Part shown: positions 1-52,261 of the stretch, piece by piece
How the letters are laid out: each line of letters begins with the position of its first letter
How positions within the stretch are numbered: position 1 is the stretch's first letter
Origin: a virus
Taxonomy: Duplodnaviria > Caudoviricetes
Virus record (IMG/VR): IMGVR_UViG_3300005804_000108
Span: 1 to 52,261 of that record
DNA: 52,261 nucleotides
Strand: one strand, 5' to 3'
Notes under the pieces: generated by a model
What the model was told of the DNA's origin: nothing
Databases searched by the model: none
The model's input: the letters and a program-made list of their open reading frames with translations, nothing else
Made by a program: the position numbers and the translations under genes

Positions 1-1059
1 TCAGAACGTTCGTTCTATGTACTTCTTATGCGACTTAAATGTCGTATGTGTGTAAATCTGGGTGGTACTTATATCCTCATGTCCCATCATTTCCTGGATG
101 GCTCGCAGATCCGTTTCATTCTCCAAAAGATGGCTCGCGAAACTATGTCGCAGGATGTGCGGGGTGATCTTTTTATGAGACAGGCCCGCCCGTCTTTTGG
201 CTCCGTTGAAGGCCGTTTTGCAACTGCCGATGTTATCCCAGACATAATCCTTTCCGCATTCCATCAAGCGTTCTTCCAGAAATCCTTTCAAGCGACTTGT
301 CGGGCTGGAGCTGATCGGAACGATACGGGTTTTGCTTCCCTTTCCTTTGACGCGGATCATTCCTTCTTTGATATTGATATCACAAGGGCGTAGGCTTCGG
401 GCTTCTTCAGATCGCAACCCTGCCTCATAGAAGGCACAAAAAAGACTCTTATGAAACAGATCGAATGCATTGTCGATTATAGCGTCGATTTCTGCGCGGC
501 TGGCCACAACCGGATTTCTTTTATCGACCGGCATCATCTGGATTCTGAACCGGATCGGATTGCAAAGGGCTGGAGTTTCACCGGCGCCCCACTTAATCAG
601 TGAGCTAAGGCACATCAACTCAAGGTTGATTGCTCTGTTAATTTGTTTCTTTTTCGGGATGGGAAGGCCTTTTTTCTGGGCTTTAAGAATTGCCTTATTC
701 AATGCCATAGCCAGGCGCTTCGTTTTGTATTGTTCAATCAGAGGGGATGTTATCCTATCCGGAAGCATGCTCCCAAAAAACGGGACAATATAGTTGTCCA
801 GCATTCGGGGCTTATCGTTTTTGCCCTGGACATTGTTATTCATCCAGGACTTATATTTGATCGCCACGGCGGCGATCGTGTAAGGCATTGTTTTCTTTTC
901 TACGCCCAATTCCGCGCGCAGACTTGCTTCAATTGCCTGCGCATCCAATTCAGACGCACAGCTAACACGCCGGCGCATGCGTTCATCGCCAACACATATG
1001 CAAATATCGAATTTACCGGCTACGACAACTCCTTTGATTTTAACTTCTTTGGTCGTCAT
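1..1059 (-). CDS. int: Tyrosine recombinase / prophage integrase
   Basis: Catalytic motifs GLRSEE, KGKGSKTRIVP, HILRHSFASH, GHEDISTTQIY; N-terminal arm-binding-like extension. Confidence 0.95.
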   Translation of the reverse strand: MTTKEVKIKGVVVAGKFDICICVGDERMRRRVSCASELDAQAIEASLRAELGVEKKTMPYTIAAVAIKYKSWMNNNVQGKNDKPRMLDNYIVPFFGSMLPDRITSPLIEQYKTKRLAMALNKAILKAQKKGLPIPKKKQINRAINLELMCLSSLIKWGAGETPALCNPIRFRIQMMPVDKRNPVVASRAEIDAIIDNAFDLFHKSLFCAFYEAGLRSEEARSLRPCDINIKEGMIRVKGKGSKTRIVPISSSPTSRLKGFLEERLMECGKDYVWDNIGSCKTAFNGAKRRAGLSHKKITPHILRHSFASHLLENETDLRAIQEMMGHEDISTTQIYTHTTFKSHKKYIERTF

Positions 1060-1228
1060 GTCTTTTTGCCTCTTGTTTTTTTCGGAATTTTAAAAGGATT
1101 CCTTTCGATATTTCATCAACTTCAACCGGAGACAGGCGGTGATTCTCAGACAAGCCCATCGCATCCATGATTATATTCACCTTTCTTTCAAGCCGTGCAA
1201 AGTCATCGGGCGTTACTGATGTTGCCAT
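1040..1228 (-). CDS. Small hypothetical protein overlapping int start (positional excisionase candidate)
   Basis: ORF 1040..1294; likelier ATG at 1228 (MATSVTP) with purine-rich SD. Confidence 0.45.
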   Translation of the reverse strand: MATSVTPDDFARLERKVNIIMDAMGLSENHRLSPVEVDEISKGILLKFRKKQEAKRHDDQRS

Positions 1229-1235
1229 TTTCCTA

Positions 1236-1508
1236 TTACTCCACTTTGACCAGGTAAAATTTTGATTTATTCTGTAACTTTTGTCTAATACCATCCTGAT
1301 ATAATTTTTCTCTGTGGGATCCGGATGCGATCCATGCGGTTATTGCCGATCCGAAAAAAGAACCGATTATAAGACCGATCAACAGGAATAATAATTTTCC
1401 GTTCATTTCAAAACAGCCCTCATTGACGCTGCCTGCCCAGCATTCCGGCGTTGTCGGGTCGTAGTATTTATTGTTTTTGCTTTGGTTGCGTTCATAATTG
1501 ATCCTCAT
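1236..1508 (-). CDS. Hypothetical membrane protein
   Basis: Single hydrophobic segment LLFLLIGLIIGSFFGSAITAWI; in early operon. Confidence 0.5.
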   Translation of the reverse strand: MRINYERNQSKNNKYYDPTTPECWAGSVNEGCFEMNGKLLFLLIGLIIGSFFGSAITAWIASGSHREKLYQDGIRQKLQNKSKFYLVKVE

Positions 1509-1564
1509 TTTTGTTGACGTTTTTCCCGCTGCTGGTTGCAGACTTCGGGCCTATTCAGGCGGCA

Positions 1565-1606
1565 CGCTGGCCTGATCCGGAAAGGGAGTAACGGATCAGA
1601 CCAGCG
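1565..1606 (-). other. 15-bp RNA hairpin with pyrimidine-rich loop
   Basis: Minus strand CGCTGGTCTGATCCG-TTACTCCCTTTC-CGGATCAGGCCAGCG; the single DNA mismatch is a G-U pair on the minus strand. Confidence 0.5.
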
Positions 1607-1802
1607 GCCTTATAATCATCCGCTTAGGGCGAGGCAGGAATAGAAGAGATGCTCTTCTCTGGAAATTTGTCACTATTCCTGTCTCTACGGCTTTTTGCAC
1701 CCGGGAGCAGGTGCACCGTTGTGAGTATGGTTGCCTAAGTTCATCGGCTGTAGCGTACCGATGACAGTCTCCCCGCACTAAACGGATGATATTTCCAAAG
1801 AT

Positions 1803-2066
1803 CTACGCCGCCTTTTTGTTTTGGCCAGTTACCGCAACTCTGTACGCCCATGCGCCGGCGGTCAGTTGACGGCGGGCTACTTCCAGGCCAAAGGGTTTCA
1901 GGGCCGCGCGAATTTTATCCATCACGTCTGCGTAATATCTCAAATGCAGTCCGCGCTGGATCCTGACGCTGGACACTTCGCCCTCTGTGAGCAGGGCCTC
2001 ATAAATTTTTCTTTCCGGAGTTCCCCACGAAAACATGTTTTCCGGAGTCGGGACGATAATCGGCAT
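1803..2066 (-). CDS. Hypothetical protein, possible winged-helix
   Basis: GGAGG SD; helical IYEALLTEGEVSSVRIQRGLHL followed by beta-hairpin-like end. Confidence 0.55.
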   Translation of the reverse strand: MPIIVPTPENMFSWGTPERKIYEALLTEGEVSSVRIQRGLHLRYYADVMDKIRAALKPFGLEVARRQLTAGAWAYRVAVTGQNKKAA

Positions 2067-2229
2067 GATAACCTCCCTTGATGCTGTTACACATCATTGT
2101 CAATCCTGCGGCTAACAGAATGCAGATGCCACCGGCCAGTGCAATGATAATGACAATGCGGAGCATGACGCTGAACGCGGCTCCGGATGCGTTGTCAGAG
2201 AAAATTTTCAGTTTAGATATTGACTTCAT
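1999..2229 (-). CDS. Hypothetical membrane protein
   Basis: Hydrophobic VMLRIVIIIALAGGICILLAAGL; overlaps both neighbours. Confidence 0.4.
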   Translation of the reverse strand: MKSISKLKIFSDNASGAAFSVMLRIVIIIALAGGICILLAAGLTMMCNSIKGGYHADYRPDSGKHVFVGNSGKKNL

Positions 2230-2392
2230 TCAGCACATTTTCCTGTCTACGAAGTTTTTTAATCTCTGCCCGAAGATTTTTATTTATCCGGGCGATGGAT
2301 CGATATCCTGATTCCAGGGCGGCGTTACGTTTCACCAGTGCAGCGATTTTCTCTTCCTGGATGATAATCGTATGGATATTCCGACGTGTCAT
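2213..2392 (-). CDS. Small coiled-coil hypothetical protein (59 aa, below ORF-track cutoff)
   Basis: ATGA overlap with the CII-like stop; MTRRNIHTIIIQEEKIAALVKRNAALES... Confidence 0.5.
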   Translation of the reverse strand: MTRRNIHTIIIQEEKIAALVKRNAALESGYRSIARINKNLRAEIKKLRRQENVLNEVNI

Positions 2393-2886
2393 TGATGGAC
2401 CTCGCAGGCGCCTATCAGTTCAAGAATTTTCTGAATTGCGTGGTAACTTTCCCATTGAATTTTTTTGTACTCCTCCGCGCATATTTTTCCGTCGTTATTC
2501 AAAGCCTTCTCAATTTCCTGCAAAAATTCGCCGAATTCTTTCAGGGCCTGGATAGTGAGTATGGCAATGTCCTTTGTTTGCCGGCTACCCGTTGGCGGAA
2601 GCTGGAAGGCAATGCGGCCCAACGATTTTTCGATAAAATCGAGCACAAGAAAACTCTTCGACGCCAGAACGAGCGCTTCAATGCGATACGCCGGCATAGG
2701 AGCTCCGGACTCACCGTCCAGGGCATATCTGGTCAGCGTGCTGGGCTCGATTCCCATCGCGTCTGCAATGCGACGCAGGGGAACATTGTTATGATGCACC
2801 GTCTCATAGATTGCATCCGGCAGCGTCGCGATAGTGTGGATGTCCGTCTTTTTCTGCTTTGTCATAAGTCCCTCCAGTTTATTCAT
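2389..2886 (-). CDS. Phage regulatory protein, CII family (186/CP76-like)
   Basis: HTH LRRIADAMGIEPSTLTRY; C-terminal ALKEFGEFLQEIEKALNNDGKICAEE pattern; downstream of cro. Confidence 0.7.
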   Translation of the reverse strand: MNKLEGLMTKQKKTDIHTIATLPDAIYETVHHNNVPLRRIADAMGIEPSTLTRYALDGESGAPMPAYRIEALVLASKSFLVLDFIEKSLGRIAFQLPPTGSRQTKDIAILTIQALKEFGEFLQEIEKALNNDGKICAEEYKKIQWESYHAIQKILELIGACEVHQ

Positions 2887-3151
2887 TTACCGCGGCGGCC
2901 ATGTCTGCGCTCGCGGCTTCGTGCGACAGATTGTCATAGAGTTCCGGCCAGAACGTGACCATGGAAACGCGAAGATAATCGGCAATTCGCCGGTGTATAC
3001 GATACGACGTCCCGCCGCCGGAAATGGCATGCTGTATGGCCGCCGGAGTATAGCCCAGGGCCCTGGCTAGTCCGCGCTGATTGATTCCCTTGCGTACTAA
3101 TACTAATTTTCTATTGATTATATTATTGTTTTCGTTTACAGTTTCGGGCAT
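2879..3151 (-). CDS. Cro/Ner-like HTH regulator
   Basis: GINQRGLARALGYTPAAIQHAISG...IADYLRVSMVTFWPELY (Ner-like ending); divergent from repressor. Confidence 0.8.
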   Translation of the reverse strand: MPETVNENNNIINRKLVLVRKGINQRGLARALGYTPAAIQHAISGGGTSYRIHRRIADYLRVSMVTFWPELYDNLSHEAASADMAAAVNE

Positions 3152-3292
3152 TATATTGTTTCCTTTCGGTGCACTGAGGTATCATCAGTACGAGGATAAG
3201 TTTTTGAAAAATTGATATTTTTAATTTCGATCAGTTTTTTTCCGAACAGAAAATACTGCCGAACGGTTATTGAACGCGACGATAAGGAGGAA

Positions 3293-3574
3293 TTGTCTTT
3301 GAGCGCCGTCAACGAATTATTATCACTACTTGATAAGATACCTATATGGAAACGCATTTCTCACCTTCCAGATGAAGTGGACGCCCTAAAACAACGCATT
3401 GCCAACCTGGAAACCATGCTGTCAGGCGGCGGCGACCTCTGTCCGCGCTGTAAAAAGCCGACATTCAATTTAACGGACAGCAGACCAGATGAAACATTTG
3501 GAGCCGTCGGCGTATCTAAAAGAACTTACTTATGCTCAGATTGTGGATTCACCGAATCCAAGCTATCTGAATAA
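3293..3574 (+). CDS. Zinc-ribbon/coiled-coil protein between cro and cI
   Basis: AAGGAGG just before an in-frame TTG at 3293 (short spacing); CPRC...CSDC. Confidence 0.65.
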   Translation: MSLSAVNELLSLLDKIPIWKRISHLPDEVDALKQRIANLETMLSGGGDLCPRCKKPTFNLTDSRPDETFGAVGVSKRTYLCSDCGFTESKLSE

Positions 3575-3639
3575 TTTGGTGCTTCAGTGTTAATGTTGGA
3601 CAATATGTATATCATAAATTCACATAAGTCAACAAAAAT

Positions 3640-4281
3640 ATGCAAAATAGCATAATATTATCAGACATAATACAAAGAATAAAAGATATCAAGCGCTTAA
3701 AGAGTGACGCGCAAGTGGCAAATCAGCTCAATATGACGCGTAACGACTTATATGGATTTCAGCGACGTAAAACTTTGCCATTAAAAAATATACATGATTT
3801 TTGCACGCGTGAAGGAATCAGACTAGAATATATCATCAATGGCGTCATGCCTGTCCATGGAAACGATCCCGGTCCTTGGCCGAAGATACCCGGACACGGT
3901 TTTGGAACACGAATTAATAATGAAACTCAACCAGACTCTCAGATTGTACGCGAACTTCAGCCTGATTATTCATCCGAGACCCCGCCTGATATTTTACTTC
4001 AGCAAACCGCGAAAGTCTTACATACAAAATCGGTCTACAAAGACGCCCTGGACAGCAATATAAAAGCATTTCATGCGGCCGTAGAAATGCAAGAGGAACT
4101 CAATATTACCAAAGCAAAATTGGCTCAGTGCATCGATCTCATAAACAAACAGCAGGTAACGATACAAGAGCAAAAACATGAGATGGAAGATATAAAAACG
4201 GAATTTCAGCAAGAAATCCATTCGCTCAAAGAAGCCATGAATACGATGCAGGACCGGCTTAAGTCTATGGACGGCGGGTAA
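3640..4281 (+). CDS. CI-like repressor (N-terminal HTH, C-terminal coiled coil)
   Basis: IIQRIKDIKRLKSDAQVANQLNMTRNDLYGFQRRKTLP...GIRLEYIING resembles the phage CI repressor HTH; no S24 peptidase domain seen. Confidence 0.75.
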   Translation: MQNSIILSDIIQRIKDIKRLKSDAQVANQLNMTRNDLYGFQRRKTLPLKNIHDFCTREGIRLEYIINGVMPVHGNDPGPWPKIPGHGFGTRINNETQPDSQIVRELQPDYSSETPPDILLQQTAKVLHTKSVYKDALDSNIKAFHAAVEMQEELNITKAKLAQCIDLINKQQVTIQEQKHEMEDIKTEFQQEIHSLKEAMNTMQDRLKSMDGG

Positions 4282-4417
4282 GTGTTAAGTTAGCCCGTCC
4301 GGAAATTCGTTGGGCGGGAAGTTGTAAAATATATAGTCCCTGGAAAACATTTTTTATTGCAGTTATCACGATTGGCGGTATTATCAGGCGCACAGCACCA
4401 ATGATTGTATTACTGTC

Positions 4418-4807
4418 GTGAGGAGACAACAACATGATGAGATTTTCTTTTTTCTTTTTCTGCATTGGTTAGCCATCCTCATCACGGGATGCGATCCGGC
4501 GACGTCATCTTCCGTTCCGCGTCTTGATATCGGGCAAGAGGGAAAAATAATGTGCGGACCGGATATATGCGTCGTTGCTGCAACAGAAAATAGCTGGCGT
4601 GAACATAAAAAAGCATTACGTGCGGGTGATACATACGGCGGCGCCGATCTATTGATGTCAGGTAAAATATTCGTCGTGAAGCAAGGCACACGTGCGCTTG
4701 TGGTTGATTATAATCCGTCGACGGCGCTGTCGAAGATCCGGATCGTCGAAGGAAAGGGCAAAGGCCTGGCAGGATGGGTGCCGTTCGAACACATTACCAG
4801 TCAATGA
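4418..4807 (+). CDS. Putative lipoprotein moron (start uncertain)
   Basis: Lipobox-like LITGC; SH3-like C-terminus KIRIVEG...GWVP. Confidence 0.55.
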   Translation: MRRQQHDEIFFFLFLHWLAILITGCDPATSSSVPRLDIGQEGKIMCGPDICVVAATENSWREHKKALRAGDTYGGADLLMSGKIFVVKQGTRALVVDYNPSTALSKIRIVEGKGKGLAGWVPFEHITSQ

Positions 4808-4826
4808 CACTAATAGAGGTACACTC

Positions 4827-5264
4827 ATGAACCAAGCTCATGCAATCACCATATTAATTATAATTATATGCGTTATGGGCGTGATCTTTGCCGCAAGGTT
4901 ATCAAAATCAGGAAATTTTGCCGGAGTTGACCGAGAATGTCTTTTGTGTGGTTACAAAGGAACAATGAAAACATGGTTGCTAAACTATGGACTGCCACAA
5001 TTCACACTGATAGTACTGATGCTATTTTACGTCATACCGGGATTGATTTTTCTCGGGTGGGCCTGGGGAAAGTATAAATGCCCAAAATGCGGAGCACTGG
5101 CCAAAAACAAACCGTACGAAGATCAGAACAGAGGCATAGAAAACATTTCAGGCGTTGTCATTGGACAAGATAAGCAATGCCCCTACTGCGCCGAGACAAT
5201 CAAGGCAGAAGCCATTAAATGCCGGTTTTGCGGATCGATGCTCCAGGAAGAACAGAAAATATGA
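4827..5264 (+). CDS. Membrane protein with zinc-ribbon motifs (moron)
   Basis: GAGG SD, ATG 4827; TM segments; CLLC/CPKC and CPYCAETIKAEAIKCRFCG. Confidence 0.7.
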   Translation: MNQAHAITILIIIICVMGVIFAARLSKSGNFAGVDRECLLCGYKGTMKTWLLNYGLPQFTLIVLMLFYVIPGLIFLGWAWGKYKCPKCGALAKNKPYEDQNRGIENISGVVIGQDKQCPYCAETIKAEAIKCRFCGSMLQEEQKI

Positions 5265-5296
5265 ATCCGCTTGACTTAATACAGGAGAATGTACTT

Positions 5297-5779
5297 ATGC
5301 GTATTTTAAAGATTATCATAATTATCTCTTTATTTTTTATCATAAGCTGCGGATGGAAAAATACCTGTTTATTGTATAGTGAAACAAAGACTATTATTGG
5401 AATAGAAAAAACTTCTGTTGTTGGCTCCGGTATGATTGATAAAAGATATGTTAGGCTAGACCCACAATGCTTAAAAATGTATTATGAACCAACAGGACTT
5501 AATCTGACGCTTTTTAAAAGAGAACCGACAACAATATATTATGAGCCAATAATATATAATTCCCCCATAGAGAGCGAATTACTCTATGCTGGTCGAGAAG
5601 GAAATACATTGCACATAACATATCGGGAATACACAGTTAAAGGAATGGCAAGAACTCCTTTCTTTCAAAATCTTTATTATGATTTAAGTCAGTCAAATAA
5701 GATTGTTTTTCAGAATTGGATTATCCAAGTTATTTCGGCGGATAATCAACAGATAGTGTTTCAAGTTATAGCAGAATAA
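5297..5779 (+). CDS. Putative lipoprotein moron
   Basis: AGGAG SD, MRILKIIIIISLFFIISC lipobox; AT-rich. Confidence 0.65.
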   Translation: MRILKIIIIISLFFIISCGWKNTCLLYSETKTIIGIEKTSVVGSGMIDKRYVRLDPQCLKMYYEPTGLNLTLFKREPTTIYYEPIIYNSPIESELLYAGREGNTLHITYREYTVKGMARTPFFQNLYYDLSQSNKIVFQNWIIQVISADNQQIVFQVIAE

Positions 5780-5780
5780 A

Positions 5781-6095
5781 TTGATCATCAACTTCACCTT
5801 GACCATTTTACTCATCGTTGCCTTGATTTTTCCGACACCGTTTTCGACCCTGGTTGCCCCGCCACGCTCCGAAGTAGCACAGAGGGATACCAACGGCAAG
5901 ATCAAGAGATCGGCATCGGAGAAGCGAGATTTCCGACGCGACAACCCTTGTCCGGCAACGGGCCGAACAAAAGGTTCCTGCCCCGGGTATGTTATCGATC
6001 ATGTCATCCCGCTAAAGCGAGGCGGAGCGGATCGTACGGAAAATATGCAGTGGCAAACGATAGAAGAGGCCAAAGAAAAGGACAAATGGGAGTAG
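5781..6095 (+). CDS. HNH-signature protein with N-terminal signal/TM segment
   Basis: CPATG...CPGYVIDHVIPLKRGGAD...NMQWQ. Confidence 0.75.
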   Translation: MIINFTLTILLIVALIFPTPFSTLVAPPRSEVAQRDTNGKIKRSASEKRDFRRDNPCPATGRTKGSCPGYVIDHVIPLKRGGADRTENMQWQTIEEAKEKDKWE

Positions 6096-6138
6096 ATTAT
6101 CAAAATCTCAGGCGCACCGGAATAATACTTTAGTTCAT

Positions 6139-6537
6139 TTAATCCAGCGGAAATGCCGGCAGGGCTGCGAGCAATTCCGCCTCGGTTGTGATTGTATTGG
6201 TTCCGGCCTCGATGGCGGCGAGTAGCGATAAGCCAAACGACCAGACCGCCTCGCGCCAGGCTTTGAATGCCGTGCCCTCAGTGCGCCATTCCTCAACAGT
6301 GCTGTCCGAGTACGATACGGCCGAAAGAATATGATCGTAACCATAGACCACGGCTTTTTCGTCCATGTGGACCTGCATCAGATCGATGATGCGCTTTTTC
6401 TGCTTTACGATGTCGATAATCCAAGCGTCGTTTTCCCAGGTATAATCCGGTCCCGGACGTTGCACCACGGCCAGATCCGAAGGGTCGATCTGGTCGCCTT
6501 CGTAATAACTGCCGTCTTCTTTTATGAAATATTCCAT
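6139..6537 (-). CDS. Tail fibre assembly/chaperone-like protein
   Basis: Follows fibre gene; PGPDYTWENDAW and GYDHILSAVSY...AFKAWREAVW patterns. Confidence 0.65.
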   Translation of the reverse strand: MEYFIKEDGSYYEGDQIDPSDLAVVQRPGPDYTWENDAWIIDIVKQKKRIIDLMQVHMDEKAVVYGYDHILSAVSYSDSTVEEWRTEGTAFKAWREAVWSFGLSLLAAIEAGTNTITTEAELLAALPAFPLD

Positions 6538-6540
6538 GAT

Positions 6541-7923
6541 TTAAAAATTCCTTTCTGCAAACATTTCGTAGGCCCAATTAGCTGCAGTCAACGTCGTGTT
6601 CCCACCGGTCGACTGGTCCGGCTGGTACTTAAAGTTTAGGGCATAAAACTGAAACGCATTTCTACTTGTAATTACAGGGTGTGTGATCGCCTGTACGTTA
6701 CTCGTTAATTCGCTCATCGGATGGCTGATAATAGATCCAACCGTATAGTTTCCTTCTGTCGTAAGGCATTTTAGCCTTAGTCCCGGTTTAATTAACGTCG
6801 TTCCGATTCGATGATTCTTGCTGGTCAGGGTCGCGATCGGTAATGTACTTGTATATCCGGATTGGTATCGGCCATTATAAGCATAGGCCACGGTGCTTGT
6901 TACTGTTGATGTTCCGGTCACGGCCTCGCCAACAAATACTAGATTGGTGGCAACCGCGGACGTACCGTTGCCCAGATACATTTTGCCTTCCTGGATATTA
7001 TATGTCGCCTGACCATTGGTTACGGACGGCGTGCCGGCAAATTGGTAAATGGGAGCCAGGGCGGTAAATCCGGTGGTCAGGATACCATTGGCGATGGTCA
7101 CATATAAATAGAGTGTTGCGCTGGCCGTGAGGCTTGACCATGTCAGATTTGATATAGAAATACCGATGTTGTTGATTTCGCCATTGCTATTAAAGCCATT
7201 GGCCGCAGAGACAACCAGTGGCGCCGAGCTGGTAATGTTCTGGGTGGTAAGGCTCAGCGACGTGGAGGTTGACGGAAGAAACGATGGAAATCCGCTGGTA
7301 TCGACCGGACCGCCATGGATGGTCTGACGAACAGACGATTTGTAATTTATGAAATTCGTTACGGTAAGCGTTTCGATTATCGCCTCACCTATCGCCATTT
7401 CATCGATGTCCTTTAATGCGCCGAGGACAAGTGCTTTATTTGCCGATGCAATTCCGGAGACAACCCCCGCAAGATTATTCAGCTCAGAGACAATAGCCGT
7501 AAGCCCTGAAAGCGCAATCGGCCCGGACAGCGTAACCGTCCACGATGCCAGCGTTCCGCTGCCCGACACGTTTGTCACATTGACCACCAGAGCCCCGGTG
7601 CTCGAATTATACGACGTCACGATCCCGTGCATCCAGTTCGACGAACTATTAGCAATCATCACCGGATTTCCCGGCCAATAACTCTTTGACGGCCCGACAG
7701 TCAGAGATTTTGACCCCATTCCAATTGCCAGGCTGGTAGTTGACGTGGACATGGTGGCGTTGAGAGTCATGGCGGCAGCCAATGCGTTTAACTCCACAGC
7801 CAGCGCGTTCATCTGCAAGATTCTCGACGCTTCTTCCCGCAGGCGAACATCTCTGTCAGCCGAAAATGTTGCCGGGTTCTGCCGGCTGGGCGTTGTCGTG
7901 TATGGCGTGATTTGCGTTGTCAT
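6541..7923 (-). CDS. Tail fibre / receptor-binding protein
   Basis: Ser/Thr/Gly-rich beta protein at distal end of tail operon. Confidence 0.75.
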   Translation of the reverse strand: MTTQITPYTTTPSRQNPATFSADRDVRLREEASRILQMNALAVELNALAAAMTLNATMSTSTTSLAIGMGSKSLTVGPSKSYWPGNPVMIANSSSNWMHGIVTSYNSSTGALVVNVTNVSGSGTLASWTVTLSGPIALSGLTAIVSELNNLAGVVSGIASANKALVLGALKDIDEMAIGEAIIETLTVTNFINYKSSVRQTIHGGPVDTSGFPSFLPSTSTSLSLTTQNITSSAPLVVSAANGFNSNGEINNIGISISNLTWSSLTASATLYLYVTIANGILTTGFTALAPIYQFAGTPSVTNGQATYNIQEGKMYLGNGTSAVATNLVFVGEAVTGTSTVTSTVAYAYNGRYQSGYTSTLPIATLTSKNHRIGTTLIKPGLRLKCLTTEGNYTVGSIISHPMSELTSNVQAITHPVITSRNAFQFYALNFKYQPDQSTGGNTTLTAANWAYEMFAERNF

Positions 7924-8858
7924 TATATAACTCCTCTGACTTCCAGGTCTACAGCGGTGTATGTATTATTTGAAATCACCGGGCCGAAGGTGCGATAGAT
8001 GCCGTATAATGTCAGGCATTCGTACGTCTCCTTTCCCACCCAAACCAGCAATTCTGAATCGTATAAAGCCATTTGATGGAGCACGAAATCAATAATTGTG
8101 TTTTTGACATAAAGCTGCCCCTGAAGTTTTTTTCTGCTGGCTCTTTTTGTGACCGTCCATGTTCCAAATGTTTCGTTTTCGTCGATTGTGGAAAAGCTTT
8201 CCAGGCCGGGCTGAACGCCTAACCTCAGCGCGCCTATTTCCAATTTTAAGCCGACGACGATAACGCCGCATTTTGCCGTTCCGCCGGTATTGGTTACGGT
8301 GACAGTGACGGTCGCATCCGGATAAGGAGGCAATCCGGACTGCGCCAGATTCAGTTTTGCGACGCTTGTGGCCCAGATAATCGGCTCAAACCAATACGTG
8401 TATTCATCGACAACGTTGATCGTTGTGACAAGATCGATTGTTTGATTATAGACCACACCTTCCGTTGGATCGGTGACGGTGATTGTTACGCTGGTTGCCT
8501 CAAGGTTCAGGATGGCGATGGCATCAATAACGCCCGGAGCCAATACCCAGGTCATAGACGACGCCTGCTGAGCCTGCGTCCCGACAACCTTGTCAAACGG
8601 TTTCCACCTGTTTGTCGCCGATACTTTCATCCATTTCGGCGTTGTGGCCAGCACATCGACTTCAGGCGAGCTTCCGCCTGTCACATTGACCAGGGCTTCA
8701 TATATTTCGTGGACGCCGGCGGTTGTGACTCTTACGGTATCCTTTGCCGTGTATGCAGTGATCACAGACCACTCGCCCTTCGATCCATCTGTTTCCGGAA
8801 CGGTGCACGATACAAGCATTGCGTCCGTTATTGCTATGGGCCTGATAATAAATAACAT
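7923..8858 (-). CDS. Tail tip (distal tail-like) structural protein
   Basis: Directly downstream of tape measure; beta-rich. Confidence 0.65.
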   Translation of the reverse strand: MLFIIRPIAITDAMLVSCTVPETDGSKGEWSVITAYTAKDTVRVTTAGVHEIYEALVNVTGGSSPEVDVLATTPKWMKVSATNRWKPFDKVVGTQAQQASSMTWVLAPGVIDAIAILNLEATSVTITVTDPTEGVVYNQTIDLVTTINVVDEYTYWFEPIIWATSVAKLNLAQSGLPPYPDATVTVTVTNTGGTAKCGVIVVGLKLEIGALRLGVQPGLESFSTIDENETFGTWTVTKRASRKKLQGQLYVKNTIIDFVLHQMALYDSELLVWVGKETYECLTLYGIYRTFGPVISNNTYTAVDLEVRGVI

Positions 8859-8867
8859 CTGTTTCTC

Positions 8868-11800
8868 CTACGTCCGAGCCACAGGCATGCCGATTTCATT
8901 CCATTCATCCAAAATCTTCGCGTTGCTTGCCGTCTCTTTTGTGTTTTTGTTGATTTGAGTCATGAGCGCCCGCAATGCTCTGAACTCAGCAATCAGTTCA
9001 GAATTGTCGCCGCCGATCATTTTCTTACTATCGGCATTGCTGTAAATCCGACTTGGTCCTGTAAATTCAATTTCCGGCCCGTTTTCTCCGACGATACGCC
9101 AGCCGCCGGCAAACGATCCACCGTCGGCATAGCCTTTAACCGCCCGCAAATAATCCTGCATTGTCGCATAGTCGGATTCCTTCAGGTTTCCTCTCGCGTC
9201 CTCGATGTATTTGTAATAGGCGTCTGCCGTTTCAGCGAGCGCCAGCAAGGCATAATAAGTCGCCTGCCCCTGTTCTGTTTGCAGCAATCCGGCCTGTTCG
9301 ACCAAGGATCTGTAATCTGCCCGTTCCCCGGGGAGCGTGTATCCGTATAGCCCCAGGGCATCAGATAAAGACGATTCTCTGTTCGCTTGTTTCTCCGCGT
9401 CGGAGAAAAACGCATCGTAGTATGTCTGAAATGCGTCGGTCAGGTCCTCAAGACTTCCGGCAACATTGATCAGCGATTCAGAAAACTTAATCAACTGCGA
9501 CGTTGTTCCGTCGAAGGCCTGATTGGTGTATTCCAGAATATGCAGAACAGAATTTTTATCGAGGACAAGGCGGACAGCGGTTTCAAGCAGGCCTTCATTC
9601 AGATGCTGATACTGGCTGATAATTCCGCCAAACAGCTTTTCTGCCGCTTCATCACCAATCTTGGAAAAATATTCCTGGAGAGTGTCATTCATTTCCTCTC
9701 CGGTCATTCCGGCCAAATTGATCTTTGCCTCTTCAAATGCGTAGTTGAGAGCGTTTTCTGTGTCGGTCCCGAACTGGTTAGCCAGCTCAAGCAGAGTGGA
9801 ACCCATATTCATATAAACCAGGTTGAACATCCGCTGGACATCGCCATCCAGCTCTTTGTAAATCGTTTCGTAGTCATATGAATCCGACCGCCAGAATTCC
9901 GTTGATGTCCGCTTTGTGATATCCTGATAGGCCCGGCTGTTCACGCCCGTCCCGGCAAGAAGATCACGTACAGTCGATTTCCCAAGCGAAATTCCCGAAC
10001 CGGTTGACCAGATTTCTTGTCCGCCGCCAAAGATGTCATTGAAGGAATGAGACAAGAATTGCGTGATATTTTCAGAGAGCTTATCCTGTCCGCCGATCCA
10101 TGGAGTGTAGAGCATGCCGAAAGAGCCCTGAAGGATGGTTACAAATGCTTCAGAAAATCCTTTAAATGACGTTTCAAGAAGATCCTGAAGCTCTGTGGAA
10201 AAGAAACCCGAAACAGAATCCAGGCCGTTATAGCTGCCGGTCCGGAGAATGCTGGTTACAAGGCCTGAAATATTATCATTCAAGTCGCGCAGTTCGTCAT
10301 AGATCTTCGAAAGTTTTACGTCTTCCAGGTCGTAGGTATCCTGCAGGAGTTCCAGCGATTTCGTGACGGACTCACTTCCGGTTCCGTATTCCGCGCCTAA
10401 AACCGTGCTGTTTCCCATGGCGGGCGTTGTAACAGCTGATGCAGCGCCGCCCTGCGAGCTGAATGACGCGCCAATCTGCGATAGATAGGCAGCCACCATT
10501 GCGGCGACGGCCGCTCCGCGGACAACTGCCGTGTATCCGTCGCCGCTGGCCATGGCGTTCATGACGGCTTTCACGCCGAGTATGACGGCTTGTGCGGTCT
10601 CTATTCCTTTTGCCGCCAGACTAAAAGCCAGAGCGGCTTTATGATATTGTTCCTGCTGTTTTGACCCATCCGCGTAAAGGCCGCTGATATTTTCCAGGGT
10701 TGACGATACGTCGTTGAGCGTTCCTTTCCATGGTTCGGCATAGCGCTTGAAACCGGCGATAATTTTTTCCTGAGTGGCCCAGGCATCCGCGGCAGCTTCA
10801 CCGTACATTTTCTTCCGGATCTCACGCTCTTTCTCTATATAGTCGATTTTCATCTCGTATGTTTTTTCTTCGTATCCCTCTATTTCACTGTAGAATTGAG
10901 CCGCATCACGAATTGTATCGTTATATAAGTTCTCATAGGACGCACCGCCTGCTTTTTCATATTTTTTCAATATTTCATCGATATCGTATTGAGCAGCCGA
11001 ACGAATCAGGCCAGATGCATCCGGGCCGATTTTTTCAAAATGCTTTAGAAGCTTGTTTGTTTCTGTCTCTACTTTTACCAGGTCCTGTTCTACGTCCAAA
11101 AGCCCCGTTGCCTCTACCTTTCCTTCCAGCGTTATCTTTGTTTGCTCCCATTGTTTTTGCAGGCGCTCCGCTTCCCTGGCGGCTTCATCCGATGCTTTTT
11201 TTGCAGCAATCGAATTCGCAAGGGCTGCTTTCTCTGCCTTGACTTTTGCTTCCGCAGCCGCAATAATAGACTTGGATGCTTTTTGCTCCGCATCAACCAT
11301 GCCGGCTACATTATCACCCGCCTTGGCTCTTAGATCAGATGCCGAAGCTAATAGATCTTTGGCAGTTTGAGCCGTTGCCGCAGCAATTTTTCTGATATTA
11401 TCCGCTTCCTCCTTTCCACCGAGCTTTTCTTTAACAAAGGCCTGAAATTCTTCCATGTAACTAATCAGGTGGGCAAAACCGCCCGCAGCGGTAAGCACAC
11501 CAGAGGCAAGCCATTGCATGACGCCAAAGGCTTTTTGGAATGCGCCAACTAACCACTTTCCTACCGTCTCGGCGACCTCTTGCGCCTGTGTTTTAAAGCG
11601 CTGCATTGCTATGATGGCGCCGTCCTGTGTTCCTTGCAATTTCAGGGTTTTCAGCTCCAGATTGGCCATGGCTAAATTATAAAGAGACATCGAATCGGCT
11701 CCCGCCTCAACTGCCTGCTGAACAATTTTCATCTGATCTTTTGTAATGGCTCCGTACTGAACCATGGCCTTACCGTTTTTGTTGGCTATTGCATCGGATA

Positions 11801-12257
11801 GTCCATCAAACGTCTCTGCAACAGTTGCCCCCATGTACCGTGACGCCGTGATGACATTTGCGGAAAAGCGCTCAATCTGCTTTTCGTCGTACCCTTGCAG
11901 CATGAGCTTAACGGCTTTTTGCATGATGGCCGAATCATCGACGGTTTCTTTCATCGCACGCTTCATATTGTCTACCATGGCGTCGGCATTTATGTTTGAT
12001 TGTTCCGCTATGATTTTATACGACGATTCACTCGCCATCGCCCGCGCGCCCTCTTCCATCAGCTTCACGGCAGACATAGTAGCGGCTGATACGATGCCGA
12101 TCGCGGCTGTCGCTTTCAGCCAGTTACTCTTCATCGAAGACACGACGGCGGATGTTGCGCTTCCCGTCTTTTCCGTTTCTTCGCGGACAGTTTTAAACCC
12201 GGTTACAGCGCCGGAGGCATCGGTGGTAATGCGTATTTTAACTTCCTTGTCTGCCAT
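8868..12257 (-). CDS. Tail tape measure protein
   Basis: 1129 aa, Ala-rich helical; N-term VKIRITTDASG; C-term GYADGG...VGENGPE. Confidence 0.9.
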   Translation of the reverse strand: MADKEVKIRITTDASGAVTGFKTVREETEKTGSATSAVVSSMKSNWLKATAAIGIVSAATMSAVKLMEEGARAMASESSYKIIAEQSNINADAMVDNMKRAMKETVDDSAIMQKAVKLMLQGYDEKQIERFSANVITASRYMGATVAETFDGLSDAIANKNGKAMVQYGAITKDQMKIVQQAVEAGADSMSLYNLAMANLELKTLKLQGTQDGAIIAMQRFKTQAQEVAETVGKWLVGAFQKAFGVMQWLASGVLTAAGGFAHLISYMEEFQAFVKEKLGGKEEADNIRKIAAATAQTAKDLLASASDLRAKAGDNVAGMVDAEQKASKSIIAAAEAKVKAEKAALANSIAAKKASDEAAREAERLQKQWEQTKITLEGKVEATGLLDVEQDLVKVETETNKLLKHFEKIGPDASGLIRSAAQYDIDEILKKYEKAGGASYENLYNDTIRDAAQFYSEIEGYEEKTYEMKIDYIEKEREIRKKMYGEAAADAWATQEKIIAGFKRYAEPWKGTLNDVSSTLENISGLYADGSKQQEQYHKAALAFSLAAKGIETAQAVILGVKAVMNAMASGDGYTAVVRGAAVAAMVAAYLSQIGASFSSQGGAASAVTTPAMGNSTVLGAEYGTGSESVTKSLELLQDTYDLEDVKLSKIYDELRDLNDNISGLVTSILRTGSYNGLDSVSGFFSTELQDLLETSFKGFSEAFVTILQGSFGMLYTPWIGGQDKLSENITQFLSHSFNDIFGGGQEIWSTGSGISLGKSTVRDLLAGTGVNSRAYQDITKRTSTEFWRSDSYDYETIYKELDGDVQRMFNLVYMNMGSTLLELANQFGTDTENALNYAFEEAKINLAGMTGEEMNDTLQEYFSKIGDEAAEKLFGGIISQYQHLNEGLLETAVRLVLDKNSVLHILEYTNQAFDGTTSQLIKFSESLINVAGSLEDLTDAFQTYYDAFFSDAEKQANRESSLSDALGLYGYTLPGERADYRSLVEQAGLLQTEQGQATYYALLALAETADAYYKYIEDARGNLKESDYATMQDYLRAVKGYADGGSFAGGWRIVGENGPEIEFTGPSRIYSNADSKKMIGGDNSELIAEFRALRALMTQINKNTKETASNAKILDEWNEIGMPVART

Positions 12258-12260
12258 TTT

Positions 12261-12551
12261 TTATTTTCCCCCTTCCGTTGACAATGATTGCTCCGAACAA
12301 TTTTTACAGGCCCAGTCCAAATATTCTCCGAATTGGGCTTTACAGAATTTTTTCTTCTCTTCGGTGCATGATTCCTTTTTTTTGCCACGCAGGTGATTTA
12401 ACATTTCACGCTCGAATATTTTTACTTTTGCAAAAAATTCCACATCTCGGGCAATGCCCATGGCGCGCGCAACCTCAATGACGGGTTGCAGATTGAGCCC
12501 GTATATATCGCCGAATCCGCCGATCCATTGCGTACTCACAATCATGAGCAC
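12261..12551 (-). CDS. Tail assembly chaperone, gpT-like part (expressed via -1 frameshift)
   Basis: In the -1 frame, open from the slippery site at the end of 12626..13108. Confidence 0.7.
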   Translation of the reverse strand: MLMIVSTQWIGGFGDIYGLNLQPVIEVARAMGIARDVEFFAKVKIFEREMLNHLRGKKKESCTEEKKKFCKAQFGEYLDWACKNCSEQSLSTEGGK

Positions 12552-12625
12552 CTGCCATATTTTTCCGTTATCCGGATGGATTTCTGGATACTTCTCACCC
12601 GATGCATGGGCGCGGGTGAGATCGA

Positions 12626-13108
12626 TCAGTTTTTTTCAATTTCCTTTTTTCGCTCCTCTTCCGACAGTTTATGAAGTTCGATGCAGCGGTTGACAAAGCG
12701 CGCAAATTCCTTGTCTTCAATAAGCATCATCTTATTTTCAAACGTTACGGCAATCGGGTTTCCTGCTTCATCGAGCAGATCTTCATAGTCTTCAATTACA
12801 TGATCCCAGAACATTTCTGCCGATTCGCGCAACTGCTGATAGGTTTGCGGCTCGATGCCTCCAACCAATTCCATTTTTTTTGTATGTTCATTATATGCAT
12901 GCTCTCTGATTCGCGTTGTTGTTTTTTCACGAATTGAGTCTAAGACATGCGCGGAGGCAACACGTATCTTCACCCTTCCGGCGTTCGGTTCGGGTATTAA
13001 ATATTCAATCACCGGTTCGCCTTTTTTGTCCTTTTTATCAGTCTCGATACTGCCAAAGTACGGAAACCATACGCCTTCGGATTTCTTATTGACGTTGAAT
13101 TTTTTCAT
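12626..13108 (-). CDS. Tail assembly chaperone, gpG-like
   Basis: Between tail tube and TMP; ends GAA AAA AAC TGA. Confidence 0.75.
   Translation of the reverse strand: MKKFNVNKKSEGVWFPYFGSIETDKKDKKGEPVIEYLIPEPNAGRVKIRVASAHVLDSIREKTTTRIREHAYNEHTKKMELVGGIEPQTYQQLRESAEMFWDHVIEDYEDLLDEAGNPIAVTFENKMMLIEDKEFARFVNRCIELHKLSEEERKKEIEKN
12629..12635 (-). other. Programmed -1 frameshift slippery site A AAA AAC
   Basis: In-frame X XXY YYZ heptamer; the -1 frame reads KKLIDLTRAHASGEKYPEIHPDNGKIWQVLMIVSTQW into the next ORF. Confidence 0.8.
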
Positions 13109-13188
13109 GCTTTATACGCTTTCTGCGCGCCCCGGTGGGCGCGCGTTTATGTTATTTTGTTAATGATTCATCTCACTGCCGATCCACA

Positions 13189-14457
13189 TTACGCCGCGTA
13201 GGTGGCGACCTTGTTCCCCACTGTGGCGATGCAACTGCCGTACGTTGCATCCTGCAGGACGGTGATGTCCCCCGCTTCGGCCAGGACCTTATCGTTAACG
13301 CTGATGGGCGCCTGGAGGACAGCGCACTTCGGGAAAACAAGATCGACGTAATAGTTATATCCGGAGGCCCATTCATCACCGGTGGCGGTGAGTTGCACAC
13401 CAAATGTTTCATTGGCCAGCATGCGGCGCTGAAGCATGAAATCGCGCATTTGTCGGTTAAGTTTGAGTGCCTGGGTGCGTCCCTTGCGCATGGCGTAACT
13501 GGCATAGGTATTGGTCCCGCCGGGGCGGAATTCAATCGCCGTATTATTGTTGACGACGTGCTCGATAGATTCGATTTCCGCCGAAAGACTTTTTCCACCC
13601 AGGAACGCAGATCCGCTCCAGAGTCCGCCTACTTTTACGACCAGATTGGAGATGCGAAGCGGCGGCTCAGTGACACGAGCCGGGAATGTGCACCATGCGG
13701 GCTCGGTGGGGATATACAAAATCTCATAGGTGGTCGATGTGGCCACACCTCCCACAGCGGTGATAGTCAATACTGCCGGGGTTGCAGCGGATACCGCCGT
13801 GACGGTTGCCTCCGCCCATTCACCCGTTGTCGGAACCAGGACACGCACCTGATGAATGCTGTCCAGCCGCGCCTGTGCGGTTGCACCCTGAACGGCATTG
13901 GCGGCAAGCGTAAGCGAGGTTGCGTTGTAGGCCGCACTAACGGTTTCCCGGGCAATATTATCCGTATATTTGCCGGTGCCCTTGCAGGACAAGGCCAGCT
14001 TGGCCCAGGCATCGCGCGCAAACGTGGCGGTGAGCTGATCGACATGCATGGATGCAACACGGCGCTTCAGGACAGTATTTCCCAGGCGCTGGGCAGCAGT
14101 AAAGCTGGGATTGCTCATGTCGGACGTGGGCGTAATGGTGTGCTTGTATCCGGCTCCCCAGGCAGCGGCACTGCGCGTTCCAAGGGCGAATGCATAGCCA
14201 AATCCAAAATGCTGAGCCTGTGCTTTCTCAAAGTTCATGTTCAGCGACGCCAGCGCACCCAGATCATAAATCGAGTCGGCTTCTTCCATGCCGGTAAGTT
14301 CGCCTGCGTTGCTTTCACGACGCGGTTCAAGCGATATAATATCGCTTTTGGATACAAGCATGGATGTATCCAGGGTCTGTTCGGTATTCAATGCCGTTTC
14401 CTTGTTCAGCGCGGAAACGGCCAGCAGGTTATAATCGGCTAAAAAGCTTCGGGACAT
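13189..14457 (-). CDS. Major tail tube protein
   Basis: Position after terminator gene; beta-rich 422 aa; followed by a GC hairpin (~13125-13146); no sheath gene present. Confidence 0.75.
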   Translation of the reverse strand: MSRSFLADYNLLAVSALNKETALNTEQTLDTSMLVSKSDIISLEPRRESNAGELTGMEEADSIYDLGALASLNMNFEKAQAQHFGFGYAFALGTRSAAAWGAGYKHTITPTSDMSNPSFTAAQRLGNTVLKRRVASMHVDQLTATFARDAWAKLALSCKGTGKYTDNIARETVSAAYNATSLTLAANAVQGATAQARLDSIHQVRVLVPTTGEWAEATVTAVSAATPAVLTITAVGGVATSTTYEILYIPTEPAWCTFPARVTEPPLRISNLVVKVGGLWSGSAFLGGKSLSAEIESIEHVVNNNTAIEFRPGGTNTYASYAMRKGRTQALKLNRQMRDFMLQRRMLANETFGVQLTATGDEWASGYNYYVDLVFPKCAVLQAPISVNDKVLAEAGDITVLQDATYGSCIATVGNKVATYAA

Positions 14458-14460
14458 TGT

Positions 14461-14685
14461 TTAATCCTCCTTGTCTTCGGGTTTGGGTTCCGTCATCGGG
14501 TCGGTTGGCTGTGCGTCGCCGACGACGTCAAACTTGTGCGCCTCTTCGGGCGGAATGTCATGATACAGCACACCGGCCTTATATTTGCGGTGGGCATACG
14601 CTCCGTCCACCACTTCGATATCGGGCTGATTTTCTTTCAATTTAAATGCCATATTGATTGTCTCCTTTCCGGTTAGTATTGCCAT
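14461..14685 (-). CDS. Hypothetical protein
   Basis: Short acidic ORF in tail operon with SD. Confidence 0.5.
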   Translation of the reverse strand: MAILTGKETINMAFKLKENQPDIEVVDGAYAHRKYKAGVLYHDIPPEEAHKFDVVGDAQPTDPMTEPKPEDKED

Positions 14686-15116
14686 TTTTCTGTTCGGTAT
14701 TCGATTTCGATAAATATTGTTCCCGCTCCGATGATCTTATCTGATTTCTGGATGTCGATCTTTTCGCCGACCGGCGTGGTGCAATCGGCCAGTCCGCCCC
14801 ACGTCTCATCTGTGCCGATCGCGCGGAAGACATCCTCGATCATTTTGCGGATGCGCTTGGCCGTCTCAACGCCAGCTTTGGCTTTGACTTCGATTTCGAC
14901 GACCATCTTGTTGTCGAATTCTACAACGGTCGCCTGCGTTCGGCCATTGCCCGGATCCCGGTAGATGATGGCCTCCAGTTCGGAGTCATCCAGGTCCCGG
15001 TCTTCCCAGTCAAAAACATGCTGGCCGGCGTTGGTTTTATAGTCGTTGACGACCAGGATGGTTTTTAGCCTGGTATCCAGGGCGGTGATGATTTGCTGGC
15101 GGATGGAATCGCTCAC
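14673..15116 (-). CDS. Tail terminator protein
   Basis: SIRQQIITALDTRL...DETWGGLA motif typical of tail-completion proteins. Confidence 0.7.
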   Translation of the reverse strand: MSDSIRQQIITALDTRLKTILVVNDYKTNAGQHVFDWEDRDLDDSELEAIIYRDPGNGRTQATVVEFDNKMVVEIEVKAKAGVETAKRIRKMIEDVFRAIGTDETWGGLADCTTPVGEKIDIQKSDKIIGAGTIFIEIEYRTEKWQY

Positions 15117-15155
15117 GTTTTTCGCTCCAGGTTCATGGTTAAAGGTTCAAGGTCA

Positions 15156-15542
15156 TCAATCGATACTCAGATCGATGAGGCTCATATAGTCGTCGCCGTC
15201 TTCGGGCGGCGCTTTTATGATGTACGTTATGCCGCGGACGGTGATGGATTCGCCGGGTTTAATGCCGGCGACATCCGACGTCATAGCCTCAATCCAGATG
15301 CGGTATCCATCGAGACCGAGTTCGCGCTGGGATTCCTTGTGGAAGAATACGCGAACCGTCTCCGGATCGCCCATCAACGATGTGTAAACGGCGTCCTCAC
15401 CGAGCGGTCCGTTCAGCATGTCGCGCAGGGCGGCGGTAAAGATTTCCTCTCCGGATCCGGCTGCCGGAGTAGCCGGGGTGATCTTTGTTCCGGTTCCGGC
15501 GCCGATGCCGGTTATTTTTGTGCCGGTGCCTGAGCCGCTCAT
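15156..15542 (-). CDS. Head-tail joining protein (gpFII-like)
   Basis: GESITVRGITYII...DG pattern; Gly/Thr repeat at N-terminus. Confidence 0.6.
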   Translation of the reverse strand: MSGSGTGTKITGIGAGTGTKITPATPAAGSGEEIFTAALRDMLNGPLGEDAVYTSLMGDPETVRVFFHKESQRELGLDGYRIWIEAMTSDVAGIKPGESITVRGITYIIKAPPEDGDDYMSLIDLSID

Positions 15543-17386
15543 GAGACAACCTCCACGTCGGGATCGGTGAACGTGTACCCTGTCTTCTGACGCCAGAAAT
15601 AATATGTTCCAGGATCCAGCAGGAACGAGGCAATGCCGCTGTAGTTGGTCACTGCATAGGCAACGATGTTTGCGCCCGCGGCATCGGTGGAGACGCGGAC
15701 ATCGACGCCGCGGATGGGCGTTGTTCCGCCGGTTTCGGTCAGGGTATAGTTATAGCTGACTGATCCGGTACCGGGCGACGGAATGTATGAGCCCAGTACG
15801 GCGCCGGCGGTGCCGGCGGCATAGGTACCAGGGACCAGGCTTGCCAGAGGATCGGCAGCGGCGCCGGATGCGGCCAGGGCCGCGCCTGCGGTTCCAGCGG
15901 CGTCATGTCCCGAAAGCGCTTCATCCAGAACGCCGTTGACGATATCTTGGACTGTCAGACTGGATCCGCCGCCGGTCGGGGCCAGTTCCAGGGCGTTGGT
16001 AGTGAGGCGCCGTACTCCGGAATCGTCCTCTGTCATTTCCCAGAGATGGTCGAGCTTTGATCCATTGGCTTCCAGGGCCGTCTTGATGTCTGCGGCGGTG
16101 GGTGGCGTGGTTGCCAGGCTGAATCCGGACTTGTCGTTAACGTCCACTTTTCCGCCCGTAATGGTCAGGGCGGACGCGATCCTGGAAAGAAGGGTGGTTA
16201 TGCCTGTGCTGTCAGATATCGCCGTCAGGGTCCGCGTGGCGGCTCCCCAGATGTCGGAAACCAGTGTTCCGAAACTGGTGAGGGTGCGCGTGCCGACACT
16301 CCAAATGTCAGAGGCGCTGTGACTGGACCGGCTGGAGATTGTGGCATTGATATTGTCGCCGATGATTTTCCCAGCAGTCCCAGCGCCATATGATCCGGGT
16401 AGGGATGTAGACCAGGGATCGCCCGCTGATCCGGCGGCATTGAGCGCATTGCCGGTTGTGCCGGAGGTCAGGTGTCCGCTGATTACCTCATCCCATACAG
16501 CATCGGCAACGGCGGCGGCGGTGGGCGGCGTGACGGTGAGCGTATAGCCGGTCTTGTCGTTATTAGTTGCCACGGTCACACCAAAACCAAATGCGCTGAG
16601 CGTTCGTGTTGCATACTCCCAGACCTGCTGGGCTGTTAACGTTGATGTCCCGGCCGTTTTTGCTGCGTCATATGCGGCAATTAGAGAGTATCCGGTTTTA
16701 TCGTTATTGGTGGACACGGTCACGCCAAATCCAAACGCGCTGAGCGTCCGGGTTGCATACTCCCAGACCTGCTGGGCGGTGAGGGTGGATGTTCCGACCG
16801 TGGGCAGCGATCCGGTGTTCCATTGCAGGATATTCGCGGGCAGGTTGCCGGTTACGTCGGCTGCCGCGAGGGTGGAGGGCATTTTATCCGGAGCCGTGGA
16901 GCCCTTCCACTTTGTGACATTGACGGCCTGATCGGCGGCCAGAAGGACCGACGTACCGATATCGCGGGCGGTCTGCGTGGTGCCGCCGATCTTCGTGACG
17001 TTGACATCCTGCGTGGCCGTATTGAGATCAAAATCCGTGAGCTGGATTTCCAGTGGTACCGGAGCCATGCCGGACGCGCCTTTGAGCATGACGACGGCGG
17101 AATTGACACCGCTGGCCAGGATTGCATCGGACAGATCGAGGCGATAAACGCCGGGCATGTTGGTCGCGTCGATCTCAACAAAGCCTCCGTCTGTATGCGC
17201 GCCGGTTACGGTCTGCGTAACTAATGAGAGTTGCGCCGCCGCCGAGCCGGGACGGACGTAATAGCAGGTTAAAGACGCTGTGTTATAGGCCAGGCCGGTT
17301 TTTCCCGCGCCGGAAGTGGAGCTGGAATCCGGGATGAAGATGACAACGCTCTGATCGGTTGCGCCTTTTTTCAGGATTTGTTTCAT
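15539..17386 (-). CDS. Repetitive virion structural protein (head/collar fibre-like)
   Basis: Ala/Gly/Thr-rich; repeated VWEYATRTL / IWSVGTRTL / VWDE..GH motifs; C-terminal Ig-like beta domain. Confidence 0.6.
   Translation of the reverse strand: MKQILKKGATDQSVVIFIPDSSSTSGAGKTGLAYNTASLTCYYVRPGSAAAQLSLVTQTVTGAHTDGGFVEIDATNMPGVYRLDLSDAILASGVNSAVVMLKGASGMAPVPLEIQLTDFDLNTATQDVNVTKIGGTTQTARDIGTSVLLAADQAVNVTKWKGSTAPDKMPSTLAAADVTGNLPANILQWNTGSLPTVGTSTLTAQQVWEYATRTLSAFGFGVTVSTNNDKTGYSLIAAYDAAKTAGTSTLTAQQVWEYATRTLSAFGFGVTVATNNDKTGYTLTVTPPTAAAVADAVWDEVISGHLTSGTTGNALNAAGSAGDPWSTSLPGSYGAGTAGKIIGDNINATISSRSSHSASDIWSVGTRTLTSFGTLVSDIWGAATRTLTAISDSTGITTLLSRIASALTITGGKVDVNDKSGFSLATTPPTAADIKTALEANGSKLDHLWEMTEDDSGVRRLTTNALELAPTGGGSSLTVQDIVNGVLDEALSGHDAAGTAGAALAASGAAADPLASLVPGTYAAGTAGAVLGSYIPSPGTGSVSYNYTLTETGGTTPIRGVDVRVSTDAAGANIVAYAVTNYSGIASFLLDPGTYYFWRQKTGYTFTDPDVEVVS
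16538..16797 (-). repeat. Internal duplication (144-bp period) encoding GTSTLTAQQVWEYATRTLSAFGFGVTVxTNNDKTGY
   Basis: TCCCAGACCTGCTGGGC at 16617 and 16761; differences mostly synonymous; boundaries approximate. Confidence 0.85.
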
Positions 17387-18510
17387 GCGTTACAACCTCC
17401 ATTCATGCCGGGGTGAGTGATAAGGCCGCCGCCGGAACCGGACGGGATGTCGATGCCGTTGACCAATAACTGTATGGGTAACCGCTGAGTGTCGCTATCC
17501 GTCCATGATGCATCTCCTGATGACGGTGCACCGTTGCGGGTTGAGTATTTGACGTTTATACCCTCATGTGTGGCCAACATGCCGCTATAGGACCCGATGT
17601 CAGCATAGGTAAAATAATACGTATTGATGCTTGTTGAACTTTTCGGAAGCAGCGCTAAACGATACCATTGATTTTGATCGATTGACGCATTATTCAGGGG
17701 AATATAATGAGATCTGTATGTATTAGACGGACGTGCAGTGTTGGTTATAGTGTGCGGTCCATACGCAACAGTATATCCATCCGGTCCATAGAGGATTACA
17801 TCAATATCGCTGTCAGCATCGACGTATATCCATGCTCCCTGTAACTGGACAGCATAATCGGGAAATCTGAACATCATCGCCCGGCGGTCTGGGTTGCTGC
17901 CGCTATTCCATACATTTGATACCTGGGTGAGATTTGGCAACAGAGTATGCGGCAGGGGAACTAACTCAGAATCATATTCGAGAGCGACAACTGGGGCCGT
18001 GTAACTACTATCCGTCGCATTGATATATCCATATGTTTCCAGATTAACTGGGTTATATGGATAACTCATCATGTCTCCCGAACCAAATTGATTATATCGT
18101 ACGGTAATTGATCCACCTGTGAGTGATATACACCGTATTACAACACAGAAAGATTGTCCCTGTGTAACACTTATTCCGGATGTTCCATTGATTGCACTGC
18201 GCATCAACCCCGCCGACGGATTAACAATATTAGCACTCACCGCGCCGGACGCATATAATGTTTTTGCTGCATCCGTTGTGGCAACGGGTTGACTGAGCGT
18301 TGATCCATATGTTTCAACGGATACGCGGAGCGTAAGGTCTGGAGACGATACTGATACAATGCTCCATGATACTGCCTTAAGCGTTCCGGACTTCGGAAAC
18401 CGGCCAGCAAATGCAATATGTTCCTCAGCGGCATCAATCACAAATGAAGACGCCGGTTGCGTAGGACGAATATGCGGATAGAGGAAGGGGCTGACAGATT
18501 TGATCGTCAT
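17383..18510 (-). CDS. Beta-rich structural/adhesin-like protein
   Basis: 375 aa, visibly lower GC than flanks, translationally coupled to neighbours. Confidence 0.55.
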   Translation of the reverse strand: MTIKSVSPFLYPHIRPTQPASSFVIDAAEEHIAFAGRFPKSGTLKAVSWSIVSVSSPDLTLRVSVETYGSTLSQPVATTDAAKTLYASGAVSANIVNPSAGLMRSAINGTSGISVTQGQSFCVVIRCISLTGGSITVRYNQFGSGDMMSYPYNPVNLETYGYINATDSSYTAPVVALEYDSELVPLPHTLLPNLTQVSNVWNSGSNPDRRAMMFRFPDYAVQLQGAWIYVDADSDIDVILYGPDGYTVAYGPHTITNTARPSNTYRSHYIPLNNASIDQNQWYRLALLPKSSTSINTYYFTYADIGSYSGMLATHEGINVKYSTRNGAPSSGDASWTDSDTQRLPIQLLVNGIDIPSGSGGGLITHPGMNGGCNA

Positions 18511-18752
18511 ATTTTAAACGTCGCCTCCTCGATGGCTTTTTTCGCCGTGGCGTCGGTTTTATCTGATTGCAGGCGGTAATTCGTTTTCAGGTTTTCCAGA
18601 GCGGTCTTAAACTGATCGTCCGACGCTTTCTCTGCGGTCAGTTCGTCCCGCGTTGCGACATACTTTCGCGTCTCGCTGCCGATGGTGATCTCCGCCGTGA
18701 CGTGCTGGCAGCCGCCAGTCCCAAATTTCAACTTTGCTTTTGCTTCCGCCAT
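18507..18752 (-). CDS. Hypothetical protein
   Basis: GAGGA SD; ATGA overlap with next gene. Confidence 0.55.
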   Translation of the reverse strand: MAEAKAKLKFGTGGCQHVTAEITIGSETRKYVATRDELTAEKASDDQFKTALENLKTNYRLQSDKTDATAKKAIEEATFKI

Positions 18753-18801
18753 GTTTAATCCTCTATTCCATCCTCATCGCCCCGCCGGGTGACGGGGGCG
18801 G

Positions 18802-19065
18802 TTATTTTTCCTTCTTCCCGAATTCGTCGGCCGAATTGGTGAAGTAATTCTTGAGCAGGTACGCTCCACAGGTGCCAAGGAAAACCATGCTCGTCGATTT
18901 CAGAATCGTTGCGGTCGGCACGGTGCCGCCCTGCATGATGCCGAAAAGATACTCGCCAGCCTGAATGCAAGCCGCGGCAAGGCCCAGCGCGACTCCGCGC
19001 CGGACGTCCTTCCAGTCGATGGCCAAAAATTTACTTTTCACTGTTGCCAGGTCCATAGCATTCAA
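18802..19065 (-). CDS. Putative holin
   Basis: Two TM segments, AYLLKNYFTNS and basic C-terminus, in lysis cassette. Confidence 0.6.
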   Translation of the reverse strand: MNAMDLATVKSKFLAIDWKDVRRGVALGLAAACIQAGEYLFGIMQGGTVPTATILKSTSMVFLGTCGAYLLKNYFTNSADEFGKKEK

Positions 19066-19582
19066 CCGTCCTTTCCAGTTTTAACGTGTAATCGATGAGG
19101 GTGAGGTAGTTTTCGACGATTTGCCGGACTGTCCAGTGGGGTCGACCAGGGTCGGGCGTTCCGGCGCCGGGCAGAACTTCTGCACCGGTTTCTGGATCAC
19201 GATCTCCGGCGTCGTCGCGGCGCAACCCGCGAGCATTAAAATAATCAGTAACATCAGATAAAATCTTTTCATCGCTTGCCTCCAATGTGAATTCAGCTTT
19301 GATGGTCCGGATCTCCGTGCGCAGGACCTCGGTCGTCGATCCGATATAGTGTTGTTCGGCCTGGGTCTTCTGTGCCGACTTGATTGCAACCTGATAATCG
19401 GCGATCTGGCCGCGGGCGTCCGCCAGTTCCTTGTCCTGGGCTAGGATTGTGGCCGCCATTTTCGCGGCGATGATTTCCTGGGCCTTCAATGTCGATCGCT
19501 GCCAGAGATACAGCCCGCCCATAGACGCAACCAGTAACGCCATAACAATGAGCGCGATATTTTTTGGATTGAGATATGCCAT
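19031..19582 (-). CDS. Inner-membrane spanin (Rz-like)
   Basis: N-terminal TM followed by coiled coil; downstream of endolysin. Confidence 0.7.
   Translation of the reverse strand: MAYLNPKNIALIVMALLVASMGGLYLWQRSTLKAQEIIAAKMAATILAQDKELADARGQIADYQVAIKSAQKTQAEQHYIGSTTEVLRTEIRTIKAEFTLEASDEKILSDVTDYFNARGLRRDDAGDRDPETGAEVLPGAGTPDPGRPHWTVRQIVENYLTLIDYTLKLERTVECYGPGNSEK
19081..19272 (-). CDS. Outer-membrane spanin (Rz1-like), embedded in Rz
   Basis: Alternate frame MKRFYLMLLIILMLAGC lipobox, Pro-rich CPAPERP; GGAGG SD before ATG 19272. Confidence 0.75.
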   Translation of the reverse strand: MKRFYLMLLIILMLAGCAATTPEIVIQKPVQKFCPAPERPTLVDPTGQSGKSSKTTSPSSITR

Positions 19583-19659
19583 TGTTATCTCCTCTTTTTT
19601 CGTTTCTGCCGTTTGGCCTTCCTTGCCGCTTCTTTGCGACGGTATGTCCCGGTTTTCAT

Positions 19660-20226
19660 TTACGCCTCAAATTCAAACAGATGCCGCTCGACTGAATCGA
19701 CGCGGTTCAACCAGCCGTTTAAAAATTTTCTCAATTTCGGATTTTGCTCTACATAGCCGATGTATTGCTGCTTTCTGCGGCGGAGCATGGTATCGGCCAC
19801 CCGGTAGGCCGAATCACGCATACTGAGCGCGTAAAGCGTTTGCTGGCCAATAACGCCATCAGGTTTGACGTTCAGAGCATCCTGCAGAAGTCGCGCGGCT
19901 GTTTTATGGCCTGAATTTACGGACACATCAAACAACACATAGGCAATCTGCGCGGGAATCTCCCGCATCGGGAACTTGTCCCAGAAATACTTTTTATAAA
20001 TCGGCGCGGATTTTTCCGGATCCATTTTGCGGATGTCGTCGATATCGACGTCTCCGTCTTTATCCAGGTCGCCCAGGTCGTAATCACCGGTCCCCTGCAG
20101 GAAGCGGAGACTTATCCCGCAATTGGTTGCGCCGCCCGGATCTTCCGGAATGTTGTTAAAACCGCCTTCTGATTTCAGAAGGAATGCCAGTGATTTTTGA
20201 AAGTCTTGTTCGTTGGCCATAATCAT
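19660..20226 (-). CDS. Endolysin, glycoside hydrolase family 108 with PG-binding domain
   Basis: EGGF.N.P.DPGGATN.GIS; FDVSVNSG; DGVIG..T; FLNGWLNRV; EF-hand-like insert DLDKDGDVDIDD. Confidence 0.9.
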   Translation of the reverse strand: MIMANEQDFQKSLAFLLKSEGGFNNIPEDPGGATNCGISLRFLQGTGDYDLGDLDKDGDVDIDDIRKMDPEKSAPIYKKYFWDKFPMREIPAQIAYVLFDVSVNSGHKTAARLLQDALNVKPDGVIGQQTLYALSMRDSAYRVADTMLRRRKQQYIGYVEQNPKLRKFLNGWLNRVDSVERHLFEFEA

Positions 20227-20579
20227 TTACCGCCGTTCTTTCCTATTCTACGTTCCAGGGTTTCCACCTTGTCCGCTGTCGTTTTGGTTGTGGACTCGAT
20301 TTTTTCCAGGCTGGTCTTGATGTAGTAAAATGCCGTCTCCAACTGGGCGATGCGGACTTCCTGGGCGGAATTCTTGGCCGCCTGTTCTTTGATGATATCC
20401 GCCTGTTCTCTGCGGTCCGTCTGAATTTGGCTGTATACAACCGTAACAAAGCCGACCAGCAAAACACCGATCGCACTCAACAGGATTGCAACAAACAGGC
20501 TGTTTCGGACGGGCGGATCAGCCTGCTTGCTCTCGATCGTCATGGTACAGTCACCGCCATCATTTCGCCGTGTGGTCAT
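20223..20579 (-). CDS. Single-TM coiled-coil protein (holin/antiholin-like)
   Basis: TM plus coiled coil immediately upstream of endolysin. Confidence 0.5.
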   Translation of the reverse strand: MTTRRNDGGDCTMTIESKQADPPVRNSLFVAILLSAIGVLLVGFVTVVYSQIQTDRREQADIIKEQAAKNSAQEVRIAQLETAFYYIKTSLEKIESTTKTTADKVETLERRIGKNGGK

Positions 20580-20603
20580 TGTCCAGTGCCTTTCGTGGTT
20601 TTA

Positions 20604-20631
20604 ATATAGGCGGGCTATAAACCCGCCTATA
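20604..20631 (-). terminator. Hairpin after major capsid gene
   Basis: ATATAGGCGGG-CTATAAA-CCCGCCTATAT inverted repeat. Confidence 0.55.
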
Positions 20632-20660
20632 TCTTGAAGTTAATCAGCTCCGTTTAACCA

Positions 20661-21632
20661 TCACGGATCGATGATATTCCCCAGCAGGTAACCCGCTTTC
20701 TGGAAAATGAAAGCTTCATCGACGTTATTTCGGACACGGTAAACCGTGCTGCGTGCTTTTTCCTCCCGGTATTGCTCGGTCACAAGCATATCCGGGCTGT
20801 CTTCAGTCCAGAGGAAGGTCCGGCCGAGGCAGGGCTCGCGCAGATCCGGACCGCCATTCGATACTTTGGCCAGCAGGACGTATTCATCATCCCAGATGTC
20901 TGCGATGACTGCGGCCTGGCCTTTTTTCGCGCCGTCCTTGATGGCGTTACCGACGAGGATGCGGTCTACACCGAAATACTGAGCAAGCAGGCGGCGCTGG
21001 GCTTCTTCTCCGCCGACTTCGATCGGGTTTGTGTAACGGAAAGCATCCATGATTTCTTTGGTAAGCATGACGGCATCAAAGACAGCTTTTGCCATTGCAA
21101 GGACGTTCGGCGTAAGTCCGCTTGCTGCCCGCATAGCCGTTTTTGCCGTAGTGACATCTTTGCGGGGAGTTGCGCTGGCGGACGTGTTCCATGCAACGCT
21201 GACATTGCTGGTTCCCGTGATATTGCTTGTACTCATGAGCTTTGCGGCAACACGAGATTCACGGGCTCTCAAAATGACATCGACGGCCCGTTTTGCGGCA
21301 ACTTCCTCCGCGTCGAAAAATCTGCGGTACATTGCCGCTTCGGAATCGTCCAGAAGCTCTTCCCAGCCGCGGTCCTTGCAGATATAATTACCATCTTTAA
21401 ACTGATAATCGCTGCGATTATAATTTCCGCGCGGAGCTCTTTCTGTTTCCTGGATTTTAAGAAACGCCTCCAGGGGAATGACAGGATACGTTCCAGTCTG
21501 CAGACTGGTTTCGAAAATGGGCAGCAATTCGCCGGCAATATATCCAAGTTCGGATGCCGCTTCGGAATATTCATAGGCGATTGCCCCGAGATCGGGGCGC
21601 TGAAGCGTGGTTGACGGTGTAGGTCTGGGCAT
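20661..21632 (-). CDS. Major capsid protein (lambda E-like, HK97 fold)
   Basis: Position after decoration gene, strong AAGGAGG SD; GLTPNVLAM, LAQYFGVDRILVG, PCLGRTF patterns. Confidence 0.88.
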   Translation of the reverse strand: MPRPTPSTTLQRPDLGAIAYEYSEAASELGYIAGELLPIFETSLQTGTYPVIPLEAFLKIQETERAPRGNYNRSDYQFKDGNYICKDRGWEELLDDSEAAMYRRFFDAEEVAAKRAVDVILRARESRVAAKLMSTSNITGTSNVSVAWNTSASATPRKDVTTAKTAMRAASGLTPNVLAMAKAVFDAVMLTKEIMDAFRYTNPIEVGGEEAQRRLLAQYFGVDRILVGNAIKDGAKKGQAAVIADIWDDEYVLLAKVSNGGPDLREPCLGRTFLWTEDSPDMLVTEQYREEKARSTVYRVRNNVDEAFIFQKAGYLLGNIIDP

Positions 21633-21691
21633 TGTTTATTTCCTCCTTGTTAATTTTTATGTGTTCCGGTTTTTGCCCGGACGGTTAATGG

Positions 21692-22663
21692 TTAAGATGT
21701 GACAAGTTTTTTCTTGTATTCAAGCCATACGGACGACATGGACATGGTGTCTGTGGTATGGGCTACAGGCGTCAGGGACAACGTCAATGTCTGCGCTCCA
21801 GACGGAACATCGGCGGCAGCAATGGTAGTGATTTTTTCCGCCCAGGTTGTGGTCTGGTTGGTTTCCGATGTGTCGGTGACTTTTGTATCGCCCTCATCAA
21901 ACCAGCTGTCGACTGTGAATCCAACGGCATTGGTTGTGCCGCCGCTCTTGATGCGCGTATGGACAACAAGGTCCGCCGTGTCGTCAAGGTCGGGCGGAAG
22001 CGGAATTTGAACGGCAACCGGGTCATTGTTACTGGCTGCCCATTCCAGGATCTGAGCGCCGTCCGTACCGCCATTGATGGGCTTTAAGATGGGCGTAGTA
22101 TCGCTGGCCAGAAGGCCGCCATTTGCCGCTGCATTTCCCACCGCCATGGATGATACTTCACGCAGGTTCATCAGAGAAATAGGCAGGAATGACTGCGCGG
22201 ACACAAGTACCTGATAAATTTCCTGCAAGGCCGCTTCCACTGTTGCCGTCGACGTAAATCCGCCGGCATCAGCAATGGAAACGGTTCCCGCCGTCGAAGA
22301 CTGAACGTTATACGGTGCGACTTCGATCAGATCGCCGTCCGCGGTTGCTGCTTCCACGGCCTGGCCGATTGCAGATCCGGACGATGCATCGGAAATTTTA
22401 CCGCTGGCGGCACCGTATACGCTTGCTCCCTGGGTAATGGCTTTTGACGCGATCATTTCATGTGTTCCGGGATAGGTGCGCAGTTTAACGGCAACCAGTT
22501 CGCCATCGGCTACCTGATACTGCGCAACGCCTACATGCTGTTCGCCGACGCCGGCCAGTTCCACCTGGGGCGGCGTGATTGTTGATCCCGCCGTCAGTTT
22601 GACGCGGGCTTTATTGGTAATGGCCCCGTTGGCCGTAAAAGTTCTGATTCCTTCACTTTCCAT
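21692..22663 (-). CDS. Capsid decoration/cement protein with extra C-terminal domain
   Basis: N-terminal AITQGASVYGAASGK...AIGQAVEAATADGDLIEV (DUF2190-like); ATG 22663 with AGGAGG SD. Confidence 0.7.
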   Translation of the reverse strand: MESEGIRTFTANGAITNKARVKLTAGSTITPPQVELAGVGEQHVGVAQYQVADGELVAVKLRTYPGTHEMIASKAITQGASVYGAASGKISDASSGSAIGQAVEAATADGDLIEVAPYNVQSSTAGTVSIADAGGFTSTATVEAALQEIYQVLVSAQSFLPISLMNLREVSSMAVGNAAANGGLLASDTTPILKPINGGTDGAQILEWAASNNDPVAVQIPLPPDLDDTADLVVHTRIKSGGTTNAVGFTVDSWFDEGDTKVTDTSETNQTTTWAEKITTIAAADVPSGAQTLTLSLTPVAHTTDTMSMSSVWLEYKKKLVTS

Positions 22664-22717
22664 CTTATTTTCCTCCTTTTTCGGGCATTGAAACCGCGAC
22701 ACCGCGCGGGTTAATGA

Positions 22718-23236
22718 TTAGTTTTTCTTATCCGGATTGACGCTGGCGATGTACTTTTCATGAAGTTCCGGTTTTGAGGCCGCTATAGCCTTGATGGCTG
22801 CGCTTCGTGTACACTTCTTTTCTTCCTGATATTTTTCGACCTCAACCATGAAGGGATGCGTGCCGTCCGCGGTTTCTTTCTCTTTCGGTTTCTCCAGCGT
22901 CTCCGTTGCGGCCGTCTTTAGATTTTTAAGCGGGGCGGCGTCGGCTTCGGCGTCTTTTCCGGCCTGGACGCGGATGTTCTTTTCCGCAGCAACGATCTGC
23001 AAGGCCACATCACCGGCGGTCTTGCTCTGATCCTTGATGGCGGATTCGATGATGGATTCATGGCCGGGCACCGCCAGTGCCATGATGTCCGTGATCCGCT
23101 TCTGTTCGGCGGCCGCGCTTTCGGCGCGGGCCGTTGCGACTGTTTTATCCGCGTCAGCTCTTACTTCCTGCCGGCCGATTTCCACAGCGGCCTGAAATAC
23201 CTCGGGATGGTCTTTTTTCAGTTGTTCTAAATTCAT
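22718..23236 (-). CDS. Nested scaffolding protein (Nu3-like internal start)
   Basis: In-frame internal ATG (MNLEQLKKDHPE) preceded by AGGAGG. Confidence 0.6.
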   Translation of the reverse strand: MNLEQLKKDHPEVFQAAVEIGRQEVRADADKTVATARAESAAAEQKRITDIMALAVPGHESIIESAIKDQSKTAGDVALQIVAAEKNIRVQAGKDAEADAAPLKNLKTAATETLEKPKEKETADGTHPFMVEVEKYQEEKKCTRSAAIKAIAASKPELHEKYIASVNPDKKN

Positions 23237-24115
23237 GATGGATTGATCCTCCTGTGCGTTGTATTTTGGTTTGTTCGGCGCACCGGCCGACATGGTATTG
23301 ATCAATTGGCCGTAAGTGGAAACACCGTCCACCAGGCCAATATCAACAGCTTTCTTTCCGATGAAGATTTTACCGTCCGCCATCTTTAGGGCATCTTCCT
23401 CGCTGATATTGCGGTTGCGGGCGACTTCGCCCACGAAAACACTGTATAGGTGATCGACCTGATCCTGGATGTAGGCGCGGCCATCTGTGGACAGGGGTTC
23501 ATGACTGGAGGCGATGCGCTTATATTTGCCGGCGGTGATCTCTGTCCACTTTTCGCCCCATTGTTCGTCTTGTTTGGAGTAGTCGACATGCGTGGCCACA
23601 ACGCCGATGGAGCCGACATCGACGGTATCGCCGGCGATATAGATTTTATCGGCTGCAGAGGCGACCCAGTAGGCGGCGGAGGCGATCATTCCATCCGACC
23701 AAGCGATGACTTCTTTTTCGCCTTTTTCGTTGCGGATGACGGCGGCCAGATCCTGCGTTCCGGCAACGGTACCGCCAGGGCTGTCGATGCGGAGCATGAC
23801 GGCTTTGACCTGCGGATCGGCAACGGCAGCGCGAAACGCCTGGGCGATCATGGGCATGGACGAACCGCCAAACAGCCAGGACAGGAAAGACATGCTTTTG
23901 GTAAGAACGCCGGATATGTCGATAACGGCAACGCCGTTGTCGATTTCATAAAGTTTGTCGGTTTCGATTCCGCGCTGCGGGATGTTGATGCGGGCCTCGA
24001 TGGCCTTCCAGTCGATTTTATCGCCGCGGAAATGGGTGGAGTAAATGGTCTGAATTTCTTTGAGGCGTTGCGGGGCAATGGCCCAGGCTGCATTCAAGAT
24101 ATCAAGTATTTTCAT
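22718..24115 (-). CDS. Head maturation protease (S49/SppA) fused to scaffold
   Basis: IDSPGGTV, ASAAYWVASAAD, GSIGVV, AGKYK motifs. Confidence 0.9.
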   Translation of the reverse strand: MKILDILNAAWAIAPQRLKEIQTIYSTHFRGDKIDWKAIEARINIPQRGIETDKLYEIDNGVAVIDISGVLTKSMSFLSWLFGGSSMPMIAQAFRAAVADPQVKAVMLRIDSPGGTVAGTQDLAAVIRNEKGEKEVIAWSDGMIASAAYWVASAADKIYIAGDTVDVGSIGVVATHVDYSKQDEQWGEKWTEITAGKYKRIASSHEPLSTDGRAYIQDQVDHLYSVFVGEVARNRNISEEDALKMADGKIFIGKKAVDIGLVDGVSTYGQLINTMSAGAPNKPKYNAQEDQSIMNLEQLKKDHPEVFQAAVEIGRQEVRADADKTVATARAESAAAEQKRITDIMALAVPGHESIIESAIKDQSKTAGDVALQIVAAEKNIRVQAGKDAEADAAPLKNLKTAATETLEKPKEKETADGTHPFMVEVEKYQEEKKCTRSAAIKAIAASKPELHEKYIASVNPDKKN

Positions 24116-25745
24116 TTTTGCCTCCGTTTTCGGCGTCATCGTCGTCCTGCTTTGCGGGCGGCACTACCGGTTTTTCTGCGGGTTGCGGTTTGTTCTGGAC
24201 GGGTTGCCACAGGCCGATTTCCTGCAGGGCCTTGCGTTCTTTGGCGATGCGCGGCAGGTTCTTTTCGAAATCGCCGCCGGTGATGAGGGTTGTTTCTTCG
24301 TCGAGGGGGCTGAGACCCAGGTTGATGCGTTTTTCGGCGGCGTCGATATCTTTGGCCGGATCGATGTATCCGGGAGCGTCGCCCACCCAGACGGCGCCGC
24401 AATATGCTTTGCGGATCAGCGGATCCTTGAAAAATCCGGGCGCGGACAGGCGGCCGGCGGAAATGGCATCCCATAAAAACACTTCGTAGATGGGCTGGCA
24501 CATGTAATCGGCAAGCCAGGTGCGGCGGCCACGGAAGAAACGCCAGGCTTCCAGAAGCGCCGCCCTCGATGCGGAGTAGGACGATGAGAAGTGGCGGACG
24601 ATGATCTCATAGGGAATTTCGAGGGCGGCGCCGATCTGCTGCAAAATGGCGGTGACAAACGGGTCAAAATTGGCGTTCGGACGCTTGGGATCAGCGACTT
24701 CGATGCTTTCTCCATTGTTAAGAGCAAGCACGGATCCGGCTGCCAACTTAAGATCCTTATCGGATGTTTTTGCTCCGGTTTCCTGGCCAAGATTGGCATT
24801 GTCAAATCCGGGAATCGCTCCCTTTTCCGACTTTATAAAAACGGTGAACATGGAACTGATGACGGCGGCCATGATTTCGGCTTCGGTGTAGCGGTCCAGC
24901 TGCTTGAGCGGTTCGATAATCGGTGCCAGATACGGGACGCCGCGGCTCTGGCCGGCGCGTAGCGGGCGAAACAAGTGGATCAGGTTCGGCAGGCCTGTCT
25001 TTACTCCGAACGCATCGATCTTTGACCAGGTATATTTGCCCTTGCTGACGATCATGGACCCGGGATGATGGTCCAGAATGTGATATCGAACAGGCGCGCC
25101 ATTCTCGTCTTTTTCAACGCCTTCAACAAGTTTTTCCGTATTGCGGGCGTTGTTTTCGTTGCAGAGCCGGTCGGCTTCAATCAGATGGAGTTTCAGCTTG
25201 TAGGGCGATCCGACCCGGTCGATACGCGGGAACGCGATTAATACATCACCGTTTTCGAGAGTCTGGCGAAAAGTTAGCTCCTGCAGCTGGGACATCTTCC
25301 ACTGCCTGCCGCGATCGCATTCGATGGATTCCGCCCAGAGACGATATTCGCGTTCGGCAGCATCTTCCCAGGCATCGGCCTGTTCGTCGGACATGTTCAG
25401 TGTTTTGCGATCGATGCGGGATTGCAGTTTAAGACCGGTGCCGACGACGTTGGTCAGGCAGGTGGAGACGGCGCCGACGGCAATAGGCGCATTGCGGCAT
25501 AAATCGCGGCTGCGTTCGCGTAAGAGTTTCAGATCATACAGGATGTCGGTATCGGCGTCGCCGGTGGAGGTCTTCCAGGCGGACGTGGCTCGGCGGGTAC
25601 GGGATGCGCCGATGTAAGACCCGACCATGGCCATCACCTGGCGGGCAAAAAGGCGGCGGGCGGCGCGCTGCGGTGCGAAATATTCGATTGCCCGATCGAT
25701 AATGTTCGGCTGCTGTTTTGTTAATGTGCGCGGAACTTCTCTCAT
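24102..25745 (-). CDS. Portal protein, lambda family
   Basis: LRERSRDLCRN, VVGTGLKLQS, GQSRGVPYLAP, SYSASRAALLE, IDPAKD. Confidence 0.93.
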   Translation of the reverse strand: MREVPRTLTKQQPNIIDRAIEYFAPQRAARRLFARQVMAMVGSYIGASRTRRATSAWKTSTGDADTDILYDLKLLRERSRDLCRNAPIAVGAVSTCLTNVVGTGLKLQSRIDRKTLNMSDEQADAWEDAAEREYRLWAESIECDRGRQWKMSQLQELTFRQTLENGDVLIAFPRIDRVGSPYKLKLHLIEADRLCNENNARNTEKLVEGVEKDENGAPVRYHILDHHPGSMIVSKGKYTWSKIDAFGVKTGLPNLIHLFRPLRAGQSRGVPYLAPIIEPLKQLDRYTEAEIMAAVISSMFTVFIKSEKGAIPGFDNANLGQETGAKTSDKDLKLAAGSVLALNNGESIEVADPKRPNANFDPFVTAILQQIGAALEIPYEIIVRHFSSSYSASRAALLEAWRFFRGRRTWLADYMCQPIYEVFLWDAISAGRLSAPGFFKDPLIRKAYCGAVWVGDAPGYIDPAKDIDAAEKRINLGLSPLDEETTLITGGDFEKNLPRIAKERKALQEIGLWQPVQNKPQPAEKPVVPPAKQDDDDAENGGKNENT

Positions 25746-25969
25746 ACTGGCGTCGCTCCATAGATTTTAATCCCGCCGGTTGCGCTGGCGGAGCTGATTT
25801 CTTTGACTTTGGCATCCCAGTAATCGATGTTCTCGCGGATCTCGCGCGCGTTGGCCCGGGTGAGGCTGCGGCCACCGATGGTGTAAGACTGTCCGGAAGC
25901 AACAGCAGCATCCGCCGCCAACCATAAGGCTAATTGTGTTTCTGCTTGTGCTAAGGTGATTCCTGGCAT
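25742..25969 (-). CDS. Head-tail adaptor (gpW-like)
   Basis: GQSYTIGGRSLTRANA motif directly upstream of portal. Confidence 0.8.
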   Translation of the reverse strand: MPGITLAQAETQLALWLAADAAVASGQSYTIGGRSLTRANAREIRENIDYWDAKVKEISSASATGGIKIYGATPV

Positions 25970-26031
25970 GTATCCCCCTTAAATTCGCAGGCAGGATACA
26001 CCCGGTTTTTTTTCGAAAATGCGTTTTCCGG

Positions 26032-26095
26032 CAATTTTGGGTCAATTTTGGGTCAGTTTTGTGTCAACTTTATATCAACTTGCCATGAACTTTTT
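26032..26095. repeat. Six degenerate 11-bp direct repeats upstream of the head operon
   Basis: CAATTTTGGGT CAATTTTGGGT CAGTTTTGTGT CAACTTTATAT CAACTTGCCAT GAACTTTTT. Confidence 0.75.
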
Positions 26096-26151
26096 CTTGA
26101 CAGGGTTTAATAAATGGGTGGGGAAATGTTAAAGGTGGACTCACCAGGGAT

Positions 26152-26178
26152 AAAAAAAGGCCGGCATGAAGCCGGCCT
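26152..26178 (-). terminator. Rho-independent terminator
   Basis: Minus strand AGGCCGGC-TTCAT-GCCGGCCT-TTTTTT. Confidence 0.75.
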
Positions 26179-26182
26179 GATT

Positions 26183-26404
26183 TTATTCTATCCATCCGGG
26201 GAAAGAATTATTGTTTTTATGTCTATATCGTGAGACGCACGCTTTGCAATATTCTTCGCGATAGCATTCCCAAGGATATACAAAAACAGAATTACTATCA
26301 CTCATTTCCCTGTCACAATATAGGGAGTGCATGCCACAATAAACATTATCATAGGCGATATGGATAATTTTACTTTTTTTATGCCTTATAAATATTTCAT
26401 TCAT
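26183..26404 (-). CDS. Small Cys-rich AT-rich hypothetical protein
   Basis: ORF with LYC...CKAC. Confidence 0.5.
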   Translation of the reverse strand: MNEIFIRHKKSKIIHIAYDNVYCGMHSLYCDREMSDSNSVFVYPWECYREEYCKACVSRYRHKNNNSFPGWIE

Positions 26405-26410
26405 TTTTTA

Positions 26411-26800
26411 TTACGTTTTCTCGGTACCACTGGGGGCATCTTCATATCTTTTTCTTATTTTAATCATCAAATCATTAGATGCACACTCTCGGCACTTCAT
26501 TTTTTTTCTTGGATCACTGGATTTAATATTTCTCTTGTGACCACATTCCAAAGTGGCCATATAAATTTCTCTTGTACATTTCGCCTTAATTATTATGTAC
26601 TGTGGTACATCCTTATCATATTCAACGTTTCTAAAATATCCACCATCAGGAACATTCTGAAGCCCCTTTCTTATATATGGGACGTCAAAACTATCAGCAC
26701 AGTCATCTTGGTCTAAGAAATATTCAAATTCTTGTATGCTTGTTTCCTTAATCCATTCCCGTTTAACAATTTTTTTTGTATATTTATATTTACTATTCAT
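26411..26800 (-). CDS. AT-rich hypothetical protein with zinc motif
   Basis: LECGH...CREC. Confidence 0.55.
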   Translation of the reverse strand: MNSKYKYTKKIVKREWIKETSIQEFEYFLDQDDCADSFDVPYIRKGLQNVPDGGYFRNVEYDKDVPQYIIIKAKCTREIYMATLECGHKRNIKSSDPRKKMKCRECASNDLMIKIRKRYEDAPSGTEKT

Positions 26801-26831
26801 AGTATATTCCTATATTATTTCATTTAATAAT

Positions 26832-27167
26832 TCAAGTGCTTCCGTTACTCCCACTTTCGATCACATCATCAGATGCGCCTTTATAGGACACGCGGGTGAA
26901 TGTTTTAAAAAAATCGTTGATGTTGTCTCTGTGGGCAATATGAGTCCTGTTGATTATCCTGCAGGGGAGGCCCATTTTAACCCACTGACTAAAATTATAT
27001 TCTGACCAATCATAGACGGACATGATTTCATTTTTATTTAAAAAAATACCATCACGCACTTGGCGCTTGAGCTGCTCGATCAGCGCGTCCTGCTCGCGGA
27101 TGCGTTCCTGCAGGCCCGCGATCGTCTGCAGATAGGTTTTTTCGGTTTCCTTCGGATCACCCGCCAT
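26832..27167 (-). CDS. Coiled-coil plus MerR/Xis-like HTH protein
   Basis: NKNEIMSVYDWSEYNFSQWVKMGLPCRII; coupled to terL. Confidence 0.55.
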   Translation of the reverse strand: MAGDPKETEKTYLQTIAGLQERIREQDALIEQLKRQVRDGIFLNKNEIMSVYDWSEYNFSQWVKMGLPCRIINRTHIAHRDNINDFFKTFTRVSYKGASDDVIESGSNGST

Positions 27168-29160
27168 ACATGTCCACTCCCTGGCTTATTACGCGCCGGC
27201 CGGTTTGCTGGCCAGAATTATTGTTATTTGCATATGCAATCAATCTTAACCCTCCGCCCGGGAAGGTCATTTCCGCACCGAGAAACGATAGAATGTCCGC
27301 ATCCAGCAAATGATTAGGCCGCTGATGAATATTGACCCACTCTTCGCCGCCCTTTTCAGTTGCCTGCTTTTCTTCGGCCAGGATTTGGGCGGCATAGTCC
27401 GACCCGACTCCGGAATGCAGGAATGCGGCTCCGGGAAGATGCCGCGTGTCGGCCACCGACGCCAGCCCCAGGCAATAATGGTAATGATCTTTCATCCGGT
27501 GCGTGTCGACCTGGATGATGCGGATGGCTGCCGGCAGTTTCTTTCCGGAATTGGTCGACAGTATGTCGCCGCCGATCCGGAGCTTGTCCGGCAGCGGATT
27601 GCTCGCGCCTTTGGTACCCCAGACGGCTACACCGCCGCGGCCGCGATTTTTGATGAGCCAGAAATATGTTTCGTCGGTCATGGTCATATTATCGTACTTT
27701 TCACCGCCGCCGGTATCGATGCAGGCGCGGAAAATACGCATGGAACGTCCGGTATCCATGACAGGATAGGCGCTATCGAATAGAAGCTTCTCCACATCGT
27801 CCCAGGTCTCCAGGAATCCGTAATGGACCAGCCAGCTGGTCAACACGGCACTCCATGCGCGGACCACAAACCAGAATCCGTGCTTCTGGACGTCGATTCC
27901 GCATGTCAGGGCGATGGCGCTTTCCGGGATGGTCTGGGGCGGTAGATCCGTCTTGGCTGCCAGGATCGTGGCTTCGTCCTTGGATATGATGTTGAGTTTC
28001 CAGGGCTCGACTTTGTGATTGTTGTAAAAATCCTTTTTCTTGCTGATATCGGAATCGCCTCGCAGTTTGGCGGCGGCGATTTCCGCAAGGGACACAAAAG
28101 GCGACACCCACGACGGCGAATGGAATCCTATTTTCAATGGCCTCTTGACGCGCAGGTATTCGTATAATTCAATCCCGTCGCCTCGCGAGCGCCATTTTCC
28201 ATTGCGGACGGCGCGATCCCGGTCATAATCGGTCCACATGGCTTCGCATTGCGGGCATTTATACCAGGCCAGCTTTCCAGCCTCTATCTCTTCAGGAGGA
28301 AGAGAATGACATTTGCCGTCCGGGCCGGGTTCTTTTTCGTGCTCCCATTCGATGTTTTTGAATTCCATCTTATGGTGATGTCCGCAAAACGGGCATGTGA
28401 CGAAATAATCGAATATGACCTGCGCTTCGGTCGTCAGGGCCTTCCAGATGTTTCCGGTCTCGATGGTTGGCGTCGAGACCTTCCAGATTTTACGATTGTA
28501 TCGATATGTTGTTGTGCGCTTTTCCCCCAAGGATATCGGGTCCGCCTCGCGCCTGCCGGCGGTGTCCGGATATTTATCGATTTCATCGAACACGATGTAT
28601 CGAATCGGCTTATTGGCCAGCCTGGCGGCGGACCGGGCCCAGGCGATGTAAAGCGGCATATTCGTAAGATTGATGCGCAACATGCCCTTGTCGTCATCGG
28701 CGCCGGTCAGATACGATCGCAGCCGCGGCGACTCCTCGAGCATCGGCTTGATGCGGTCCTGGTTGTTTTCCTTGCCCGTGAGCTCATCCGGATAAACCAT
28801 CATCACCGGCCCGGGCGCCCGATCGATCGCATACCCGATGCACGTCAAAACGCCTTCCGTCCCGCCCCATTGCGGCGGCTTGCAGATGATGATGGTCTGG
28901 ACTGCCGGATCCATGGAGGCATCCATAATGCCGGCCAGATAGGGCGTGGTGGAATTTTTCCAGCGTCCGGGTAAGACGGACATCTTGACGTAACGGTACA
29001 TTTCCGCCCACTTCGAAACCGGTATCTTTTTATGCTTCCGGAAGACTCGCTTTTCGGCATCGGAAAACCGGACATGGTGCCTGATCTCCGATGGATTCGA
29101 AAGCAGCGTCGGTGGCAACCAGGGCGCGCTGCGCGGTATGTGGACGGTTTGGATGTTCAT
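27157..29160 (-). CDS. Terminase large subunit, lambda gpA family
   Basis: PGRWKNSTTPYL, KPPQWGGTE, FDEIDKYP, VSTPT, CPFCG, GIDVQ, IDTGG, NHLLD. Confidence 0.93.
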   Translation of the reverse strand: MNIQTVHIPRSAPWLPPTLLSNPSEIRHHVRFSDAEKRVFRKHKKIPVSKWAEMYRYVKMSVLPGRWKNSTTPYLAGIMDASMDPAVQTIIICKPPQWGGTEGVLTCIGYAIDRAPGPVMMVYPDELTGKENNQDRIKPMLEESPRLRSYLTGADDDKGMLRINLTNMPLYIAWARSAARLANKPIRYIVFDEIDKYPDTAGRREADPISLGEKRTTTYRYNRKIWKVSTPTIETGNIWKALTTEAQVIFDYFVTCPFCGHHHKMEFKNIEWEHEKEPGPDGKCHSLPPEEIEAGKLAWYKCPQCEAMWTDYDRDRAVRNGKWRSRGDGIELYEYLRVKRPLKIGFHSPSWVSPFVSLAEIAAAKLRGDSDISKKKDFYNNHKVEPWKLNIISKDEATILAAKTDLPPQTIPESAIALTCGIDVQKHGFWFVVRAWSAVLTSWLVHYGFLETWDDVEKLLFDSAYPVMDTGRSMRIFRACIDTGGGEKYDNMTMTDETYFWLIKNRGRGGVAVWGTKGASNPLPDKLRIGGDILSTNSGKKLPAAIRIIQVDTHRMKDHYHYCLGLASVADTRHLPGAAFLHSGVGSDYAAQILAEEKQATEKGGEEWVNIHQRPNHLLDADILSFLGAEMTFPGGGLRLIAYANNNNSGQQTGRRVISQGVDMYGG

Positions 29161-29162
29161 TT

Positions 29163-29408
29163 TTAAAACGGAAACCTATGCTCTTTGTTTTGGAAATCAA
29201 TCGGCGTATGCTTCAATAATTCCCAGTTTAGTTGATCAAGTTTTGTCCATGCCATTTTATAGACACGGGCCACGGAATTAAACTTCTCCCATTTTTTCTT
29301 ACTGCCTTTTTCCCATGCTCTTTTTGCCGCACTTCTCGCTAATCCTTCTCGATGCAACATATCTGCCGTTATTTTTTCATATTCATCAAATATCTCTTCA
29401 ATTTCCAT
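29163..29408 (-). CDS. AT-rich hypothetical protein between terS and terL
   Basis: ORF overlapping terS stop. Confidence 0.55.
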   Translation of the reverse strand: MEIEEIFDEYEKITADMLHREGLARSAAKRAWEKGSKKKWEKFNSVARVYKMAWTKLDQLNWELLKHTPIDFQNKEHRFPF

Positions 29409-30057
29409 TATAATCCCCTGCCTGTTCGGCGTTGTTTATATCTTCCGGATCCCCTTCAATGACGGCCTCGAATTCCACGGCGCCGGCATAGATATTGACA
29501 TGATCGTCGAGGTCATTGCCCATTTTGTTGATCAGTTCTCCGACCTTCTTGACATCACCGCCAACCAGCTCTATCCAGTCGGCGGCATTGGATGTTATCC
29601 AGTGCCTGAGTCCGGCCAAAAGCACGCCGGCTCGAGCCGCCACTTCGATTTCCATCTGGGCCCGCGGAATATAAAGGCCCCTATCCTTATCGTAGTTGAA
29701 TTGTTCACGCTCATTCTTGAGCCGGACCGATTCCAGCTCATGTTCCAGCTTTTTTCTCTGCAGGTCTCCCATATTTTTAGAGACTGTCTTGCCGGTGGCA
29801 ACCTGCTTCAAAAAGGTCTTTGCATACTTGTCGACAATGCGTTGCTTGAACCTTCCGTCTGGCTCCGCAACAATCTTGCCCTGGTCGTGATGACGATACA
29901 GGCTCTGCCGCGCCGCCTTCCACCCCCCATGTTTCAGATACTCGAGCACGGCCAGAAGGTTGTCGAACACTTCTCCTGCCGCGGTGCCGGGCGCTTCATT
30001 GCCCTCAATGGAATTTTCATCGATCAGTTTTTCGGTTTCAGATGCGGCGGTGTTCAA
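29398..30057 (-). CDS. Terminase small subunit (Nu1-like)
   Basis: N-terminal HTH (ARQSLYRH..QGKI), coiled coil, DKDRGLYIPRAQME; upstream of terL. Confidence 0.7.
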   Translation of the reverse strand: MNTAASETEKLIDENSIEGNEAPGTAAGEVFDNLLAVLEYLKHGGWKAARQSLYRHHDQGKIVAEPDGRFKQRIVDKYAKTFLKQVATGKTVSKNMGDLQRKKLEHELESVRLKNEREQFNYDKDRGLYIPRAQMEIEVAARAGVLLAGLRHWITSNAADWIELVGGDVKKVGELINKMGNDLDDHVNIYAGAVEFEAVIEGDPEDINNAEQAGDYNGN

Positions 30058-30058
30058 T

Positions 30059-30364
30059 TTATTTCCTTATCTTAATTTCATAACCACTTGTTGTTCTCTG
30101 GCACATTAAAAGAACATCACCATCTGCTGCACGATTTTCAGAAAGATTTTTTGCATTGATCCAGATTCCAAAACTTTCATTCAGAGCTGCATCTTTGGGA
30201 ATAATAGCTTTTCCCAGTTCCGATATTGAATTACGGAAATCAATCTGTACTCGGGATAGCTTTCGCTCTGCTTCTGTAACGCTTCGCGATAATTCATCCC
30301 AATTTCTAACCAATTCTGATATTTTCCTCGATTCATCGCCCATATCTTTTCCCCTTCTGATCAC
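30059..30364 (-). CDS. Hypothetical protein
   Basis: ORF; start overlaps the duplicated dnaN stop. Confidence 0.5.
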   Translation of the reverse strand: MIRRGKDMGDESRKISELVRNWDELSRSVTEAERKLSRVQIDFRNSISELGKAIIPKDAALNESFGIWINAKNLSENRAADGDVLLMCQRTTSGYEIKIRK

Positions 30365-30720
30365 CCCTTCAGCGGCATGACGATGCCCAAACCGGAGGGA
30401 ATGTTTAACACAGCTTTATTATTTTGGTGGCGGAGGTGGCATATATTCCGGTCTTCCTGGAATCCAGACCCCGCTCAAGGCATAATCATCAGCTGCATCT
30501 TTTGTCGGACAACACTCAGCACAGACATATTTCCAATGTCCACTACCGCCATAAAAAGGACCCACCAGAAATCGCCACCCCTTTTCTCGTCTAAATTCTT
30601 TTTTACATTTTTCGCACAGATGCCACGCAAACAATGAAAACACCTTATAAATTTCGTATTCATCGTTTCTAATGTGTTTCCGTTTCACATTTCACCCCTT
30701 CAGCGGCATGACAATGCCCA
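30361..30720. repeat. 29-bp direct repeat (28/29) duplicating the dnaN 3' end
   Basis: TCACCCCTTCAGCGGCATGAC(G/A)ATGCCCA at 30361-30389 and 30692-30720. Confidence 0.9.
30419..30688 (-). CDS. Small zinc-finger hypothetical protein
   Basis: CEKC...CAECC; lies between the 29-bp repeats. Confidence 0.55.
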   Translation of the reverse strand: MKRKHIRNDEYEIYKVFSLFAWHLCEKCKKEFRREKGWRFLVGPFYGGSGHWKYVCAECCPTKDAADDYALSGVWIPGRPEYMPPPPPK

Positions 30721-31819
30721 TGTAGTTTTTATTATCCTGTCCGCGCACAAGGCAGCCGCCAAAGCCGGGCGATATATTTAATACAACGGCCTCATCGGTC
30801 ACGGCATCGATGGCATCGATAAGATAGTGAACATTGTATTTGACGACACGTGCGGCGCCGGGATCCACCGCGGATATCGGTATTTCATCCTTGATATCTC
30901 CGATGTCCGGATCCTGGGCCTCCAAATGAATCGCGCCGTCGTGAATATCCAATACACATCCGAATGACGAACCACAAACGGCGATCCGGCGCAGAGAATG
31001 AAGCAGATCATCACGCACCGCGGTGATTTGCAGTATACCCTCCATGGATTCATCGGGAATGATCCTCTGTATATCCGGATAGTTTTGATCGATCAAATTG
31101 ACGCGAAGCATTGATCGACCGGCTTCCACGATTGCCGCACCATTGACAAATCCGATTTTAACGTCGTCTTCTATGCCATCTGATAGTTTTCTGATTTCTA
31201 ACGCGCCCTTCCTGGGAATGATCACGCCATTTTCGGGGATGGGAAGTTCAGCTTCAGTCCTTTTTATTTGGATGACGGCAAGACGGTGGCCATCGGTGGC
31301 GGCCACGCGGATCGACGCCGATTCATCGCGAATTATTTTCTGGAGGAAAACACCGGACAGATGTTTGCGGTTCTCATCTCGATTGACGGCATATAAAACC
31401 GAGCCAAGCATGTACCGCAAAAGAGTAGGCGAAGATATGAATGTTTCAGATGCCGTTTCGGTCAGGACTTCCGGATAGTCATCAGCGGCCAGGCCTTTTA
31501 TTTTGCAGACTGTCTTATTGCAGGTGATCACCGCGTCGCCGGTGCGCTTCGATGCCAGGTGGACGGTTTCGCCCTGCAGCTCCCGGACCAGTTCGTTTAT
31601 TTTCCGCGCAGGAATCGTCAGGCTTCCGGGCTTTACGACGCTGGCATCATAATTGGTCCGGATGCCGATTTCGTTATTCGTGGCCAGTATCTCTATTCCG
31701 TCATCCGTTGTTTTGATCAGGATGTTTTGAAGTATAGGCAGCGATGCCTGTTTCTCTACAACGCCCAGTGTTCTTTGAATTCCTTCCTGGAAGGTTTCTC
31801 GATTGATGGTGAATTCCAT
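30692..31819 (-). CDS. dnaN: DNA polymerase III beta sliding clamp (phage-borne)
   Basis: 375 aa; LPILQNILI, ATDGHRLA, GVIIPRKG, YPDIQRIIP, IVMPL. Confidence 0.9.
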   Translation of the reverse strand: MEFTINRETFQEGIQRTLGVVEKQASLPILQNILIKTTDDGIEILATNNEIGIRTNYDASVVKPGSLTIPARKINELVRELQGETVHLASKRTGDAVITCNKTVCKIKGLAADDYPEVLTETASETFISSPTLLRYMLGSVLYAVNRDENRKHLSGVFLQKIIRDESASIRVAATDGHRLAVIQIKRTEAELPIPENGVIIPRKGALEIRKLSDGIEDDVKIGFVNGAAIVEAGRSMLRVNLIDQNYPDIQRIIPDESMEGILQITAVRDDLLHSLRRIAVCGSSFGCVLDIHDGAIHLEAQDPDIGDIKDEIPISAVDPGAARVVKYNVHYLIDAIDAVTDEAVVLNISPGFGGCLVRGQDNKNYMGIVMPLKG

Positions 31820-31834
31820 AAATATCTCCTTTTG

Positions 31835-32008
31835 TCAGGTTATAATAATTAACTTTCCGCAACACTTTTCCTCTCGATCATGTATCGCCTGAGCATGACT
31901 GATTGCAGCATCGAAATATACGCTACCGCATTCGGGGCATTCAGAATCAACCAACTTGTCTTCCGGTCCACGCCCGGTTAATTCTTTTTTTCCCACCACG
32001 ATATTCAT
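31835..32008 (-). CDS. Small zinc-binding protein (57 aa, below ORF-track cutoff)
   Basis: MNIVVGKKELTGRGPEDKLVDSECPECGSVY...; start abuts upstream stop. Confidence 0.5.
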   Translation of the reverse strand: MNIVVGKKELTGRGPEDKLVDSECPECGSVYFDAAISHAQAIHDREEKCCGKLIIIT

Positions 32009-32418
32009 CAGTCCCTCACGCTTGCGGTTTTATTTTTCCCAATTGATTCTTTTTGGGTCATGACAACATGCTGCCCCTTATCCAGAGGCAGATCCCCATG
32101 TTCCGGATGGATAACTTTTGCGCCTTTCTTCTTGATCTCGACAACGCCGGCGGACGGCTGATCATCGGGTTCGTTCGTCAAAGTTGTTGTCTCTTCCGGG
32201 AACATGGTCAGTTGCACTTCCTTGCCGGTAATCTTATGTTCATGCCCTTCTTTTTCTCCAATTCGCACAACGCCAGTCGGCACATCCAGAGAACTGCGAT
32301 AATGGTATTTCAGCGTCCCAGGAACGATTTTAAAAAAAAGCATTTCACCCTGGCGCTTGGCTTCCGAATATTCGAAGGACATCCTCCCGTTTGAGAATTT
32401 TTTTATTTTATTAGCCAT
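32008..32418 (-). CDS. His-motif protein partnering the DUF6745-like gene
   Basis: RQGE, GEKEGHEH, HPEHGDLPL..G.H.V..QKE motifs. Confidence 0.65.
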   Translation of the reverse strand: MANKIKKFSNGRMSFEYSEAKRQGEMLFFKIVPGTLKYHYRSSLDVPTGVVRIGEKEGHEHKITGKEVQLTMFPEETTTLTNEPDDQPSAGVVEIKKKGAKVIHPEHGDLPLDKGQHVVMTQKESIGKNKTASVRD

Positions 32419-32421
32419 TTC

Positions 32422-33429
32422 TCACGTCTCCATTGCAAATTTGATCGGTTCGTTGAATCCTTCCCCCACGCCAAAAGTCCACTGCCGGGCCTCTTCACAT
32501 TTCCTTGTGTCTTTTGGCACGCGGAGGAAATATAAAGATCCGGTTGACGGGCACTTCACGCGCAAGACATTGACGTCAGCTCCCTTTATTCGATACAGAC
32601 GCATTTCTTTGTCCTTGTGGATCACCGTGCCAGCCGCGGCGATCTTTTCCGCTCCGATCTTTGCGCAGAGCGCCATGCGCAGCTGAGCATTTTCGATTTT
32701 TAAAATTTTTACAGGGTCGAGCTGCTCGGGCGGTGTGTCATAAAGTTTCTTCGGGATAGCAACGCCGTGCTCATAATAAAAGGCCTTTCCATTGACAATC
32801 CACTTTCCTGTCCGTTGATTATTTTCAATCTGGCCGGCATAGATCACACGGCCATGTCTTTTAACTTCAAAGGGATAATTGGCATTAAACCAATACTCCA
32901 TCGCTCTGCCCAGAACAGAATGACCGCCATAATTACCTCTCCGGCCGTCCATGATGCCCTTGATCTCATAATAAATGTTCCCGGCATAATCCTTAACGAC
33001 GCAGACCTTTCCGAATGCATTGTAATCGTATGCCGTTTTCCCATTGTCATAGATAAATTTCTGACGGACCAGGCGCCCCTGCTTGTATAGGCTATGGCAT
33101 ACACCGTCATGACCGAACAGTTTTTCATTTCTGCGGGCCTTGCCATGCCGACCACGGCCGGTACCTTTGCGGAAATTGATGACTTCGCGGCCGTTCTGAT
33201 AGTTCTTTTCAAATTGGCCATAGACGATGTGATGCACCGGTTTTCCGTCCACAGCCAGTTTATTGTCCCAGACCTCACCGTCTTTAATTACGGCCACCCG
33301 CTTGAACGTCCGTCCCTTTTCATTAGATCCGGTAATGGTTATTTTTCCATCCATCAGCGCATCATAGACGCTGCGGCCATTGCTCTTACCGGATGATATT
33401 ACTGTGATGCCTCTGCTTGATAAAAACAT
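32422..33429 (-). CDS. DUF6745-like protein
   Basis: C-terminal ILKIENAQLR...LRVKCPSTGSLYFLRVP...CEEARQWTFG. Confidence 0.65.
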   Translation of the reverse strand: MFLSSRGITVISSGKSNGRSVYDALMDGKITITGSNEKGRTFKRVAVIKDGEVWDNKLAVDGKPVHHIVYGQFEKNYQNGREVINFRKGTGRGRHGKARRNEKLFGHDGVCHSLYKQGRLVRQKFIYDNGKTAYDYNAFGKVCVVKDYAGNIYYEIKGIMDGRRGNYGGHSVLGRAMEYWFNANYPFEVKRHGRVIYAGQIENNQRTGKWIVNGKAFYYEHGVAIPKKLYDTPPEQLDPVKILKIENAQLRMALCAKIGAEKIAAAGTVIHKDKEMRLYRIKGADVNVLRVKCPSTGSLYFLRVPKDTRKCEEARQWTFGVGEGFNEPIKFAMET

Positions 33430-33443
33430 TTCATAATTCCTTT

Positions 33444-34859
33444 CTATGAATTAGTTGCGATATTAATTAAATTTTTCGCATCGATGACATTGGCGCCGTG
33501 CCCCAGGATATAATCCATGACGGCCTGTTCGCGGAATACCAGCTGGTTGATGCGGCCGCCGACTGGCTTTCCGTTGCGCAGTACCGAATATGTTTTATCG
33601 TCGTTATAGATCCGGACGGCCGGATTAGTGCGGAGGAGTTTCCATAGCTCCAGGATCAACGGAGATAATCCGCGGGTTTCGATGATGGCAGCGATGTCTT
33701 TTTCGGTCTGGATCCCCCCGGAACGTTGCGGCGCTTCCGCCGGCGACGCGGCGGCTTGCGACGTTGGCGCTGGTGCTGTTTTCTGGTCGCTGGGCTTGTC
33801 ATTAATCGTGATGATGGGTGCAAGGCCAGAGCGTATCCATCTGTTGAGGTTTACGCCTGCTTTATAAGCGTCTCCCGGATCCTTTCCATGGGGTACCGGC
33901 CAGCGATCGCATTTATCTCCGAAATGTTCTTTCCACCAGGCGTTCGCACGTATGGATGCTTTTTGTCCGCCACCAGTATCGCCATAGTCCAGTGCGTTGA
34001 GGATCTGGACAGCTCCCTGCAGGATGGCATAAGCGGCGGCATCTGGTTTTCCTTCCAGCATTCCCAGGGCACAGGCGCCGGCCAGATCGCACGCGGATGC
34101 GCAGGCGATTCCATCCAGTTCCGATTCAATGATCACATATGCAGGACGGCCGATTCCGATTATCATGGTGCCCATGGATGACCCGGGAATGATATAGTAT
34201 GGCGTCGGCCATTCTGTTGTGCGATGCGCTTCCGGACGGCGCACGCGGATCCGCTGGACTACTCCATCATCGATTTTCGGGATCACTAGTCCACGCGGAA
34301 TCAACAGCGCCCGCGGGCGGCCATCTTCTTTTTTCAGCTCCGGAAGGCCCCAGGCCTTGCGCTGGCGAAAAATATCCTTTCCATTTTCTCCAGGATTCCA
34401 TCCGAGGCGATATGTTTCAGCGGCGGCCGCATCAATGCCACGATCAGCCAGCCAAGCCATTGCTTCTTTATTTTCAGTCAAGCGCTCTTGTGCCCAGATG
34501 ACAAACTTTTCGGCTTTTTCCTGCCAGAGATCCGCCGGGCTTTGATGCAGAACCGGTTGAAATTCCGGCTTTGTTTTTTGCGCCGGCGGCGCGTAGGTCT
34601 TCTCATCTCTGCGAATGTTTAAAAAATCGCAGGCTTCCTGGAAGGTCTTTCCTTCAAAGTCGCGCAGAAACTGAATCGCGTCGCCCCCCCTATCACACGA
34701 TCTACACCAATATCCCCCCTGTCCCTCATTCTGGTTCGGCCAGACGTGGAAACGATCGTTTCCGCCACACCAGGGACAGGGCCCCTGCCATTCTCCACCT
34801 TTACAGTTCGATGCTTTGCGCAGCTGGACGTGTTTACTGACCAGGTCGAGGAGGTTCAT
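33444..34859 (-). CDS. DNA primase (zinc-binding domain plus TOPRIM-like)
   Basis: GPCPWCGGNDRF...YWCRSC...GDAIQF; IESELD; KDPGD. Confidence 0.8.
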   Translation of the reverse strand: MNLLDLVSKHVQLRKASNCKGGEWQGPCPWCGGNDRFHVWPNQNEGQGGYWCRSCDRGGDAIQFLRDFEGKTFQEACDFLNIRRDEKTYAPPAQKTKPEFQPVLHQSPADLWQEKAEKFVIWAQERLTENKEAMAWLADRGIDAAAAETYRLGWNPGENGKDIFRQRKAWGLPELKKEDGRPRALLIPRGLVIPKIDDGVVQRIRVRRPEAHRTTEWPTPYYIIPGSSMGTMIIGIGRPAYVIIESELDGIACASACDLAGACALGMLEGKPDAAAYAILQGAVQILNALDYGDTGGGQKASIRANAWWKEHFGDKCDRWPVPHGKDPGDAYKAGVNLNRWIRSGLAPIITINDKPSDQKTAPAPTSQAAASPAEAPQRSGGIQTEKDIAAIIETRGLSPLILELWKLLRTNPAVRIYNDDKTYSVLRNGKPVGGRINQLVFREQAVMDYILGHGANVIDAKNLINIATNS

Positions 34860-35092
34860 GATCGTTCCCGAAAACCAACGCCTTTGTAATGGATAATCGC
34901 GCCAACCATGACTCTCGCATATCTATTCATCAAACATTGTCTAATTACCTCACCGTTCGGATAACAGCTTGAGAAATTTTCTTCATACCATTCAACAAAC
35001 CTCTGATAGATATCCCGAGCCCTGGTTACGGTCTCACTATCTTCGATACATTCTTCATCGATGAAGTCTTGAATCAAGTTATCCATTTTCAA
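34856..35092 (-). CDS. Stand-alone paralogue of the D5 helicase C-terminal winged-helix domain
   Basis: IQDFIDEECIED...IYQRFVEWY...IIHYKGV aligns by eye with IGDFVDECCIKE...LYNRFVTWY...VIMYHGI of 35547..37115. Confidence 0.7.
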   Translation of the reverse strand: MKMDNLIQDFIDEECIEDSETVTRARDIYQRFVEWYEENFSSCYPNGEVIRQCLMNRYARVMVGAIIHYKGVGFRERS

Positions 35093-35540
35093 ACCCTCCC
35101 TGTCTTATCTACGCTTTTGATTTCATTATTCATTTTGTCTCATTCCCCTGCTTTCCTCTCTTTTTCTTTCTTCCTTTTATATCTTCACGTTTTTATTATT
35201 GTTTTTGGTTATTATAAATACCCCTCCAGATGTCCACAGGGATACTTGGAGGGTTTATCCTTATGTCGGAGCCCTACTGTGAAAAAATACCTCTAAGGGC
35301 TGGCCTATGGTTAAAGCCTCCACCCTCCCTAAAAAATCATTCCAACGCGAACTGTCTACAGGTGTCACTGAATTAAAACAGATACTTAAAAGTGCGTTGA
35401 TGAAAATGGACATTTTTTCAAACCCTCCCTGTATTTTTGATGAATCAGGGATAGAGGGAGACTTGATTTTCATATTATTGGTGTCGTTTAAATTTTTAGT
35501 GTTCACTGTTTTTTCCTTCAAAAGTGTCCCTGTGTCCCTG
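35086..35540. other. Putative prophage replication origin
   Basis: 18-bp direct repeat TTTTCAAACCCTCCCTGT (35086-35103, 35415-35432), further CCCTCC/TCCCTG motifs in both orientations, AT/pyrimidine tract; lies between helicase and primase. Confidence 0.55.
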
Positions 35541-35546
35541 TTTTGG

Positions 35547-37115
35547 TCATTCTTCGAAGTCGACCAGCCTGATTCCGTGGTACATGATGACGCCGTCCGA
35601 TTTGTTTTTGTCGAATTTCTGGCTCAACTGCTTACCGAACCAGGCGCCCGTCGGTTCTTTCTGGCCGTGGTTGTCGTGATACCAGGTCACAAAACGATTA
35701 TACAAAGCGGATCCCCGTTCCTTGGCCAATGGTTCTTTGATGCAGCATTCATCAACGAAATCGCCGATCATGTCTTCATTTTCCCGGTACTTAGCCGTCG
35801 CCTCTGTGACGATGGTCGGCGGTTTGATGCCGTGTTTCTGCCAGAGCAAACACCCACCAACAAGCCATCCGAGTATCCTGGAGTTTTCGGCTGCAAGTTC
35901 CTGGCGGAGATTCAGGTTTGCCCGGCGCTCATGGGGCTCGCGCGGATCCCGGTTGACATAGCTGATGTTATGCGGGATCAGGTGAACACGCTCCCAGAAT
36001 GAACGGTCTCCGGCTGGAGCCTGCGGCTGATAGTTTGATTCCAGGAAAATGGTATGGGTGGATCTGAAACTGATCGGGCGTTTATCATTCGGCCAGCGGC
36101 CGGTGAGCTCATTATTACCCGTAAACCACTTGACCTTTGCGGCGCTGAAACGCTGGTTTTCGTCTGTCTCTGCAGCGAACGCCAGGCGCAATCCCTTCAG
36201 GGTCATGATGTCCGGACTGGGCCCGGATGCTGATTTTGCAAACTTCTGGCTTAAAAGCATTTCGGATGGGATCGGGCCGGCCATGGCACCGAGAATTTCG
36301 GCAACCTTCTCGATGAAAAGCGATCGGCCGTTCCAGCCGTTCTTTCCGTAGAAGATGGGGAAGATCTTTTCATGTGAAAAACCTGTCATGGCGTAGCCGG
36401 CCAGGCGCTGGAGATACTCGACGATCGATCTATCATCATCCGGTCCGTCGCAATTATGAATTTCACAAAGCGATCGCACCCATAATTCAGGAAGGTCATC
36501 GATGCCGCGATATTCGATCGGGCTGGCCGCGCTCAGATAATCACCAGGCCGCCCGGGATAAAGCTTCCCTGTCTCCAGATCAATTACGCCGTTGGCGCAC
36601 GGAAACAGCATCGGCTTCTGGTCGAATTCGGTTCCGGAAATAGCCAGAGGGTTTTTAATAGTGTGGACAAACTTTAAACATTGATCGCGCCGGTTTGATC
36701 CGCGCAGCTGACGGGCGCGCTCCGTCAGCTTTTCACATTTTTTCTGGAGCTTCGTTATTTCATTTTTTTCATCGCCCAGCTTGACCAGCTCTGCAATCTT
36801 CTCTGACGTCTTTTTATATTCATCGATATATTTCTGCGCGACGTCGTCGACGGCGATGGCCGATTCATCCATGACATCCAGGCCCCAGTGATGCTCATCC
36901 CAGACGTACCACTCCTTTTGACCTTTGCTATAAACAAATTTATCCCGGAATAATTCAGCATAAAGGGATGCATCACCCTTGGCATTTTCATAGAGACACG
37001 TATCGATGAACTTGCTGTTGATTTTCTCTTCAGCCGTCGTCTCTGTGGCCGCTTTTTCCTGCGCGACTCGATCCTGAACTTCCTTGACAATGTCTTCGTT
37101 GTTATCTACCATCAA
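35547..37115 (-). CDS. P4/D5-family SF3 helicase (phage/plasmid primase family)
   Basis: WYVWDEHHW, NGVIDLETG, GWNGRS P-loop, LKGLRLAFAAET, FWERVHLIP, C-terminal wHTH. Confidence 0.88.
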   Translation of the reverse strand: MMVDNNEDIVKEVQDRVAQEKAATETTAEEKINSKFIDTCLYENAKGDASLYAELFRDKFVYSKGQKEWYVWDEHHWGLDVMDESAIAVDDVAQKYIDEYKKTSEKIAELVKLGDEKNEITKLQKKCEKLTERARQLRGSNRRDQCLKFVHTIKNPLAISGTEFDQKPMLFPCANGVIDLETGKLYPGRPGDYLSAASPIEYRGIDDLPELWVRSLCEIHNCDGPDDDRSIVEYLQRLAGYAMTGFSHEKIFPIFYGKNGWNGRSLFIEKVAEILGAMAGPIPSEMLLSQKFAKSASGPSPDIMTLKGLRLAFAAETDENQRFSAAKVKWFTGNNELTGRWPNDKRPISFRSTHTIFLESNYQPQAPAGDRSFWERVHLIPHNISYVNRDPREPHERRANLNLRQELAAENSRILGWLVGGCLLWQKHGIKPPTIVTEATAKYRENEDMIGDFVDECCIKEPLAKERGSALYNRFVTWYHDNHGQKEPTGAWFGKQLSQKFDKNKSDGVIMYHGIRLVDFEE

Positions 37116-37149
37116 TTAAACCGTTTTCCCAAATTCCCTTCTCATTTCA

Positions 37150-37216
37150 ATTTTATATGGAGCCGATGGCCGTGGTTTGAATTACCCGTGTCAGCAAGGT
37201 CTGGAGAAGGACCCAC
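37150..37216 (-). other. Candidate cos/packaging-initiation region of prophage 1
   Basis: Minus strand GGGTCCTTC...ACGGGTAATTCAAACC, just downstream of the Z-like gene; resembles the motif recalled ahead of terS in gpA-terminase prophages. Confidence 0.35.
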
Positions 37217-37361
37217 AGCATTGATCATGGTGCTAATCATACCGACCATCGCCAGGGACACTTGATTTGAATTCCCTCTTGTGGGGTGCGGGGAGGCCGG
37301 ACAAACGCAGTTATTCCCAGCAAACCAGAAGGTCAGGGGCATCCGTGACACTGCCTGCGGT

Positions 37362-38147
37362 TTACTTTGCTGTCTTGATTGCATCATCCATGGCCTCATT
37401 GAAGTTGTTGCAAAGATTGCGATCGATTACTTTTTGCGCTGTTTCGTAAAATGGGAATCTCTTTTGATACGATGGTTCTTTGACGAACATCATAATCGGC
37501 TTTATGGCGCTTCCGGCAGCGAATCCAACTCGTTTATAGATACCAGGTCGAAGATGCTGCTTTCGTCCGAACCATTCACCCTTTCCCTTTGACACAAAGT
37601 ATTCATACCCGAGCTTTTTCTTAGATCCACGTTTCAACGATGCCTTGCGTTGGTCTGTGATGTTTGCCCGATATCCCTGTTCACCGAACGCTCTGAAGTA
37701 TGAAAGGATTTGAACGATGAAACTTCCAGGGATATTCCCGTACGCGTCCAGCTGGCATGCCTCACCAGGCGCAACATACATACCTGCAGGCAATACACCG
37801 ATGCGTCTCAGCGCCGATTCGAACCGCTTCAAGTTGCGCTTTCCGCCTTCTACCTGTGGCTGAATATAGTTGGCAGCTGGATTACCTTTACCAACTCCGG
37901 ATCGATCCTTGAAGTATACCATCGATGTCAGATCCTTTTTTGTCGCTGGTTTTACATATAGGCTGTTCTGTGTGTAAGGAGTAGGACGATCAAGATAGGA
38001 TGGCATTTGTTTTATCTCTGCCTCTTTGACATCCTGGGCTGTTTTGGTGAGCGCCTTGGCCAGTGCAAACGGCATCTGGTTTTTTTCCAGGTCCGTCATC
38101 ATTGATTGCAGTTCTTTCAAGCCTTTGAATTCGATCTTGATATCCAT
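37362..38147 (-). CDS. Minor tail protein Z-like
   Basis: QMPFALAKALTKTAQ, LDRPTPYT, LDAYGNI, RFPFYE. Confidence 0.7.
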   Translation of the reverse strand: MDIKIEFKGLKELQSMMTDLEKNQMPFALAKALTKTAQDVKEAEIKQMPSYLDRPTPYTQNSLYVKPATKKDLTSMVYFKDRSGVGKGNPAANYIQPQVEGGKRNLKRFESALRRIGVLPAGMYVAPGEACQLDAYGNIPGSFIVQILSYFRAFGEQGYRANITDQRKASLKRGSKKKLGYEYFVSKGKGEWFGRKQHLRPGIYKRVGFAAGSAIKPIMMFVKEPSYQKRFPFYETAQKVIDRNLCNNFNEAMDDAIKTAK

Positions 38148-38272
38148 ACCGGTCCAGCCTCTGATATTCGAATTTGAAAAAGTCGCTCCACAGGGCATCC
38201 TCGCAAGGTGGATTTACCTGTGGCGCCGGCGTCCGATTGCCGTGTCCGGACGCCGGCTATGGCAGCAGCACA

Positions 38273-38845
38273 TCAAGAAAGTATTTCTATCGCCTGGCTA
38301 ACCTTCCCCAGACGGTACGTGAGGTACGCCTGTTCTGCAACCAGCAGATCCAGGGCGGTTTCCTCTTTATCCTCTTTCAGTTTTTGGGCTGCTTTAATGA
38401 TTTGGCGGCGTTTTTCGTGATCTTTCTTGACCTCAACCGGGAGAGATTCTGCTTTTGAGCGGGCCAATGGCTTTTTGATTTTCTTCAGGGCTTCCTTCAA
38501 CTGGTGTTTTGGCCGTGGTTCGGAAAGACGTATTTTTACGGCGGCCAGAGCAGATGCATATTCAGGCGATTCCGGGGTAAGGTCCTTCACGGCTGCTTTG
38601 CATGTGCAGCAATGGCCGTCTTTACTCGCGATGAAAAGATTGTCGCGCTCGCAATTGATGCATTTACCGCGATTCCCCGCTTTTGTTTTTTCGATCTCAG
38701 CCATTCGTTCTCTCCCTATTGTTTCTTTGATGATTATTGGTTGCGCACCGTTAACCGGCCAATCCTTTCCGCACATCATGCAATGATATTGACCATCCTG
38801 GATATGGACTGGTCTTGATCCGCATTTTGGGCAGCGTGGAGTCAC
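38273..38845 (-). CDS. Zinc-finger hypothetical protein
   Basis: CPKC/CMMC and CINC/CCTC motifs. Confidence 0.6.
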   Translation of the reverse strand: MTPRCPKCGSRPVHIQDGQYHCMMCGKDWPVNGAQPIIIKETIGRERMAEIEKTKAGNRGKCINCERDNLFIASKDGHCCTCKAAVKDLTPESPEYASALAAVKIRLSEPRPKHQLKEALKKIKKPLARSKAESLPVEVKKDHEKRRQIIKAAQKLKEDKEETALDLLVAEQAYLTYRLGKVSQAIEILS

Positions 38846-39045
38846 TTACAAAACCCATGCTCGACGGGGCAGTAACCCTGATCAGACAAGCTTTCTGTTA
38901 CGAGATATTGAGCTGCTTCTTCTTTCGATGAAAATCTTTTTGCCATCCATGGGTCAGTTGTCGTTGTGTACTGTTCTTTATGAATATAAACGGGCAATCC
39001 GCTTTCAGTATTTTCCAACAGCCAATGATATTCAATATCTCTCAT
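38842..39045 (-). CDS. Hypothetical protein
   Basis: SD and GTGA overlap. Confidence 0.5.
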   Translation of the reverse strand: MRDIEYHWLLENTESGLPVYIHKEQYTTTTDPWMAKRFSSKEEAAQYLVTESLSDQGYCPVEHGFCK

Positions 39046-39055
39046 AAGTCCCCCT

Positions 39056-39505
39056 TTATGGTTCCTGCTGATATGTATTTTCTACTCTCTTGACGTCGAT
39101 AGCATCGATCAGTGCGCCGACGTTATCGAACCAGGTGACCATGCGGCGCATGAGGCCGATCTGTTCACCCTTGGCGATCAGTCCGAAGATCGTGACACCG
39201 GCGCCATAGGCCGCGCCGATCTCTGCCCAGGCATCGCATCCGGACGGGCCGATGTAGATAACCAGGTCGGAATTCATGGCGCTTTCAGTGTCATAATTAA
39301 ATTTATCCTCTCTGCCTTTAGAATCGATCCATTTGACGACATCGAACTTCAATCCAGCACGTCCTTCATCGATAACAGCCATCTCAACGAAGCTGGCCAC
39401 CTTGTGGCCGGACTGCCGAAGGATTGCCGTCAGCATTTCGACAGCGTGCTGGTTTTTCCAGGATGATGCGATGTAGATGCTTAAACCGTTCATGATTTCC
39501 TCCAA
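39056..39505 (-). CDS. Nucleoside 2-deoxyribosyltransferase-like protein
   Basis: IYIASSWKN...SDLVIYIGPSGCDAWAEIGAAYGAG. Confidence 0.65.
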   Translation of the reverse strand: MEEIMNGLSIYIASSWKNQHAVEMLTAILRQSGHKVASFVEMAVIDEGRAGLKFDVVKWIDSKGREDKFNYDTESAMNSDLVIYIGPSGCDAWAEIGAAYGAGVTIFGLIAKGEQIGLMRRMVTWFDNVGALIDAIDVKRVENTYQQEP

Positions 39506-40365
39506 GGTAATTCATCGTGAGTCCTTCCATCCAGAAGGCGTCCGGCTTTTTTGCGTCCGATTTTCTTTATGTAACTCCCGCATTCAGGATCAAATTCAAG
39601 CCAATAATGACCGTTTGTATGATTGACGAATCCCTCTACTTTTTGACATCTTGCCGGTGCCCATTCACCCCACTGTTTAAAAAAGAACGGCACACCAGCC
39701 GCAGCGCATTGATCGCGGTCGGATCTGAAAATATTAGGATGTGACGGCCTTGCGCCTGATCCGGTTTCGCCGCCAGAAATAAGGCAATCAACAAGGCATA
39801 AACATTCGCCGTAAGAGATTCTTTCTAGTGCTGGTTCATGACTGACAAATTTTTTTCCAGGAACTTGCAGAAAAATATCTTTGTTTTTATCCCATTCTTG
39901 TTGATTGCAGACGGTCAGGCCGAAATAGATGTGCTTCGGCGATATCATTTCTTCTGCCGGATCGCCTCTTCGTGCGCTATTAAAGCGGTTTAATAAGACC
40001 TGCGGCCTTTTTGTCAGCAATAAATATGTATGATAAATATTAATCATCATTGCTTTTGCGGCAGATGAATAGAAGTCATCCGAAACACTTTCACGAAAAA
40101 GGTCATGCCGAACCGCAAACACGGTCGGCTTTTTCTTGTTGAACCGGGAAAGGCGGTCAGAGTGAGTTATAATATTGCCATTAAATTGTCCTATCTTCGG
40201 CCATTCTGTGTTGGTCAATTTACCTTCTAAAAATCTTTTGCGACTGTAAAATCTGTGTCTCTGTGCCGCGCTCCAACAATGAGCACAGCCCGGAGAGCAA
40301 GGAGCGCAGCCGTCTACGAGCGTGATTCCTTCATCCCAGTATCTGCCTTTTTCGATGTTGATCAT
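39490..40365 (-). CDS. DUF5131 / Gp37Gp68-family protein
   Basis: GCAPCSPGCAHCW, DLF, LLTKRP, SHEPAL, GGETG..ARP, FFFKQWGEW, GRLLDGR. Confidence 0.85.
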   Translation of the reverse strand: MINIEKGRYWDEGITLVDGCAPCSPGCAHCWSAAQRHRFYSRKRFLEGKLTNTEWPKIGQFNGNIITHSDRLSRFNKKKPTVFAVRHDLFRESVSDDFYSSAAKAMMINIYHTYLLLTKRPQVLLNRFNSARRGDPAEEMISPKHIYFGLTVCNQQEWDKNKDIFLQVPGKKFVSHEPALERISYGECLCLVDCLISGGETGSGARPSHPNIFRSDRDQCAAAGVPFFFKQWGEWAPARCQKVEGFVNHTNGHYWLEFDPECGSYIKKIGRKKAGRLLDGRTHDELPWRKS

Positions 40366-40514
40366 TGCTGCCACCAAAATATAACATTTTGCATTGTCCG
40401 GAGGACGTCCTGGATCTCAGGGCGGTGTGACACCCACAAAAACGGAGCAATCGGGATGAAAAAAGCTAATGCCAGGCATGATATTCGAAGCGTTTCATGA
40501 TATAGTTTTTTCAT
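40362..40514 (-). CDS. Small membrane protein (50 aa), first gene inside the right att
   Basis: MKKLYHETLRISCLALAFFIPIAPFLWV...; ATGA overlap with DUF5131. Confidence 0.5.
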   Translation of the reverse strand: MKKLYHETLRISCLALAFFIPIAPFLWVSHRPEIQDVLRTMQNVIFWWQQ

Positions 40515-40608
40515 TCGTCCCCCGCGGATAAAAATAGACACGTTGGCCCAGGGCCAAAAATAAGTGATTTAATTTTAATGATTTAGAATGCTTAAAAAAG
40601 GGACACTA

Positions 40609-40654
40609 ATTCGTAATCAGTAGGTCACCAGTTCAAATCTGGTCATCGGCTCCA
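40609..40654 (+). repeat. att site copy 1: 3' half of tRNA-Thr(CGT)
   Basis: ATTCGTAATCAGTAGGTCACCAGTTCAAATCTGGTCATCGGCTCCA: CGT anticodon loop, T-arm, acceptor strand, CCA; no 5' half upstream. Confidence 0.92.
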
Positions 40655-40657
40655 TAA

Positions 40658-40718
40658 AATCAAGTAGTTACATGATTCGTCTTTTTTTGCATGATCTTCA
40701 TGTAGCCTTTATGTAGCC
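40658..40718 (+). promoter_or_regulatory. IHF site and integrase arm-type sites (satellite left end)
   Basis: AATCAAGTAGTTA matches WATCAANNNNTTR; ATGTAGCC at 40700 and 40711. Confidence 0.65.
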
Positions 40719-40866
40719 ATAAAAATGGTAAATGTTGCGTGAAATTGTTTATTAAATAAAACCCCACAGCCGATATGGTTATACAGAGATTGCAACTTGA
40801 CTTTTAGTCAAAGATTGGTTTATTAGTAACAAGGAGCGACGAAAGCCATTTGAGGAGGCCGGAGTC

Positions 40867-41445
40867 ATGAGTCAGATAGAATCAAAAAAAATCATTCAAT
40901 CAATTTGTTATATACTTAGAGGAATTAAAAGGGCCAATAAATTAAAGCTCGTTAAATTACTTTATCTCTCAGACAAATACCATATCATAAATTATGGTCG
41001 TACGGTAACTGGAGACGAATATTGGGCAATGGATTATGGTCCTGTTGGTTCTACGGCGAAAGATATTCTTAGTATGGATAAAGATTTTTTATCCATAGAA
41101 TATGAAGAAGCATCTAAATTTCTGAAGAAAAAAGGAGACCATGATTTCGTAATAGGTGAAACTTGCTCTGATGACGATTTGGACTTGCTATCTGATACAG
41201 ACAAAGAGGCAATTGACTTTGTACTAAAAAAATTTGGGGAATTTTCTTCGGGTGATCTCATTAACTATACACATAAATATCCTGAATGGGCTCAATATGA
41301 AGAAATTTTCAAAAACAAACTCAGTAAACGGCAACGTATTGGCACAGAGGAACTTCTGTCTCTCCTTGAAGATGATATTATAAAAATACCAGATAACAAT
41401 AAAATAGCAGAATCAAAAGAAATACACACAGGGATGTTTTCTTAA
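40867..41445 (+). CDS. Panacea-domain (DUF4065/SocA-like) antitoxin
   Basis: KLKLVKLLYLSD...YGRTVTGDEYWAMDYGPV...LINYTHKYPEW. Confidence 0.85.
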   Translation: MSQIESKKIIQSICYILRGIKRANKLKLVKLLYLSDKYHIINYGRTVTGDEYWAMDYGPVGSTAKDILSMDKDFLSIEYEEASKFLKKKGDHDFVIGETCSDDDLDLLSDTDKEAIDFVLKKFGEFSSGDLINYTHKYPEWAQYEEIFKNKLSKRQRIGTEELLSLLEDDIIKIPDNNKIAESKEIHTGMFS

Positions 41446-41448
41446 TAA

Positions 41449-41904
41449 ATGGATCTTCCGCCTAGTTTAATCCTTGGCTCCATTAGTGATTTTTGTGTTC
41501 TCTTTTTTAAGGACAAAAATCATGACAAAGATGCTCCGCCCCATTTTCATATAGTTTTTCCAGTTAGTGATGACGCAGGTTTGATTGTCACAATCATCAC
41601 AAGCCAGATTGATAAAAGAAGAAAATATTATAGCGATAAAGAAGCAGCACTACATTCACTTGTTGGCATAAACAATGACGTTTTTGAGTTCCTGAAACAA
41701 AAAAGTATTATTGATTGCAATCATGCTGAATTATTAACCAAATCTGAATTGATTAATAGGATTGATCGCAGTCATGAGTGGCATATTAAATCCCGTAAAA
41801 TACCATTATTTTTAAAAAGAGAAGTCTGCGCAGCAATCAAAGGAAGTCCATTAATTTCGCCATATGTTAAAAAATTAGTAAAAGAAGTTCTCAAGTCATT
41901 ATAG
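41449..41904 (+). CDS. Putative toxin, PemK/MazF-like fold
   Basis: PHFHIV, IITSQ, FLKQKSIIDCN; 3 bp after the antitoxin. Confidence 0.55.
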   Translation: MDLPPSLILGSISDFCVLFFKDKNHDKDAPPHFHIVFPVSDDAGLIVTIITSQIDKRRKYYSDKEAALHSLVGINNDVFEFLKQKSIIDCNHAELLTKSELINRIDRSHEWHIKSRKIPLFLKREVCAAIKGSPLISPYVKKLVKEVLKSL

Positions 41905-41943
41905 AAATTATTGATTATAATTAAGTTTGCTTGCGTCGATTCA

Positions 41944-41971
41944 GAAAAAGGCGGGCAAACCCCGCCTTTTT
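41944..41971. terminator. Bidirectional terminator
   Basis: AAAAAGGCGGG-CAAAC-CCCGCCTTTTT between convergent genes. Confidence 0.8.
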
Positions 41972-41993
41972 CGTTTCAATCCGAAACATGGTT

Positions 41994-42272
41994 TTATGCC
42001 GTCGTTGACTGCTTCTCTTCGCCGATTAATGATTCTAGGTCTTCAGTTATGTCTCGATTCCATTCTATGACCTCGCTCAAAAGTGTTTTTACGCCTAAAT
42101 AAAGCATGGCGGGATCTTCCGGATCATTATAACCATCGCATCCCGGTGGGACGGCGAAAAGTTCCAGAAGGATGCCCAATTTATAACGGCTCATATCAAG
42201 CTTTTCATATATGACAGACATACGTGTTGGCATATCTTTAATCGTTTCTGTTATATTATTTCCCCCGCTCAT
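41994..42272 (-). CDS. Hypothetical protein
   Basis: GGAGG SD; ATGA overlap. Confidence 0.6.
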   Translation of the reverse strand: MSGGNNITETIKDMPTRMSVIYEKLDMSRYKLGILLELFAVPPGCDGYNDPEDPAMLYLGVKTLLSEVIEWNRDITEDLESLIGEEKQSTTA

Positions 42273-42685
42273 GCCGTCACCTCCGGATTATTGTTTTGTT
42301 CCTTCTGCCATTTCTTAAATTCATCGGAAATTAAATCATCGGCTGTGAAGGTTTTCGTTTTTTGAGGCGGCTTATAAAGACCGCCCTTTAAAACAGTCAG
42401 TCGTTCAATTCTTTTACGGGATGAATTGACAATGGCTTTTGCCCTTTTGGTTTTCTCAGCTTGAAATATATCGTGAATTTCTTGAATTTTATTTCTTGCC
42501 TCTTTGCTTCTACAAATTGCCATATTAACATCAGATTTTATTTCTTCCGGCGTCCACTCTTTATCTGCATTTCTCTTGATACTACTCAGCATAATAAATA
42601 TATCTGTGTCTAAATTTTCTAAAATTCCACCAACCTGTTCATATAAAGCTTGTTGATTAATAAAAACATCAGATTTTGTTCCCAT
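42269..42685 (-). CDS. Hypothetical helical protein downstream of C4-like RNA
   Basis: GGAGG SD; helical composition. Confidence 0.6.
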   Translation of the reverse strand: MGTKSDVFINQQALYEQVGGILENLDTDIFIMLSSIKRNADKEWTPEEIKSDVNMAICRSKEARNKIQEIHDIFQAEKTKRAKAIVNSSRKRIERLTVLKGGLYKPPQKTKTFTADDLISDEFKKWQKEQNNNPEVTA

Positions 42686-42713
42686 AATTTCTTCGCCTCC
42701 ATAAACAAAAAGA

Positions 42714-42776
42714 GGTCATGGAACGCTTACGCTCAAATAAAGCGCCCGGCCCTTACGGGTTACGGATTCCATGACC
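42714..42776 (-). ncRNA. C4-like antisense RNA
   Basis: 10-bp closing stem GGTCATGGAA/TTCCATGACC, inner CCC-GTAA-GGG and GCGCT/AGCGT hairpins; segments complementary to upstream leader 42824-42844. Confidence 0.55.
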
Positions 42777-42847
42777 AGATTTAAGTTTACGCCACAAACA
42801 AAAATAGCCACTATCGGGTGACCTCCGTATTAGATTTAAGCATACTC

Positions 42848-42875
42848 AGAATAATCTTTTTATCCAGGAATGCAA
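42848..42875 (-). promoter_or_regulatory. Sigma70-like promoter for the C4-like leader
   Basis: TTGCAT-N16-TATTCT. Confidence 0.45.
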
Positions 42876-42994
42876 GTATTTTTTGTTTGACAAAACCCTC
42901 GGTCGAAGAGTAACTTGTGTAAAATGAAATCCATAAGCAATTGAAACTCCATGTTTAACTTAATTATCCTAGCTTTTTGCTTTGCCCCGCCCTT

Positions 42995-43022
42995 TGGCCC
43001 GCCGATGAACGGCGGGCTTTTT
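42995..43022 (+). terminator. Rho-independent terminator
   Basis: GCCCGCCG-ATGAA-CGGCGGGC-TTTTT. Confidence 0.7.
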
Positions 43023-43041
43023 ACAATCTTAGAAAAGATAT

Positions 43042-44463
43042 TTACAGTCCTCCGGGCATCGCATATCCGATTTTCGTATCAGCAGCGACCGATCCGCTTG
43101 TTTTTGTATTTGCCTTTGTCCCGGGGGGAGCATTTTTAAACTCTACCGAAACGCTCACCTGACCTTTGGCTGGCTGATTTCCATATGGACTCCCCAGCAT
43201 AGGATTATCTTCAGAAAGCATCTTTCGGGCGCGGGTAAGATACTTTTGCGTTTCCGAGGGTAATACAGCCATGTTTTTACCGGATTTCAAAAACTTATTC
43301 GCTACCCCCGGCCCTGCGTTATAGGCAACTGATACAGCTTCCATGTCGCCATTGTATTTTTTTAAAAGGCTGTCTAAAATCGTGCTCGCAACAATCTGAT
43401 TGTAGGCAGGTTCAAATAACCTTGAAGAATCAAATCCATATTGCTTCGCCGTTCCCGGCATTATCTGGTATACGCCAATAGCCCCTTTAGGCGATACAGA
43501 GTTCAGCTTACTTCCCTCAAGACGCCTAATAATCCCCAACTGTCTTGATGGAGCTTGAACGGATTTATCTGCCGGTGCCGGACCGATGCCTTTTGCCAAT
43601 AAATCAAACGCCGGAATAAGCATAGGAGCCGCCCATGCGCCAATGCTGTATTTTAAACCTGTCCATGACTCATCAAGTCTTTCCACCGACTTGCGGTATT
43701 TTTCAGCCGCTTGAATGGCCGGGCCCCCCATGACAAGACCTGATTTTCTTACCTCTTCAGACAGCGCAGCAATCTCTGATTTCCCCTTATTCATAAGGAT
43801 TATCATTGACGGGTCAATCCCCAGCATGCCCAATACCGTCTCTTTTGTCTGGACAGGCATTTTTGATTTATTCATCGCATCGACTAAATCAAGAAACGCG
43901 GTTTCTGTATCGACTGTTCCGTCCTTTAACCGTTTTATGGGAACATTAAGACGAATAAGGGCATCTCTTGCTGTATTATTCCTTCCTTGTGTTGCATGTT
44001 GTAATGTAAGACCAAATGAATGAAAACTCGCAGTCAATGCGTCGGATGAAATACCCACAAGCTTGGCTACTCCGCGATAAAGCTGAAGCTTGTCCGTTGA
44101 TATTCCTATGAGCGTGCTTGTTCGGTAAATCTCGGACCCTACGTTTCCCCACTTCTCAGCCAGCGTATTGGCCGTAACGATTACCGCCGCTGCTCCTGCG
44201 GCTAATCCACCGGCCATAGACCCTTTGGGGAACAACGAAATAAGATTAAAAAATGAATCGTGAGCGTCGCTGACGGAGTTTTTGAAACGTATGAAGGTTT
44301 TACCGACCTGGTCGAAATCAAGAGACTTTTTCATCGCCACCGATGATTTATTAACCTCATTCATCGGCTTGACTGATTTGCCGACTACAGCATTTACCTT
44401 ATTTACGATCGCAGAGGCTTTATCTTTGGCGGTTATTAATATTTGAAAATTGTTGTTTGGCAT
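43042..44463 (-). CDS. Short tape-measure-like protein with lytic transglycosylase (SLT) domain
   Basis: N-term FQILITAKDKAS; TMP-like ISTDKLQ, LLNKG-like segments; SLT motifs LEG...SPKGAIGVYQIMP...AYNAGPG...ETQKY; C-term VSVEFKNAPPG. Confidence 0.8.
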   Translation of the reverse strand: MPNNNFQILITAKDKASAIVNKVNAVVGKSVKPMNEVNKSSVAMKKSLDFDQVGKTFIRFKNSVSDAHDSFFNLISLFPKGSMAGGLAAGAAAVIVTANTLAEKWGNVGSEIYRTSTLIGISTDKLQLYRGVAKLVGISSDALTASFHSFGLTLQHATQGRNNTARDALIRLNVPIKRLKDGTVDTETAFLDLVDAMNKSKMPVQTKETVLGMLGIDPSMIILMNKGKSEIAALSEEVRKSGLVMGGPAIQAAEKYRKSVERLDESWTGLKYSIGAWAAPMLIPAFDLLAKGIGPAPADKSVQAPSRQLGIIRRLEGSKLNSVSPKGAIGVYQIMPGTAKQYGFDSSRLFEPAYNQIVASTILDSLLKKYNGDMEAVSVAYNAGPGVANKFLKSGKNMAVLPSETQKYLTRARKMLSEDNPMLGSPYGNQPAKGQVSVSVEFKNAPPGTKANTKTSGSVAADTKIGYAMPGGL

Positions 44464-44473
44464 GTCCTCCTCC

Positions 44474-45070
44474 CTAATCAACGATCCCGTATTCAGTTAA
44501 AAAGTCATTCAGTGCATCACAAATGGCATCCCTTAAGATTGCCGCCGCTTGCGCAGGTTCCTTGCAATTCGCCAACCTGATCGCATACTCGCTGGGGATT
44601 GCCAGCAATTTATTCCGGAGCCCCAGGCATCTGGTCGAATTTATCCTTTCAACCTCATCGGCATCGAGAAGCTTCCCTTCTCGAAGGTCGGCGTCCCATT
44701 TGGCTTGCTTCTTTTCCAGTTCGGCAAGTAAAACCTGCTGCGCCCGGTAAAGGCGGTCAAGTTCAGCCTTTGGCTTTCCGAATATTCCACCAGTCGTCGG
44801 AATGCTGTCTTCCGGTTTTTGGTTGTCTGGTTTACTATCCGGTTTACTTTTTGGTTTACTCTCCGGTTTACTTTTAAAACCCTGCCCATCTGAACGAGGG
44901 GCGCTCCGATATTTTTCTAGGTTTTTATCGCTTGCCTCAACATCGACCAAACGGCCATCCAGAACGAGAAGACCGCGCTTTTGCCATTTGTTAACGGCCA
45001 TCTTTGAAACGCCATGTCGCTTGGCATATGCGGTCTGTGTTTCTAGTAATTTACTCATTTTTTGTTTCAC
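44474..45070 (-). CDS. Terminase small subunit (Nu1-like) of the satellite
   Basis: HTH TQTAYAKRHGVSKMAVNKWQKRG..VDVEASD; REGKLLDADEV...LRNKLLAIPS...ICDAL. Confidence 0.8.
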   Translation of the reverse strand: MKQKMSKLLETQTAYAKRHGVSKMAVNKWQKRGLLVLDGRLVDVEASDKNLEKYRSAPRSDGQGFKSKPESKPKSKPDSKPDNQKPEDSIPTTGGIFGKPKAELDRLYRAQQVLLAELEKKQAKWDADLREGKLLDADEVERINSTRCLGLRNKLLAIPSEYAIRLANCKEPAQAAAILRDAICDALNDFLTEYGIVD

Positions 45071-45110
45071 CGAGTAAACCGAGTAAACCGAGTAAACCTA
45101 TTTTGTAAAC
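44829..45110. repeat. GGTTTACT repeats: four in terS (12-bp period) and three inverted upstream (9-bp period)
   Basis: GGTTTACT at 44829, 44841, 44853, 44865; AGTAAACC at 45073, 45082, 45091; partial GTAAAC at 45105. Confidence 0.85.
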
Positions 45111-45119
45111 TCTAATATC

Positions 45120-45180
45120 TGGTAAAATATCGAGGCGCGCAACTGCCCCTATGGTTTTGTGTATGGCACAGGACCCGACA
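45120..45180 (-). other. Candidate cos/packaging site of the satellite
   Basis: Minus strand GGGTCCTGTG...GCGCGCCTCGAT in the intergenic region directly upstream of terS and its repeats. Confidence 0.45.
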
Positions 45181-45199
45181 CTTTATCCGTTACCTCTTC

Positions 45200-45231
45200 A
45201 AAAAGAGCGGCCCGTTATGAGTCGAGCCGCC
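45200..45231 (-). terminator. Rho-independent terminator after the Sid-like gene
   Basis: Minus strand GCGGCTCG...CGGGCCGC-TCTTTTT. Confidence 0.6.
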
Positions 45232-45282
45232 CCCAAGAGCTTCCTCACAATGGATACCTCATCGCGAAGAAGGGAGATTGCT

Positions 45283-45849
45283 TTACCGTTGAGGAAGAAA
45301 TTCTTCAATAAGCCGCGCCTTATCTTCTGTTAAATCCGGATGGCTTCCCTGGAAAAAAATCTGAACCAGGCGCGAGCCGAGTTCGTCAGCGAAAAGTAGA
45401 CGGCCGCCCAGCTGTTGTGCGGCCAACGTCTTGCGCAAAGAGTCACCGACCGCTTTTTTTGCTTTTTCAGAAAATTCCGATGAGACCATACTCCAGAAAA
45501 GCTTGCGTTGCATCATTACCTGTCTTTGCAGCTCGGCCACCTCTTCTCTGAAATGCTGTTCAACCGACAAGCAAGACTCACCGATCGCCCTCAGGTCTCC
45601 GACCTCATTTTCGGCTTCATGAACTTTACCGCGAGCAGTTTTAACATCCGTCGGATTGCAGCTTCCTTCAGCGATTCCGCGAACAGCATCTTCGACGGCC
45701 TTCCTTAACTCAACGAGATTTGCCTCCGCTTTCAGAAGCTTTTCGCCATTCTCCGTTGCCGCCTGGCAAACGCTCGCCAATCGTTCCAAACTCACCTTTA
45801 AAGTCGTCTCTAATTCCTCAACTTTTCCCGCCGCGTCTTTGATTTTCAT
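45283..45849 (-). CDS. Coiled-coil protein, Sid/Psu-like candidate
   Basis: 188 aa from ATG 45849 (AAGGAG SD); long heptad helices; family is an inference. Confidence 0.5.
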   Translation of the reverse strand: MKIKDAAGKVEELETTLKVSLERLASVCQAATENGEKLLKAEANLVELRKAVEDAVRGIAEGSCNPTDVKTARGKVHEAENEVGDLRAIGESCLSVEQHFREEVAELQRQVMMQRKLFWSMVSSEFSEKAKKAVGDSLRKTLAAQQLGGRLLFADELGSRLVQIFFQGSHPDLTEDKARLIEEFLPQR

Positions 45850-45890
45850 AAAAATCATTTCTCCTTTTTTTGAAATCCGGCATTCACCGG

Positions 45891-46067
45891 TTATTTGTTT
45901 TTTCCTTTTTTTTGAAAAATCCTGTCCCAGTCCGCATCGATTTTCGCCCGTCTTTGCCGTGTCTTCTGCCCCTGGGCGTGCGCGAAGGCTCGATCCCACG
46001 ATGCTGCAATTTTTCGATCATTAAGCCCCTTTCCGAGATGCGTAAAATCATGACCATTGCTCTTCAT
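45891..46067 (-). CDS. 58-aa protein with duplicated WDR(A/I)F motif (candidate mini-scaffold)
   Basis: AAGGAG SD, ATG 46067: MKSNGHDFTHLG...IAASWDRAFAHA...IDADWDRIFQKK. Confidence 0.55.
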   Translation of the reverse strand: MKSNGHDFTHLGKGLNDRKIAASWDRAFAHAQGQKTRQRRAKIDADWDRIFQKKGKNK

Positions 46068-46186
46068 TTTGCTTTCTCCTTTAATTTTTGGATTTGACCG
46101 TTTCTTTTCGTTTGGTTTCACTTTAACTTTCTGTTTCCTGTCGCGAACCGATACCCATTTCGACTCAACCGATGCACTTGAAATAA

Positions 46187-47527
46187 TCATTCCCTTCTCT
46201 CCCTCCACCCCGGCGTCTCCATATCCTTAAAGCTCTGCGTTGCCGCATTGAACCGAAGCTTTATTGTTCCGGTTGGTCCGTTGCGGTGTTTTGCGATTTC
46301 GATTTCTACAATTCCCCGGTTCGGATTGTCTTGCCGCTTATCATAGAGTTCGTCCCGGTAGATAAAGGCGATGATGTCGGCATCCTGTTCGATGGCGCCG
46401 GACTCCCGGAGATCGGAAAGCATGGGGCGCTTATCTGCGCGGCTGTCCACCTGCCGGTTGAGCTGTGAAAGGCCAATGACAGGAATATTCAGTTCGCGGG
46501 CAATGGCTTTGAGCGTCCGGCTGATTTCAGCCACGGCCTGCTCCCGGGTGTCGTGCTTTCCTGGCACACGGACAAGTTGAATGTAGTCGACAATGAGAAG
46601 GCCCAATCCGTGTTCGGTTTTCAACTGCCTTGCCTTGGCCCGGATTGCAGTCGGCGTGATGTCGACCTGGTCATCGATGAAAAGTGGAGCCTGCCCGATA
46701 GTCTGGACGGCTTCGATAACCGTTCCCCATTGCGAATTATGAACATAGCCGCGCCGGAGCTGCCGGGAATTGATGTTGGTCATATTCGCAAAGAAGCGGA
46801 GCATGATAGATTCAGCGGGCATTTCGAGGGAAAATATGACTGTGGGTGTTTCGTGCAACGCGGCATATTTTGCAATGTGGCCGGCAACTGCGCTTTTTCC
46901 CATCCCGGGGCGTCCGGCAATGATGATCAGACCACCATCAGGAAGCCCGCCGGTGATTTCGTCAAGGTCCGTCATTCCCGTGGCCGTACCTGTAACGATG
47001 TCGCCGCCGCGTTTATAGGAATCTTCGATCTGGTGCAGTGTGGTTTTTGCAACATCCCGAGCTGCCCGGATTGTGCTTTTGTGGCGCTCGATTGAAAGCT
47101 TCTGGGCTATCGAAATTGCTTCTTCAGCCTGACCGGAATAAACCGCCTCCGTCATCATATTTGCCGTTTCGATGATCCGGCGCTCATTGGCCTTGTCTTT
47201 TACGATCTCGGCATAATGCCGGGCGTTTGACGCCGAAATAACGCTGTCAGTTAATTCGGCAATATATGGCGCACCCCCGGATTTATCCAAAAGCCCGGCG
47301 TTTCGTAAATCATTTGATACAGTCAAGAGGTCGGCGGCACCGCCTCTGTCAGTTAAGCGGATGATTGACTCGAATATACATCTATTACCTTTACTGTAAA
47401 AATCGTCTTTAGTGAGAATTTCAGACGATTCCGAAACTGTCTTATTATCGCATAACATGGCCCCCAAAACGGCTTTTTCGGCATTTTCGTTATGAGGCAT
47501 TACTCGACGGGTATCAGCGTCAATCAT
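46187..47527 (-). CDS. dnaB: Replicative DNA helicase
   Basis: PHNENAEKAVLG, GRPGMGKS, FSLEM, VDYIQL, LSQLNR, RPMLSDLRESGAIEQDAD, KHRNGPTG. Confidence 0.95.
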   Translation of the reverse strand: MIDADTRRVMPHNENAEKAVLGAMLCDNKTVSESSEILTKDDFYSKGNRCIFESIIRLTDRGGAADLLTVSNDLRNAGLLDKSGGAPYIAELTDSVISASNARHYAEIVKDKANERRIIETANMMTEAVYSGQAEEAISIAQKLSIERHKSTIRAARDVAKTTLHQIEDSYKRGGDIVTGTATGMTDLDEITGGLPDGGLIIIAGRPGMGKSAVAGHIAKYAALHETPTVIFSLEMPAESIMLRFFANMTNINSRQLRRGYVHNSQWGTVIEAVQTIGQAPLFIDDQVDITPTAIRAKARQLKTEHGLGLLIVDYIQLVRVPGKHDTREQAVAEISRTLKAIARELNIPVIGLSQLNRQVDSRADKRPMLSDLRESGAIEQDADIIAFIYRDELYDKRQDNPNRGIVEIEIAKHRNGPTGTIKLRFNAATQSFKDMETPGWRERRE

Positions 47528-48338
47528 ATGCGCGAGCCTCCATTGCACAGTAAACGCATCCAGTGTGTGTCAAGTCAGATTTGACGACAATTCGACGGCC
47601 GCACCTTGAGCACACATAAACTTCCGGATCTTGCCGGGAAGGTTGAATGGCCGGTTCTGGTTTTCCGTTCCGGATGATACCCAAAAGATACTTTTCGTCT
47701 TTACCCTGAGAGGCGTAATCTTTGGCCAGATACGTTTTGATTCCTGACATAACCTGATCTGCCGGGTATTTCTTCCACTGGTGAAGGATGTTCAGTTTTA
47801 CACTGTCGGAAATGCGATTTGTCTTCCTGATGGATGATATGGCCGTGAATGCCTGATTGATTATTTCCTGGTCTTGATAACGCTCTTTTAAAACGGAAAT
47901 TTCAGATAAAATATTTTCAGGGGTTCTTTTATTTATAAAAGAACATTCTTTAATTCTTGTATGTGGACCTTTGTTGGTCATTTGCTGGTCGCTTTGCTGG
48001 TCGTTTTCATCTTCGCGCGATTGGTAAGTGTGCCAATTTACAATAGTTATAATTGAAAATTTGTTGGTCGTTTTGATGGTCAAATTTCCGCACTTTATCA
48101 GAAATGCAATAATAGTGCGGATTTCACGCTCTGTCAGTCCGGTTTCCTGGGCTGCTTTTTGTCTACCAAAGACAAATTGACCTGGCATGAGGTGAACTAC
48201 TTGCAGGCCAACAATCGCGTCAAATTCCTTGTAGCTGGCCTTCAGTAGACACCATGACCAGAACGCCCACAGCTTATGATTTCTGAGCCAACCGGAATCA
48301 AGGGTTTTACGCCATATATGAACGAAACCACGGTTCAT
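47520..48338 (-). CDS. Phage replication initiator (lambda O / replisome organizer-like)
   Basis: GFVHIWRK...LLKAS...PGQFVFGR...TTNKFSIITIVNWHTYQ; internal iterons. Confidence 0.8.
   Translation of the reverse strand: MNRGFVHIWRKTLDSGWLRNHKLWAFWSWCLLKASYKEFDAIVGLQVVHLMPGQFVFGRQKAAQETGLTEREIRTIIAFLIKCGNLTIKTTNKFSIITIVNWHTYQSREDENDQQSDQQMTNKGPHTRIKECSFINKRTPENILSEISVLKERYQDQEIINQAFTAISSIRKTNRISDSVKLNILHQWKKYPADQVMSGIKTYLAKDYASQGKDEKYLLGIIRNGKPEPAIQPSRQDPEVYVCSRCGRRIVVKSDLTHTGCVYCAMEARAYD
47881..48081. other. Satellite replication origin (iterons plus AT-rich tract inside rep)
   Basis: TTGHTGGTC at 47971, 47982, 47994, 48061, 48073 next to AT-rich 47881-47960. Confidence 0.65.
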
Positions 48339-48553
48339 TTACGAGCCCCTCCCAACTGATAGGCTCGCGGATCCGGAAAACGCGCCGTCATAAGTCGCTG
48401 AATCTCTTCTTCTGGAAACGGCCACGATAATTTGACCCGTCCATTTTTATCGGCCAGTTCAGCCAGCAAAAGAAACACATTCGCCGCCGACGGGTCCTTT
48501 CGGAAAATTCGGTTGTACTCGCGCCGGAATTGTCGGTTAGGTGTAAAAATCAT
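48335..48553 (-). CDS. Hypothetical protein
   Basis: Coupled between AlpA-like and rep genes. Confidence 0.6.
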   Translation of the reverse strand: MIFTPNRQFRREYNRIFRKDPSAANVFLLLAELADKNGRVKLSWPFPEEEIQRLMTARFPDPRAYQLGGARK

Positions 48554-48742
48554 CTACTTACCCGCCTGTCCCCCCCCTAAAAGTTTCTCAACTTCACTGG
48601 CCGGCCAGAGCAAGCGACGGTTCGGAAGTTTCAAAGGCCGTAAACCAAAGTAAGCGCCTTTGACACAATAACCTCGCCTGATTGTGCCGGGATCGACCTT
48701 AAGCAATGCAGCTAGCTCTTTCGTATCGTATGTCTTGTTCAT
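48554..48742 (-). CDS. AlpA/excisionase-like DNA-binding protein
   Basis: TKELAALLKVDPGTIRRGYC...PLKLPNRRLLWP. Confidence 0.75.
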   Translation of the reverse strand: MNKTYDTKELAALLKVDPGTIRRGYCVKGAYFGLRPLKLPNRRLLWPASEVEKLLGGGQAGK

Positions 48743-48792
48743 TTCAAACCTCCATCGTTAGATGTGTAATTCCATCTTGTTCATTTGAAGGA

Positions 48793-48823
48793 AGTTTACA
48801 GAAGTCGCTTAAGCGACAGTCAA
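48793..48823 (-). promoter_or_regulatory. Promoter with 19-bp spacer containing a 14-bp palindrome
   Basis: TTGACT-N19-TAAACT; GTCGCTTAAGCGAC at 48804-48817. Confidence 0.6.
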
Positions 48824-48838
48824 GGAACAAAATCACAT

Positions 48839-48862
48839 AAAAAAAGCCGGACATAATCCGGC
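48839..48862 (-). terminator. Rho-independent terminator
   Basis: Minus strand GCCGGA-TTATG-TCCGGC-TTTTTTT. Confidence 0.7.
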
Positions 48863-48943
48863 AAATATCTTTTCTTATTAAATGATTAAATGATTATTTC
48901 TGTTTGTCGCGGGCGCGACAATGGCGCGACAATTTACGACACT

Positions 48944-49543
48944 TTATGAGTTTTCTATCAATTTTTTACCCTTGTTGATAAGACGTTGTCCGCGTTGTTT
49001 TATCGTTTTGTGCTGATTTTTGTTAAGATCATCAGCCAGATTTAATTTTAGTGCAATTTCTTTGGCGCTTAAATCATATTTCAAGTTAAGCTCGCACGCA
49101 ATCAATTCATCGGGCGTGCCCTTATCCTGCTGCCTTTTTACAAATTCTTCCGGTGTCAATGATAACATTTTAATATCTTCGAGTTGAAAAAATAGACCGG
49201 CAAATACTTTATTTATCATCTGTTGATTTAGCGCCGGCACATCCTCCCGTTGAAGGCCGATCTCTAGTAAAAGCATCGCTCGGCCTACACCGCCCCCGAA
49301 CGGCGGTATTCGTAAAATATTTTTTTTCACCATAATTTTTCTAACGTCGGGAAGCTCCAAGAATGTAGCGTAGCGTTCGTCTTCCAGAAGTTCATCGACA
49401 TTTGTTGAAATGAATGCGTTGTTGCGGCACTCGTATGCATTTAACTTTTCCTCCCGAATAAAAGCAAATAGATCGCCTTGACTCAAGCCGGATTTTTCTG
49501 CCGCATCAGCATAGCTGATGAAGTTATCGTCTGATAATTCCAT
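48944..49543 (-). CDS. Putative regulator with two HTH-like regions
   Basis: N-term ISYADAAEKSGLS...IREEKLNA; C-term LSAKEIALKLNL; lies between int and alpA. Confidence 0.55.
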   Translation of the reverse strand: MELSDDNFISYADAAEKSGLSQGDLFAFIREEKLNAYECRNNAFISTNVDELLEDERYATFLELPDVRKIMVKKNILRIPPFGGGVGRAMLLLEIGLQREDVPALNQQMINKVFAGLFFQLEDIKMLSLTPEEFVKRQQDKGTPDELIACELNLKYDLSAKEIALKLNLADDLNKNQHKTIKQRGQRLINKGKKLIENS

Positions 49544-49573
49544 TATGTTTTCACCTTCCTCAGTATCTTGATT

Positions 49574-50881
49574 TCACTTCCCCACTGGAAATTGGACAAC
49601 CTTCTTTTCTTCCTCGCCTGTGGCAATCCTGTTTAAATGACGTTCCCACTTGATTAATGCAGCATGCTTTTCTCTTAAATATTCGTGCCGATCATAATGC
49701 CGTGTCTGCACGCCGGAAATGCCGTGTGAAAGCAACTGCGCCCGGATGTCACGGGAAACGCCCAGCCCAGCCAGCATGGTTTCAACTGTTCGCCGGATGT
49801 CTCGAAGGTCGAAAGACTCCTTGCCGATCTTCCCGGCAATCTCTGTGACACGCGGCCCGGGTATGGAAACATGAATCGGTGTCGTTTTCTTCACAGAGGG
49901 GAAAAGCCAACGGGTTTCTTTTACCTGTGACCGCTTGACCAATTCTGAAACGATAGACGCCGCCACCTGGCCAAGCGGCAAAAGATGCTCTCTTGGTGTC
50001 CGGCGCTTGCCTTTGGGATCGAACAACCTCAAAACTTTGGCGTCTGGGGTCCAGTCGGCAATCTCGGCTCTCAATATCTGCGACATTCGTTGACCACCTG
50101 AAAACAAGGCCAGCTTAAGCGCCATATCAACGGTGTCGTCTCCCAGCGCCCCCGTGTATTGCTTGAGTTCGTCCGGGGTCAATGTCCGGTTTCCGGCATT
50201 GACAGGAATTGTCGGTATAACATCCGTCGGATTGCTGCTGATTTTGAACTTGATAAAGATTGACGGAAGGGCGCTGTCAAAAGATGCGCGTTTCCCGCAA
50301 TTATACGATGCGCTTATCGTTGATCGCAATATGCCCGCAGTCCGCTCTTTGCCTTTTTCCCGCGTTTGTCGGATCAATGCTGCAATATCATGCGCCGTGA
50401 TACTTGTAGCCGGTTTTCCCGCAAGAGTAGGGTCAACGTCCAAAACATGAACCTTGACCACGGATCGGGCTGCCTTCGCTGATTTCAATTTGCCTTTTGC
50501 TTCAAGATAGTCGGCGTAGGATTCAAGAAGCGCCTTAAGGGTATATTTCTTTTTTGCTTCGGTCTCGGTCTTTATCGCCTCTTTTTCCGCGTTCTTTTCG
50601 CGCTCAAGCTCACGCGGATCAATTCCCTTGTCAAGCAATGTCTGAAGCCTCCGCGCCTCTTTACGGGCATCCTCAATCGTCCAGCTGTCTGTTTTTCCGA
50701 TTGTCCATCTGATTGTTGAACGATGAAGCTTTCCTTCAAATATAAAAGCCTTTACGCCGGATGATGTCACCCGGACCGCCAAACGTTGAACAACATCATC
50801 CCAAAGAAAAGCCTGTGATTTACCCCCAGGGCAAACGAAACGCCGGATACGTTCATCGGTTAGTCTGACTCGTTCTGCCAT
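49574..50881 (-). CDS. int: P4-like tyrosine integrase of the satellite
   Basis: Arm-binding N-term (FLWD...LAVRVT.SGVKAF...GIDP); SGGQR, RDIRRTVET, LSHG, HYDRHEY. Confidence 0.92.
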   Translation of the reverse strand: MAERVRLTDERIRRFVCPGGKSQAFLWDDVVQRLAVRVTSSGVKAFIFEGKLHRSTIRWTIGKTDSWTIEDARKEARRLQTLLDKGIDPRELEREKNAEKEAIKTETEAKKKYTLKALLESYADYLEAKGKLKSAKAARSVVKVHVLDVDPTLAGKPATSITAHDIAALIRQTREKGKERTAGILRSTISASYNCGKRASFDSALPSIFIKFKISSNPTDVIPTIPVNAGNRTLTPDELKQYTGALGDDTVDMALKLALFSGGQRMSQILRAEIADWTPDAKVLRLFDPKGKRRTPREHLLPLGQVAASIVSELVKRSQVKETRWLFPSVKKTTPIHVSIPGPRVTEIAGKIGKESFDLRDIRRTVETMLAGLGVSRDIRAQLLSHGISGVQTRHYDRHEYLREKHAALIKWERHLNRIATGEEEKKVVQFPVGK

Positions 50882-51066
50882 GTAGCCAACTCCTGTCAGT
50901 AGATGGTTTTTTATGTGGCCACTTAGTCAGTAGGTTTCATGTAGCCACCATGTAGCCACTTTCTTACAATATCGTTCAATATAAGTCAATATGTGAAATG
51001 CAGTACAGAAGCGATATAGAAGCTATTTTGGCTGGCTACACAATGCGCTTCAATGTGCTTCAATAT
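50880..51066 (+). promoter_or_regulatory. Integrase arm-type sites and phased CAAT repeats (satellite right end)
   Basis: ATGTAGCC at 50880, 50939, 50950 (ATGTGGCC 50913); CAAT triads with 10-bp period at 50967/50977/50987 and 51041/51051/51061. Confidence 0.6.
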
Positions 51067-51078
51067 GGCGTTTTATTG

Positions 51079-51124
51079 ATTCGTAATCAGTAGGTCACCA
51101 GTTCAAATCTGGTCATCGGCTCCA
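51079..51124 (+). repeat. att site copy 2: 3' half of tRNA-Thr(CGT)
   Basis: Identical to 40609-40654; no 5' half upstream. Confidence 0.92.
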
Positions 51125-51187
51125 GAATTCAAGTACTTACATCATCATTAAAATATCAAAGAACAGTAAAATTTGCCCTAAATTGCC

Positions 51188-52249
51188 CTAACCTTTAAAG
51201 GTCCTGTTAACCAGCTTTTGATGCTGTCCAAAAGTTGTGTGGGTATAAATTTCCGTCGTACTCAATTTTTCGTGTCCGAGCATGTTCTGGATACTGCGCA
51301 GATCCGCGCCGTCTTCCAGCAAATGAGACGCAAACGAATGCCGGAGGACATGAGGCGTTATTTTTCGGATTATGCCAGCACGGCGCTTTGTTCCGTTAAA
51401 TGCCGTCTTGAATGACTGGATATTATCCCACAGATATTCTATTTTGGGTTGGCCCTCTTCCAAACGATGGAGGTTTATTTCATCGATTTCAGCTATCCGC
51501 TCTTTAAGCAGCTTAATGCAGCGCCCCTTGGAGCTCAGCGGAACGATCCGGCGCTTATCACGTTTTCCGTGTACGACAATAAAATTATATTTCAGGTCCA
51601 CATCCGTGATCATTGCATGGCGAGCTTCGTCCGATCGGAGGCCTGCCTCGTAAATCGTTGCAAACAGGCTTTTGTGAAAGATATCGCCTGCGTGATCAAT
51701 CATGCATTTTACTTCGTCACGCGTGGCAACCAGCGGCGTTTTTCGCTTGTATGGAAGCAATTCGATATTAAAGCTCAAAGGATTGCATAATGGCGGGTTT
51801 TGTCCAGCCCCCCATTTGATCATTGTTCCCATGCACTGCAACTCAAGATTAATGGCGCGGTCGATACGCTTTTCCTTCGGGATCGGCAGTTCTTTTTGTT
51901 TGGCTTTGATCACGGCCCTATTCAGGGCCTGGGCCATGCGGTGTTCCTTGTAGGAGGTAATCATTTCCGACGACAGATAGTCAGGAAGCAGGTGGCCGAA
52001 GAACGGCACGATATAATTATTCAACATGCGGGGCTTGTCGTTTTTCCCCTTCACGTTGACACGCATCCAGGGGATGTATTTTTCAGCGAGGAAACGGATC
52101 GTATACGGAACAACTTCTTTTGCCTCCAGGCCAAGCTGCTTTCGCACAGACGCCTCATAAGCGATAGCTTCAAGGTCATTGCCGAATTTTTTGCGGCGGC
52201 GGAATCTATCCTCTTCGTCCGGTCCGAAACGAATATCGATCTTATACAT
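51188..52249 (-). CDS. int: Integrase of a second related element (true start may lie beyond the window)
   Basis: Clear paralogue of 1..1059 (shared GKNDKPRML.NYIVPFFG, RAINLEL, HSFASHLLE); GLRSDE, HVLRH, GHEKLSTTEIY. Confidence 0.93.
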   Translation of the reverse strand: MYKIDIRFGPDEEDRFRRRKKFGNDLEAIAYEASVRKQLGLEAKEVVPYTIRFLAEKYIPWMRVNVKGKNDKPRMLNNYIVPFFGHLLPDYLSSEMITSYKEHRMAQALNRAVIKAKQKELPIPKEKRIDRAINLELQCMGTMIKWGAGQNPPLCNPLSFNIELLPYKRKTPLVATRDEVKCMIDHAGDIFHKSLFATIYEAGLRSDEARHAMITDVDLKYNFIVVHGKRDKRRIVPLSSKGRCIKLLKERIAEIDEINLHRLEEGQPKIEYLWDNIQSFKTAFNGTKRRAGIIRKITPHVLRHSFASHLLEDGADLRSIQNMLGHEKLSTTEIYTHTTFGQHQKLVNRTFKG

Positions 52250-52261
52250 ACCGGGTGCGGT

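Follow-up and report, generated by a model that had tools for sequence, protein, structure and literature searches.

Boundaries and gene content of the island

The DNA analysed here (the window) is a stretch of 52,261 nucleotides that IMG/VR records as a whole as one provirus, 89% complete by CheckV. Its right-hand part holds a discrete integrative element of 10,519 bp (40609-51127), the ends of which are set by a 49-nt direct repeat. The two copies of this att repeat (40609..40657 and 51079..51127, both on the plus strand) are identical at 48 of 49 bases and share a 32-nt core, which occurs twice exactly in the window against an expectation of 0. The repeat represents the 3' part of a tRNA-Thr gene and aligns with the tRNA-Thr gene of another genome from the anticodon loop to CCA; no whole tRNA gene lies within the window. 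Just inside both ends, a motif count located arm-type repeats ATGTAGCC on the plus strand, two on the left (40700..40718, starting at 40700 and 40711) and three on the right (50880..50957, starting at 50880, 50939 and 50950). These make up five of the six matches in the window (0.87 expected), and the precise att ends and matching arm sites proposed in a preliminary description of this DNA are both borne out. The island is placed in a tandem array, with a prophage on either side, at a tRNA-Thr site that is common to prophages, and has a GC content of 0.446 versus 0.499 for the neighbouring prophage.

The integrase gene (49574..50881, minus strand) adjoins the ATGTAGCC repeats and encodes a tyrosine integrase with an arm-DNA-binding N-domain (Arm-DNA-bind_3, 3.1e-12; Phage_integrase, 1.7e-8). 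In the alignment, Arg265, Tyr396 and the second Arg and His of box II are all kept, and an Arg is aligned at the first His position of the HxxR motif. On the same strand follow a 199-aa protein matching no family (48944..49543), a 62-aa HTH_17 protein that resembles AlpA and excisionases with weak scores (48554..48742; HTH_17 at 25.3 bits, below the Pfam cut-off of 27; phrog_66, 0.0025), and a 72-aa protein (48335..48553) that accompanies the initiator in other loci: L162 and L163 each have a counterpart next to rep, at 59-69% identity. The 272-aa DnaD/O-like replication initiator (47520..48338, minus strand; phrog_2514 DnaD-like, 3.3e-26; phrog_345 O-like, 6.7e-5) carries four TTTGYTGGTCRTTT iterons within its gene (47970-48073; 0.18 expected). 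Together with a DnaB-type replicative helicase (46187..47548, minus strand; DnaB_C, 1.2e-95), this confirms the complete replication module that had been described.

Two further minus-strand frames match no family. One is a small basic ORF (45891..46208) of 105 aa from a GTG, or 58 aa from an ATG at 46067, and the other encodes a helical protein of 188 aa (45283..45849). A language-model search gave P4 Psu as a lead for the latter, and Psu of P4 is itself a helical protein of 190 aa. The Psu family had no match in the Pfam scan, nor did PF07455 across the window at E-values up to 10, and comparison of the 188-aa profile with the PDB returned generic coiled coils only; the earlier labels "Sid-like" and "mini-scaffold" are thus without support.

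The far end of the island is occupied by a 192-aa SocA/Panacea-domain antitoxin-like protein (40867..41445, plus strand; PF13274, 4.6e-22) and a 151-aa partner of no matched family, whose gene begins 4 nt beyond that of the antitoxin (41449..41904, plus strand) and is presumed from this arrangement to be its toxin. With a GC content of 0.328, the pair forms low-GC cargo. These two genes depart from the single-strand layout given before; the twelve minus-strand genes of the island are all open and closely spaced. Beside the pair lie two small minus-strand genes with no family given, for proteins of 92 aa (41994..42272) and 138 aa (42269..42685), overlapping by 4 nt. Just upstream of the 138-aa gene is a c4-like antisense-RNA candidate (42711..42777, minus strand), which scored 33.5 bits with Rfam c4-2 (RF02944), below the gathering score of 41 (E = 5.6e-4). 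The stretch with the 92-aa gene is absent from a variant contig of the single sequencing run in which the island occurs. The preliminary description had missed the tandem array, the Panacea pair, the c4-like RNA candidate and the two small genes behind it.

The TerS and tape-measure genes

Virion-related genes in the island are just two, and they are tightly coupled. The first encodes a Nu1-type small terminase subunit (TerS) of 194 aa from its ATG (44474..45058, minus strand), identified by phrog_57 (2.7e-18) and by homologue alignment. The protein is full length with respect to phrog_57 and shares 55-61% identity with seven full-length relatives, conservation being strong in the C-terminal half. 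Its closest relative with context is followed after 7 nt by the gene of a GpA-type large terminase subunit (TerL), and a lambda-type terminase is therefore the expected partner. The second gene, recognised by profile matches, combines a tape-measure N-domain with an SLT lytic transglycosylase (TMP-SLT) in 473 aa from its ATG (43042..44463, minus strand). Within this protein of 473-479 aa, residues 9-288 match phrog_2276 (1.6e-30) and residues 327-401 the SLT domain (2.1e-14), and it retains what is invariant in its four closest relatives, namely both termini and the columns of the SLT catalytic region. The closest relative with context belongs to a full contractile-tail phage. From the TerS stop to the tape-measure start there is a 10-nt spacer with GGAGGAGG, a Shine-Dalgarno sequence that makes a strong ribosome-binding site, and the pair is intact at both ends and as closely coupled as had been stated.

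Seven of the eight GGTTTACT repeats in the window cluster around the TerS start (44829..45098, in both orientations). More specifically, three form a tandem row directly ahead of the TerS ATG, and four, inverted relative to those, fall within the part of the gene that encodes the TerS linker. The cluster may serve as a site of TerS binding or of packaging; it had been called a cos-like site, and nothing marks it as cos.

Profile searches found no TerL, portal, capsid or tail tube among the island ORFs, with all nine stop-to-stop frames of at least 200 aa accounted for, which upholds the absence of these genes reported earlier. The same kind of search recognised no tail assembly chaperone or baseplate hub among the island genes. 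Furthermore, the island has no recognised gene for capsid morphogenesis, and 40609-51127 holds no lysis genes, with no holin recognised. When every ORF from seven related loci and from the adjacent prophage served as a tblastn query, remnants of TerL, portal, capsid or tail genes did not appear in the island, and no gene debris was found in its gaps of 212 nt and 356 nt or elsewhere in it, in agreement with the intact reading frames noted before. The observation of an island holds overall, in its ends, integrase, replication module, TerS, TMP-SLT and lack of head genes. It is an element equipped to integrate and replicate by itself, and unable to build its own virion.

The neighbouring prophage and related loci

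The neighbouring 40-kb prophage (1-40400) carries an integrase, TerS, TerL, portal, major capsid protein, endolysin and 1129-aa tape measure of its own; none of its genes matched a tail tube family. Its TerS and tape measure are unrelated to those of the island by BLASTP and profile comparison, the two elements have no DNA in common, and its GpA TerL is 27% identical to the TerL beside the nearest TerS relative with context. The dissimilar TerS and tape measure and the lack of common DNA speak against this prophage as helper, and it is probably not the helper of the island. In a single run, which may be the island's own source, depth was 16-25 for the island contigs versus 17.7 for the prophage contig, and the contigs break at both att copies. 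Neither an empty site nor a circle junction occurred in the contigs of this run, where contigs cannot show absence.

For every module, the nearest relatives with known context are phages or phage-sized viral contigs. No sister island with the same gene set was found in genome_contigs, viral_contigs or metagenome_contigs, nor in 401 + 401 sampled genomes. Two other loci in which head or terminase genes were not recognised also combine TMP-SLT with a Nu1-type TerS. In L083, which ends at a contig end, a decoration-like protein and TMP-SLT are followed after a 9-nt gap by TerS and then tRNAs. L250/G791 (G791 has a CheckV completeness of 34% and is open at its left end) holds an integrase, a primase, SSB, TMP-SLT, a hub, a 221-aa protein that is 74% like the ZF40 spike at the DNA level, and TerS; its frames of at least 400 aa are those of the integrase, primase and tape measure only. 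A further locus, L090, contains tRNA-Gly, an integrase, an O-like rep gene, DnaB, a chaperone, TMP-SLT and a hub, that is, tail-core genes without TerS, in an element whose right end was not found. Common to the island and these three loci is only the TMP-SLT family, with the phrog_57 family present in two.

Other relatives represent whole phages or pieces of them. L178/L082 is a full phage in which a phrog_57 TerS and a GpA TerL occur together with head genes, TMP-SLT and a 502-aa ORF that precedes two small ORFs; from position, we read the 502-aa ORF as the sheath and the small ORFs as chaperones. In L170, TerS is followed by a 65-aa N-terminal fragment of TerL, and L179 has a hub fragment and TerS, without TerL, adjoining host sbcCD. 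The preliminary description had looked to genomes for recurrence of the island and named full-prophage relatives, or a gene set that never recurs, as outcomes that would speak against its satellite. The TerS/TMP-SLT pairing does recur, in the two loci above, and the same gene set was not found again in the contigs and genomes searched; the contrary outcomes are seen by half, with TerS and tape-measure relatives in phage contexts and no identical sister island.

Interpretation and comparison with known satellites

The island, which keeps only TerS and a tape measure from a phage, is probably parasitic on phages, or else it is a defunct prophage that has been neatly trimmed. Its best explanation is a PICI-like phage satellite, a reading to which we give an even chance. 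The integrase would bind the ATGTAGCC arm repeats and recombine at the tRNA core, and upon helper induction the initiator and DnaB would amplify the excised circle. TerS would bind the GGTTTACT cluster at its own 5' end and so direct island DNA to the GpA-type large terminase and the capsids of a helper, while the tape-measure/SLT protein would take the place of the helper's in a contractile tail, yielding chimeric tails by analogy with PLEs. A possible benefit would be the evasion of defences or exclusion systems that target the helper's tape measure. The c4-like RNA and the two small genes would form a separate unit, which may govern immunity or helper induction, and the Panacea pair would be cargo.

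In favour of a satellite are the ends and arm repeats, which far exceed chance, the complete replication module, the integrase residues that are kept, the full-length TerS with the GGTTTACT repeats around its start, the intact tape-measure gene coupled to it, the lack of gene fragments in the tblastn search, the loci of similar build (L083, L090 and L250/G791) and the precedent of PLEs and EPIPs. Counted against a satellite are the phage-borne nearest relatives of each module and the missing sister island, the comparable loci L083, L090 and G791 being incomplete or of uncertain limits, the lack of a recognised chaperone beside the tape measure, the Arg where the integrase HxxR motif should have its first His, the adjacent prophage being unmatched as helper with the island contigs at about its depth, and a gene order colinear with that of a temperate phage missing the block from TerL to the chaperones and the genes after the tape measure. 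Several of these points are shared by the main rival, in which the island is the remnant of a temperate phage, lambda-type in its head and contractile in its tail, that lost this block and its distal tail genes, leaving TerS and the tape measure without an adapted role. We hold this to be a serious possibility, if not a probable one: besides colinearity, the absence of a sister island from the searched contigs and genomes and, in the single run, equal depth, a full phage with the right TerS, TerL and TMP-SLT exists (L178/L082) and deletion products occur among the relatives (L170, L179). Decay would sit poorly with two genes intact at both ends across a 10-nt spacer with a strong ribosome-binding site, with twelve open, closely spaced minus-strand genes and gaps free of debris, and with the pairing of TMP-SLT and Nu1-type TerS in two other loci that lack head and TerL genes.

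It is improbable that the island is instead an anti-phage element, whose tape-measure/SLT protein would be a decoy poisoning the tail assembly of incoming or resident phages, with TerS either interfering with packaging or simply left over. Interference with tail assembly is known from PICIs, prophages and P4-like elements, as described in the available part of one source (PMC11364771), PLE11 Rta targets a phage tape measure according to excerpts of another (10.1101/2025.01.29.635557), the Panacea pair is other defence-like cargo, and the tape measure has no recognised chaperone next to it. All parts of a working tape measure are kept here, the SLT domain and the conserved C-terminus among them, for which a decoy would have no use, and the interference proteins named in those portions of the cited work are not tape-measure homologues. 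That there is no separate element, the island being the right arm of the 40-kb prophage, is very hard to credit. The single provirus call of IMG/VR and the main genes all lying on the prophage's strand would fit this; the att copy at 40609 divides the two, each has its own integrase, the island has arm repeats at both its ends, the prophage has a TerS, TerL and tape measure of its own, and the GC contents and the contig breaks at both att copies separate them as well.

Returning to the PICI-like satellite, we propose only tentatively, and as rather unlikely, that it belongs to a broad and so far unrecognised satellite class of Proteobacteria and relatives, in which a TMP-SLT cassette (with or without chaperone, hub and spike) beside a Nu1-type TerS would put chimeric contractile tails on lambda-type heads, with L083, L090 and L250/G791 as other members. 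If so, satellite finders would miss members because tail genes are forbidden markers.

Compared with a complete temperate phage, the island is missing TerL, portal, major capsid protein, tail tube and lysis genes, and the capsid, portal, TerL and head-tail connectors that distinguish cf-PICIs are not among its ORFs. P4 is defined by Psu, Sid, delta and an alpha-type primase and is not known to have TerS or a tape measure. The island resembles it in its location at a tRNA gene, in an integrase with an arm-binding domain and possibly in a c4/CI-like RNA (sub-threshold), and differs in having no Psu match (by HMM and by profile against the PDB) and no alpha-type primase.

In layout the island is like Gram-negative PICIs: a unit of about 10 kb with int at one end (PICIs, ~7-18 kb), the order int, small HTH protein, replication module and TerS in one direction, a packaging gene (TerS of phrog_57), no head or lysis genes, and accessory cargo at the far end. 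For the AlpA- or Stl-type regulator that PICIs have next to int, the island offers the 62-aa protein as a candidate, at a score under the HTH_17 cut-off, the 199-aa neighbour of int matching no family. In contrast to PICIs, the island uses an O/DnaD-like initiator and DnaB, analogous and not homologous to the primase-replicase (pri-rep) module, has no recognised capsid-morphogenesis gene, carries a tail gene (43042-44463) and occupies an att site common to prophages. In the SatelliteFinder PICI model, as given in the available part of its description, tail and holin genes are forbidden components (PMC10085698).

The preliminary description held that the island fits no known satellite. This is not supported, since PLEs and EPIPs, according to the accessible parts of their reports (bioRxiv 10.1101/2025.01.29.635557; PMC12822802), encode their own tape measures. 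EPIPs of Mycolicibacterium are small satellites with TerS and a tape measure, and their particles have altered tail lengths (PMC12822802). The island is likened to them by gene content, not by homology; in the same excerpts, EPIPs differ in being actinobacterial and in having a serine integrase and head-tail adaptor, stopper, scaffold and capsid-like genes. PLEs of Vibrio cholerae encode a tape measure, chaperone and hub, the hub being missing from some, and their tape measure replaces that of the helper in contractile-tail virions to give chimeric tails (10.1101/2025.01.29.635557, in part). Like them, the island is capsid-less with its own tape measure, known here from genes and in PLEs from virions. 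It differs in having TerS and an SLT domain on the tape measure and no recognisable chaperone or hub, of which both stand beside the tape measure in L090 and the hub in L250. With satellite-encoded tape measures published in 2025 for PLEs and EPIPs, at least in the portions of those reports cited here, the island is thus not a new category.

Boundaries and gene content of the island

A 49-nt direct repeat bounds the island, and its two copies (40609-40657 and 51079-51127) match at 48 of the 49 bases. The 32-nt core of this repeat occurs at these two sites only, compared with an expected count of 0. The repeat aligns with the stretch between anticodon loop and CCA end of a tRNA-Thr gene from a different genome, and the anticodon of its loop in the window is CGT. 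ARAGORN detected no whole tRNA in the window, and Rfam left the partial tRNA ends unmatched, as expected of fragments. Five of the six ATGTAGCC copies in the window (0.87 expected) lie just inside the two repeats. These copies fit the role of candidate arm-type sites for the island integrase, an enzyme with an arm-DNA-binding domain. The integrase retains the aligned catalytic residues Arg265 and Tyr396, and the first His of its HxxR motif is aligned with Arg.

On the minus strand, the gene order starts with the integrase, a 199-aa protein without family, a 62-aa HTH_17 protein scoring under the Pfam cut-off, and a 72-aa protein. These are followed by a 272-aa DnaD/O-like initiator with four iterons within its gene, DnaB, a small basic ORF, and a 188-aa helical protein. 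A 212-nt gap then leads to the small terminase (TerS, 44474-45058) and the tape-measure/SLT protein (TMP-SLT, 43042-44463, 473 aa), and the order ends with a hairpin, a 356-nt gap, and 138-aa and 92-aa proteins. On the plus strand, at 40867-41904 and with a GC content of 0.328, lies a Panacea-domain (SocA/Panacea) antitoxin-like gene together with a 151-aa partner without family. A promoter and terminator scan gave counts not above those of shuffles, and the island DNA was unmatched in E. coli genomes and a phage collection.

Within the 356-nt gap, just before the 138-aa gene, we found a sub-threshold match to c4-2 antisense RNA (42711-42777, minus strand; 33.5 bits, below the Rfam gathering score of 41, with an E of 5.6e-4), with two small genes downstream. 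This arrangement presumably resembles the c4-icd-ant layout of phage P1, and the match and the two small genes may form an immunity or anti-repressor unit.

The 188-aa protein has 8 relatives among 1.84 billion representatives and none in viral_contigs. One of its 30 language-model matches is a cluster with Psu in 79% of members; this identity was rejected, finding no support from HMMs or PDB profiles. The labels "Sid-like" and "mini-scaffold", assigned to island products in the preliminary description, are unsupported. PDB sequence searches with the 188-aa, 138-aa, and 199-aa proteins and with TerS returned nothing meaningful.

The tape measure and the small terminase

The search with the island tape measure yielded 183 matches, the best non-self matches reaching 38% identity. 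The island protein and its four closest relatives agree at the N-terminus, in the SLT region, and in a C-terminal motif, and the relatives carry a central segment of variable length that is absent from the island protein. A 519-aa relative is located within a full phage in a Desulfobulbus MAG (L082/L178), where it comes after a phrog_57 TerS, a GpA-type large terminase (TerL), head genes, a 502-aa ORF, and small ORFs. In Pectobacterium phage ZF40, gp57, annotated as "tail fiber protein/ lysozyme", is flanked by the sheath genes on one side and by the hub and spike on the other, and we read it as the counterpart of the island tape measure by position and length. The full phage of L082/L178 and the position of ZF40 gp57 together make a contractile-tail tape measure the predicted identity of the island TMP-SLT family. 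Single-protein scans of genome_contigs and viral_contigs with the tape measure gave no match, and a wide alignment against viral_contigs gave mostly SLT-only matches. Furthermore, when a tape-measure profile was compared with 401 genomes of the class of genome G003, only three of the matches listed, G003:C50, G311:C7, and G012:C1, reached the tape-measure half.

A 10-nt spacer, itself a strong ribosome-binding site, separates the stop codon of TerS from the ATG of the tape measure. TerS itself matches phrog_57 over nearly its full length. Its relatives comprise seven full-length proteins at 55-61% identity and two shorter ones, all on contigs of less than 5 kb, and the alignment is well conserved in the HTH region and the C-terminal half. 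Five metagenome loci with relatives were found, three of which were examined. In the first (L171), a GpA-type TerL begins 7 nt after TerS and continues past the contig end; this TerL is 27% identical to that of the neighbouring prophage. In the second (L170), TerS is followed by a 65-aa N-terminal fragment of a GpA-type TerL (1043-1240) and then by an unrelated ORF, an arrangement that is a deletion or an assembly chimera. In the third (L173), the 3' end of TerS merges into an unrelated ORF, thiolase-like as read by eye. A single-protein scan of viral_contigs with TerS gave no match, and a TerS profile matched none of 401 genomes of the phylum of G003 in a search run without a positive control.

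A further TerS was observed at L179 (1-8426 of G003:C56), as a second copy on another contig of a MAG with a full phage (TerS, GpA TerL, TMP-SLT). It shows 57% identity overall and is nearly identical in the C-terminal half; it comes after a hub fragment, has no TerL behind it, and is adjoined by the host sbcCD.

The region described earlier as a "cos-like site" does not support that label. What is seen there is a cluster at 44829-45098 of seven of the eight GGTTTACT copies in the window, three in tandem before the TerS ATG and four in opposite orientation in the linker-coding part of the TerS gene. This cluster is a plausible candidate for a TerS-binding site.

Neighbouring elements and the possible source metagenome

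The window spans all 52,261 bases of a provirus record in IMG/VR, estimated by CheckV to be 89% complete. A complete-looking prophage occupies 1-40,400 on the minus strand. It carries an integrase, a 1129-aa tape measure, a tail terminator, a head closure protein, an endolysin, a major capsid protein, a scaffold, a protease, and a portal, as well as a GpA-type large terminase, a weak phrog_57 TerS, a clamp, and primases. The second att repeat is followed immediately on its right by another integrase gene (51188-52249), with 55% identity to the prophage integrase at 1-1059. In the single run with the island, the prophage contig continues for 65 letters past the window start, and these match up to 51165. 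A single tRNA-Thr site thus appears to hold three elements in a row, namely the prophage, the island, and a third one. The adjacent prophage was considered as a helper and rejected, its TerS, tape measure, and DNA all being without similarity to the island.

Two features of the prophage were noted in passing. A strong phrog_1924 match ("minor tail protein", 5.9e-78) at 37362-38198 lies among its early genes, away from its tail genes; the same family also precedes the orphan TerS in L179, and its name may be misleading. A sharp GC dip to 0.354 was present at 26001-27000, between the portal and large terminase genes.

The island was found in one run, possibly its own source, with data available as contigs only. 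For the island proteins, a longer contig of 60,674 bp is also recorded. The contigs of the run break at both att copies, and their depth is 16-25 over the island, compared with 17.7 over the prophage. Additional contigs with 90-95% likeness cover 50434-51351, which includes the 5' end of the integrase and the arm repeats, and a variant contig is without 41972-42268. These contigs suggest that the sample also contains a second, related element. The contig over the Panacea pair has a depth of 24.5, above the rest of the island, so that this pair may be present in other elements of the sample too.

Recurrence, origin, and comparison with known satellites

A local-profile scan of 261 sequences (the window and 260 loci) found a tape-measure or SLT match in 239 and a TerS-like match in 11, with both in three: the window, L083, and L250. 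Locus L083 encodes a head-decoration-like protein, a 139-aa protein, a 587-aa TMP-SLT, a phrog_57 TerS after a 9-nt gap, two small genes, and two tRNA genes. Upstream of these genes the contig breaks off, and the genome contains no TerL of the GpA family, the only one sought. Locus L250 (record G791, 34% complete by CheckV) carries an integrase, an anti-repressor, an 894-aa primase, SSB, a 566-aa TMP-SLT, a hub, a 221-aa protein, and a phrog_57 TerS. At the DNA level, the gene encoding the 221-aa protein shares 74% identity with the spike gene of ZF40. Beyond the integrase, primase, and TMP-SLT, no further frame of at least 400 aa was found in this record. A third locus, L090 (1861-16400), comprises about 14 kb by a tRNA-Gly, with an integrase, O-like initiators, DnaB, a tail chaperone, a 503-aa TMP-SLT, tail-core proteins, a hub, and a second integrase after the hub; it has no TerS, and none of its genes was recognised as coding for a head, sheath, or tube protein.

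In tblastn searches of the tape-measure-relative loci with the island proteins, DnaB was found in L083, L090, and L148 and the integrase in L090, and the other proteins returned nothing. The DnaB of L083 lies beyond the two tRNA genes and is therefore probably a host gene. The replication module of the island (the 72-aa protein and the initiator) recurs by itself in L162 and L163, the former also carrying a TerL-like gene, and the N-terminal half or less of the initiator occurs in six other viral contigs of 19-47 kb.

The preliminary description had proposed a new satellite family, and its core observation of an att-bounded island with TerS and a tape measure was confirmed. Fragments of TerL, portal, capsid, and other tail genes were looked for throughout the island and not found. 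Our preferred reading, held with moderate confidence, is a PICI-like satellite that encodes a tape measure of its own. The main rival, to which we assign a lesser and rather doubtful standing, is a prophage from which the other structural genes were cleanly deleted; relatives of the TerS next to TerL in L171 and of the tape measure within the full phage of L082/L178 are to be set beside the joint recurrence of both genes in L083 and L250. If merely a trimmed prophage, the island would be ordinary.

PICI Tai systems are described as blocking tail assembly (PMC11364771). In the SatelliteFinder PICI model, as its source describes it, tail and holin profiles are forbidden components, so that such islands are rejected by design (PMC10085698); the present island exposes this blind spot. 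The preprint on PLEs of Vibrio cholerae reports a tape measure and chaperone in all PLEs and a hub in most, the tape measure and hub of PLE11 in PLE virions with shorter tails, and predicted tmp genes in putative satellites within and beyond Vibrionaceae (bioRxiv 10.1101/2025.01.29.635557). EPIPs of Mycolicibacterium are reported as satellites with TerS and a tape measure (PMC12822802). Within these sources, satellite-built chimeric tails have so far been shown in Vibrio PLEs and proposed for mycobacterial EPIPs. Should the island be a working satellite, it would extend the chimeric-tail idea to an uncultured freshwater-sediment host and would add a design in which a lambda-type small terminase is combined with a tape measure bearing a cell-wall-cutting domain.

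Follow-up and report, generated by a model that had tools for sequence, protein, structure and literature searches.

Borders and gene content of the element

The window, the whole 52,261-nt stretch of viral DNA analysed here (IMG/VR record IMGVR_UViG_3300005804_000108), contains an element of 10.47 kb (40609-51127) that is bordered by 49-nt direct repeats, 48/49 identical (98%) and spaced 10,470 nt apart (Table 1). An Rfam tRNA match at 51053-51116, overlapping the right repeat, reaches 21.6 bits where the gathering score is 29, and no complete tRNA is detected by ARAGORN anywhere in the window. The integrase of the element adjoins the right repeat copy. Two further integrases flank the element. 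They are 55% identical to each other and neither is related to the element's own, a pattern consistent with a tandem array that shares a single att site.

Table 1. Features of the element and of the neighbouring prophage, with positions in the window.
Feature	Position	Strand	Evidence or remark
Tape measure protein of neighbouring prophage, 1129 aa	12257..8868		No Pfam match at E<=0.01
Left 49-nt direct repeat (att copy), tRNA 3'-half-like	40609..40657	+	Prophage/satellite junction
SocA/Panacea-domain protein, 192 aa, probable antitoxin-like cargo	40867..41445	+	Pfam PF13274, E 4.6e-22
Partner ORF, 151 aa, 3 nt after the Panacea gene	41449..41904	+	No Pfam, PHROGs, NCBIfam or PADLOC match
Overlapping ORF pair 3' of the tape measure gene: 138 aa (42685..42269) and 92 aa (42272..41994)	41994..42685	minus	No Pfam, PHROGs, NCBIfam or PADLOC match
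Tape measure protein with SLT domain (TMP-SLT), 473 aa	44463..43042	minus	Intact ORF; PHROG 2276/2013, Pfam PF01464
Small terminase terS, 198 aa, N-terminal HTH-like region	45070..44474	minus	PHROG 57, E 2.7e-18
Four GGTTTACT copies inside terS, 12-nt spacing	44829..44872	+	KSKP-type repeat encoded on minus strand
Three GGTTTACT copies, 9-nt start-to-start	45073..45098	minus	End 2 nt upstream of terS start
ORF of at most 238 aa, probably shorter (internal ATG), with heptad-like, coiled-coil-looking sequence	45283..45999	minus	No Pfam, PHROGs, NCBIfam or PADLOC match
DnaB-type replicative helicase, 453 aa	46187..47548	minus	Pfam DnaB_C, E 1.2e-95; PHROG 19, E 4.4e-121
DnaD-like helicase loader/initiator, 272 aa	47520..48338	minus	PHROG 2514, E 3.3e-26
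HTH_17-like (AlpA/excisionase-type) protein, 62 aa	48554..48742	minus	Pfam PF12728, E 1.9e-5, 25.3 bits, just under cut-off 27
Protein adjoining the integrase, 199 aa	48944..49543	minus	No Pfam, PHROGs, NCBIfam or PADLOC match
P4-type tyrosine integrase, 435 aa, Arm-DNA-bind_3 domain	49574..50881	minus	PF13356, E 3.1e-12; PF00589, E 1.7e-8; PHROG 1
Right 49-nt direct repeat (att copy)	51079..51127	+	In weak tRNA-like match with anticodon loop CGU

All 14 element ORFs examined are open. The gene set has the traits of a PICI-type satellite, namely its own integrase with att repeats, a DnaD-like/DnaB replication module and a lack of capsid, portal, large terminase and tube, sheath or baseplate genes among the proteins of at least 60 aa (14 compared with Pfam and PHROGs, 13 with NCBIfam). 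No baseplate hub family is matched in Pfam or PHROGs, no capsid-size gene was recognised in the 10.5-kb element, and the eight unassigned proteins reach a probability of at most 0.9% against a Phage_TAC_7-type tail-assembly chaperone profile in hhalign, where a control chaperone reaches 99.3%. These comparisons uphold an earlier note on this DNA, which had described the satellite as carrying no tail gene other than its tape measure protein. To judge by its gene content, the element is satellite-like.

Contigs of sequencing run X1 skip 41971 to 42269 and 42343 to 42692, so the region of the 138- and 92-aa ORFs is variable in the sample; the ESM Atlas model of the 138-aa protein is predicted to be helical, without assignment. 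The Panacea gene region has a low GC content of 0.37. PADLOC detects no defence family above noise in the satellite. Promoter and terminator scans stay at chance level. A LexA box (CTGT-N8-ACAG, one mismatch) occurs nowhere in the satellite; the window as a whole has 11, where 9.5 are expected. The stretch is present in one DNA run, possibly the source sample, and no RNA run is listed for it; the contigs of the DNA run, which cannot show rare forms, contain neither a circular-form nor an empty-site joint. Scans of viral contigs with TMP, terS and the 238-aa protein as single queries returned no close relatives of the element.

The tape measure protein and its relatives

The TMP-SLT frame is open over 1,422 nt on the minus strand, the + strand frame being full of stops. 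Its ATG at 44463 has GGAGG just 5', and the homologues begin at the same residue in the alignment. An in-frame TTG at 44481 is an alternative start that would add 6 residues. In three parts, the protein runs from a TMP N-terminal region through a lytic transglycosylase (SLT) domain to a C-terminus conserved among TMPs. PHROG 2276 ('tail length tape measure protein') covers residues 3-282 at E 1.6e-30, PHROG 2013 ('lytic tail protein') covers residues 321-417 at E 1.1e-27, and the Pfam SLT family PF01464 covers residues 321-395 at E 2.1e-14 and 53.5 bits (cut-off 21.3). A profile built from TMP-SLT and four relatives additionally matches the solved 'gp41 Tape measure protein' 9b45_a at E 1e-11. 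In an alignment with the solved Slt 6fbt_A, E316 falls on the Glu of that enzyme's ES motif, which we take to be the catalytic residue; the motif at this predicted catalytic Glu reads E-G-S in all close relatives as well. Judged from sequence, the 473-aa protein is a genuine homologue of TMPs whose SLT domain is intact, and the TMP-style termini and intact SLT motifs of the earlier description are borne out by PHROG 2276, PF01464 and the alignment.

Library proteins matched at E<=1e-30 number 91, and the best TMP relatives in the collections searched are 38-45% identical to TMP-SLT. Proteins from loci L002, L056, L067 and L082 (PHROG 2276/2013), at 38-45% identity, share the three-part architecture as well as the E-x-S, YQIMP and YNxGPG motifs and a C-terminal strand motif. 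Against four close relatives, identity is 33-40% in the N-terminal region, 55-64% in the SLT domain and 36-63% in the C-terminus (residues 433-473); three of these relatives lie in tail clusters, including those of L002 and L082, and P0003 was not placed. Invariant columns include F6, I8, I10, D14, E316, S318, Y381, N382, G384, V436-V440, P446, G448 and P470, with V436, V438, V440, N444, P446, G448, I465 and P470 invariant in the C-terminus.

Among 166 fetched loci with 7,488 ORFs, 12 ORFs carry the TMP-SLT N-terminal region, representing 11 distinct sequences. For 10 of these 11, a Mu-type sheath gene lies 804-982 nt upstream, and the TMP occupies the interval from chaperone to hub (DNA_circ_N/GpP), 3' of sheath and tube. 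PHROG and Pfam matches around them comprise sheath, tube, Phage_TAC_7, DNA_circ_N, GpP, Mu_Gp45, GP46, Baseplate_J and Mu_Gp48. The satellite gene has no such chaperone-to-hub position and is preceded by terS instead. On this contextual evidence the relatives are TMPs of Mu-like contractile tails, an affiliation that the earlier note had suggested and that the survey bears out. The homologues are virion tail proteins, and not the non-virion, housekeeping transglycosylases that the same note had named as the contrary outcome. When 401 Desulfobacterota genomes were scanned with the TMP profile, nearly all matches were housekeeping SLT proteins.

The relatives also correct one part of the original description, in which TMP-SLT was called short. 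Its 473 aa fall inside the family range, which includes a 519-aa member in L082, a TMP-SLT of 468 aa from the tail of an E217-like myovirus and further members of 441-526 aa; at locus L200 (P0119 and P0104 searches, one locus each), a short-form TMP has sheath and tube genes upstream. A central hydrophobic block is present in members of 587-769 aa and absent from both the satellite protein and the 519-aa member. Since the latter lies inside a complete Mu-like tail cluster, the short form is probably functional.

The terS junction

Ten nucleotides, with an RBS, separate the terS stop from the TMP-SLT start, exactly as first noted. In phage loci with the same terS type (n=24), a 655-678-aa ORF directly follows terS in 19, and a match to the TMP profile within 6 kb occurs in none. 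Relatives of terS (33%, 30% and 25% identity) are found in three of the five records that hold a related TMP, and a single phage lineage may have supplied both genes, which we count in favour of the interpretation preferred below. Seven of the eight GGTTTACT copies in the window lie at terS (0.77 expected by chance; 8 reached in 0/100 shuffles), and the triplet at 45073..45098 is a candidate pac site or operator.

The same two-gene arrangement is found in a second element, L083, where the same type of TMP-SLT and a PHROG 57 terS also lie 10 nt apart, in a MAG without a sheath gene. Only TMP-SLT and terS are common to this element and the present one, and the L083 TMP has no copy in 60 relatives of the L083 genome.

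A proposed mechanism and its alternatives

The interpretation we prefer, and to which we give an even chance, is that 40609-51127 is a PICI-kind integrative satellite whose terS-TMP cassette, its only virion-related genes, hijacks the packaging and the Mu-like tail of a helper. Upon induction of, or infection by, the helper, the satellite would excise and replicate, and its TerS would steer the large terminase of the helper, of lambda-gpA type, towards satellite DNA. TMP-SLT would be built into the helper's Mu-like contractile tail, replacing or standing beside the helper's own TMP. Because chaperone and hub genes are missing from the satellite, assembly would depend wholly on helper factors, with chaperone, hub, tube and sheath all supplied by the helper. 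The satellite TMP would then set tube length and be ejected first, and its SLT domain would cut peptidoglycan. The anatomy and homology of the gene pair, the context of its relatives and the borders of the element are the observations on which this proposal builds; it further supposes that the cassette is expressed, that TMP-SLT enters particles and that it affects tail length or entry. A swap of the satellite TMP into helper tails, as the earlier note envisaged, has experimental precedent in PLEs (PMC12987554), and incorporation would occur here by analogy. The change in tail length suggested alongside it is possible and is not implied, because 473 aa is within the natural size range of the family.

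The adjacent prophage was considered as tail donor and rejected as unlikely: its tube is of the Phage_tube_2 type, it has no Mu-type sheath, and it shows no similarity to any satellite protein. Its 219-aa candidate terS reaches a probability of 1.1% against the terS profile and has no BLASTP match. The tail is non-contractile, and this prophage therefore does not match the helper; no Mu-type sheath occurs anywhere in the 52-kb window. That its TMP lacks a recognisable SLT, given the lack of a Pfam match, agrees with the initial description, and the contrast drawn there between the two TMPs is uninformative, the prophage tail being of the non-contractile type. The helper would instead be a phage whose packaging module is lambda-like and whose tail is Mu-like.

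It is improbable that the TMP-SLT gene is a passenger or relic, a fragment that recombination brought in from a helper-type phage and that never served the element or has ceased to. Satellites do recombine with their helpers, the case is a singleton with no close relatives of the element in the viral contigs searched, and neither a chaperone nor a hub stands alongside the gene; yet the 1,422-nt frame is intact, family-invariant residues are retained in all three regions, the junction with terS is gene-precise and carries an RBS, and the pairing recurs in the unrelated element L083. Very unlikely, in our assessment, is that the 10.5-kb unit is no satellite at all, the terS and TMP genes being leftovers in a decayed prophage remnant or some other integrative island. 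The partly cargo-like content (the Panacea pair and the ORFs without family) and the partial match of the tRNA-like att would suit such an origin, but the unit is compact with every examined ORF open, and it possesses its own integrase, replicon and bounding repeats. The 10-nt terS-TMP gap is likewise not expected from random decay, because TMP lies behind a sheath gene in 10 phage loci and within 6 kb of terS in 0 of 24.

A third alternative accepts the satellite and assigns its tape measure gene a different role. TMP-SLT could be an interference device that competes with the helper TMP and yields defective or mis-sized tails and a lower helper yield, serving defence or parasitism and not transfer. 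Its conserved termini would allow entry into helper tail assembly, it lacks the central hydrophobic block of its longer relatives, and tail assembly is a known target, as described for Rta (PMC12987554) and for Tai systems (PMC11364771). This role is nevertheless unlikely: a TMP without the block is probably functional in a complete Mu-like cluster, the satellite depends on working tails for itself, coupling with terS ties the gene to a transfer function, and in PLEs a satellite TMP is reported to serve transfer (PMC12987554).

Beyond the single locus, a portable terS-TMP cassette can be entertained only tentatively, and we regard it as rather doubtful. Under this proposal, the two genes would travel among otherwise unrelated satellites that exploit phages whose packaging is lambda-like and whose tails are Mu-like, conferring their own packaging specificity together with a private means of DNA entry; with its hydrophobic middle missing, the TMP could bring satellite particles into cells that keep the helper out by superinfection exclusion directed at TMPs or by defences against tails, and could also make the tail shorter. 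Only recently (2025-2026) have experiments demonstrated that satellites manipulate helper tails, in one Vibrio system (PMC12987554). The present element would broaden this theme with an origin in an uncultured freshwater-sediment bacterium, a different implied helper type with a Mu-like contractile tail, and a TMP with a predicted enzymatic SLT domain, and it would represent a minimal solution, in which TMP alone is joined to terS. Were the cassette real, a terS-TMP pair might serve as a search signature for satellites that may be missed by finders that depend on capsid or packaging markers, and what a satellite gains from a private TMP, be it entry, escape from exclusion or tail length, would be testable in a simpler gene set than that of PLEs.

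Comparison with known satellites

SaPI/PICI satellites are att-flanked elements of about 10-15 kb with an integrase, a replication module and their own terS, which redirects helper packaging. Integrase, replication module, terS, att flanks and size range are all common to these satellites and the present element, in which, in contrast to SaPI/PICI, no capsid-remodelling or Ppi-like gene was recognised. We know of no classical PICI described with tail genes. In Gram-negative PICIs, an AlpA-type regulator adjoins the integrase; its possible counterpart here is the 62-aa protein, whose 25.3 bits against the HTH_17 cut-off of 27 give weak support.

Tail genes do occur in other satellites. SUSP1 satellites of E. 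coli (the 'F5' family; bioRxiv 10.64898/2026.10.15.759431) are described as likewise small and att-flanked, with structural genes limited to tail-module proteins including a TMP. According to the same description, they carry TMP with a baseplate protein and are defined by lacking any marker for capsid or packaging, whereas the present element joins TMP to terS and has no baseplate gene. EPIP satellites of Mycolicibacterium (PMC12822802, preprint) are likewise reported to possess a TMP together with a small terminase. Their gene lists also include head-tail adaptor, stopper, scaffold and capsid genes, and EPIPs are further characterised by a serine integrase, longer rather than shorter tails and an actinobacterial host (PMC12822802).

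A functional parallel is provided by the PLEs of Vibrio cholerae (PLE11, PLE1 and PLE4; PMC12987554), which likewise encode a TMP of their own for the contractile tail of the helper. In the resulting chimeric tails, reported to be 10 nm shorter, the PLE TMP stands in place of the helper TMP; it is needed for efficient transduction, which falls by 96-99.9% upon tmp deletion (PMC12987554), and a corresponding role is proposed for the TMP of the present element. The PLE helper is the lytic phage ICP1, and the helper here would be a phage with a Mu-like tail. PLEs are also described as encoding a chaperone and a baseplate hub, neither of which was found in the present element. The passages of that report drawn on here mention no SLT domain in the PLE TMP, which was compared by its description, whereas the present TMP has one. 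The authors of the PLE work suggest that satellite control of helper tails occurs more widely (PMC12987554), and the element described here would add to it a TMP placed in a cassette with terS, a feature that sets it apart from the PLEs as described.

The tape measure gene and its satellite

The satellite's 473-aa tape measure protein (TMP-SLT) is coded on the minus strand, the plus-strand frame across 43042-44463 carrying stop codons throughout. An in-frame TTG lies six codons 5' of its ATG, within the end of the preceding gene; GGAGG precedes the ATG, and residue 1 of the homologues aligns with residue 1 here. Residues 3-282 match PHROG 2276, 'tail length tape measure protein' (E 1.6e-30), and residues 321-417 match PHROG 2013, 'lytic tail protein' (E 1.1e-27). 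The Pfam SLT domain spans residues 321-395 (E 2.1e-14; 53.5 bits vs a cut-off of 21.3), with E316 in the aligned position of the ES-motif Glu of a solved Slt. The end of terS is separated from the TMP-SLT start by 10 nt. The earlier note's description of an intact SLT-bearing protein starting 10 bp after terS therefore holds, as does its statement that the 1129-aa TMP of the neighbour prophage lacks an SLT (zero Pfam matches).

The right copy of the 49-nt repeat that borders the satellite forms part of a tRNA match that Rfam scores weakly (21.6 bits, under the gathering score of 29; anticodon loop CGU); ARAGORN reports no complete tRNA anywhere in the window. The satellite yielded no gene for a capsid, portal, large terminase, tube, sheath, hub or chaperone. 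Against a chaperone profile drawn from five phage loci, the eight unassigned satellite proteins reached at most 0.9% and a held-out chaperone used as control 99.3%, in agreement with the claim that the element has no further tail gene. The low-GC Panacea/SocA gene and its partner are likely cargo with a toxin-antitoxin or defence role. In the holding run, the sequencing run that includes this stretch, contigs jump within 41971-42834 (from 41971 to 42269 with 22 other letters between, from 42343 to 42692 and from 42722 to 42834), and depth is raised across 40329-42543; this suggests that the element has variants differing in the accessory stretch with the 92-aa and 138-aa ORFs, 3' of the TMP gene.

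The two integrases at the window ends share 55% identity and are unrelated to that of the satellite. A 40.7-kb contig from that holding run spans the prophage as far as the left repeat and also carries at least 65 letters fitting window positions ~51100-51165, from which we infer one more att copy immediately left of the window. Prophage, satellite and third element appear to form a tandem array at a single tRNA-like site.

Three copies of the motif GGTTTACT, their starts 9 nt apart, precede terS and end 2 nt before its start, and four inverted copies lie inside terS at 12-nt spacing; together these are seven of the eight window copies (chance expectation 0.77). The array may be a pac site or an operator. 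Four copies of GGGTAACA surround the terS start of a related phage locus, L166.

Features of the satellite, neighbour prophage and compared loci (satellite genes in order from the right repeat)
Feature	Coordinates	Strand	Remarks
49-nt direct repeats	40609-40657; 51079-51127		48/49 identical; spacing 10,470 nt
Gene 1, P4-type integrase		minus	
Gene 2, 199-aa protein		minus	no assignment
Gene 3, 62-aa HTH_17-like protein		minus	score slightly below cut-off
Gene 4, 72-aa ORF		minus	
Gene 5, DnaD-like loader		minus	
Gene 6, DnaB helicase		minus	
Gene 7, 238-aa ORF		minus	start overlapped by 105-aa ORF
Gene 8, terS, small terminase	45070..44474	minus	PHROG 57, E 2.7e-18; upstream of TMP-SLT
Gene 9, TMP-SLT, 473 aa	44463..43042	minus	ATG at 44463, stop at 43042; frame open
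Genes 10 and 11, 138-aa and 92-aa ORFs		minus	mutually overlapping; no assignment
Panacea/SocA-domain gene and 151-aa partner	40867-41904	plus	opposite strand, satellite left end; GC 0.37
GGTTTACT x3	45073-45098		
GGTTTACT x4, inverted	44829-44872		
Window-end integrases	1-1059; 51188-52249		
Prophage 422-aa protein	13189-14457		between tail terminator and TMP
PHROG 1924 gene, window	37362-38198		
PHROG 1924 genes, phage loci	L216:3213-3842; L221:1106-1804		141 and 177 nt upstream of terS
Repeat in 615-aa prophage ORF	16545-16801		113 nt, near-tandem, 84% identical
Repeat at sliding-clamp gene 3' end	30361-30720		29 nt, 97% identical, 331 nt apart
L083 features	868-1491; 2238-4571		

Relatives in Mu-like contractile tails

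An exhaustive representative search with TMP-SLT returned 18,751 proteins at E<=1e-3, 91 of them at E<=1e-30. The best non-self match in a set of 5.8 billion proteins, P0003 (769 aa, 38% identity), has the same first and last residues and ~300 additional central ones. Among the 80 relatives kept (from 139) in a scan of viral contigs, nine match TMP-SLT from N to C terminus, and all nine are preceded by genes of ~490-500 and ~122 aa and followed by genes of ~480 and ~360 aa, as judged by ORF size. PHROGs and Pfam assign the neighbours of TMP relatives as sheath, tube, Phage_TAC_7 chaperone, DNA_circ_N protein, GpP, Mu_Gp45, GP46, Baseplate_J and Mu_Gp48. Across 7,488 ORFs from 166 fetched loci, the N-terminal region is common to 12 ORFs (11 distinct sequences; E<=1e-5), and a Mu-type sheath gene lies 804-982 nt upstream in 10 of the 11. 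A profile of TMP-SLT and four relatives also matches the solved 'gp41 Tape measure protein', entry 9b45 (E 1e-11). Because ten of the relatives lie in Mu-type sheath clusters and the profile matches 9b45, the earlier note's view that these termini resemble TMPs of Mu-like contractile tails is confirmed; the homologues are TMPs, not the non-virion transglycosylases that would have counted against a tail role. Judged by its sequence relatives, TMP-SLT is a bona fide Mu-like-tail TMP borne by a satellite-like element.

The eleventh relative, L083 (identical to L086), lacks the sheath. In this proteobacterial MAG, 10 nt separate a 587-aa TMP-SLT from the PHROG 57 terS that comes next, near a lambda-gpD-like head decoration gene and small ORFs of no assignment; the MAG shows no Mu-type sheath. 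The element abuts host genes, and the contig breaks off within it. TMP and terS, in reversed order, are the sole genes that it shares with the satellite.

Probable helper type

Three of five records holding the related TMP also have a relative of the satellite terS (33%, 30% and 25% identity). Of 24 viral-contig loci that carry this type of terS, 19 have an ORF of 655-678 aa that begins at the terS end and is followed by ORFs of ~95 and ~550 aa, a run read by order and size as a lambda-like packaging module; among the family matches, terminase falls on a window gene and portal on genes from other loci. A TMP-profile match within 6 kb is absent from all 24. From the contexts of both sets of relatives, terS and TMP-SLT thus point to one helper type, with lambda-like packaging and a Mu-like tail.

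The neighbour prophage, with whose TMP the earlier note compared that of the satellite, is probably the wrong partner. It has lambda-like head genes, a gpA-type terminase, an FII-like connector and a tail terminator; its 422-aa protein is nearest to Atlas clusters of Phage_tube_2 (PF18906) tubes (0.97; TM 0.97) and resembles the large proteins of that family, and just three more tail-region genes follow its TMP. No Mu-type sheath family was found in the window, the two TMPs share no similarity, and tblastn of 14 satellite proteins against the rest of the window gave no matches (0/14). A tail role for this prophage is unlikely. Its terminase belongs to the same broad family as, but is only 26% identical to, one pairing with this terS type, and a packaging role is possible.

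PHROG 1924, labelled 'minor tail protein', matches a gene among the prophage early or replication genes and also occurs upstream of terS in two related phage loci, and in about ten others terS is preceded by an ORF of similar size; the label is probably a misnomer. Two repeats, in the 615-aa prophage ORF and at the 3' end of the sliding-clamp gene, are listed in the table.

Protein length and tail length

A hydrophobic central block (roughly residues 316-433), strong in relatives of 587-769 aa, is absent from TMP-SLT and likewise from the 519-aa TMP of L082, a complete Mu-like tail cluster in a Desulfobulbus MAG; the one exception in the L082 protein is a hydrophobic stretch at residues 73-91, N-terminal and conserved. 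An E217-like myovirus tail includes a 468-aa TMP-SLT, and a relative of the 524-aa P0104 is located after sheath and tube. By BLASTP, 48 of 149 proteins (441-884 aa) cover both the N-terminal and SLT regions, a count in which long single alignments may satisfy the SLT criterion without a real SLT; 15 of the 48 are <=530 aa. The middle region is not conserved across eight short forms. Overall, the 'short' TMP is at the short end yet within the natural range of its family. The tail would be expected to shorten only where the true helper has a long-form TMP, when a difference of 160-300 residues would correspond to roughly 17-32 nm, since in PLEs, the Vibrio cholerae satellites of phage ICP1, 95 residues account for about 10 nm of tail (PMC12987554). 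The length argument for an altered tail is weak.

Comparison with known satellites

A satellite-borne TMP is no longer new as a concept. As described by Mathur, Boyd and colleagues (PMC12987554), PLEs carry TMP, chaperone and hub genes and yield virions with the PLE TMP in place of that of ICP1, in chimeric tails that are shorter by 10 nm; deletion of tmp lowers transduction by 96-99.9%, and PLE-like elements and cf-PICIs have putative tmp genes. By analogy with PLEs, TMP-SLT would be incorporated into helper tails, the most likely mechanism, with about even confidence. Preprints describe SUSP1 satellites of E. coli with TMP and baseplate protein only (10.64898/2026.10.15.759431) and EPIPs of Mycolicibacterium that carry a TMP and have longer tails (PMC12822802). 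Full-text literature searches gave no account of a satellite with terS and an SLT-bearing TMP as its sole virion genes. Unlike PLEs, the present satellite is TMP-only, and its TMP bears an SLT domain and is welded to terS.
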